Source: Mizuhopecten yessoensis (Eukaryota). From it: a stretch of 64,000 nucleotides of DNA. A program made the position numbers and the translations under genes. The stretch covers positions 1 through 64,000 of the forward strand of contig NW_018408835.1 of assembly GCF_002113885.1 (NCBI RefSeq), written 5' to 3'. Of this stretch, positions 1 to 64,000 are shown one piece after another. The notes under the pieces were generated by a model. The model worked only from the letters and a program-made list of their open reading frames with translations. It ran no database searches and was not told the origin of the DNA. Every line of letters begins with the position of its first letter. Within the stretch, counting starts at the first letter, position 1.

Positions 1-1198
1 TGGTGAGTTCCCTTAACATCTAAACCGATATACATGTAAACTGAATGGAATCATGTCACGTGTGCCCCTCATTCGTTTCTTTATTCCATGATGTGTGACA
101 AACAGTGATTATGTTTACCTTTGTATATATGTAGATCACGCCGTGCGATGTGTGTTCACGTAAAAATGTACGCGGCGAAAAAAGGGTTATATACTATAAT
201 TGGTTCCTGTCCCTCACATGGCTATCATGTACAAGTCATATGTATCATACTGATTGGATTACATGTGTAGGTTATGTATTTCAAACATGCACGTGCAGTC
301 GACATTGCTATATATATTACTTTGATATATTACGGAGTAAACCGTTAAGCTGTCGTGCGCCATACGTTTACCTGTCAGTTCAGTTAATGTATACTTGTCA
401 TTACTAGTTGATTCTGCCAACACCCTGCTCTTTGCAAATCGTGAAGAGCCGTTAGAAACAAGTCTAGTTTTTTTTCTTCATTCGATTTCCTTTATGAAAA
501 AACTTACGGGGGATCAATGACGATCCTATGGCAACTAAAACGTGTCAGCTTGAACGGGATCAAGCTTCGTTTGTTCTTATGTTTTATAAAAAAAAATTTT
601 TTTTGGAGGGTGTGTGTGGGTGTGTGTGAACAATTCGGAATAAGATCAATTTTCGATTCACCAGTGTCCCCTAAAACGATAATACAAAGGAAAGCCCCAA
701 ATTCTACAGAGAGCTTAACAACAGTAATTTCAGACGACATGCAACGGAATATCATTCTTTCTCCGCGCATGCACGGGTTAGCGAGAACCCGACAGGCAAA
801 GTACGACAATAAGGAAGCGAAGTAAAGGACAATGAGGCTATTACAAAAGGTAATTGTACTCCTCCGACCAAAAGTAATAAGCATTCGATGTAGCGGAAAG
901 GGGCCATGTGCATAGAGAGTAGACGGAAGGTCCTATGAACTTGGCAGTACATGTAGATAGGACGCTGTACGCCAATAAGTTGGCCTAGTTTGTTGAACGA
1001 GGCGACAACGTGACTATTCTGTAAGCAGTCGTCAAGTTCCTCATTCCGTTACATTTTGTGCAAATACTTCCTTATTTTCACCACAAAAGATGAAAAAATC
1101 TCATATATCTGTAAGTAATGGGTTATCAGATAAACATTGGGACAGAGGATGTGCGACCGAATCACAACAACAAAATAACTATCTTCTAGAAACGTACC

Positions 1199-1462
1199 TA
1201 ACTTAATCAGCTTGAGGTAAATGAAATCCTGCAAGTTGAAATATATTTCAAAGGATTTGGTTTGGTTTTGTATTGTTTAACGTCTTATCAACAGCTAAGA
1301 ACAAAATAAAAAAATCACCCTGTATCATACACAACACACACGCAGGCACGTCCTTAAAACGCCTTAGCTGTTGATAGGACGTTACACCATACACAATCAA
1401 ACCAAACCACTTGAACTATATTTCAGCTTGCAGGATTTTATTAACCTCAAGCTGATAGGTTA
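1199..1462. repeat. ~100-bp inverted duplication of a SINE tail plus its flank (arms 1199-1299 and 1363-1462)
   Basis: The reverse complement of the left arm (cttagctgttgataagacgttaaac...cttgcaggatttcatttacctcaagctgat) matches the right arm (cttagctgttgataggacgttacac...cttgcaggattttattaacctcaagctgat) with scattered mismatches. Confidence 0.85.
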
Positions 1463-2247
1463 TCATGTTAACAAATGATAATGGCTCTGAGTAAATAGGT
1501 GTGCGTATTGCTACAAATTAATTTTGGGTCTTTGAAGATAAAACATTGGCTTTATCAGAGTTATATAAGTGATAAGTTAGTCCTAGTGGTATAGGAGGTA
1601 GTATATGTTAAAACAGGCAAAGCTGCCTTTCTAACGTTATCTAAGGTTCGTAAGGTTATTGCTGACGAAGCAAATCTCGGAAATGTCGCATTACTTTCCA
1701 ATTATTACTTTCGCACGCCAGTCACTGCTGATCTATATGACGTAATAGGTCGCTCCTCGGACCCTGCGCGTGATTCCTTTCCGATTATCATGCAAATGAG
1801 AAGGTTTAGTCGGGATTAAAACGTTCAATTTTCTCTTTACATATGCAATTTTACATATCTATGCATATAGACATCGCTCAATCAGACAAAGTTAGTTTCA
1901 GTATAACCAGCTTAACGTGATATTAACGTGATTTCTAGCGAGGTTTGCAAAAATGGAATTTACAGGAATTCCTTAAAATTAAAATGTTCAGGAAATATCA
2001 GCCTCCAAGCAACACATTGGAGAACCAAATAATTAGGGTAGTTCTTCAAAGTTTAAATATTGCCGATATAAAAAAAACTATTAAGTTACCCATACTTTGT
2101 TCATCTGCAACAGTAGGCTACTGAAACTCGTTATAACTGGGGAATACATGCAACCTTACACATTTTTGAAGATATATAATCTTAAGCATCAGGGCTACAG
2201 TTTGTATCACTTCCGTTACCTTTCTCACTTTTCTACCCATCTTAATA

Positions 2248-3300
2248 TTTGTTTATTTATTTGTTGAGTTATGAGCGGCCCATCAACACAGAAGAGTTCT
2301 TTAGGGCCAATACAAGTCAGATAAAGCACGTCAACGGTAATTACATCAAACAAACTAAAAACTAAAAGAACAAATGTCAACTTCAAAAGCAAAAATGTCT
2401 ATGGTAAGTTGATATAACTTTTTTTTTGAACAGTCCAAAAGTTTTCCGGTAGGTAAGAATTGTTTTGATATGTACCGTTTCGGAGAGAGAATTGAGATTT
2501 GTTGTATTACTATAAAACTGTTCTCGCTTTGACTGAATGTTAATGTAATCCAGTAGCGAGTGCTATCTACCTATGTGTTTCGCATTGTGTACTTTTTAGG
2601 GCGTTACCTGTTGTTATACATGTAGTTCATTTTTTTTCATAGTGCGCTAGCACCTGATTATTATGAGTTCAATTACATTTCGTTTCGCTGTCAGTCAAAA
2701 AAATACGTCAATACTCGTATCTTTGAAAACACTTTCAACAGATTCCACCTGATTGAGTTTGCCATTACGTTAATGAAGCTAGACACAAGGAGTTCCTGAT
2801 CAGCTTTCGGAACTCCACTGATGTTATCGACCGTGTCCGAACAGCAGCCAATATCCGCATAAGGCGTATCTCTTACAACAGACGTGTTTCATATGAATTG
2901 ATCCCAATCGCGTTGGAGTCAAATTGAATCGGAAGATAATACGATTTGGTTCGGTTTTCACACGTGACCTCCAAGAACAACTCATGACGATACATGCGCC
3001 TTTGATCTCCTCGACCTGGTGTTTCTACGAGTACGCATGACCGGTGATGAGGACTATGTAATAAAAGAACGGTTTATATATATCACTTTCAACGTGATAC
3101 GAACGTGTTTGTAGCATCATACGATTGTTTGTTCCTATACTCATGGGGTTTCGAGGAGACAAAAACTGATATTTATGTTCGTATCTTCGAAAAGCTGATA
3201 TTGGAAGATGCGATTCATAATCCAGCGTTCCAAATATAGTTTCTGTACTCAGACGACCCTTGCTCTATAGGAAGATGATTGCGGCCCTATTTGTCATTGT
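2248..3300 (-). mobile_element. Degraded 3' part of an I/Nimb-type non-LTR retrotransposon (RNase H and C-terminal zinc-knuckle remnants)
   Basis: Minus-strand fragments VLSSDS, ISGVPKADQ (like GIxGNExAD) and HSLLDY...KREQF, followed by tail ttggccctaaagaac...gtgttgatgggccg and an A-rich end. Many stops and frameshifts. Confidence 0.5.
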
Positions 3301-3828
3301 TTGCAATATTCATTCCTGCTCTTAGCTTGCGGTTATATGGAGCGCCCTATCACTGTATTTGTCTATGACAACAGAACATCGACAGCTGGTGACCGCTCAC
3401 AAAACTTTCTGCTGGATAAACGTACTAAGACAGAGGACAGGCGAGGCTGTTGTGTGGAAATAATTGCTTTTAGAAATAATTTGTTCATGGTTTTTACGTT
3501 CAAAGGCTATTTTTCACAGTGCGTCAATAGAAAAAGGGTGAAATTGGGGCAAACAACTGGAGTTAAAGCGAGTAGTAAAAAGGAAAGACGCCAAATTAAC
3601 CAAAAGATAGGAAACAGAAAACATAAAAAGAAAGTAATTCAGCTTAAAAATATAACTGATGGGACGTTTTCAGATTTTCACTTTCAAACAAATGTTTGAA
3701 GGTCAGCATGGTTTAAATTTTGTTATATAAGATACCAAAAAATGTCAAATATGACAAAACAATGTAAAATAATGTTAAATAAGAATATGTCAGACAACAA
3801 AACGTGATGTTTTTGTGTCCGTTTAGTA

Positions 3829-4005
3829 TTTATTGCCGTTCATGGTGGTCACATAGAGCCAAAAAATATAAAATTACGGTCAACAGTCAGTTATTACAAA
3901 AATGTGATGTCTTTGAATCCTTTTAATATTTAAATTTAAGCCCGTTTATGGAGGTCAAAAGAAACAAAAATATAAAATTACGTTCAACAGCCATTAATTA
4001 AAAAA
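3829..4005. repeat. Diverged ~104-bp tandem duplication
   Basis: ccgttcatggtggtca...aaaaatataaaattacggtcaacag recurs as ccgtttatggaggtca...aaaaatataaaattacgttcaacag. Confidence 0.7.
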
Positions 4006-4260
4006 AAAAACGCCGTTAATGGTGTGCACACTTTCAATACAAGGCTTTACGGAATACTGGTCGGTAAAAGTTATAGGTAAACGGTCGTCACCAATATATA
4101 ATGGGAAATATTCGTTTTCATCGTGTGACATGTGTTTGACAATGCGTCTTTGTGTGCTTTGATGTTCTATTGTTTTGTTGTCACTTCTCCGGTTCGCGCT
4201 TTGAGGACGTGATATGAATTTGTTTGACCTATATATATATAATGTGGGGGAAGCCGAAGT

Positions 4261-4299
4261 CTAACCCTAACCCTAACCCTCACCTGGTCGGGCAGGTGA
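4261..4299. repeat. Short interstitial (CCCTAA)3 telomere-type tract followed by a small hairpin
   Basis: ctaaccctaaccctaaccct, then tcacctg-gtcggg-caggtga. Confidence 0.7.
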
Positions 4300-5203
4300 A
4301 TCCATAACTTTCACGTCCGATCAGGGACCTATGTCATTTGTTTGTGCACCAAAGTGATAATACCTAACTATCAGCTATTCACAGGTTGCATTACCAACGG
4401 ATTAGTGATTAGTTTGGCACTCGAAGGGAAATCTGAATATTTTGCAACAAATGTATTCAGGAACATTTTAACGATGCATACGACGACATTAATGATAAAA
4501 AATTACCTGAAGTATACATTTTGCTTCATAAACCAGTCAAGCTTTCCATCCCGTAAATCAGCCCCACCTCGTGAGTGTTATTTAGTGTGATATAAATATA
4601 TATGGTTTATGACAGATGCTAGCATAGCACACATCAATCATTAATTACAGACGGGTCTCGTGTCTGCGCTGTAGACTACGATCTTCCTATGGAAGGCTTC
4701 CGAAATGGAAGTCTTGTCCGCGCAGTCACACAAACACTATAACTTAATGAGATAGATGCTGTTGCATCACGAATTATTCTCATTACCACGTTACTGTCAA
4801 TCAATCGTTTAGCGTGACTGGTAAGTGGACTAGACTTCTGAAAGAGATTTTTGCAGACTTTTTCGCAAGATATATTAACACAATGTTTTTATAGTGACGT
4901 TGAAGAATATGTGATTCGCGGGCTGAAAATAGCACGGTCAAATTGATGGGGGGAATAACTGTCAAACTTCATCGATATATATTAACAAGACAGCACCATA
5001 AATAGGTATATTAGCATTCAACAGACTAAGATTAGCATTTAGGGCATCTAGTCAGGCGTTGTCCTTTATTGGACATATACGTCGTCGCTATATATAAATT
5101 TTATACGACGTCAGCGTTTTCGTTTTTTATAGCTTTACGGCCTGTGATTCATTTAGGGCCAAACAATATTGTTTGTTTGTTCGTTTGGGGTTTAACGTCC
5201 TTG

Positions 5204-8200
5204 CAACAGCCAGTGTCATTTGAGGAGGTGAAGCCTAGGGAGACAACAGCCAGGGTCATTTGAGGACGTGTAGCCTAGGGAGACAACAGTCAGGGTCATT
5301 TGAGGACGAGTAGCCTAGGGAGACAACAGTCAGGGTCATTTGAGGACGTGTAGCCTAGGGAGACAACAGCCAGTGTCATTTGAGGACGAGTAGCCTCGGG
5401 AGACAACAGTCAGGGTCATTTGAGGACAAGTAGCCTAGGGATACAACAGTCAGGGTCATTTGAGAACGTGTAGCCTAGGAAGACAACAGCCAGGGTCATT
5501 TCAGGACGAGTAGCCACGGGAGACAACAGTCAGGGTCATTTCAGGACGAGTAGCCTCGGGAGACAACAGTCAGGGTCATTTCAGGACGTGTAGCCTAGGG
5601 AGACAACAGCCAATGTCATTTGAGGACGTGTAGCCTAGGGAGACAACAGCCAGTGTCACTTGAGGACGAGTAGCCTAGGGAGACAACAGTCAGGGTCATT
5701 TGAGGACGAGTAGCCTAGGGATACAACAGTCAGGGTCATTTGAGGAAGTGTAGCCTAGGAAGACAACAGCCAGGGTCATTTGAGGACGTGTAGCCTAGGG
5801 AGTGCACAGTCAGGGTCATTTCAGGACGAGTAGCCTCAGGAGACAACAGTCAGGGTCATTTCAGGACGTGTAGCCTAGGGAGACAACAGCCAATGTCATT
5901 TGAGGACGAGTAGCCTAGGGAGACAACAGCCAGGGTTATTTGAGGACGAGTAGCCTAGGGAGACAACAGTCAGGGTCATTTGAGGACGAGTAGCCTAGGG
6001 AGACAACAGTCAGAGTCATTTGAGGACGAGTAGTCTAGGGAGACACACCAGCCAGGGTCTTTTGAGGACGAGTAGCCTAGGGAGACACAACAGCCAGGGG
6101 CATTTGAGGACGAGTAGCCTAGGGAGACACACCAACCAGGGTCATTTGAGGACGGGTTGCATAGGGTGACAACAGTCAGGGTCATTTGAGGACGAGTAGC
6201 CTAGGGAGACAACAGTCAGGGTCATTTGAGGACGTGTAGTCTAGGGAGACACAACAGCCAGGGTCATTTGAGGACGAGTAGCCTAGGGAGACACAACAAT
6301 CAGGGTCATTTGAGGACGGGTAGCTTAGGGAGACAACAGTCAGGGTCATTTGAGGACGAGTAGCCTAGGGAGATAACAGCCACGGTCATTTGAGGAGGAG
6401 TAGCCTAGGGAGACACAACAACCAGGGTCATCTGAGGACGAGTAGTCTAGGGAGACAAAACAGCCAGGATCATTTGAGGACGAGTAGCCTAGGGAGACAA
6501 CATCCGGGATCATTTGAGGACGGGTAGCCTAGGGAGACAACAGCCATGGTCGTTTGAGGACGAGTAGTCTAGGGAGACACAACAGCCAGGATCATTTGAG
6601 GACGGGTAGCCTAGGGAGACAACAACCAGGGTCATTGGAGGACGAGTAGCCTGGGAGACGACCGCCAGGGTCATTTGAGGACGAGTAGCCTAAGGAGACA
6701 ACAGCCAGGGTCATTTGAGGACTGGTAGCCTAGGGAGACAACAGTCAGGGTCATTTGAGGACGAGTAGCCTAGGGAGACACAACAACCAGGGTCATTTGA
6801 GGACGGGTAGCTTAGGGAGACAACAGCCAGGGTCATTTGAGGACGAGTAGTCTTGGGAGACACAACAGCCAGGGCCATTTGAGGACGGGTAGCCTAGGGA
6901 GACAACACCCACGGTCATTTGAGGACGAGTAGCCTAGGGAGACAACAGTCAGGGTCATTTGAGGACGAGTAGTCTTGGGAGACACAACAGCCAGGGTCAT
7001 TTGAGGACGGGTAGCCTAGGGAGACACAACAACCAGGGTCATTTGAGGACGAGTAGTCTAGGCAGACACAACAGCCAGGATCATTTGAGGACGGGTAGCC
7101 TAGGGAGACAACGGCCAGGGTCATTTGATGACGAGTAGCCTAGGGAGACAACAGCCAGGGTCATTTGAGGACGAGTAGTCTTGGGAGACACAACAGCCAG
7201 GGTCATTTGAGGACGAGTAGTCTTGGGAGACACAACAGCCAGGGTCATTTGAGGACGGGTAGCTTAGGGAGACAACAGTCAGGGTCATTTGAGGACGAGT
7301 AGCCTAGGGAGACAACATCCGGGAGCATTTGAGGACGGGTAGCCTAGGGAGACAACAGCCACGGGCATTTGAGGACGAGTAGCCTAGGGAGACACACCAA
7401 CCAGGGTCATTTGAGGACGGGTAGCATAGGGTGACAACAGTCAGGGTCATTTGAGGACGTGTAGCCTAGGGAGACAACAGTCAGGGTCATTTGAGGACGT
7501 GTAGTCTAGGGAGACACAACAGCCAGGGTCATTTGAGGACGAGTAGCCTAGGGAGACAACAGCCAGGGTCATTTGACTACGAGTAGCCTAGGGAGACAAC
7601 AGTCAGGGTAATTTGAGGACGAGTAGTCTAGGGAGACACAACAGCCAGGGTCATTTGAGGAAGGGTCATTTGAGGACGAGTAGCCCAGGGAGACAACAGT
7701 CAGGGGTATTTGAGGACGAGTAGCCTAGGGCGACAACAGCCACGGTCATTTGAGGACGAGTAGCCTATGGAAGACAACAGTCAGGGCCATTTAAGGACGT
7801 GTAGCCTAGGAAGACAACAGCCAGGGTCATTTGAGGACGCGTAGCCCAGGGAGACAACAGTCAGGGTTATTTGAGGACGAGTAGCCTAGGGCGACAACAG
7901 CCACGGTCATTTGAGGACGAGTAGCCTTGGGATACAACAGTCAGGGTCTTTTGAGAACGTGTAGCATAGTGAGACAACAGCCAGGGTCTTTTGAGGACTG
8001 GTAGCCTAGGGAGACACAACAGCCAGGATAATTTGAGGACGGTTAGCCTAGGGAGACAACGGCCAGGGTCATTTGATGACGAGTAGCCTAGGGAGACACA
8101 CCAAGCCGGGTCATTTGAGGACGGGTAGCATAGGGAGACAACAGTCAGGGACATTTGAGGACGTGTAGCCTAGGGAGACAACAGTCAGGGTAATTTGAGG

Positions 8201-9053
8201 ACGAGTAGTCTGGGGAGACACAACAGCCAGGGTCATTGGAGGACGAGTAGTCTAGGGAGACAAAACAGCCAGGGTCATTTGAGGACGAGTAGCCCAGGGA
8301 GACAACAGTCAGGGTTATTTGAGGACGAGTAGCCTAGGGATACAACAGTCAGGGTCATTTGAGAACGTGTAGCATAGTGAGACAACAGCCAGGGTCATTT
8401 GAGGACTGGTAGCCTAGGGAGACACAACAGCCAGGGTCATTTGAGGACGAGTAGTCTAGGGAGACACAACAGCCAGGGTCATTTGAGGACGAGTAGCCTA
8501 GGGAGACAACAGCCAGGGTCATTTGAGGACGAGTAGCCCAGGGAGACAACAGCCAGTGTCATTTGAGGACGAGTAGTCTAGGGAGACACAACAGCCAGGG
8601 TCATTGGAGGACGAGTAGCCCAGGGAGACACCAGCCAGTGTCATTTGAGGACGAGTAGTCTAGGGAGTCAAAACAGCGAGGATCGTTTGAGGACGAGTAG
8701 CCTATGGAAACACAACAACCAGGGACATTTGAGGACGAGTAGCCAAGGGAGACAACAGTGGGAGACAACAGTCAGGGTCATTTGAGGACGTGTAGTCTAG
8801 GGAGACACAACATCCAGGGTCATTTGAGGACGGGTAGTCTAGGGAGACACAACAGCCAGGATAATTTGAGGACGGTTAGCCTAGGGAGACAACAACCAGG
8901 GTCATTTGATGACGAGTAGCCTAGGGAGACAACAGCCAGGGTTATTTGAGAACGTGTAGCATAGGGAGACAACAGCCAGGGTCATTTGAGGACTGGTAGC
9001 CTAGGGAGACACAACAGCCAGGGTCATTTGAGGACGAGTAGCCTAGGGAGACA
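5204..9053. repeat. Satellite array 1, 40/42-bp monomer, ~94 copies, embedded in one copy of a short retro-element (family B)
   Basis: Monomer cagggtcatttgaggacgagtagcctagggagac(ac)aacagc/t. Left flank is the element tail (gtttgtttg...ggggtttaacgtccttgc); right flank is the element body (ctgcctgaaacagaaagg). Confidence 0.98.
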
Positions 9054-10586
9054 CTGCCTGAAACAGAAAGGAGAAAAAAAGAAAGAAGACAAAAGCCTGC
9101 CCTAATACAATATGATGTTTTGAGGTAATACTTTGAAATATGTAATTGTTTTAATAATTGAAATATACTTCACTTCATGTTGAAAAGGAACTGAAAAGGA
9201 ACCAGAATAGCTAACTGACTAAAGCACATCCATGAACGGAAGGGTAAAGGACAAAAAAACATCCATAGCACACACATTGTTAGTATGTATCATAGGATAT
9301 CGTAAATATATACAGATAGTAAATAATCATATAGCAATGTTACAGGAACTGTAACAGACTTCAAATAATAACGCGGAAAAAGAGATAGAAGAGAAAGAAA
9401 ACTGAGCTATTAGTTTTGCAATGACGTCTGCATCTGTTTTCACCGAGAAAGGTTTGTCGAATGCATGACAAAAAAGGCTGGTCTTCCTTTCGACAAATCC
9501 AACGTGTGCAATATACGTCAAGCATATACGGTGAAGCAAGAGAACAAGCTGCTCTCGGAGATCACAAACTTAATGTTGCAAAAATCTAAAAAAAAAAAAA
9601 AAAGTGAAGAAAAAGAGTTTCATTCGCAATATTCCAATTTAAGTCGTTTCCTCGTTTCCATGGTTACCAGGAAGAGGAAAACAGTTTCAGAAAAGAAATA
9701 TTAGAACCATGATAACATTATCGCTGAATCACAAAACCGCAATAATCATTATAGTGTAATGGATAAAAGCGATTGATCCAGCGACGACATTTTTATTACA
9801 ATCAAGGATGCATATCAGTAAATAAAATTTTCTTGATTTAATTATATGCTGGGATGCAGTTTCCTCCTCGTCGACTCTACCAATGCAATGCATTGCATCG
9901 TCATTAATTTTCTCACCCTACAGCAACTCATGTAAAAGATACAACACAATTAGGCCTTAGTGACAGTTGGATCCATTAGCACAGAACTCTAAATAAATAC
10001 TTTTTACCGTTTCTGTACGCCGTATATAATTACTTTTGCCTGTATTTTGCAGTATCCTTCGGCAAGCATAGCTTTACTGATCCAAAATTTTGTGTAATTA
10101 ACGAAGATTTTAAAATGATATCATTGCTTTCGTATTTATTACAGCTGTAGCTGCATCTATTTATTTGTTTTGTTATATTAACAAAGAAGTACAATTACGA
10201 TTCTGAATCAGCGATGCGGTTTTCTTTAACATTAAGATGCACTTATTATGTAATGTTTGGATAGCACTAATCACAATAGTTTTGCCATACTCAAATATTC
10301 GACGTTATGAAAGAGTTATAGATTGTTTCTGTTTGGTACCGTCTTTAGGGCAAGGTTATTTAAATATTGGGTCACGACCTTGCGTGATCGGGCACATTTG
10401 TCTCTATTTTGTTTAGAACAAGTCTGAGCCTCGTCCTACTTTACCTGCACCCAACGTGTATTTATTCAAGGAGGTGTATTTTCCTTTTGTTCAACTGTGC
10501 TTTTAGTTGGAGACTGTTTTGTCAGGATTTGAGCTTTTACAAAATGCAACCCTTAAACTCCAATAATATTTTTTTTAGACTTGTTA

Positions 10587-10772
10587 TCCCGTCTTTTCGT
10601 ATTGCAGAGTTATCTTCTCTTGTGAGCAGGTATTGATTGTTACGTCATTGGTTTGTGAGAGTATCGTCATTAATTTTTGTGAAAACGACATAATTTTCTC
10701 ACACAAACCAATGACGTAACAATCAATACCTGATCACAAGAGAAGATAACTCTACAATTTGCAAGGACGGAA
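10587..10772 (-). mobile_element. 186-bp MITE with long TIRs and TA flanks, copy 1 (inverted relative to copies 2 and 3)
   Basis: ~60-bp TIRs tcccgtcttttcgtattgcagagttatcttctctt... / ...agaagataactctacaatttgcaaggacggaa; TA on both sides. Confidence 0.9.
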
Positions 10773-10908
10773 TATCATTATGGAAATATACTTGGGTAAG
10801 CTGAACGCCAGTCAAAAATAGGAAGTGTTTCGTGATAAGCTATGCATGGAGACTGGTCCTCGCACAATACATCGTCGTCTCGGCGGTTTTTGTCTATAGC
10901 AAAGACAT

Positions 10909-11694
10909 TATTTCCGAATGATATGCTACGTAATGTATGGTGTATTTCCGATTGATATGTTACATGATGTATGGTATATTTCCGAATGATATGCTACGTA
11001 ATGTAAGGTGTATTTCCGAATGATATGTTACGTAATGTATGGTGTATTTCCGAATGATATGTTACGTAATGTATGGTGTATTTCCGAATGATATGTTACG
11101 TAATGTATGGTGTATTTCCGAATGATATGTTACGTAATGTATGGTGTATTTCCGAATGATATGTTACGTAATGTATGGTGTATTTCCGAATGATATGTTA
11201 CGTAATGTATGGTGTATTTCCGAATGATATGTTACGTAATGTATGGTGTATTTCCGATTGATATGTTACGTAATGTATGGTGTATTTCCGAATGATATGT
11301 CACGTAATGTATGGTGTATATTTCCGAATGATATGTTACGTATTGTATGGTGTATTTCCGAATGATATGTCACGTAATGTATGGTGTATATTTCCGAATG
11401 ATATACTACGTAATGTATGGTGTATTTCCGAATGATATGCTACGTAATGTATGGTGTATTTCCGAATGATATGCTACGTAATGCATGGTGTATTTCCGAG
11501 TGATATATTACGTAATGTATGCTATATTTCCGAATGATATGGTACGTACTGTAAGGTTTATTTCCGAATGATATGCTACGTAATGTATGGTGTATTACCG
11601 AATGATATGTTACGTAATGTATGTTGTATTTCCGAATGATATGTCACGTAATGTATGGTGTATTTCCGATTGATATCCTACGTAATGTATGGTG
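10909..11694. repeat. 34-bp minisatellite, ~23 copies
   Basis: Unit tatttccgaatgatatgttacgtaatgtatggtg; near-identical central copies and more diverged edges. Confidence 0.97.
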
Positions 11695-12089
11695 CACGCA
11701 TTGAATCCAATTATATTGCCAATGTGACATTACAAAATTTCGAATAAGTGATTTGAAATCAGTAAAATGATGTTTGAAATAGGTGGTAGTAGTAAAGTCG
11801 CTCTGACTCCAGGATTATGTTTGGTATCCCAAAGTTGCTCGACGCCAGCAGTATCCAATTTACTTTACTATGTAATAATGTTAATATTTTACTTTTTGAA
11901 ATATATTTTCATTTGTTTTTGTTGCAAAGGCTTAGTAAATCATGGATGGAATTCGAATAGGTAATTTGTTTCGGTAGATTATGTTATTTAATGTGTTCCA
12001 GTGCGGGATAACGAGCATTTTCTTCTGCAGACGATGTTAATACATCATTTGGAAGCAGGCATCCAATAGTCGAGTACTTCTGCGGGATT

Positions 12090-12300
12090 GTTTTGGTTTG
12101 TTTGTGTTTGTATTGTTTTACGGCAAATCGAACATGCAGGTCATTTAAGGCCAACAACATTGTAAAACTAGACATTCAGAAAAATGAATACACCAAACTA
12201 GAAATGAAATGGGTTAAAAGATGATAACATACATCAACATGGAACGAACTGGTTGTGAAGTACAGCCTATCTTAATTTATAGATCGAGTGAGTGTAATAA
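12090..12300 (-). mobile_element. LINE-type 3' tail fragment
   Basis: gtttgtttgtgtttgtattgttttacggcaaatcgaacatgcaggtcatttaaggccaa resembles the tails at 2248 and 29485. Confidence 0.45.
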
Positions 12301-12367
12301 ATCATATATTGATTGAACAGACAGTACAATTTTGTATGAAATAAACTTTTCATAGACCTTACATCAT

Positions 12368-12558
12368 ATTCTGGCCGGAAATTAAGCATACACTTTATAC
12401 AACGCACAATAATTATATTTCATCATAATAAAGTCAATTTGAAATCAGTAAATGCTAAATCGCTAAATTCTGACCGGAAATTAAGCATACACTTTATACA
12501 ACACACAACAATTATATTTCATCATAATAAAGCCAATTTGAAATCAGTAAATGTTAAT
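12368..12558. repeat. 99-bp tandem duplication
   Basis: attctg.ccggaaattaagcatacactttatacaac...tttgaaatcagtaaatg starts at both 12368 and 12467. Confidence 0.92.
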
Positions 12559-13379
12559 TCTTATAATTGGATACATTTTACGCAGAATCCGGATTGCCGT
12601 CATCTACCAAAATGCACAGTCTTACAGTACAACATATGTCATATGTTTGGTTGAAATCAGAGCCTTCAATCATCAAATGTGCTGTACAATATGGTTGGTC
12701 TTGCAAAATGTAAAATGTAACTATTTGTGACCTAGATGCGGGCAATCTTATGAGGAAATATTATCATAAAAATCATAGCAAATACAGGTAAAGTCATAAA
12801 TGTAAAACTCGTGACGGTGTACATCTTTTCAAGAAACTTGCCAAGAATAAAACACAAACCAACACAAACATCTATAAAACAAATCGCTGAAAGTAAATAC
12901 TGAAAAAGTGTACGAGTTGTCGATACTGTATTAATGAACTTGTAGAATATTTCCAAAAAATAAGTCAGACGCTTCTTTCTGGCAGACTTGTCATCGACTT
13001 CCAAAGGTTACTGCAGAATACTATACGCCTCGACATCGTCACAACATTGATATTATACTTGTTGTTATGATGTCCTATTCGTTTAAAAGGGCTCTTATGT
13101 CTAACTCTTCGTAGAATACTATCGGTATTCAATGTAAAACATGATAAAGACAGAGTAATAGATTACAGGGATTTGACAGGCCAGCTGATGTCAGAATGTT
13201 CTGTATGTGAAACAGTAACGTTCACAGCTATACCAAAAACATCGTTTGGAAACTCTAAATGTGCTCTTTGTTCCTAATGGTGTCTCCGATCTTCCTGTTG
13301 GGGTTGATAAACTCGACACAGATATTAAACATGGATGACTATAGACAATTATGGTTCTTTTGTATGCTTACAATTGATA

Positions 13380-13565
13380 TTCCGTCTTTGCGTGATACAG
13401 AGTTATCTTCTCTTGGGAGCAGGTATTGATTGTTACGTCATTGGTTTGTGTGAAAAAATTACGTCGTTTTCTCAAAAATTGATGACGTTACTCTCACAAA
13501 CAAGTGACGTAACAATCAATCCCTGCTCCCAAGGGAAGATAACTCTGCAATACGCAAAGACGGAT
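13380..13565 (+). mobile_element. 186-bp MITE, copy 2
   Basis: TIRs ttccgtctttgcgt...gttacgtca / tgacgtaac...acgcaaagacggat, TA flanks; nearly identical to 34178-34363. Confidence 0.93.
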
Positions 13566-13676
13566 TATTACACACAGTATAACTAAATATATATATTATT
13601 ATACCTCTTTACTTGAGTTAGTTGTAATGTCATATCCTGTTTTAAATCCTTTCCTATCTTTCCTGTCTTTTTTCTT

Positions 13677-13838
13677 TTATATCTACTTTCTGTTTATATC
13701 TACTTTCTGTTTATATCTACTTTCTGTTTATATCTACTTTCTGTTATATCTACTTTCTGTTTATGGTGATATTTCCCAAGGCACGTGTCCCTATTTGACC
13801 CTGGCTGCTGAAGGAAGTTTAACCCCAAGCAAACAAAA
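13677..13838 (+). repeat. 17-bp minisatellite (5 copies) inside a family-B element copy
   Basis: (ttatatctactttctgt)5 runs into ggtgatatttcccaaggcacgtgtccctatttgaccctggctgctgaaggaagtttaaccccaagcaaacaaa. Confidence 0.85.
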
Positions 13839-14784
13839 TTATGAAAGATGGCGTTTGTATTGCATCCTAAAAGACGATAACGTGTAACCCATGCTGTACC
13901 AAAGCTGTACTTCCTGTCTGCGTCTGTGTCCCGAGGGTAAAACTTTTCGATTTGTGTCGCTGCCATCTTGGCCGGAGATATAGTTTTAGACAATGGTCGA
14001 AACACACTGTGTGTGTATATATAGACCATTTTTAGCTAACGACTTGCTTAAATAATCAGATTTCAAATTGTGGATTTTGGTGATTAAACAAGTATGCGTC
14101 GATATACAGTCTGTAAATGGAAACGTTTAATAGCTTACTTAACTCATATTTTGATGGTATTTCTTTGACAGCAATAAACCAAATTAGATCTGCCTATAAC
14201 GAGAGTCAGATTAATCTCCACGGTCGAACCCATTTTTTTTTACACAATATGACAAATCATGAGACTGATACAGTATCGTTTGCTTGAAAATTATATTAAC
14301 GGATAATTATCGCTTCATCTCGTCCTCGGGCGAAAATTGCCATGGTCATTACGTTAGCGTTGTACAGATGAGGCAAGGCCATTAAAGATTGATATGTTTT
14401 TATGTTGAATGACTATGTGTAGTGCTGTATATCAAATGACACCCCTACAGGTCGGGGATCGCAAAACTGATGTGACTGGTGGGACCCCTCCCCTTTGCAG
14501 AATTAGGGATTTTAATTTGTGCGCTCTGTTTTGGGACACCGAAAGTGGCCAAAATAAATCTGCTGCACCCATTGCAGCATTTGGGAACTATATATTTATA
14601 TTTAGTTCTAACTACTACCTTTATCGTAATTTATTTTTACCGATTTCATGCCAGGCTACTCACAAAAGATGGTCATAAGCACGGAATAGCGAGATGTCGT
14701 TCCTCTGCGTTTAATTTGTATCAAATAATAGGTGAAGACAATGAAATTCGAGCACTATGCAGTAGACGATGTTTTGATGTTAGA

Positions 14785-14951
14785 TTTACGCCATCGAAAC
14801 CAATATCTTACTTCGAGGTGCCCGAGTTTTTTCCGCTTTTCAGGGTGCAAATTATTCGAGTTATCTTTACGAAGATAAAGAAAAGGTTTGGCCTGAACCA
14901 AAGAAATATTCGAGATAAACGGGATCTTCGATCTAACGAGGTTCGACTGTA
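14785..14951. mobile_element. Degenerate Tc1/mariner-pogo-type MITE end
   Basis: Ends in cgaggttcgactg+TA with repeated internal ttcgag motifs; left TIR not clear. Confidence 0.45.
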
Positions 14952-14995
14952 TCTTTATTTCCTAAAGCCTTGATCGGCATTACCGCACCTATGCC

Positions 14996-15368
14996 ATGGC
15001 TGTAATGTTGAACGTTTATCCAAGTGAGAAAAGCGATGGGTTCTGTCTCCAGGCCGGGATATACCAATGTCCTTGAAACTGGTGGTTGTTATTCACTACT
15101 TAATATTCAGCATTAGGCAAATACCAACAACAGGTTCACCCGTTGTCGGTATGATATGAACGGACGGAGTGCTGTTCTTAGTGCCTTCGGCATGGTATTT
15201 TGATTGAGGTAGTATTTTGAAGTCGGCATTAGATTCGCGCTATTAGAAGTAGGCAAAAACACAAACATACACTATTTCCGGCATACATACAAACATACAC
15301 ACATGCACGCATACACAACACACATTGAGGCCCGTCCTTAAATGACATTTGCTGTTAAATGGACGTTA
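14996..15368 (+). mobile_element. tRNA-derived SINE, family A, near full length
   Basis: tRNA-like head with gggttctgtctcc, body gtcggcattagattcgcgctat, CA-rich tract and tail gtccttaaatgacatttgctgttaaatggacgtta; about ten homologues in the window. Confidence 0.85.
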
Positions 15369-15704
15369 TGCGAGTCATATTTTCATTTAGTTTGATACAA
15401 CAACGCTATGCAGTCTTTCTCAATATCTGTTTCGATGAAGGTCAAGATAGAATATGTAAATATTTTGAAAGTATTTGCGTGAAATACGAAAGGCAAGCAT
15501 AATTGCTTAAACACCTTAATAATGAAGCACAGTACGTTTGAAAACAGCTAGTTTATACTACTATACATACAATTAAAACTCATTTAATATTTTACCGTTT
15601 TTTCCCAAACATGTAACACATATTTTTCATAATTCGACGTCACCCCAAACTCGAATCATGGTATCAAACCAGTCTAAGGAAACTTAAAATAAATAAAAAA
15701 ATAT

Positions 15705-16143
15705 ACAAGAATTCCACAGGAGTGGATGTGTCGCCTGCTCAGCGCAAAAGTGTTTTGGCTCGAGTTATCGCATAAACAAGGAAACATTAACAGCATAAAC
15801 GATGAACAGCGTTGCTATGTCAAGTGTGATATACCAAAATGCGGAAAGATGAATCTCGACAAAAAACCACCTTAATATATGTTGAACATTACTTGCATTT
15901 ACTACACAATGCCCTTATTTGGCAATACAAGGGCATTACTCCATAAAAATGCATGTAAACTCCTGAAATACGAACTCGTCCGAGCTATTTTGTATGCAAT
16001 TAGTGAACCAAGTTTGAGTTTAATCAATTGAAGGGAACCTAAGTTATCGCACGGAAACCTTGTTTCGAACGACGCCATCGACGACGACGAAGCCGGCAAC
16101 GTAATAGTTATATGTCGCCTCGCGTTGCAGGCGACACAAAAAA
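15705..16143 (-). mobile_element. Non-autonomous Helentron-associated (HINE/DINE-like) element
   Basis: Subterminal IR tgtgtcgcctgc (15727-38) / gcaggcgacaca (16127-38), terminal hairpin tccacaggagtgga, (gac)n microsatellite and A-run end. Confidence 0.8.
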
Positions 16144-16619
16144 TGGTCGTTTGAATTCAAGAGAGATGATCAGAATTCGAAACATCCAAGATATTAAGAT
16201 TTACATTAGTCGATGGTTTTGCTATTCTGACGCCAAATGTCGGAATTTAATCTGAATGTCATAAAAATTCATATAAATTGATTTGAAGATGCAGTCATAT
16301 GCTTTGTTATTAGTTTTAGAATTTTTCTTTATTTGCAGAGCAAGTTATATCGAATATTTGATTATTTGGTTTTACGCTAATTCTTCCCTTGCCTCAACAT
16401 ATATATTTTCGAATGATGTTTTTAAATATCTCGGGAATACCTCTAATTGATTGTGTAGCAATTTAAGAAGTTGTTGATACCCCTGCGGGCTATGCTGGAT
16501 AGCCACAACCCCACCAAAGATCGAGGGGGAGCGTCCAGACGCATCAAAATCCACTCGTTCAATTAACAAATGCATTCTCCTGTTGGTCATTGTGGTACAC
16601 ATTAGCGACAATGATATGT

Positions 16620-16743
16620 GTTACACCCCCTCTTGCGACAGTTAGAATTACATCTTAAACCGTCCTATTTTTCTCTTCCCTTGTCAACGCCTCATTTCCG
16701 CTGTATGTCTGCACGTTCGACATAAGAGGAAGGCATTCGGTTG
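16620..16743 (+). mobile_element. Degenerate leader plus head of family-A SINE
   Basis: cccttgtcaacgcctcattt...acgttcgacataagaggaaggcattcggtt resembles the reverse complement of 56278-56345. Confidence 0.45.
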
Positions 16744-16754
16744 GTATGCCATGC

Positions 16755-18020
16755 TTTTGTCTCGCCTGCAACGGATGTCGAGAAGGCGTCCGGGACTTAG
16801 GTGTTACTTTTCCGGCGGCGACGGCGGCGTCAACGTTAAGATTTCGCGTTTAGCTCTGTTTCTCAGAAAGTATAAGTGCTAGATCAACCAAACTTTGACC
16901 ATACATGCGTCTTATATAATTCATCTCACTCCATGCATCAGTCGCTGAATGTGCTAAATTTCGCGGTCCAGTGATTTTGACAGCATCTTCATCAATGCTA
17001 AGTTTTTGCGTTTAGCTGTGTGTTTTATGCTGTATCTCAAAAAGCAAAAAGTTAAAGTGTTGGACTATATTAACTTGGACTGTAGTTGTTTCAGTCGTAG
17101 CGCATCTCAAACCATGCATGATATGTTGAATGTGGCCTACATTTCTCGGTCTAGTGACTTTCACAGCATCTTCCTCAATGTAAAGTGTTTGCATTTAGCT
17201 GTGTGTTATAGGCTGTATCTCACATTTAAAGTGTTGGACTAAACTTAGATTGTAAGTTGGAATGATCTTTACCATCTAAGGGTTACAACGTCAATATGTA
17301 AACGTAATCAGACAACAAACATGGCCGCAGTATACTGGCTTTTGATTGGTCGAAATTCAGATATTGTTCGATTTCGCTCACATTTTTTAGGTATGTGTAT
17401 TTTGTCACTTCTGATTTGACAAAATGACCGCCTGATACTGGCTTCTGATTGGTCTTAATTCAGTTGTTATTCAATTTCAGTCAAATTTGGTATGTACATG
17501 TATTTTGGCACTGCAAACTCAACCATGACATTCATTTTATTATTTCACAAAATGGCCGCTGTATATTGGCTTCTGATTGGTCGAGACTCTGTTATTGTTC
17601 GATTTCACTAAAAAAATCGGTTTCTAGGTGTATTTTCGCACTATAAACTCAACCATGGCATCCGTGTTCTGATGTGACAAGTTTGTCGTTGTATACTGGC
17701 TTCTGCATGATTGGTCGAAATTCACAAATATTTTCAGTTCGCTCAAATTTGGTATGTATGTGTATTATGTCACTGCGACGTCCGTTCTCCTATTTATATT
17801 TGGTTTTCCGAACGCGGGGGTAGTTTGGGAGACATCTGTAATGGCCGGCTCCCATTAAAACTACCACTTGTTTCTTTATACACCCATGTTAGTGTATTGC
17901 CAAACTTGTTTATAAAATGTAAAATTCCGAAACTTCGGCTCAAACTTACAATGCTTGACACATTGAATCTGATGCTCAAAGCGGGGACAGGCGAGACATC
18001 TTATTACGCGTAATTCTTGT
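16755..18020 (+). mobile_element. HINE-like element with internal tandem repeats
   Basis: Subterminal IR tgtctcgcctg (16758-68) / caggcgagaca (17988-98), (ggc)n microsatellite, 3' palindrome attacgcgtaat; internal ~180-bp duplication and four ~100-130-bp tactggcttctgattggtc repeats. Confidence 0.85.
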
Positions 18021-18214
18021 CTGGGTCTGGTTTATGATATTTAGTTATATAAAACGTCAAAGAGTCTCTCCGTTATCGATGGTTTTTATATAACCGTAGT
18101 TGTTGGTGATGATGAATACGAATACAAAGGTTAGGTGTTAGTATTGACGGTATACGGTACCGTTGTCATTTCTATATACTTATGTTCATAAAAAAGTAAA
18201 CAGTGTAAGAGGTC

Positions 18215-18534
18215 CAAATCTATTTGAAAAGTCAAGCGTTTTGATGGATATGAAATGGGAGAGAAAATGTGTTCCCTTCACGACGGAAATCCAGTGTTTC
18301 TCAAGAAATATGACCCGGCACTAAAGAAGACTCCTAGACGATAACAGGAATCACGTGTGTCCATAGACAATTCATCATATCTGTTCAGATATAAATCTTC
18401 ACCAAGGAATTCCTCTACCCTTGCACTTTACGTCAATTGGTGTATTGTTGGAGTGTCTTTGGTCCCTATGACGGATAATACTATCAAGCGGTTCCGCTGT
18501 CAGATAATATTAATCTACCGACATACCAATCCAT
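18215..18534 (-). pseudogene. Possible highly decayed paralog of the 53.3-kb secreted-protein gene
   Basis: Fragments MDWYVGRLIL and FLGEDLYL...DSCYRLGVFF; 11-mer caagcgttttg shared with 53354-64. Weak. Confidence 0.2.
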
Positions 18535-18743
18535 CACTGCCGTGTGGGTACGATACGGTGTATAGCGGTACGAAGTGCGCTGTTTTCTAGCTTTTTTCGA
18601 CTAGGGTTTTATAAATATAAAGAAGGTTTTCACGTAGAATGGGGCCTTTCAGGGCCGATATATGACCTTGTCCTTCTGATGTTCCTTATGTTACAAGGAC
18701 GTGTACTTCAGTCTAGTCTATTTGAAGATTTAACGTAATTGAA

Positions 18744-21700
18744 ACAGGTAAGGTCATGTGACGAAGGGTGCCTAGGGAGAGACAGGTAAGCGCATTTGAC
18801 AACTGGTGCCTAAGGAGAGACAGGTAAGGTCATGTGGCAACGGGTGCATAGGGAGAGACAGGTAAGGTCATGTGACAAAGGTTGCCTAAGGAGAGACAGG
18901 TAAGGTCATGCGACAACGGGTGCCTAGGGAGAGATAGGTAAGGTCATGTGACGACGGGTGCCTAGGGAGAGACATTTACGGCCATGTGACAACGGGTGCC
19001 TAAGGAGAGACAGGTAAGGTCATGCGACAACGGGAGCCTAGGGAGAGACAGGTAAGGCCATGTGACAGAGACAGACAGGTAAGGTCATGTGACGACGGGG
19101 GCCTAGGGAGAGACATTTAAGGTCATGTGACAACGGGTGCCTAGGGGGAGACAGGTAAGGTCATGCGACAACGGGAGCCTAGGGAGAGACAGGTAAGGTC
19201 ATGTGGCAACGGGTGCATAGGGAGAGACAGGTAACGTCATGTGACAACGGGAGCCTAGGGAGAGACAGGTAAGGCCATGTGACAACGGGTGCCTAGGGAG
19301 AGCCAGGTAAGGCCATTTGACAACGGGTGCCTAGGGAGAGACAGGTGCGGTCACTAGGGATAGACATTTAAGGTCATGTGACAACTCTTGCCTAAGGAGA
19401 GACAGGAAGGTCATGTAACGACGGGGGCCTAGGGAGACAGGGAAGGTCATGCGACAACGGGGGCCTAGGGAGAGACAGGTAAGGTCATGTGGCAACGGGT
19501 GCATAGGGACAGACAGGTAAGGTCATGTGACAAAGGTTGCCTAAGGAGAGACAGGTAAGGTCATGCGACAACGGGAGCCTAGGGAGAGACAGGTAAGGCC
19601 ATGTGACAAAGGTTGCCTAGGGAGAGACAAGTAAGGTCATGTGACAGAGGTTGCCTAGGGAGAGACAGTTAAGGTCATGTTACAAAGGTTGCCTAGGGAG
19701 AGACAGGTAAGGCCATGTGACAGAGACAGACAGGTAAGGTCATGTGACGACGGGTGCCTAGGGAGAGACAGTTAAGGTCATGTTACAAAGGTTGCCTAGG
19801 GAGAGACAGGTAAGGCCATGTGACAACGGGTGCCTAGGGAGAGCCAGGTAAGGTCATGTGACAACGGGTGCCTAGGGGGAGACAGGTAAGGTCATGCGAC
19901 AACGGGAGCCTAGGGAGAGACAGGTAAGGTCATGTGGCAACGGGTGCATAGGGAGAGACAGGTAAGGTCATGTGACAACGGGTGCCTAGGGGGAGACAGG
20001 TAAGGTCATGCGACAACGGGAGCCTAGGGAGAGACAGGTAAGGCCATGTGACAACGGGTGCCTAGAGACAGACAGGTAAGGTCATGTGACGACGGGGGCC
20101 TAGGGAGACAGGGAAGGTCATGCGACAACGGGGGCCTAGGGAGAGACAGGTAAGGTCATGTGGCAACGGGTGCCTAGGGAGAGAGAGGTAAGGTCATGTG
20201 ACGGCGGGTACCTAGAGAGAGATAGGTAAGGTCACGTGACAACGGGTGCCTAGGGAGAGACAGGTGCGGTCACTAGGGATAGACATTTAAGGTCATGTGA
20301 CAACTCTTGCCTAAGGAGAGACAGGAAGGTCATGTAACGACGGGGGCCTAGGGAGACAGGGAAGGTCATGCGACAACGGGGGCCTAGGGAGAGACAGGTA
20401 AGGTCATGTCACAACGGTCGTCTAGAGAGACAGGTAAGGTCATGCGACAACGGGAGCCTAGGGAGAGACAGGTAAGGTCATGTGGCAACTGGTGCATAGG
20501 GAGAGACAGGGAAGCTCATGTAACAAAGTTTGCCTAGGGAGAGACAGGTAAGGTCATGTGAAAACGGGTGCATAGGGAGATACAGGTAAGGTCATGTGAC
20601 AACGGGTGCCTAGGGGGAGACAGGTAAGGCCATGTGACAACGGGTGCCTAGGGAGAGAGAGGTAAGGTCATGTGACGACGGGTACCTAGAGAGAGATAGG
20701 TAAGGTCAAGTGACAACGGGTGCCTAGGGAGAGACAGGTAAGGCAATATGAAAACGGGTGCCTAGGGAGAGACAGGTAAGGTTATGTGACAACTGGTGCC
20801 TAGGGAGAGACAGGTGGGGTCATGTGACAACGGGTGCATAGGGAGAAACAGGTAAGTTCATGTGACAACGGTTGCCTAGGGAGAGACAGTTAAGGTCATG
20901 TGACAACGGCTGCCTAGGGAGAGACAGTTAAGGTCATGTGACAACGGGTGCCTAGGGAGAGACAAGTAAGGCCATGTGACACCGGGTGCCTAGGGAGAGA
21001 CATGTAAGGCCATGTGACAACGGGTGCGTAGAGACAGACAGGTAAGGTCATGTGACTACGGGTGCCTAGGGAGAGACATGTAAGGCCATGTGACAACGGG
21101 TGCGTAGAGACAGACAGGTAAGGTCATGTGACTACGGGTGCCTAGGGAGAGACAAGTAAGGCCATGTGACACCGGGTGCCTAGGGAGAGACAGGCAAGGT
21201 CGTGTGACAATGGGTGCCTAGGGAGAGACAGGCAAGGTCGTGTGACAACGGATGCCTAGGGTGAGACAGGTAAGGTCATGGGACAACGGGTGCCTAGGGA
21301 GACAGGTGAGGTCATGGGACAACGGGTGCCTAGGGAGAGTCAGGTAAGGTCATGTGACAACAGGTGCCGAGGGAGAGACGAGAGACAGGTAAGGCAATAT
21401 GACAACGGGTGCCTAGGGAGGGACAGGTAAGGTCATGTGACAGCGGGTGCTTAGGGAGAAACAGGTCATGTAACGACGGGTGCCTAGGGAAACAGGTAAG
21501 GTTATGCCACAACGGGTGCCTAGGGAGAGTCAGGTAAGGTCATGTGACAACGGTTGCCTAAGGAGAGACAGGTAAGGTCATGCGACGACGGGTGCCTAGG
21601 GAGACAGGTGAGGTCATGGGACAACGGGTGCCTAGGGAGAGAGAGGTAAGGTCATGTGCCGACGGGTACCTAGAGAGAGACAGGCAAGGTCAAGTGACAA

Positions 21701-23707
21701 CGGGCGCCTAGGGAGAGACAGGTAAGGACATGTGACGACGGGTGCCTAGGGAGAGACAGGCAAGGTCGTGTGACAATGGGTGCCTAGGGAGAGACAGGCA
21801 AGGTCGTGTGACAACGGATGCCTAGGGAGATACAGGTAAGGTCATGTGACAACGGTTGCCTAAGGAGAGACAGGCAAGGTCATGTGACGACGGGTGCCCA
21901 GGGAGAGACATTTAAGGTCATGTGACAACGGTGGCCTAAGGAGAGACAGGAAGGGCATGTAACGACGGGTGCCTAGGGAAACAGGTAAGGTTATGCCACA
22001 ACGGGTGCCTAGGGAGAGTCAGGTAAGGTCATGTGACAACGGGTGCCTAAGGGGAGACAGGTAAGGTCATGCGACGACGGGTGCCTAGGGAGAGACATTT
22101 AAGGTCATGTGACAACGGTGGCCTAAGGAGAGACAGGAAGGGCATGTAACGACGGGTGCCTAGGGAAACAGGTAAGGTTATGCCACAACGGGTGCCTAGG
22201 GAGAGAGAGGTAAGGTCATGTGACGACGGGTACCTAGAGAGAGACAGGTAAGGTCAAGTGACAACGGGTGCCTAGGGAGAGACAGGTAAGGTTATGTGAC
22301 AACTGGTGCCTAGGGAAAGACAGGTAGGGTCATGTGACAACGGGTGCATAGGGAGAAACAGGTAAGTTAATGTGACAACGGTTGCCTAGGGAGAGACAGT
22401 TAAGGTCATGTGACAACGGGTGCCTAGGGAGAGACAGGTGCGGTCATGTGACGACGGGTACCTAGAGAGAGACAGGTAAGTTCAAGTGACAACGGGGGCC
22501 TAGGGAGAGACAGGTAAGGCCATGTGACAACGGGTGCCTAGGGAGAGACAGGTGCGGTCATGTGACGACGGGTACCTAGAGAGAGACAGGTAAGTTCAAG
22601 TGACAACGGGTGCCTAGGGAGAGACAGGTAAGGTCATGTGACAACGGGTGCCTAAGGAGAGACAGGTAAGGTCATGCGACAACGGTTGCCTTCACAGAGA
22701 CAGGTAAGGTCATGTGACAGCGGGTGCTTAGGGAGAAACAGGTACATGTAAGGTCATGTGACGAAGGGTGCCTAGGTAGAAACAGGTAAGGTCATGTGAC
22801 AACGGGTGCCTTGGGAGAAACAGGTAAGGTCATGTGACAACGGGTGCCTAGGGAGAGACAGTTAAGGTCATGTGACAACGGGTGCCTAGGGAGAGACAGT
22901 TAAGGTCATGTGACAACGGGTGCCTAGGGAGAGACAGGTACGGTTATGTGACGACGGTTGCCTAAGGAGAGACAGGTAAGGCCATGTGACGAAGGGTGTC
23001 TAGGGAGAGACAGGTAAGGTCATGTGAAAACGGGTGCATAGGGAGAGACAGGTAAGGTCATGTGACAACGGGTGCCTAGGGAGAGACAGTTAAGGTCATG
23101 TGACAACGGGTGCCTAGGGAGAGACAGTTAAGGTCATGTGACAACGGGTGCCTAGAGAGAGACAGGTAAGGTCATGTGACAACGGGTGCATAGGGAGAGA
23201 CAGGTAAGGTCATGCGACAACGGTTGCCTTCACAGAGACAGGTAAGGCCATGAGACAGCGGGTGCTTAGGGAGAAACAGGTACATGTAAGGTCATGTGAC
23301 GAAGGGTGCCTTGGTAGAAACAGGTAAGGTCATGTGACAACGGGTGCCTAGGGAGAGACAGTTAAGGTCATGTGACAACGGGTGCCTAGGGAGAGAGAGG
23401 TAAGGTCATGTGACGACGGGTGCCTAGGGAGAGACAGGTAAGGTCATTCGACAACGGGTGCCTAGGGAGAGACAGGTAAGGTCATTCAACAACGGGTGCC
23501 TAGGGAGAGACAGGTAAGGTCATGTGACAACAGGTGCCTAGGGAGAGACAGGTAAGGTCATATGACAACGAGTGCCTAGGGAGAGACAGGCAAGGTCGTG
23601 TGACAATGGGTGCCTAGGGAGAGACAGGTAAGGTCATGTTACAACGAGTGCCTAGGGAGAGACAGGTAAGGTCATGTGACAACGGGTGCCTAGGGAGAAA
23701 CAGGTAA
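18744..23707. repeat. Satellite array 2, 38-bp monomer, ~130 copies, homologous to array 1
   Basis: Monomer caggtaaggtcatgtgacaacgggtgcctagggagaga; preceded by a diverged element tail tttgaagatttaacgtaattgaa. Confidence 0.98.
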
Positions 23708-23936
23708 TGTAAGTAGATAGAAACAAATACTGATTAAGGTTCAAGGGGCTGAACGTAGCGTTCCTGTCGGTATTTCAAATCCTAAAACGTAGCACGTTAA
23801 TATATCGCTGCATATGAAGAAAAGCAAAAAGAAGAAAACAGGTATGAGATATTTTAACGAAGAAGTTTTGGTCGGATTAGAATAACAACTTTTTATACGC
23901 CAATCAAAATATTTTAATGCTATTGTTTTCTTTTAT

Positions 23937-24056
23937 TCTTGTGATAGCGAGGATGTAATGCCGACTTTATAATGCTATCCAACTGAAATACCATGCCGAA
24001 GTCATCCAGCATTCCGCCCGGTCTCATTATACGGACAAGTGAACCAGTTGTTGCCA
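23937..24056 (-). mobile_element. Family-A SINE internal fragment
   Basis: cttgtgatagcgaggatgtaatgccgactttataatgctat...cattccgcccggtc matches 33690-33812. Confidence 0.85.
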
Positions 24057-25084
24057 TTTCATTGTGGAAGTGATGTCTATTTGTGTTCGGAATGATAGTA
24101 CTATTTAAAGGTGTTATTTCCCTTCAATGCAGCAAAGGGTAACTCCATCATTATTGACACAACCGTTCTAAGCCTTAAAAAAAAAAAAATCAAACAAATG
24201 CCATTGTTAGTTCTGTTTCCTCTGTTAAAAGGACACCCGATCTGACCCGAGAACATTACAAGTGTTAAACGTTTTTCCTTAGCAGAATCAATGTCACAAC
24301 AACGTTTAACAATCGTGGTTGAGATGTCCTCTGTGTTTGCAATGATGCTTTGAGCATTTTCCAGTAACGAAGCAATTGAATTGCTCTTATTAGCGTCTCC
24401 ATCGTGCACACACCCCATATAAGGCCTTAGCTTTCGTAGAAGAATCTCAAAACCTTAGCACATTAACCCAAATTGCAAAAAGATCAATAATTTAACAATG
24501 GGGCTTAATTGAAATATAATCTGACCCGATGAATAATTATTTTTTCAATGCTGTATCCCGTAGCATAATATGGGAAATAAGGAAACTGCTGAATCGAGCA
24601 CTTAAACTATGCTTTCATAAACTTATTTATCTCTAACAGGACAAGTCGCTTCGTAGATCGTAAGTTTAGTTAGACACAAATAAATAAATGATAGAAATAT
24701 CGTTGTCATAATGTTCAACATAACGTACAACATGATAGTGACAAGTGTATATACAATAATGTATAGCCTTAACATTAATCATATAATATCGTTAAAACTT
24801 GTTCGATAATACAAATAGTTGACTATTTATACTATGCATTCTATAACAAAATAATATCCAAAAAGGCATTCGATTTTGACTAGTATGTGTGATTATTTCA
24901 GATAATTGAGTAAAAAAAATACTCTGACATAAATCATACCTTATTCCGACACAATAATATTCATGTTTAACCACCAATTCGAGATACAAATCGTATTATA
25001 ATCTCTTATTTAAACAGTTTTGATTGTTTTCTCAGTGTGTTGTTTTGTCTCATCAATTCCTTCCATATATGACGTGTCAGCGCT

Positions 25085-25678
25085 CCCTGGAGACAAGAAG
25101 TAAGTGTTCTGTAAAACGACCCGAAACGTGTTGATGATATAATACTTCTCGTTTACGGATCAGAGCGTCATTGTGGAGTTAGAAAGCGACATCAAACTAC
25201 CACTTAATTTAGCAGACGACAGACGATTGTATCTTTGGGCGGTAAAATCTCATCTTGGTTTAGAAAATCTCATCAGGAACGCAACAGAGCAGCGCATGTA
25301 AGGTGTAGACGTAGCGACAAGCTCAAGGCTAAGTGGCATTTAACGGTTATTTACACTGTGTAGAATTACATTTTACACCCTTTTGAATTGAGTCCCGAAA
25401 TTGTGTTGTGCGTGTTTTTGCTATGGCGCCGATCTCAACGCCTACTATCAGAATAGTAGGACCGAGTGTGCTGACATGCTCTGGTGTCTTTGTTGTAATT
25501 TTGTTGGTGTTGTACTTTAAATGTCCTTGGTGTGATCCTGTAATCTGTGGATAAGGACGTCATATGACCATAGCTGTTGTGAAGTCGTAAAACCACAATC
25601 AATCAAACGATAGCGACATAAAGAGGCAAACAATACAGAATAGAACCAGGAGAAGAAAGAAGAAGAAATAAACGTCAT
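25085..25678 (-). pseudogene. Possible decayed paralog of the secreted-protein gene, interrupted by a SINE tail (25555-25608)
   Basis: Hydrophobic start MTFISSSFFSWFYSVLFASLC; FRVVLQNTY vs YRVAISDQY; gtctccaggg shared with the 3' end of the 53-kb copy; shares an upstream 75-bp block with the 30-kb copy. Confidence 0.25.
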
Positions 25679-26192
25679 AAACAAAATAATCAATAAACGG
25701 TTCTTATGATTGCCACCAGACTTGTCATAAACATGATACGATACAGTCATCCGACTTGAGTTTTTTTTCCCGATTTTAAAAACAAACATTTCACCATTTT
25801 CAAACTTCTTAATACGTTAAACTCTCTTTCTAAAAACTAAATTCAGAAAATGAAATAAGCTTGAAAATTGTCAGACATTAACTTTTCAATCAGATGTTTC
25901 TAAATGTTTTACGCAACGCTTGCTTTGCGTGTTAATTCCGTTTCCATCGTTGTAAGATCGTGCTACCATTATTTAATACTCAGAATTTTACTAAAATGTG
26001 TTGCCATAGAGGAGTACTGGACACTGAAATGTTTAAAACAAACCAACTGAAAGTAATAAAAACGACACCTTAGGTCAACGAGGAAAATGTATAAATTAAG
26101 CCTTAACATTTATAAGATACATTGGCTATAAGAAAAAGAACAAGACATGTACCTCTGAAGAAAATATTGTTAGCAATGCAAATTTTCTGGTA

Positions 26193-26335
26193 GTCGGTTG
26201 ATCTAGGGGATAACACATTCGCCTTTCACCAAGGCGTCCGGGGTTCGATTCCCCGGGTACTCCTGCTTCTCCCACATTAAGACATACCGTGTATTTACAT
26301 CCGGGCCAACAAGAATGATAAGTAGAAGTTGTAAA
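26193..26335 (+). mobile_element. Internally deleted tRNA-headed V-domain-type SINE
   Basis: A box-like ttgatctagggg, B box ggttcgattccc, then gggtactcctgcttctcccaca (V-SINE-like motif). Confidence 0.65.
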
Positions 26336-39186: not shown

Positions 39187-39944
39187 GCATAATACTCCAA
39201 TCTAGTCATTCCTTTGCCCCACTTTTATCAATCATTGAAATCATGTTTCACAAGGAAATTATTTTTGTTTGTTCAACTGGTTCTGTATATACTTTGGTAT
39301 AAAATAGCATATATATAAACTACTTGGTTTAAAACCATAAATGCGTTCATGGATGATAAGTCGCTGTCTGGTGCATTTAATTAAGTCCCGCAATGTATTT
39401 AGTATTACTGATCATGGTGAGTAGGCGCTTCTAACGATCAAACGACGTTCTTGAGAAATTACATTACGAGGCATTTGCATCGTTTTTGTTATTTTTCATA
39501 ATGAAATATATACATGTACTGTTATGTGTAAATTATGGAAACAAATTACTGATTGTACCCAGAATTGCATGTCAACACATTCAAATGTTGTTATTTTACC
39601 GAAATATTGTCTATATTGTAACATCATCTCGGAGCACAAGGTGGCAGTACCCAAATCGGATCGGTACCCAAATCGGATTACTTTTTGCAAAACTACTCAT
39701 AAAAAAATAAATGTGTCAACAAATCAGTTATAACAATGATGTAGTCTTAGAATAGATAGCCATGCACCATTTTATGACTACAGATAATTAGTTTTTTAAG
39801 TTCAAATAGCGCAAGAAAACGTAATTCAAACTCAAATGTCAATGTTTTGATTACGTTTTTAAAAAATGGCGCGTGCGACGACTATGCACTCTGTTTTGGA
39901 CTATAGCTAGCAATTCACACTATAGAAATACTTTTTGTCATATA

Positions 39945-40199
39945 NNNNNNNNNNNNNNNNNNNNNNNNNNNNNNNNNNNNNNNNNNNNNNNNNNNNNNNN
40001 NNNNNNNNNNNNNNNNNNNNNNNNNNNNNNNNNNNNNNNNNNNNNNNNNNNNNNNNNNNNNNNNNNNNNNNNNNNNNNNNNNNNNNNNNNNNNNNNNNNN
40101 NNNNNNNNNNNNNNNNNNNNNNNNNNNNNNNNNNNNNNNNNNNNNNNNNNNNNNNNNNNNNNNNNNNNNNNNNNNNNNNNNNNNNNNNNNNNNNNNNNN
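39945..40199. other. Assembly gap (255 N)
   Basis: Run of N. Confidence 1.
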
Positions 40200-40807
40200 G
40201 CTTATTAAAACGACTGTATTTTCAACAAATGGCAAATAAATTGACAATATTTATGGTTTACCTGCATAATTGTCTAGTAAAGATTGTGTGTGTCTCCAAC
40301 ACTTTGGATGATTGGGACGATTCAATATTGTAAAAGCATTTTCTTGTCATTACAAGCCTGCCATTTTATAGCAAACAGTTTCGTTCCGGAGCTTGAGTTC
40401 GAACTAAAGTCTGCTCTTGGGCAGTCTCAGCTTTTTGTGCTCAGCTTGAGGCGTTGAGCTGAGTTTTTAGTTTGTGATAACGAATTACGGACGCTGAGCT
40501 TGAGTTCTTGAGTTCGGACTCAAATCTCAGCTTAAGTACGTTTGTGATACCGAAGCCAGGTCCTTATATCGATGTTATATCTGTTTAGATAGAATATCTA
40601 TATTTAACGCCCTTATATGTGTGTTCATATTGGTCAATTGTTAGAATCAAGTGATCACGTGTGGTGCCATGATTTATATTCTATATTATCGTATGAATAG
40701 TCATATAACCGACGACACGACACTCCAAATTTGCAAATCTAAAAACCACTTCTTTTACTCTTAATTTCAACTGAAATTTAAATAAATTTAAATGGGACTT
40801 ATATCGC

Positions 40808-40892
40808 GTCTTTTCTCTCTTTTTCTCTCTGTCGACGGTGTCCCCTTAAGCACCGTTTGCCATATGACCTTCGCTGTTGCAAGAAAAATAAA
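40808..40892 (+). mobile_element. Unexpanded, diverged family-B element copy
   Basis: tcttttctctctgtcgacggtgtccccttaagcaccgtttgccatatgaccttcgctgttgcaag. Confidence 0.55.
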
Positions 40893-41028
40893 TCTTTTAC
40901 TGAATCATACAACGCATGGACAGGGTCAATAGTTTCCATATCCAAGTATTACAAATGCAATCCAAAGCGCTCTGTCCATCTGGTTGTCCTCGGTCAGCCC
41001 TACCTAGGTCCATCCCTATCCACTTCTG

Positions 41029-41199
41029 TTAGCCTCTGTTGACCGCGGGGAATATGATCCGGGACAAATCACCTTTGTACCGATCGGAAATAGCATTTCT
41101 GTAGTCAACAAGCGTTTCGTTTGATTTGATCTTGGGTAATTGGATCAGTGCCGTAAAGACACTTGGTAATATCTCTAAACTGATTTGCTTTGGCAGATC
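41029..41199 (-). pseudogene. C-terminal 56 codons of a paralog of the 53.3-kb gene
   Basis: DLPKQISLEILPSVFTALIQLPKIKSNETLVDYRNAISDRYKGDLSRIIFPAVNRG* aligns without gaps to 53274-53444 (32/56 identical) with the same TAA position. Confidence 0.6.
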
Positions 41200-43454
41200 T
41201 GTTCACCAAGACAGGTTGTGGCTACTTACTTGTGTTGAGCAAACCTCTTGATCAATATATAAGTAAACCACTTGATACGGTTGGTTGGTTGTTGTATAGG
41301 TTCAACGTCTTATCAACTCCTAAGGTCATCGCGCTACGCTTATGGTGACCCCTTTTAACCAATAGTCAGTACCTACAATAAACCACTTTTTTGTGTAGAC
41401 ACCATAAAATGCGGTTATTGATAATCGACTTTCTGAGTCATCCGTACACATAAAGACTATCAAAACCATCCGGTAGAAAACTTAATCACAATATGACTTT
41501 TCTGTTTTTATAACTCTGCTGACGTTATCCTCATGTTTAATTTGACGTACATGTTATATTTTTTATCACATGCTACCAACCATTACGCAGTACATCCTTT
41601 GTTTCTGTTAGCAATTTCTTGTCTAGTCGCCAGTGATTTAGCGCCATATCCCGTCATAACGCAAATTGCCTGTTTGGAAGTTTTTGCATTTTTTTTTATT
41701 TATCCAAAATTAAGTCGTTTCGTTCAATCTTCACTCTGGCTTTTAAACACTACATACGCAATTAATGCACTTTCGAATGTGTTGTCAATGTCTTGTATCG
41801 ATCGACAAGCTCTAATTAACGGGTTACGACCGTCTGTGTTTCAGCCAAATTTATGACGTTTCTATCTAGCAAGGGAGGTAATAAAACAGCGATAACTTCT
41901 TGTGTGTCCTTAACAACTCTGTGAATGTGCATATATAATCAAAGGGGCTAATATAACTCGAAACAGATTCTGTACAAGTTGCCCTCGTTTATCTGAACAC
42001 GTCCGTATTCAGCACATAACTTAACAATAACTTTCCAGGTGTACCTATCCTCTTTTACTGTAAATGTTAGGACGGGAGATTGTATCTGCCGTTGTCTCAC
42101 GCTAGGACATCAGCATACCGCCCCCGCTGCCTTTCGTACATGAAACAACTCTGTAATAAAAAGAAAACAAGAGAATGCCGAAGTGTCAACAAAACCATGT
42201 ATTAGAATAATAATAATAGGTGTTCCGAACGGGAAAGCGTCTTCTACTTCATCGATAGCACCAGCCATGTTAATCTAAGTCGAATCCAAGTAATGCCACG
42301 TCATCACAAAGTATGTCTGTATAACCCACATATGACGGCTCTAAATTATATATAGCAATTTAGTTAATGCGTAGATATGTGTCCTTGAGTTTGAGGACGT
42401 TTTCTGTTGTCAGGGGAGATAATAAATACAAAAGATGTCTGTCTGATAGGGCACCCGTCTGACATCGTTTCTATTCAACGAGTGAGATGATTAAACAACA
42501 CTTGTGTCCTACACCTTCCTGACACTGTTTCCATTTATCAAGGGAGGTAATAAAACAATGACAACAGTCTGCGATTCCTCTTACAACCCCAGACCAAGTT
42601 CCGATTACCAGGAGCGATGTAAGACACGGAAACACATCACAGACAAATGCTTCATTGCCTGTTCTCTAAAGCGCTACTTAGCTTGTGTTCAGTAAATTCT
42701 GCCGTGAAGTACCTTGGTCTGTACAGATAGTGATAAAAATGTGTTCGTTACACATATCCATTGATTTGTAGGTTTGATAAGTTTATTTCAATAGTCACTA
42801 AGATAATAAATTATTGGTTTTGTGTTCACAAAATTGGCAAATCAGCCCACGAATCATACCATAGTTAAATGAAAAAATTCCGCAGATGTTAGTTGGAAGT
42901 GTTGGTAATCTCTGTGCTGTCTATTTCTATAATTTGTCTTTCACTGAAAGACTTTAATTGCCGGATACATTAAAATCATATAAAAAACCGATCTGAATTA
43001 GAAATTCACATCCAACACTTCTACAGTAAGAATATATGTATAAGCAATACAAACGTTTTTGAAAGGTTGGGTAAATACACTGTACTTGTCATCTGTTTTG
43101 ATATCCAAGCCGTCATGCTTGGTGTGGTTTGCTTTTTGTATTGCTTTACAGCCCATCAACAACTGGAGTTACTTTGAAATAAACAACACTAAAAAACGTA
43201 AGCTTTTCAAAAAAGAGTGCAGAGAACTTAAACTAAAATGTTGAAATAAAAGGCTGCATTTGCTATTTTCCACTGCATGATTTGTAACAGGCTTATTAAG
43301 GAGAAATCTTTTGCAGAAGTGAGGATCTAGTCATGTATTAAGGAACTGGTAGGCTAATCAAACTAAATATATTGCACCCGTTGCGCGGGTTGAGTTTATT
43401 TTCTCCTCTTTTCTAATAATATACTTTGTTTCCTGTCGCTTTTTAAAAAAATTT

Positions 43455-43735
43455 GGTCGAGGTATCAAGCATCCTACTCTCTAAGGAAGGTTGTGGGTTC
43501 TTCCCCTTAATTAAGACTAACCAAAACCATGAAAATGCTACATATGTACCCACTGCTGTCTCCTTGATGAATGACGCTAGTACTATTCCGCTGTTTTCCA
43601 GTGTATTGTAACAAGACGACGTAATATTTCAGTGCGATTGCTCATTGTTAGACTGCTGAGTGGTCCATCATCGGTGGGCATCGTCTTCGTTTGACCTTAA
43701 CTGTTAACAAGAGGATATAAAACAACAATCAAACA
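43455..43735 (+). mobile_element. Old tRNA-headed SINE copy
   Basis: Head tggtcgagg...ggttgtgggttcttcccc; tail tgaccttaactgttaacaagaggatataaaacaacaatcaaac. Confidence 0.5.
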
Positions 43736-43879
43736 CGCGTAGCCTCGAAAATCTGTCTACTGCTAATGGGAAAACACGCTACCATGTCCAGATTATGACA
43801 TTTTGTGAGACGACAAATAAAAACGTAGTCCCCGTGGCTTCACCCCTCGACATTTGGTGTTTCATGGACACAAAACCCG

Positions 43880-44185
43880 AAAAAATAACCAAACTTCTAT
43901 CTATATTCATCGAACAACACGTTTTGTTTTGTTGCAGTGATACAACAATAATCCGTTTCACGCCATAGCGATGTGCTAAAAGTAGCTGGAAATGTACAGG
44001 TATTTGATATATTTGATGCATAAAATATATCGAAGGCTAAACGTATGTAACCCACTTTACATCAAATGATCATTTGCTAGTGTACATGATATCAATTAAA
44101 TTGTTTTTGAACTAGTCGGGCATGGTAGTTGCTGGTCACGCGTGTGAAGTATTTCAGACGTTTAATAGCCTCGAAATTGTCGCAT
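43880..44185 (-). pseudogene. Probable N-terminal half of a decayed paralog, possibly belonging with 41029-41199
   Basis: 13-mer ttcacgccatagc at 43957 is identical to 30379; ISCTL vs ASCII; DEYR vs EEYR; ttcgatatattttatgc vs ttccgatatctacctctgt. Confidence 0.35.
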
Positions 44186-44324
44186 GTCCCTAATATGTTC
44201 CGTATAAACGTATTTACAAATATATCACCTATTTAGCATGTGTTCTTGCGTTCAGACAGGGTAAGTGTTTGATTGGAACTAACGTTATCGCAACAGCGCG
44301 ATAATCGGGTACTGTGGCCAAAAT

Positions 44325-44529
44325 AACAGTATATTATGACAGGGCGGAATGCTGTGCTGGGTGTCTTCGGCATGGCATATCAGTGAGAAAGCACTATAAA
44401 GTCGGCATCATATCCGCGCTATCACAAAAAGGCAAGCACGCATACACAACACACATCAAGGCATGTTCTTAAATGACCGTAACGGTTTATAGGACGTTAA
44501 ACAAAAACTGAAGCAAAACCAGCCAAACA
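44325..44529 (+). mobile_element. Family-A SINE 3' half
   Basis: cttcggcatggcatatcagtgagaaagcactataaagtcggcatc...ataggacgttaaacaaa. Confidence 0.88.
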
Positions 44530-45817
44530 TTGTAACAAATGCTCACTCCTAAACATAGAAAGTTAATTGATAATGATATAAAAACACGATTGTCCAAGAA
44601 AACATAGCAAAATTAATATTTATGCAAGAATAAAATGCCCGCTTTAATGCAAAGTAAGCTGATTGTTTGATAAAAAAGGACAGTTATATCTTTGATTTCA
44701 GAAGAAAAAGAAAATCATTCGAGGTATTGTCACACTGACCTTTGTATAAATCATGATTAAAACCCCTTAAGATATGAAGTTGCCCGAGTGCTGTCATTGT
44801 AGGTGACCTAGTTGACAACATTATGTGGATAGTTAAGTTGAACTCTGAACCCTAAAATATATATTCTTTCAATAGAATATCTACCAGTATCTTCAGTAAT
44901 ACCCAATATATTTCACATGTGTTGCTAATATACTGTTAGAAATTCTGTTTATTACATTTTTTTTACGAAAACCTATCCCGGAACGCAAAACGGCACATCA
45001 AGCTGACAATACTTGACATAGATACTTTTACCACTAACATGTCTAGACAACCCTACGCGACAAAATAAAGTCCTCTCTGCAAAAAGGTTTATAAAATTTA
45101 AAACCTAATAATTAAATTCCTTTAGTGACTTGATTTTATTATTGAGGAACTTAAGTTCATATAATTTTGAAAAAATGGTGAGGAGTGGTGAAAATGCAGT
45201 ATTGTTTTGTCACCAATTATCATGATGATGAAATAACAACATCACCTATGTGAGTTATATACTTATAACGCTGGTTCTCTTATAATTTCCGCCTCTCGCT
45301 TAGCCTAACTTTGGACTTGGAGACGCTGACACCGTGTTTCATTTATCATGAGTTTTCTCCAATCAAATGGAATTATAGTTAGAGTTGCTGACCTGCAAAG
45401 TCTGTCCTTCTTGGACATGAAATTTAACTGCGGAATTAAACGTTGTGTTTCCCCCCATGGTAGTTTGTAATCAATGTTCTGATTGGTGAAATCAGCAAAA
45501 CTAATATTTTTCTTTACATTGTTTTTAAGAATGAATAACTTTCAATATTATACTGGTAAAAATGTAATACATCTCTTTTCGTAATTGACCTTTATATGAA
45601 GTTTTTTCGAAGTATGTAGGGTGTCCCATATTAGTAACTGCAGGTCGGGGAGTACGTAAGAGTGGGGTTAATGTGTGAATTCGCTGCAAAATTGGAGATT
45701 TGCCTCTGTCCTCTACTTGGGGACACAAAAGCGACCAAACTAAATCCGATGTACCCATCTTTGTACTTATCTCTACTTCAAACTACCTTTTATTTGAAAC
45801 ACAGCGCAATGCTCAGT

Positions 45818-45932
45818 TTTGGCTTTAATGTTGAACGTTCGCCCAGGTGAGAAAGGTATGGGATTATGACCCCCAGGCCGGGACATACCAAAGTATTTAA
45901 AACGGAATTGTAGTTGTTATTCACTGCTTAAG
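45818..45932 (+). mobile_element. Family-A SINE head
   Basis: ttggctttaatgttgaacgttcgcccaggtgagaaagg...ggccgggacataccaaag. Confidence 0.8.
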
Positions 45933-45984
45933 GTTATTTCCGAGCGCCGTGCTTGACAATACCAACAAATATGACAGTATTACC

Positions 45985-48720
45985 TTTACGTTCCGTCACA
46001 ATCCAGTTTGACATTAAGTCAAAATTGTTAAACTGCATCCTTGATAAATCATTATGACTGAAATATATTTCTAGTTTCAATAAACTGCAAAGCATTTATT
46101 CTACAAGATAATTTCATTGCATACTATATTGCCAGTTAAACTTGATACATGCTGTTTCCGTTAAGAGATATCTTCAACCTCGTCTTCAATATCGATGATG
46201 TTATCAGATATGTATCCATCATTTTCACTATCACGCTTGTCATGTGTAATAACCAAGACGTTTTAGTGATACAATCGATGTCTGAGGAACGCTTGATTCT
46301 TCTAATCTGATTGATGTATCGCGTCTTGTATTAACATATCCTCAATATGTCCCGAATCTTGTAGTTTTCAGATCTTCATGATCGACAGGAATACACTCAG
46401 ATATGATAAATCGCGGTAGAAGCAACATTTTGATAAAGTACAAAAGCTTGTATCCTGGATATCTTTGTTGGACGTCATATACCTGTATAAACGACAGTCA
46501 GCGAAAATTCACATAGGTCCTCGGACTTTGTAGATAGCCAGGCGTTTTGTCCGGACAAATTTATTCAAGATTGCGCGAAGCAGGATAGTGGATTTGTAGT
46601 TCCGCGCAATGAAAGAATATCATCTGCGACTTCAAAACAAATGGCAAGGTTCTCGTATCCAAATGTGATCATATCCCAGCGTTACGGCTTGTTTATATTC
46701 ATGTTCTGAAGACAGAAAGTTTTTGTACAACTAATTAATTCAACATATTTCAAAATGTATTCAGATGATTGTCATTGACAAGGTTTTGTTCAGGACATGA
46801 CATATTTCAAAGTCGATAGGTTAGAGTCATACCATTTTTACCAATGATATCATATCCCCATTATTGGTTCATCTCAAAGTCAGATTTGTTGACTGGGAAT
46901 ATCAAATAGGCTTTCGTTCGGTTACTCAAAGTACCAAACCTCCGTTTGCTTAGAAACGATGTTTTAACATGAAAAAAACCCCAAAGTGGTCCATTCTGAT
47001 TTCTGTGTGCGCAATAAGGGACTAATCTTCAGCAGGAGCCAGCTACTAGTCTAAAACACCATCCATCAAGTTGATGATAAAAAGGAGACCCGTAAGCCAC
47101 AGATAAATGCTAATATTCCGCACTCGATCATTGGAATTACTTGTAATACTATCGGAAGCTACAGCGGCCATTTTAATCCCAGACGTCGGTCTATAATATG
47201 GCATATAGCCCCCATGCTTCACACCCAGCCGTAGAACGGCCACCTGATACGCTGTATACAAGGGTGGTCTATTTCAATAATGTTTAGATTTGTAGACATG
47301 CAATCTTAATATGAAACTCTGCTTTGTTTTGATTAAACTGCAAATGTTCAAATTTCTTCTCAGAAAGTTACCTTGTTATCTGTCTTATTTCCTCTCTGTT
47401 TCAGGCGGTGTCTCCCTAGGCATATATCCTCCCATAACCTTGACCAAGCAAAAATGCAAACCTTGGTTTTGAAAGATGTCATTTTCCTAATTATTTTGAA
47501 ACGAACTAATCAATTATGAAATTAACACGTTTTCGAGCAAAGGAGAGACAAAGACGAACATCACATTATGTATTCATAATTGGGGATTTTCTTATGCTTC
47601 TTTTGCTAAGAGTTAATTAAAGACAGCAAAATGTACTTGCTCCCCCGTTTGCAACACTGATGTAAGCTCCCAAAGGGTTTGATGCTATATCGCTTGCTGT
47701 AACGTTTAAAATGATGGCATCGAGTATGTCATGAACTACAGTCTGATTGTGTAGCAAGTATTATAGTATCGCCACTGCCGTACATATTCCCTTGAGCAAT
47801 TCTATAGGAGGTAATCAACCAAGTGTAGAGTGAGTTCTTAGTCTGTCTCGATTATAATTGCCGGGATATATCTACACTCACGACAACGGCTTTCAAATTA
47901 TAAACTAGATGGATGGTTTGATAAATATTAACAAATCGATTCTATATTCCTCATTAAAGATAATCACTAAAACATTTATCTTTCGGTTTGATGCACATGG
48001 AAACCCCCTTCAGCTCTCAAGACTGATTTGTTATTCGCCAATTATTCAACATTGTGTACACAGCATAACTAGTTTCAACACAATAGGCATACATTATCAT
48101 CACCTTAGCATAAGAAAAGAACGCACAAATGTCTCTTTTCAACAATGTATCGCCAAATATAACGTGAATGCGATTATTTTTATTATTTGAAAACTGTTTA
48201 ACTGTGTTTTCCGCGCTATTTGTTTGTTTTGGATTTTGCGTATTTGGAGTAGCCAAGATAAAATGACGATGATGACGGAGCAAATCTGGAGCCGCTTCAA
48301 AGTGTCATTTCATTAAATAAGATAATCTATTATGCAAAATATTTGTATCTGTCAAAGTGTTTCCAATACTGTGTTTTGGCGTTTCCACAATACGTTTTTT
48401 GGTTCTGTTACAACGCTGAGTTCGTATTTAGTCAATCTATATTGCCGGTTTCATTTTTACTTGTATATGATCATGCTGCTGATGCATTGTTCTTTAGAAA
48501 TATCTGTAGTTAAACAAATACAAAAAATGTTATCTCGGAACAGAAACCATTCAGCAGGTCTCCTAAGTGGAGCTTCAGATATTTTGCAAGGACAAAGACA
48601 CGTTTTGACGGCACGCGTTTGTCAATATATAGATATGCATAAGGTGGTCCAATTTTTGCCTTTCCATTTTTCAAGTCGATTTTAACATTTAATGAGAAGC
48701 ATTATGTCATCAGGTCCCTA
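45985..48720 (-). pseudogene. Possible long decayed coding relic (STAND-NTPase/ankyrin-like flavour)
   Basis: High-complexity stretch with fragments QTRAVKTCL, VLKLVMLC, RDRLRT, LLHNQTVV and PLYTAYQVAVLRLGVKHG; no P-loop found; many stops. Confidence 0.22.
47385..47445 (+). mobile_element. Unexpanded family-B fragment
   Basis: tctgtttcaggcggtgtctccctaggc matches the reverse complement of the array-1 right junction (9041-9067) with one mismatch. Confidence 0.8.
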
Positions 48721-49355
48721 ACTAAAAACCATCAACAACAGATATGTGTAATATTGTTCGTCGTAATAACATTTTCTGTTTTTAAATTGGGTTTCGAAAA
48801 TACGCTTAAAGCAACAGATTCGGCAATTCTAACACGACAAAGTATTTATTTCAAATAATACAACGGTCATACAACTTTGCTATAGCACGGTCCACCTAGT
48901 TTAACATGTTATTTTAAAAATCATAAATTCATTACTTCTCGGTTTTCACCTCAATGCTGTCTGCAGTCTGAATGCTTTAAGCATTTGCGTTTGACATAAT
49001 TCAATGCAGCTGTACGTTTGTTTTATCTTTAATGCATTTAACTGTCACCACAACTCCTTGATATTTTACTGAATAACGTCTATCATCATCCGTATGGCTG
49101 TTTCTGCACTGAGGAAGATATCGAGGGATGCTAGTGAATAGTTCGGTATATATATCGACTTTGTATCAATATCAAAATTATTTTTACAATGCATGTACTT
49201 TACTTGCCATTCTTTTAACACATGAATAGCATAGCTTATACTGTTTGAAAGATTTATATAAGACGCAAAAGTGCCTTTTTTACTGAATACAGTACGCATG
49301 AAATGCATTATACTACATCATACAACTGTGTAAGGAGACAAAAACAAATTGGTGN

Positions 49356-49379
49356 GGGGGGGGGGGGGGGGGGGGGGGG
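49356..49379 (+). repeat. Poly-G tract (24 G) next to an ambiguous base
   Basis: n followed by a G run. Confidence 0.9.
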
Positions 49380-49848
49380 TAAATCTCTTTTTATTTTATT
49401 TCTGTAATATGAGTAGTAACTGGTTAATCTTATATAAAGGATACATTCCAAAAGTCATGTACCTCATAAATCGAGGTTTGGTTTGGAAGGTGTGAACATG
49501 AACAGGTTTTGGAAAACACGTGATTATTTTTTTATAATTTAAGAGACATGGTACTATTACAATACAAGATGAGTATAAGACACACACATGAAGTTGTACC
49601 TAAGAATATAGTAATTGAATCAATATATCAAACATGAATAACAATGCAGCACGATGCTTCGTCCACGTATGACTCATCGGCGAAAATCCTTATTTGTTTA
49701 ACTTTAAACTGTAAAGCACTGTTATTCAAGAGAAGGGGGGAGGTGCATACAATCCCTGAATTATAATAATTTCAAAACCCCAACGGACTTGTTCTTGGTT
49801 CATCTTTCCGACTCTGACAATGTTTGTATCGTGTGGACCTATCTGATC

Positions 49849-50057
49849 GTTTGGTTTGGTTTGTTTTACCCCCTATAAACAGCTATGGTCATTTCAGGAC
49901 GTGTCATGTTTTGATGGTGGAGGAAAGCCAAAATTTCTTGAGAAAAAACACTGACCTACGGCCAGTACCTAACGACTGCCCGCCGTGGGCCTCGAACCCG
50001 TGACCAAGTGGTGTAGGGCTAGTGCAGACGTTTAAACACTTGGTCAGCGCGGCCCCC
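49849..50057 (-). mobile_element. Full-length tRNA-headed V-domain-type SINE with the shared LINE-type tail
   Basis: Head ggggccgcgctgaccaagtg, B box gggttcgaggccc, body complement ggtggaggaaagcc...gagaaaaa, tail acgtcctgaaatgaccatagctgtttatagg. Confidence 0.8.
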
Positions 50058-50648
50058 TTTATATGATGGTATTGCGGTGAAAAAGAAATGTTTTGTTTGT
50101 TTTGATATTATTTTTTTTCATTTTTAATATTTCGAAGGCGGAAACTGTTCTATTCAGGTTAAGACAGATTTATGTGATGAATACTTGCTCACTTTTTACT
50201 GAACACTTTCCGTATCATCTACAATTTATTATTATATAAGTTTTAAATAGCTATTCGCATTATTTCTATAATTGATGGATTGTTGCCACAATTAACGCGA
50301 ACAAAGCTCGCAAAACATTCTTCGTAATATCCCCGATAGCTGTAATGAAAATCCATATAAAGAAAAAACGAATCATTAGATTAATTTATTTTAGAAACTT
50401 CATTGAAGAATTTGCATCGCTCACGCATGTTTTTATTGTTTAGTTAAAAGATGTATCAGCTCACGTTATAGTTACAAGAAAAGCATTATACATCCATTCT
50501 TATTACCAAATATTTTAGGCTTTCGCTTCATCACCGCACGTTGTTATTTTATTTATTCACTTATGGATATTATGACAATTAATATTATTTTATTTTCAGT
50601 AATTTGCCTGATACACACCGCTCTTAGATGTATTGAGAATTGACATTG

Positions 50649-50843
50649 TATTTCAGTGAGATAGCACTATAAAGTCGACATCAGATCAGCGCTATCACAA
50701 TGAGGCGAGCACACCAACATACCCTGTCTCCTGCATACACACACACACATGCACGCATACAAAACACACCACACATGGAGGTACGTCCTTAAATGACATT
50801 AGCTGTTTATACGACATTGAACAAAATTAAACCAAACCAAACC
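50649..50843 (+). mobile_element. Family-A SINE 3' half
   Basis: tttcagtgagatagcactataaagtcgacatcagatc...acgtccttaaatgacattagctgttt...accaaaccaaac. Confidence 0.88.
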
Positions 50844-51871
50844 CTGCACGTTCGTGGACAGAATGGACCTGCTTTATCCCAATGCATGCTGCCCAAGGCA
50901 TGCTATCTTAGTGGCAATTAGTTTGATGGACCTTTAAAAATCGGAGGTAGGGACAAAACAGATTGATGCGTTTGTTGCTTTGTGGTCATTGCATACACTA
51001 AATTTGATCTGTAGACTTCTTTGTAATACTTTGCATATACAGCGTATTTGTTTCCGTTTTTCTATTCTTTCCCTTCGTTGGTGTCAACCTTCGTATCTTT
51101 CAGTACATTGCCTTAGTTTCTGTCATGATATTTAACTCAAAACAAAAGCACAAAACATAATGCGTACTGTGTCCGGAAATATATAACAATGCGCAAGGTT
51201 GCACTATAGGTGTTCAGATGTTCAACAGACGGAAATAAATCACATTCAAGGTTGAAGAAAGTATCTGTTCATACTCAGAGGGCATTTAATGTGTTGTGAC
51301 ACACCAGGCTAGACATAGGGCTACATTAAATCTCGAAAAGCTGTTAAATTAGGGTGTTTACTGGTACAAACGTCGTATCAATCCTGAACAAACATTGATA
51401 ACGCATTAAATTTATGACTTTCCTTTTATCTTTTATTACAATAATTATTGCACAACATTGTCAGACATTTTCGTTTATTGTATTGTTGTCGTAGACGGTT
51501 CGTTATACACGGTTTTTCTTTAACTGTTTCCTTATATGAGCTCCATTTACGTGAAAGCAAATTATCCACTTAAGGTGTGAACGGATGTTTCGTCTAGCAA
51601 ATGGATATACCTTTTTACTTCACGATGGCCCTGTTGACTGGCATTGTTAGGCTTTGAAATGTAAATCAATAATACGCCGAAAGAAAAGATAGAATAATCG
51701 CAAAACACTACCTTAGGAACTTGCATGTAAGTAAATAAAGTAATGTATGATCAGAGCATGACCCATAAACATCTTGTCACACCCTTCAAAATACAAATTT
51801 ATTAATTATAACCTTAATGCTATCTTAGCAGTGTATACTGTATTCTGCATTGTTTGCCTATTATATACATT

Positions 51872-52220
51872 GGGACACGGTAGTCTAGTGGTAGGACGCC
51901 GGGCTCGTGAACGCACTGTTGCGGATTCAAGTCACATCACGGCACAGTGTTGTATCCTTGATCAAAATACTTTACACCACTTGTTTCAGTCTACTCAGCT
52001 GTAAATTAGTACGTGGTTTGGCAGTGCTAGAACTACTGAATGCTAGCTGTGAGCGCCGCAATAGCAGCACCAGCTGTATGCTCCCTATGGAGTTGAGAAA
52101 GATATTGGCAGGTTGCAAAGGCCCTATAACAACGGGTAATAAATTGGGAACCGCTTTGAGACGACCTACAAAATAAGTTATGATAAGCGGCATATAAGAA
52201 CCTCGAATTGTTATAATTTA
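51872..52220 (+). mobile_element. tRNA-derived CORE-type SINE with L2-like tail
   Basis: A box tagtctagtgg, B box-like gattcaagtc, CORE-like gtgttgtatccttg...actttac...cagtctactcagctgtaaat, tail cgctttgag...aagcggcatataagaac. Confidence 0.75.
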
Positions 52221-52386
52221 TGATCATATACGTCTTCAGATCATGTAATGGGCTAGCACAGGCTACGAATTATGTCTGTATTACGAAATAAACATTAGTA
52301 TGGAACCAAGGGACAATAGGTATTTTTAGTTTATGTAACAAAAGTTCACTCAGATAGGTTTGGTGTTATTGGGATTAGTGTACATC

Positions 52387-52500
52387 CATACAGACATACA
52401 CAACACACATGGAGGCACGTCCTTAGTTAAACAATATAAATCCAAACCTAACAGCTTCGGTCATCTAAGGACGTGCCACCATGTGTGTAGTGCATGCGTG
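52387..52500. repeat. Tail-to-tail inverted pair of family-A SINE ends
   Basis: acacacatggaggcacgtccttag (52403-26) / ctaaggacgtgccaccatgtgtgt (52465-88), 23/24 complementary. Confidence 0.85.
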
Positions 52501-52856
52501 CACCTGGACATGTGAGTACTGTTAAACTTCGATATAAAAAATAAATAGAATATTAATTTATGAACATAGCTAGGGTCTTTGTTATGTCTGAACATGTAGA
52601 TTGCATAACAAATGCTGACGTTTGCTGAATGCATCTTGGTTATTTCAATTATTATTTTCTAACGAGAGAAACTATGAACGATATCACAAAGTTGTACACC
52701 CCTTTGCGCTTACACGGTTTCTGGAGCAGAAATACAAGTTTCAAGTACGTTGACTCCAGGATAAATAGTCTAATCACAAAATTCCTTTCTTCATGCAATA
52801 CACATATGATCTAGCTTTGACTGACAAATTACAAAAAAGAAACCCAAACGAACTGT

Positions 52857-53152
52857 AACAGAGGAATTGGGCATAAAAGACTTCTGTAGCAGAAAAATAC
52901 AAGGGCCACAACTCCTCGAAAAGTTGGCAAATACCAAATAACTGCACATACGATGTACATCTACCGAGTTAGGTTACAACAAAATTCAGCAAAATGTTTA
53001 GGAGGAGATGTGGGTACAAGTATCAAGGACAGACAGACGGACAGGGTGACAAGCAAAATGTTAAAGAGGAGATGCGTTTACAAGTATCAAAGGCAGACAG
53101 ACGGACAGGGTGATCCCTATGTACCACTCAGCTTCGTTTGCGGGGTGTGTAA
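52857..53152 (-). mobile_element. HINE-like element remnant with ~62-bp internal duplication
   Basis: aagggccacaactcc, ggaggagatg, (gaca/gacg)n microsatellite and terminal cttcgtttgcgggg. Confidence 0.65.
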
Positions 53153-53273
53153 ACATAAAAGGATATGAACCTTCACATACAACGTATGTGTTTCTATCCC
53201 AAAACCTTACAGAGATGTTAATATCCAGCCGTTTTGTGCCACCCACTGCTCGGCCCGGCTGTGTCCATCTATA

Positions 53274-53823
53274 TTAGCCCCTGGAGACCAACGATAATGC
53301 AATCAATGCCAAATCGTCTTTGTATTGATCGGAAATAGCCACTCTGTAGTCAACAAGCGTTTTGTTTGATTTCATCTGGGATAATTGGATCAGTGTCATA
53401 AAGGCGCTTGATAATACCCATGGACAGATTTGTCTTGCTAAATCTTGCAGGAAATGTCGTCTTTGTCCTGTTATCATTGTGTCCCGTGTCCTTCCTGATA
53501 ATACAAGATTACATTCGGAAATCGTGCACGCGACGAAATTGACCAACAGGTCACGTAATACAATAAAGCAGCTGTTGTAATACAAACCTTCTGATATCGG
53601 AGTATGTTGTTAACAGACAGAGGTAGATATCGGAAGAAAGTACAGTATCCAGTACCAAACTGTAGCTGCTTGATATAATACAGCTGGCATTTTTATTTGT
53701 ATTGGCGATACTATGATCAATTATAGTACGCTTCAGCTTTGGATTACAATGATTTTCTATTGGGTAACATGGGGAAGCATTAAGCAATATACAAAATAAT
53801 ATCATTTTGAATATAATTTCCAT
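53274..53823 (-). pseudogene. Intronless ~183-codon secreted-protein gene with one apparent frameshift (unidentified family)
   Basis: ATG at 53823 begins signal-like MEIIFKMILFCILLNASPCYP. Two overlapping ORFs (53551-53871, 53274-53585) join with one shift near 53585-53615; ATG-to-TAA span is 550 nt (3n+1). C-terminus conserved in the 41-kb paralog. Confidence 0.6.
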
Positions 53824-55954
53824 AATAACTGGTCGCTTAATCCATTTTTTCCGTAAGAACATTATTTGCATAACTTAATGACAGCACCGCTACATGCATG
53901 GGAGAACATCATATCTAGTGGATTACATTATATAAATGAACAGAAGAATGATCTTTTTACAACATTATGTTGTCATATTTTTAGTACATAATAAAGTTAA
54001 AAACAGAAGATTTAAGCATATGAAATGACAAGTAGGTGAAATACTTTACTGCAGTTCGTGATCTTATGTTTCCATATCAACACATGACATTTGTATTTGT
54101 TTCACATTCCTCATATTCCTTCATGGTAATTCCCTGGGCACCCATCTTCATATGACCATGGTCGTTACAAGGACCAAAAACAGTAGAATACCATGTTTCT
54201 TCAACAGAAACTGATCCGGAAGCCTTCAAGAAAAACCCGATATATAAAAAAAAAAACAACACGTCAGCAAGTTGTGTTCTCAGGAGATTATGTTAATGCG
54301 GACATAAGAAAAAAACAGGATTAAGACATTACTTTGACCATACTGCGAAAAACACAAAACCTTGCCAGGAATACATTCAAAATTGAAAGGAGAATAAGAG
54401 AAAGCAAGGAGTTATCCAGGCTATACATTTGGAGACGCTGAAAAATATAATGGCAAAAAAACTAAAAAAATGCATCTGTCCATTGAGAAATGTTTTAATT
54501 GATCGTAAATAATTAAAAAATGTTCAGTTAAAATCTATATTGACATAAATATTAAGGTTTAAGTATCCTTTCAACACTTAAAATATCCGATATCTTAACA
54601 GATGGGTATCGTAATCCATGTTTCCCGATCCTATTGTAATTTGCAAAGCGGTTAGTTTGTTTGCTTGTTCGGGGTTATTCGTCATTGCTCATGTCATATT
54701 GAAACGGAAATATATGGAGACACTTAAAGGAAAGATTGCGAAAGTAAGAAAATATATATTGTGCAGACTAATTATGTTCTCTTCAATGTCCACTTAGCAG
54801 AAGACACATTTGAAAAAAACGGCTCTTACGACATGCAGTGAGGTAAAGCAGGACTTTTATTCCCCCAAACTTATGTTTCAAAAATATCTTTTTCGGAATT
54901 TTCTAGGTATAATGAATATTTTACATCACACAAAAAATGTCATATTCAAGATACATACAGCTCGATGCCCAAAAACCTGAAAGGTAATTTTCACAAAGTC
55001 GTTATATATATATAGTAATAAAACGAATAAATATGAAACAGAGCTCCCGGGTGTAGCAGAAGAAAAAAAGATAATCACCTTGTAACTCGTATTTATCGCC
55101 ACAACGCCTCCACGGGAAACACCTGTTGGTAATATCGCGGTGCTTAGTAGGATATATGTACTAGGGACGTTAATACATAAACCGAAAAAATGAAATTTAA
55201 AGTCTGAATGACCAGCTTCAGGACCATACTAGCAAAAAAGCCAAGCATTTGATAATGGGAATGATATGATGGTATCACTAAAGAATAATATGAAACTATA
55301 TTAGGAAATCATAAATGACTACATTGAAACTTCAAAAGAATGTTAAAAAAAAGAAAAAAAGGAAGAAATACATAAATATAATGAGCGGACTGGCCAATCA
55401 CAGAAGAGTTGAAAAGCTGACAATTAAGTTCGACTGTTTCGCAAGCAAGCGCCAGCTCACTGAACAGCAAAAAATGGAAATGCCGCATGAGAAAATAATT
55501 GTTCATCAACTATTGTATTCTCACATAGCCTTCATATGCGAATGCAACAATTATGTAGACTTTACTCGTGTAAATTTAACAATCAAATTTGACAATTACA
55601 TGCGTAAAGCAATTGGATGATAATTGAAATATGTATGATTGTATTTAAACAATAACAATTCCTTGATTGACATTTCGTACTTAATTGATTCAGCACATAT
55701 TTTTGTCGAGTTGAAAATGCTTTTTTCCCAAAAACAAATATACATGTTGGAGACTAACAGGATTGCGAGATGCTTTGATAAATTGCCTTTACAGAAATAA
55801 GACCTTACGGGCGGTTTTGGTTGCCTTTAATTTCTCCAAAACATCGGCAAACTTCAGAAGTCTTCATACAAATAAGATAATGGCATTAGGCATGTTTCCC
55901 GGCAAAATAATTGATTTCAACATTTTCACACAATTGAAGTCAATCATCTTCATT

Positions 55955-56541
55955 TGTTTCGGTTTTATTTGGTTAATGTCCTATGGTTACACTGGAGGCG
56001 GAGTTTGGTTTGGTTTAGTATTGTTTAACGTCCTATCGACAGTTACAGTCATTGAAGGAGGGCCTCTCCTGTGTGCAAGATGCATGCGTGTAGTGTATGC
56101 GTGTGTGTTGTGGGAGGCTGTGATATGTTCGTGTCTGTCTCCTTGTGATAGCGCGTAACTGATCAAATTACACTGACAGCGGGCGAACCAGTCGTCCCAC
56201 TCCTAAATTGCTGAGCGTTAAACAAGAGGAGAAGCTACCATTTATACAGACTCTGGTATGTCTCTGTCAGGGGACAGAACCCAAAGCCTTCCTCACAGGG
56301 GCGAACGCTAAATTAAAGGCCAAACGTGATGCATTGTCAATGGAGACATTAAGAAGGAGAATGTTGTTTAGAAAGAAAAGAAAAGATTAGATCCCAAATG
56401 CGGTCGCCTCTTACGGTCATGCAATGGGGGAAGCAGGTACAATTCTTACGCCCAACCTGCAGGGACTTGGAGGCGGGGTATTTGTCTCCTGTCGATAGCG
56501 CGGATCTGATGTTGACTTTAGAGTGATACGTCAGTGAAATA
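55955..56541 (-). mobile_element. Family-A SINE remnant (host) interrupted by a younger insertion
   Basis: Tail at 55955-55992; body resumes at 56477 (gatagcgcggatctgatgttgacttta). Confidence 0.7.
56002..56467 (-). mobile_element. Family-A SINE with ~150-bp 5' leader and 9-bp TSD
   Basis: TSD tggaggcgg at 55993-56001 and 56468-56476; tail, body, tRNA-like head (to ~56322) and extra leader. Confidence 0.85.
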
Positions 56542-59347
56542 TGTTTTTCGAGTTAAGATATCTTTAAAATGCGATTAGAATGAAAACACGATTTCTGAAA
56601 ATGATGTCTATTTTAGAAAAAATAAAGAAATAAATCAATCTAAATTTTAAATATGAATGTGATAGAAAGCATTGAGCCTTTCTAAAACATGATTTTTTCT
56701 TTATTAAACAAATGGTAATTAAATTAGGAAACGATACCAAGAAAACATTTTGTAGCAATGTACAACTTTGATATTAAGTTTATACAGATTATATCGTTTG
56801 TGGTCCACGTTTGATGCATCTATGATAAACAAAATGCCTGTTGATTCACAATTATCACTTATCTGCAGGAAGAATGGTTAATTTTGACGGATCAAATTCG
56901 TGTTCTGAAGTGCTCTGTGAACGGGGAATAGAGAGCAGTCCGTACAAACCTCAATTATAAAAGTACCTAACACGTGTACATCTGAAGAAAATATAATCGA
57001 AGCTTAGAATAAAACATTCCGTTCTTTTTTGAAATGTCAATTGACAAATAGTTGATATATTGGCAAGATTCAAAGGCAGTCGTCATGGCAATCAGGCGAT
57101 CGTAATTGCTTTATTTAAGATTATAATGATGTCTGGTATTGATAGAAATAATTTGAATTAGAAATTCGAACGTTTAAGCAATAAATAGAAAACGATCGCC
57201 GAAAAAAATCTAGAACAATCTTAAAAATATAAAACAAAATTAATGCATATAAAATGGACGTTTTTAACAATAGGCCATGAGTGAATCCAATACGAAGGCA
57301 ACGGTTGTTTTTATATAACCCACTCTTAAGTTGTCAATGAAACTGTTTTACCTCATTTATATCCTCAAGGTTTACAGGTTCTCGTGACCGTTTGGTGTGA
57401 ATAGCCAGACCCTCCATGATTGATATTGTCCAGCCCATCAGAGTGTTATACCCTCATTCCAATTTTCAAGTATTTATTTAAACAAAAATATTTAATTTTC
57501 TTTAAAATGATTCACTCTAGCTACAAATATGTAGTGTATGCGTTAATTAAATTTGCTTAGCCTGTCCCACGTCTGTCATAAGCGTTGCAAGAAGTTGTGA
57601 TGCATTTACACAGTCGATTCAGGAATTTGATATGGTATTAACACTGTCACATGACATTGTAGAGATTGTGGTCTGACCAGAGACTTTTAAATATCATTTC
57701 AGACAATTAAATTGCAGATTGTCACCTTGAAAATGTCGCTTGTTAATGGAAAAAGACATATACGAAATAAACACAGCGTGCAATGTTAGCCTCTGTTGAC
57801 AGGACACGCCTTTTAGCAGCTGGTTGCAATTGACATCGATCGCGTACATGTTGTCTCCATTGGTTAATTATATCCATGAAGAACAATTTAAAATTGGCAG
57901 AGAAATAAATATTTCATTCTCATTCCGTTTTTAATTTTTTTCAAGATATCGATAGCAACATCGTGTCAAATAGTTCCACGAAACAGCTGAAAACAATATT
58001 GATCCAAAACTCAAGGGATTTGATTTCAGACATTTCTAAAAGCGCATTAACACAGAGCCGCCATAGATGGCAAACCAACAGAGAGTGTGTTAACCGTAGA
58101 TTAGGTCGGGAGGGCAAACACCCACGTTTCCCCCTCTATCTTCGTTGGAGGGAGAGGGGGTGCGGTATGATTATATTTTTTTTTTATAAATAGATGCTTA
58201 AGTCGGATCTGCACAGGTATAAACATTTGAAATTGCTCTTCTACTGTTTGACCTAATTTGAAATCGACGCAAAGGGAATGACTTGGTGAAATCAAAAGGA
58301 TTCTGTTTGGTTGGTTTAGCGTCCTATTAAAAGGTATAAAACTCGTGCAATATCAATTTTGATATTTAGTTATTTTAACCGTAATGTTGTGTTTGATATG
58401 TGAACAATCTTTTGAAGTTCCTTCTCACGCTTAATGGCCTTTTGGTGCCGAGGGGCCGTGAAACCTGAACAAACAATCAGCTTAAGTCATTAAGGCCCAA
58501 TATGTGTAAAAAATCAAGAGAAACCGATGTATCAAAACAAATATAAGTCGAACACAACATCGATAACACACGAGCAAAATGTTAATGTAGGAAATGTTTA
58601 CATGGAGACCAATGAAAGAGTAAACGGATAATAAGAGCAAGTGTTCCTGAAGGGCAATGCATGCAAATGTGTAGGAGGCGGTATGTTGTGGACTATTTAT
58701 CCGAGCCCTTGTCTTTCTCACGTTAAAGAAAATTTAAAAATAAAGGCCAAAATTGGTAAGGTGTTAGCAATCAAAAGGAAAACGGTTGATTATAGCATGG
58801 TCAAAGGCGATTACGGTTTATTCAATACACGATGAACCTTCATGTACCTTAGAGTTGGGGCGATCATTGCCAGATCACTGGTTTCTTAACAAGCTGAATG
58901 TGTCGCCCCCCCCCCCACACACACACACAACAATCACATTCGCTCCTGGCAGGAGGAAAGATGCGATTGAACAGCGGTCTATTAAACGTGTGGGCTATTT
59001 TTTGGCGAAGTACAATATTTTCAAATGGCAGTATGCTCCAAGAGGGTATATACAATAGGAATAAGAGTTGTGCCAGGAAAATGTTGAATACATCTTTCCA
59101 ATATTAAATCATAATGTTAAACGTGTCCTGAGCCTAACATCAGCTATAAATCGCATTTATTTGAAATAGGATTATACATGTATAATTGATATTCAGTTAT
59201 TCAGGCCTTTGAGACTATTGTCACAACTTTAACATATGTCCTTCACAATGTATCGTTTATTTGTATATAGCGACCGTGACCACAGTCCCGTGAAAACAAT
59301 CGGATAATAACGTCAATACTATGCATTGCTTTATAACGTTATTTCTG

Positions 59348-59401
59348 ATAATACCCATGGGGTCGAGTTTTACATAATACCCATGGGGTCGAGTTTTACA
59401 T
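59348..59401. repeat. Perfect 26-bp tandem duplication
   Basis: (ataatacccatggggtcgagttttac)2. Confidence 0.95.
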
Positions 59402-59582
59402 TTAAACGAATCGGAAAGGGTTTGTGTCTTATATAAAGGTTATTCGGTACAGAGCATTATGACTCGCAGATAACATGGGAATGCATATATACCATTATTA
59501 AAGCAAGAGGATGTAGTGATTTTCTTCCTTGTTTCCTGCATATGGCGGATTGCATATAATTGAAATTGGTCTGATGCAATCA

Positions 59583-59726
59583 TATAATAATTGGGATGCA
59601 TATATTTTCGTTTTCCACCCATCAAACCCTATTAAAAGCCTCTCAGTTGTTCACATTATAATAATTGGGATGCATACATTTTTTGGTTTTTCACCCATCG
59701 ACCCCTATAAGAGGCTTCTCAGTTGC
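59583..59726. repeat. ~74-bp diverged tandem duplication
   Basis: tataataattgggatgcata...cacccatc...tctcagttg occurs twice. Confidence 0.88.
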
Positions 59727-61374
59727 TTGGCTGATGTCTTTAAATAGTTTTGCGCTCGCATAACTGTATAAACCTTGGGCAAAACAACTCACTTCCTTCC
59801 GTGTCTTGATTTCATTATTTCTTACCGGATACAAGTTACATACACTATCACATCGCCCTTAGTATTAAATTGACCTTATTTGGATCACGTGCACTTCTAG
59901 TTATGTTACGTAATAGGGTTAACTGTACAACATTACAGTCATTCTCAAACTTGGCCGTGTACACCTTTTAAAAGGGCACCTTCATCATTTGACTCATGCT
60001 CTTGCAAGGACGTTTGATTACAAAAAAACAAACCAAGTATCGAAGTAATGATGTATATGCAAGGTGTTCATTTGGCCCGTGTTGACACCTTTCCCGAAAC
60101 TCCTTACATTACCTCTATCACCAGAACGCAATGGCCTAATCAAAGGCTTTGATGGTTTGATGTCTTAACGAACCATTATCACAAATAGGTCATGCAGGGG
60201 AGCAAGGAAGCAGATGAGTAATGTGTACAAAGAAAAACACGAAAGTAAACTAATTGTAAAAAACGACTTAAACCGGAAACACTGCAAAAAGATCCCCTTT
60301 CGTCATTAGGCAAACACGCATTAACACTCCTCGTGATCGTGATGATGTTGACGTCTTGTTTCTTAAAAACCAATGTTGCCGCACAATTTTTAACTCCATA
60401 TTGAAACCTACTTGCACTGGAGTATTGCCATTCGTCATGCGCGATCGTTTTTTCTGCCGTAGTTTTGGTGTTTGGCTCTGGTTTCGTGCTACTCGGCTGT
60501 GAAGAATAATAAGAGTATCAAGTTTATCAAACATGACCTACATATTGAAAGTTAGAATAGGGCCAAACTTTAAAAAAACACTTGAATAGAGAAGGTTGTT
60601 GCATAAAACAATGTACGTGTTTTTATTGTTCAGCACTTCTTTTAATGCAATTATATATTATCGGTGTAGAAAAAAACACCAGATTTTTATTTTGTAAACT
60701 TGTTCAAGGTTTAAAGTTCTAGATATCAATTCGGAAGATGACAGCTTGTCGTTTTATTTGACTACCGCACAATTTCATAAATAAAACAATGTTTACAGTA
60801 CGCGTTTATGCATAGAAGAAATCTTCGCCAAACAACTTTGGATCATACATAGACATTGAGATTTGCGGTAATATGATTTGATGATATAAATTCCAAAACA
60901 TTTCATTTTAAGTGGTCATTTATGATATAAGCGAGCACATCAGTCTCTTCTTACAGTTACAGTCAATTATGTGTCTGTCAAGTCTACTTGAGGGAAATGT
61001 CGGGCCTAGTCTTATATAAATGGACTCATAATAATGTATTTATATAAAATAGACTACTTTTATGGGATGAGAATATGGTGAACCCTTGATCGGTGTGGTC
61101 TCTGGAGTAAATTTGGCTGTAGTCATAATGTCTGAGATGGTTCTTCTGGACAAACGTACAATTCCCGATCCAGTCGCTATAATAACTACTGAAATATAAG
61201 CTTGTTTCCTCAAATGGTTGATATCACGAATTCCTTAACATTGGACTATATATCCTAAAGCAAAACAATGTCTTTTTAGCAATAAAGGATTGTCGATTAT
61301 GGAAGTAGAACACATTACATTACTGGCTTTGCTAAGTAGCATGCATCTTTTTAACCATCATAAGGATATGATGG

Positions 61375-61716
61375 ATATGGGTTCTGTGCCCAGGCAGGGG
61401 CATACCAAAGTCTTAACAAATGGTAGTTGTTATATTCTGCTTAACGTTCAGCATATATGGTAATGGTAACAACTGGTTCACCCATTGACATTTTATAGTG
61501 GGACCGGGTGGAATACTTTGCTGGCTGCCATCGGTATGGTATTTCAGAAAGATAGCACTCGGAAGTCGGCATCAGATCCGCGCTAACAGAGGGGGGCAAA
61601 TGCAACAACACACCCTACCTCATGCACTCATTCTCGTAAGCACGCATAGACAACACAAATGGAGGCACGTCCTTAACTGACCTCAGCTGTTAATAGGACG
61701 TTTATCAAAATAAAAC
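61375..61716 (+). mobile_element. Family-A SINE, near full length
   Basis: gggttctgtgccc...cataccaaagtc...gtcggcatcagatccgcgct...acgtccttaactgacctcagctgttaataggacgtt. Confidence 0.9.
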
Positions 61717-62565
61717 TAATGTAAAACGGAAACTATCATACATGAAACTATTTTACGAAAGCGATCTTCAAATAAATAAATCTAAATGTAAAAACAACTA
61801 TCATATATTGAACTATGTTAAATCTTAAACTTCACCGAACAAAATTATTGGTCTTGGTAGGTTTTGCTTTATCTCAGAATCATCATGTCATCAAATTTAT
61901 ATTCTATTATATTTCATAATTGTCACCAGGGAAATACCATTTAACAGATTATTGCCCTACTTGCCAAGTATTAAATATAATAAGATGTATAAGCATCATT
62001 AAATAAGGATAAAAAAGTTGATACAGAAATACAACGAGAACTAAAGAGACGCCATATTCAAAACGTTGTTTGATTTTTACATCCTTGCAGCAGCTACCTT
62101 CATGTTAATACCGCAATTACATGAACCAGGATACACACTTCAAAGAAACAGGAAGACGAAGGATTGTGATTTTATTATTCTGCTGCGTCTTTAGATTTTT
62201 ACTTACCAACGAAATCAATTGTTACTTAGTTGCTGATCAATTAATGTAATCTGATTTAGTCAAACGTATATCTAAAGTTTTGGTGCACTAGAAGATATGT
62301 TAACCTAGGCCAATCAAAATGTATGGGTACCTTGACATTATCTCACTTTCTCACGCACACATTTCGAAAAAATGGCGTCCCTTATAATCCTGAAATATTT
62401 TTTTGAAAAGGTTTTACCGAAGTGAATGAGGATACATGACAACAACGTTACTTCCGAGGTCACAGAAACATTTTTTTATTTTCTATAGTCATATGAATTT
62501 TGCAAAGAATGCAAAATGCAAAGAATCCATCAATAAATTCCATTTTCGTTCTTTACACGGGAAAT

Positions 62566-62734
62566 GGCATCAGATCCTCGTTATCCCAAGGAGGCAAGTA
62601 CACCAACAAACCCTGTCTCCGGCACACATACATGTACACACATGCCCTAATTCGCAACATATATGGAGGCGAGTTCTTAAATGAACTTAGCTGTTAATAG
62701 AACGTTTAACAAAACAAAACCAAACACAAACAAA
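62566..62734 (+). mobile_element. Family-A SINE 3' part
   Basis: ggcatcagatcc...cttaaatgaacttagctgttaatagaacgtttaacaaaacaaaacc. Confidence 0.85.
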
Positions 62735-63349
62735 TTACAGCGGGAATGGAAATGAAGTCTCCGATCAACAATGGCCAGGGAGGAAAACGGTAGACAAGAG
62801 AATAGACAAAAAGATTCTTAAAACCTTTTACGTCATGCAATTGTTTCATAAGGCCTATTGATTTTCCTGCAAAAGCTGAGGGTTTTCGTTTTGTCTGCCA
62901 CCATCTTTTCAATGCTTGAAATTAATATCTTTATTTCCAATCGCGTCCCTATTTTTCCTTTTGGTGGCGTCTCAACGGGTGCTCGTCATCATATGCCATT
63001 GTTGTAAGGATATCATCAGACAAACAAGTGTCATCTAATGCTTTCGTATTTATTCCCGAGCATACGGACTAGTCATTGATACTTAGAATACGATTATTTA
63101 AGTACAGAATCGGAAACTGCGAAATAATTAAAAGACAAAGCTTGTAAAATAGAAAATTCAAATACAGTAAAAAATCCTGTCCTTTTTGAAATAAACTGAT
63201 AACACTCACGGTACAATAAGTATTGTAACCTGACTCGCTTTATAAATGCATATTAGTCAATTTCGACTGTTTCCCGGACAATTCACCAAACGAACTATAG
63301 CTAATGTGTGCTACCGTAAAACTGTTGACTGGGCACGTGAAACTGTTGA

Positions 63350-63880
63350 CTAGTCACGTGTTAGGTAATCGAACGCACCTATAATTACAAGCACCCCGAT
63401 GATCAAGCGTTTTTGGTACTTGATTGTTGACGGTCGTCTGTCGGTAAACAGGGAAACTGCGACCTCTGGAAACAGTTCATCTGGCGGGTCCCTTCTTCTC
63501 GGGAAAATAGTTCTGACTGTTGACTGATAAGGCATGAAACACCTGTATACTGTCAGACCATGGACACGGGCGTTTGGTACCTCTCGCAGACAAAACATCA
63601 AATCACCTACAGAACCAAAACTTTTAACGGGAAGGAAGTTTCAAAATGTCGAATGATACAGATATGTCACTGGTATTGTAACACTGATTTTGTTTAATTT
63701 TGTGTAAGCCGACACTATATAACTATGAAATGCCTAAACATTAGCCCCGGAAGTATATAGCATTAATGTTAACGTAACAAGTCTTTAAATTGCAAGTCCT
63801 TACCAGCTACCAACACAAAAAATGTCACAAATGCATCAAGGAAGAAAAGGATGGCAAAATGAAAGCACTATACATTTCAT
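63350..63880 (-). pseudogene. Possible distant decayed paralog of the secreted-protein gene
   Basis: MKCIVLSFC start, then NQCYNTSDISVSF, CPW, VFHAL and KTLDHR in the same order as NSCFIVLRDLLVNF, CPW, VFTAL and KTLVDYR. Confidence 0.3.
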
Positions 63881-64000
63881 AAAGAAAAATACAACAAACG
63901 AACAACAGAAAACTCCCCACCCTGCAGAGTCGAAGAATGTTTATTCCTTGTCCTTATGTTGATCCACTGCCTCTATTTCAACATTTGGTATATTTTTCCT

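Follow-up and report, generated by a model that had tools for sequence, protein, structure and literature searches.

The window, a stretch of 64,000 nucleotides of Mizuhopecten yessoensis DNA (contig NW_018408835.1), contains two long tandem arrays and a scatter of further copies of the element from which they come (Table 1). As originally predicted, these are two multi-kilobase satellites built from the same ~40-bp segment of one retroelement. Tandem Repeats Finder recovered both, with periods of 40 (array 1) and 38 (array 2), and both are free of N. In array 1, tiling gave 61 units of 40 bp and 29 units of 42 bp among the total, with a 3-nt stub left over; in array 2, 110 units have 38 bp and the stub is 9 nt long. 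The two consensus monomers are identical in 30 of 40 columns, with an alignment score of 44 against a mean of 17.1 (sd 3.5, maximum 29) in 500 shuffles. Each array starts 19 bases into the tail motif (5191-5209; 18730-18748), which agrees with the common tail position claimed for them. The source of both is the 3' end of a non-autonomous retroelement of ~400 bp, which lies on the minus strand.

Table 1. Arrays and related copies in the window.
Feature	Position	Strand	Remarks
SINE 3' end behind array 1	5169..5203	-	tail-stem 3' arm and (CAAA)n-like terminal repeats; 0.06 from family majority tail
Array 1	5204..9054	-	94 units, 40/42 bp long (1-bp insertion added to family 39/41 junction); consensus private to locus
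Body remnant at array 1 entry	9055..9094	-	CT-rich; from 5'-truncated SINE copy
Single-unit SINE copy	13647..13837	+	body instead has expanded 17-bp repeat (13671-13764)
Decayed SINE tail ending array 2	18725..18743	-	from sequence and flank contigs
Array 2	18744..23707	-	132 units, most of 38 bp; consensus private to locus, junction of its own, blocks of 3-4 units recur
13-bp body remnant, array 2 entry	23712..23724 (about)	-	from sequence against family majority
Patch of 26 bp (array-2 variant) and 22 bp (from 24156-24177)	27589..27638	+	edge of third, unrelated satellite
Two successive short SINE 3' ends	30715..30841	-	one unit each
Decayed single-unit copy	40805..40900	+	
Decayed copy with body and unit entry	47373..47445	+	tail not recognisable
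Decayed single-unit copy	54120..54185	+	new relative to first list

The arrays are only partly uniform. Mean pairwise differences between units amount to 4.4 of 40 columns in array 1 and 6.0 of 38 in array 2, and distinct units number 77 among 94 and 90 among 132, respectively; the original claim that each array had been homogenised to its own consensus thus stands for the private consensus, while homogenisation itself is partial. The array 1 monomer first quoted (with acgggtag) proved to be a minority variant: it occurs in 19 of 93 units, whereas 55 have acgagtag. Array 2 contains four repeated blocks where shuffles reached at most one; the block signal of array 1 (one, against a shuffle maximum of two) did not exceed shuffles. 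Both birth contexts were said to be preserved, and the tails and the array 1 body are indeed in place, to which the short body remnant of array 2 must be added. Single-monomer copies were found at all three positions listed before (13765, 30718 and 40830), with additional single units at 54129 and 30807-30841. The copy at 47396, previously matched to the exit of array 1, does have the body and unit entry, but shows no special kinship to that array: it is 83% identical to array 1 over 52 bp, whereas an unrelated locus (L008) reaches 90% over 51 bp, and exact entry matches number 22 across the genome, this copy included. In two of four independent runs, contigs reach across the patch at the edge of the third satellite, with small indels.

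We defined the parent element from 45 loci. Judged by its sequence, it is an LP-type SINE with a Nimb-like head and the tail of the scallop V/MESC SINEs. The family majority has a ~68-bp Nimb-like 5' head that matches by eye the scallop MESC head in supplementary Fig. S2 of PMC4758252, not Nimb-17 itself; head and CT-rich part together resemble, again by eye, the LP/MESC SINE of that paper, and the tail resembles that of BivaV-SINE1 (PMC4824008; by eye), a SINE to which a Nimb partner has been assigned (PMC11481361). Copies end in a LINE-type tail and short tandem repeats (CAAA)n. The family majority has neither the tRNA-derived head nor the conserved central domain found in Meta/MESC or V SINEs; an Rfam scan of seven loci for a tRNA head or ribozyme gave no tRNA match and only two chance-level snoRNA matches. 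Candidate target-site repeats of at least 7 bp flank 7 of 23 rows (duplicates counted, no chance control), three of them 10-12 bp long, while none is clear at array 1 or array 2. The family shares with the LP-SINEs, the pectinoid MESC SINE (PMC4758252) and the BivaV-SINE1 tail (PMC4824008) the ~68-bp head, CT-rich stretch, 3' tail, (CAAA)n end and, as candidates, some target-site duplications. It differs from them in a duplicated head module, in that neither a tRNA nor an MESC segment turned up, and in a CT-rich part fused directly to the tail, with the repeat unit straddling the fusion. The passages of these two papers that were consulted contain no mention of tail arrays, and the part of PMC5874043 consulted has nothing on the present family.

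About 50 other loci examined (34, then 11 and then 7 more) carry arrays of the same unit, ranging from 2 to more than 300 units, the longest at least 12.7 kb. Most have their own entry and exit where these fell in the fetched stretch. Of the copies with and without arrays, whose count was proposed at the outset as a check, a sample of 26 selected by their body held 7 multimeric ones, about a quarter; genome-wide there are 1,148 exact junction matches (632 + 516). Units are a sub-part of an interspersed SINE, they stand head to tail with at least four middle units and terminal units running into the SINE, and they do so at many loci, as in SINE-derived satellites or minisatellites. Genome-concerted evolution of the classical satellite kind was not found, each array having a private consensus: unit distance is 0.094 within and 0.156 between loci, and 21 of 33 arrays have a private majority change. 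Arrays 1 and 2 are thus a local sample of a known route from mobile element to satellite DNA and not a special pair. Several family arrays sit on common unplaced contigs (e.g. C1138, C779).

The seeding junction is nearly fixed, at 39/41 bp. Seeding by microhomology, as first proposed, fits the 39/40-bp junction in the form of a gapped match (7 of 10 by eye) with two exact bases, but neither the commoner 41/42 junction, with one base (at period 41), that is exact, nor the 38-bp junction of array 2, which matches that array's own decayed ends. The longest microhomology failed as a predictor: the best direct repeat in the element, five bases in a 48-bp register, had no array-junction match and the 36-bp register had one, although copy L076 carries a deletion consistent with the 48 register. 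With a fixed junction on one or two exact bases and the best direct repeat unused, plain microhomology is insufficient. A G-quadruplex driver is not supported: G4Hunter peaks at 0.84 in the family unit and at 1.0 in array 1, and just 1% of array-2 windows reach 1.2. Predicted hairpins are modest in DNA (-4.1 and -5.1 kcal/mol) and stronger in RNA (-8.4 and -9.8 kcal/mol). Among sister SINEs with the same tail, one tight pattern, which arrays in other registers would escape, gave a single junction match against 6,004 tails, and this sole array ends at the equivalent stem position.

We consider it probable, if well short of certain, that the arrays are minisatellites made from the 39-41 bases that immediately precede the terminal stem in an LP-type SINE, and that each likely expanded where a separate insertion had landed, independently of the other. 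A Nimb-type LINE enzyme would have inserted each SINE copy, 5'-truncated. The first duplication then arose at the nearly fixed spot seen in the breakpoints, with a unit that runs from within a predicted 7-bp hairpin, located upstream of the tail, almost to the tail stem's 3' arm; its cause would likely be a slip at the DNA level, guided by structure and a weak gapped repeat, in copies with a little-mutated unit. Growth of the seed may have involved unequal exchange within the locus, gene conversion, or slippage affecting single units and blocks, which would spread private mutations through the array. The arrays are likely a neutral by-product, and we propose no function for them. Some observations sit uneasily with this reading. 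The modest hairpin energies, together with the folding of three natural copies (z = 0.81, 0.29 and -3.03), two of which are predicted to fold no better than shuffles, would count against structure-guided seeding. With body divergence equal, arrayed units deviate less from the family majority (0.082) than single copies do (0.121; p=0.017), a difference not expected under neutral local turnover.

Could the arrays, or their multi-kilobase lengths, have been made by gap filling? The assembly is fragmented (82,659 contigs), one other locus has a run of ~37 identical majority-type units, and no contig of the independent runs examined spans either array. The many distinct units with private variants speak against such an origin. 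Head-to-tail joints of both arrays were present in contigs of all four independent runs, and three of the four array edges were joined to unique flanks; at the entry side of array 1 the unique flank contigs begin within the last unit, and at the tail side of array 2 a flank contig enters two units in runs X1 and X12, with a matching loose end in X2; the exception is the left edge of array 1. A single-unit allele did not appear at either locus among these contigs, which can show presence but not absence. The existence of both arrays is beyond doubt and their origin by gap filling highly improbable; that their exact length and unit order are materially off is a possibility to be kept in mind, though not the likelier case. 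The original prediction also offered an ancient duplication followed by separate homogenisation, as the common strand, the 10-kb distance and the same phase at the tail might suggest. Yet that phase is a family-wide feature, the junctions differ, and neither common derived junctions nor long homologous flanks were seen. Relative to the family majority, to which array 1 is alike in 37 of 40 columns and array 2 in only 30 of 40 (31 of 39 on another count), the arrays have no derived position in common. All 25 genome-wide matches of the array 1 consensus variant lie inside array 1 and all 50 of the array 2 variant inside array 2, and flanks are unmatched. A relaxed pattern, used to ask whether array 2 belongs to an older subfamily, matched nine times within array 2 and at one single copy elsewhere. 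Private consensuses, no common derived change and unrelated flanks together argue that arrays 1 and 2 likely grew independently, the parallel expansion first favoured; duplication is already largely refuted and scarcely credible. Because arraying is a family-wide trait, two arrays in one window are also far less surprising.

Two further alternatives concern the seed itself. If a source gene had already been dimeric or multimeric, its units joined by the 41 junction, and had spread in that form, most arrays would go back to one seeding event. In the least biased set the 41 junction does dominate, in 13 of 19 arrays (type 39 in four, mixed in two), but array 2 has another junction, and no unit-position-specific variants were seen by eye across small arrays. 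On a body tree of 64 rows, near-star and of little power with 3 of 61 inner branches supported, array state needed 24 changes (mean after shuffling, 21.4) and did not cluster, and one supported pair joins a single copy to a five-unit copy; array-bearing copies form no subfamily, and we regard this alternative as improbable. Seeding might instead occur during retrotransposition, the LINE reverse transcriptase stalling at the upstream hairpin, re-priming just inside the tail stem and writing two to several units that later grow as DNA. The fixed junction on one or two exact bases with the better 48-bp repeat unused, the stronger RNA hairpins, the stem position of the sister-family array and the frequency of arrays all favour it, as do six small arrays (L002, L015, L029, L069, L081, L105) with no majority change common to their units, the expectation if seeds form at insertion and a point against a DNA-level slip. 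On the other side, three small arrays (L005, L017, L035) carry private changes in every unit, the junction of array 2 differs and matches its own decayed ends, and sister SINEs, presumably using the same enzyme and tail, almost never array. We judge this possible but the less likely course.

SINE-derived satellites as such are already known, from reptiles, a limpet and Alu/B1. The squamate satellites sSat1-3 (PMC10702118) resemble the present arrays in that part of a SINE is repeated in tandem, that the terminal units continue into the SINE, that a few to hundreds of units occur at many loci, and that homogenisation is incomplete. They differ in unit size (70-290 nt against 38-42 bp here), in a tRNA rather than LINE-type head, in that both SINE ends, usually kept here, are kept in a minor variant among them, and in that long arrays are reported homogeneous between loci too, whereas ours are locus-private in consensus. 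Alu- and B1-derived minisatellites, reviewed in PMC3389668 and PMC6947457, were likewise born inside SINE copies and expanded locally; here about a quarter of sampled copies are arrayed, all at one spot. The Haber-Louis short-direct-repeat model reviewed there requires flanking direct repeats of 5-10 bp, unlike the junction used here (one or two exact bases, with the 5-bp repeat of period 48 unused for arrays). Bivalve tandem SINE arrays (PMC11481361) and the limpet PcH-sat (PMC11121367) also turn SINE sequence into tandem repeats in molluscs, but the former are multimers of whole or large-part SINEs (filter at least 150 bp, 2-15 units) and the latter a 179-bp pericentromeric satellite, against a 40-bp tail unit at dispersed loci here.

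The window's two arrays are unexceptional in themselves. How minisatellites start is still an open question (in one survey, according to the part of PMC3389668 consulted, standard models account for 6% of transposon-derived repeats), and this family offers many independent arrays of one ancestral unit with their birth contexts kept. Since same-tail sister SINEs almost never array, seeding and growth become separately testable. The family also fills a gap acknowledged in PMC11481361, where short tandems derived from SINEs in bivalves would slip through the filters applied, and its arrays would supply single-locus VNTR markers. More speculatively, and we hold this to be a bold suggestion rather unlikely to prove right, the SINE family may be a minisatellite dispenser, in which two adjacent RNA hairpins would make the LINE reverse transcriptase rewrite one and the same 39/41-nt segment upon insertion, so that a quarter of copies would be born as arrays, later exceeding 10 kb. 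If true, minisatellites would here originate in a way programmed by structure and coupled to retrotransposition, and one genome would offer dozens to hundreds of natural replicates together with a negative control that has the same tail.

The two long tandem arrays tile into 94 units (array 1; 61 of 40 bp and 29 of 42 bp) and 132 units (array 2; 110 of 38 bp). Their consensus monomers are equal at 30 of 40 columns, with an alignment score of 44 against a maximum of 29 in 500 shuffles, and both arrays start 19 bases inside the same tail motif, bearing out the original prediction that they align monomer to monomer and begin at the same position after the tail of a retro-element. The array observation is real, with some corrections, and the pair is one local example of a trait of the whole family.

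Features of the window, with positions, strand where recorded and basis or remarks
Feature	Position	Strand	Remarks
Array 1	5204-9054	-	Tandem Repeats Finder and raw sequence; G-skewed, without gaps
Array 2	18744-23707	-	Tandem Repeats Finder and raw sequence; G-skewed, without gaps
Single-unit copies of the SINE	13765, 30718, 40830		Claimed in the original prediction; confirmed
Single-unit copies of the SINE	54129, 30807		Additional to the original prediction
17-bp repeat, 5.6 copies	13671-13764		Expanded from the CT-rich body of a different parent-SINE copy
Patchwork insert	27589-27638		Exact 26-mer of a variant from array 2 and 22 bp from 24156-24177
Third satellite, AT-rich	27644-29333		Modules of 25 bp and 10 bp; no relation to the SINE unit
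19-bp units, 21 perfectly identical	33257-33654		Inside CA-rich part of a MESC-type SINE
34-bp minisatellite	10909-11694		23 copies, 92% matches
Inverted pair of sister-SINE tails	1206-1456		Imperfect palindrome, ~250 bp
Copy resembling scallop LP/MESC SINE	56003-56472		By eye
Copy resembling BivaCORE-SINE2	51855-52200		By eye
Copy resembling BivaV-SINE1	49850-50060		By eye
Copy resembling BivaV-SINE2	26200-26330		By eye

Searching the scallop's own genome with the exit of array 1 gave 57 matches from 40 scored candidates. The parent element, defined by aligning 45 non-redundant loci out of 51, is ~400 bp long and lies in minus-strand orientation in the window. It has a head module in duplicate, then a CT-rich stretch, the 39-bp unit and a short stem arm, and ends in (CAAA)n. 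By eye, and in the portions of the sources available, its head and CT-rich part resemble the Nimb-like head of scallop MESC SINEs (PMC4758252, supplementary Fig. S2) and its tail that of BivaV-SINE1 (supplement of PMC4824008). No tRNA head was found in the seven loci inspected, and target-site duplications, counted without a control, occur in 7 of 23 rows of copies. We class the element as an LP-type SINE of a scallop-type bivalve, for which the available part of PMC11481361 suggests a Nimb partner.

Two births, not one, are the probable origin of arrays 1 and 2, judging from sequence comparison. Each variant is confined to its own array (25 of 25 genome matches for array 1, 50 of 50 for array 2). 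The two depart from the family majority sequence at 3 of 40 columns (array 1) and 8 of 39 (array 2) and have no derived state in common. The joint of array 1 is the family 39/41 junction; that of array 2 is a 38-bp junction agreeing with its own decayed ends. Outside the element, their flanks show no match. These observations uphold the proposed parallel expansion from two insertions and speak against its alternative, an ancient duplication of one array.

Arraying is a trait of this SINE family. Exact junction patterns gave 632 (41-type) and 516 (39-type) matches genome-wide, and their reversed controls none. Across ~50 other arrays inspected (sets of 34, 11 and 7, many chosen by junction patterns), the smallest had 2 units and the largest, which reaches the end of its contig (C574), at least 312 in 12.7 kb. 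A less biased rate came from a query restricted to the body, with 40 of 1,457 candidates scored and 30 loci taken: with the query locus and three loci lacking the 3' end excluded, the 26 copies comprised 7 multimers, 18 single-unit copies (4 called by eye, two near-identical) and 1 with the unit lost. A tree was built from 64 bodies, 34 of multimers and 30 of single-unit copies, after removal of duplicates, loci in the window, loci with gaps and bodies <150 or >500 bp; it is nearly a star, and the multi/single label requires 24 changes on it vs 21.4 in shuffles. Sister SINEs with a homologous tail gave 6,004 tail matches vs 1 for the equivalent junction pattern, a 4-unit tail array in a V-type SINE (locus L145:1400-1600) whose end, immediately ahead of the 3' arm of the stem, coincides with that of the family arrays.

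Array breakpoints are nearly fixed across the family, and the registers used share only 2 (39) and 1 (41) exact bases; the best repeat in the element, 5 bases at period 48, gave no array matches. The family majority folds into two adjacent predicted hairpins of modest energy, and the unit starts within the first, while its end lies ahead of the arm that closes the second; of three natural copies, two did not fold better than shuffled sequence. Two findings argue against a DNA origin that was both late and purely neutral: in several small arrays the units have no majority change in common, and the distance to the majority is smaller for units in arrays (0.082; 19 loci) than for single units (0.121; 25 loci; p=0.017), with body divergence equal in the two groups. 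The best explanation overall, and probably the correct one, is an early DNA-level slip, which would seed arrays in copies with an intact unit and would be guided by structure plus a weak gapped repeat. Seeding during reverse transcription, the main rival, seems rather unlikely. Two loci, L089 and L096, carry short templated pieces in inverted orientation within the unit or at its end, which hints at fold-back template switching at the hairpin upstream.

Once seeded, arrays appear to grow locally and at the DNA level, as indicated by unit distances of 0.094 within vs 0.156 between loci, private majority changes in 21 of 33 arrays, and blocks of 3-4 variant units repeated beyond chance in array 2; such repetition did not exceed chance in array 1.

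The unique flank is present in 16 public runs from five studies; one of these runs may be the source. Contigs of all four runs compared at each array contain 40-bp head-to-tail joints at the right edge of array 1 and 33-38-bp joints at array 2, and unique-flank contigs cross the right edge of array 1 and both edges of array 2. None spans either array, so lengths and unit order are those of the assembly alone. Elsewhere in the genome, a run of ~37 identical units of majority type, flanked by variant-rich ends (locus L071, G000:C3777), is possibly a gap-fill artefact or a recent burst, and gap filling may thus distort some arrays. The scaffold is gap-joined, with an N gap at 39945-40198 and one N within a stretch of poly-G at ~49355.

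Among the other repeats, the 17-bp repeat is a second array-forming spot of the parent SINE, and the identical 19-bp units arose very recently or else were produced by the assembly. The patchwork insert borders the third satellite; it looks like a templated insertion of the kind left by break repair and is bridged with small indels in two of four runs. Contigs of three of four runs join window position 25697 to 24178 at single-copy depth, a form not found in the window.

SINE-derived arrays are already known in kind: the available parts of the sources describe SINE-derived satellites in squamates (PMC10702118) and a limpet (PMC11121367), Alu/B1-derived minisatellites with a short-repeat model (PMC3389668, PMC6947457), tandem whole SINEs in bivalves (PMC11481361) and LP-SINEs (PMC4758252), with related work in PMC4824008, PMC5786205 and PMC5874043. 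We found no literature on arrays of this family; Repbase, Dfam or the PMC11481361 SINE library may already hold the element. What appears new is the SINE family, its arraying rate, the fixed low-homology junction and the built-in control, which together make the birth of arrays testable.
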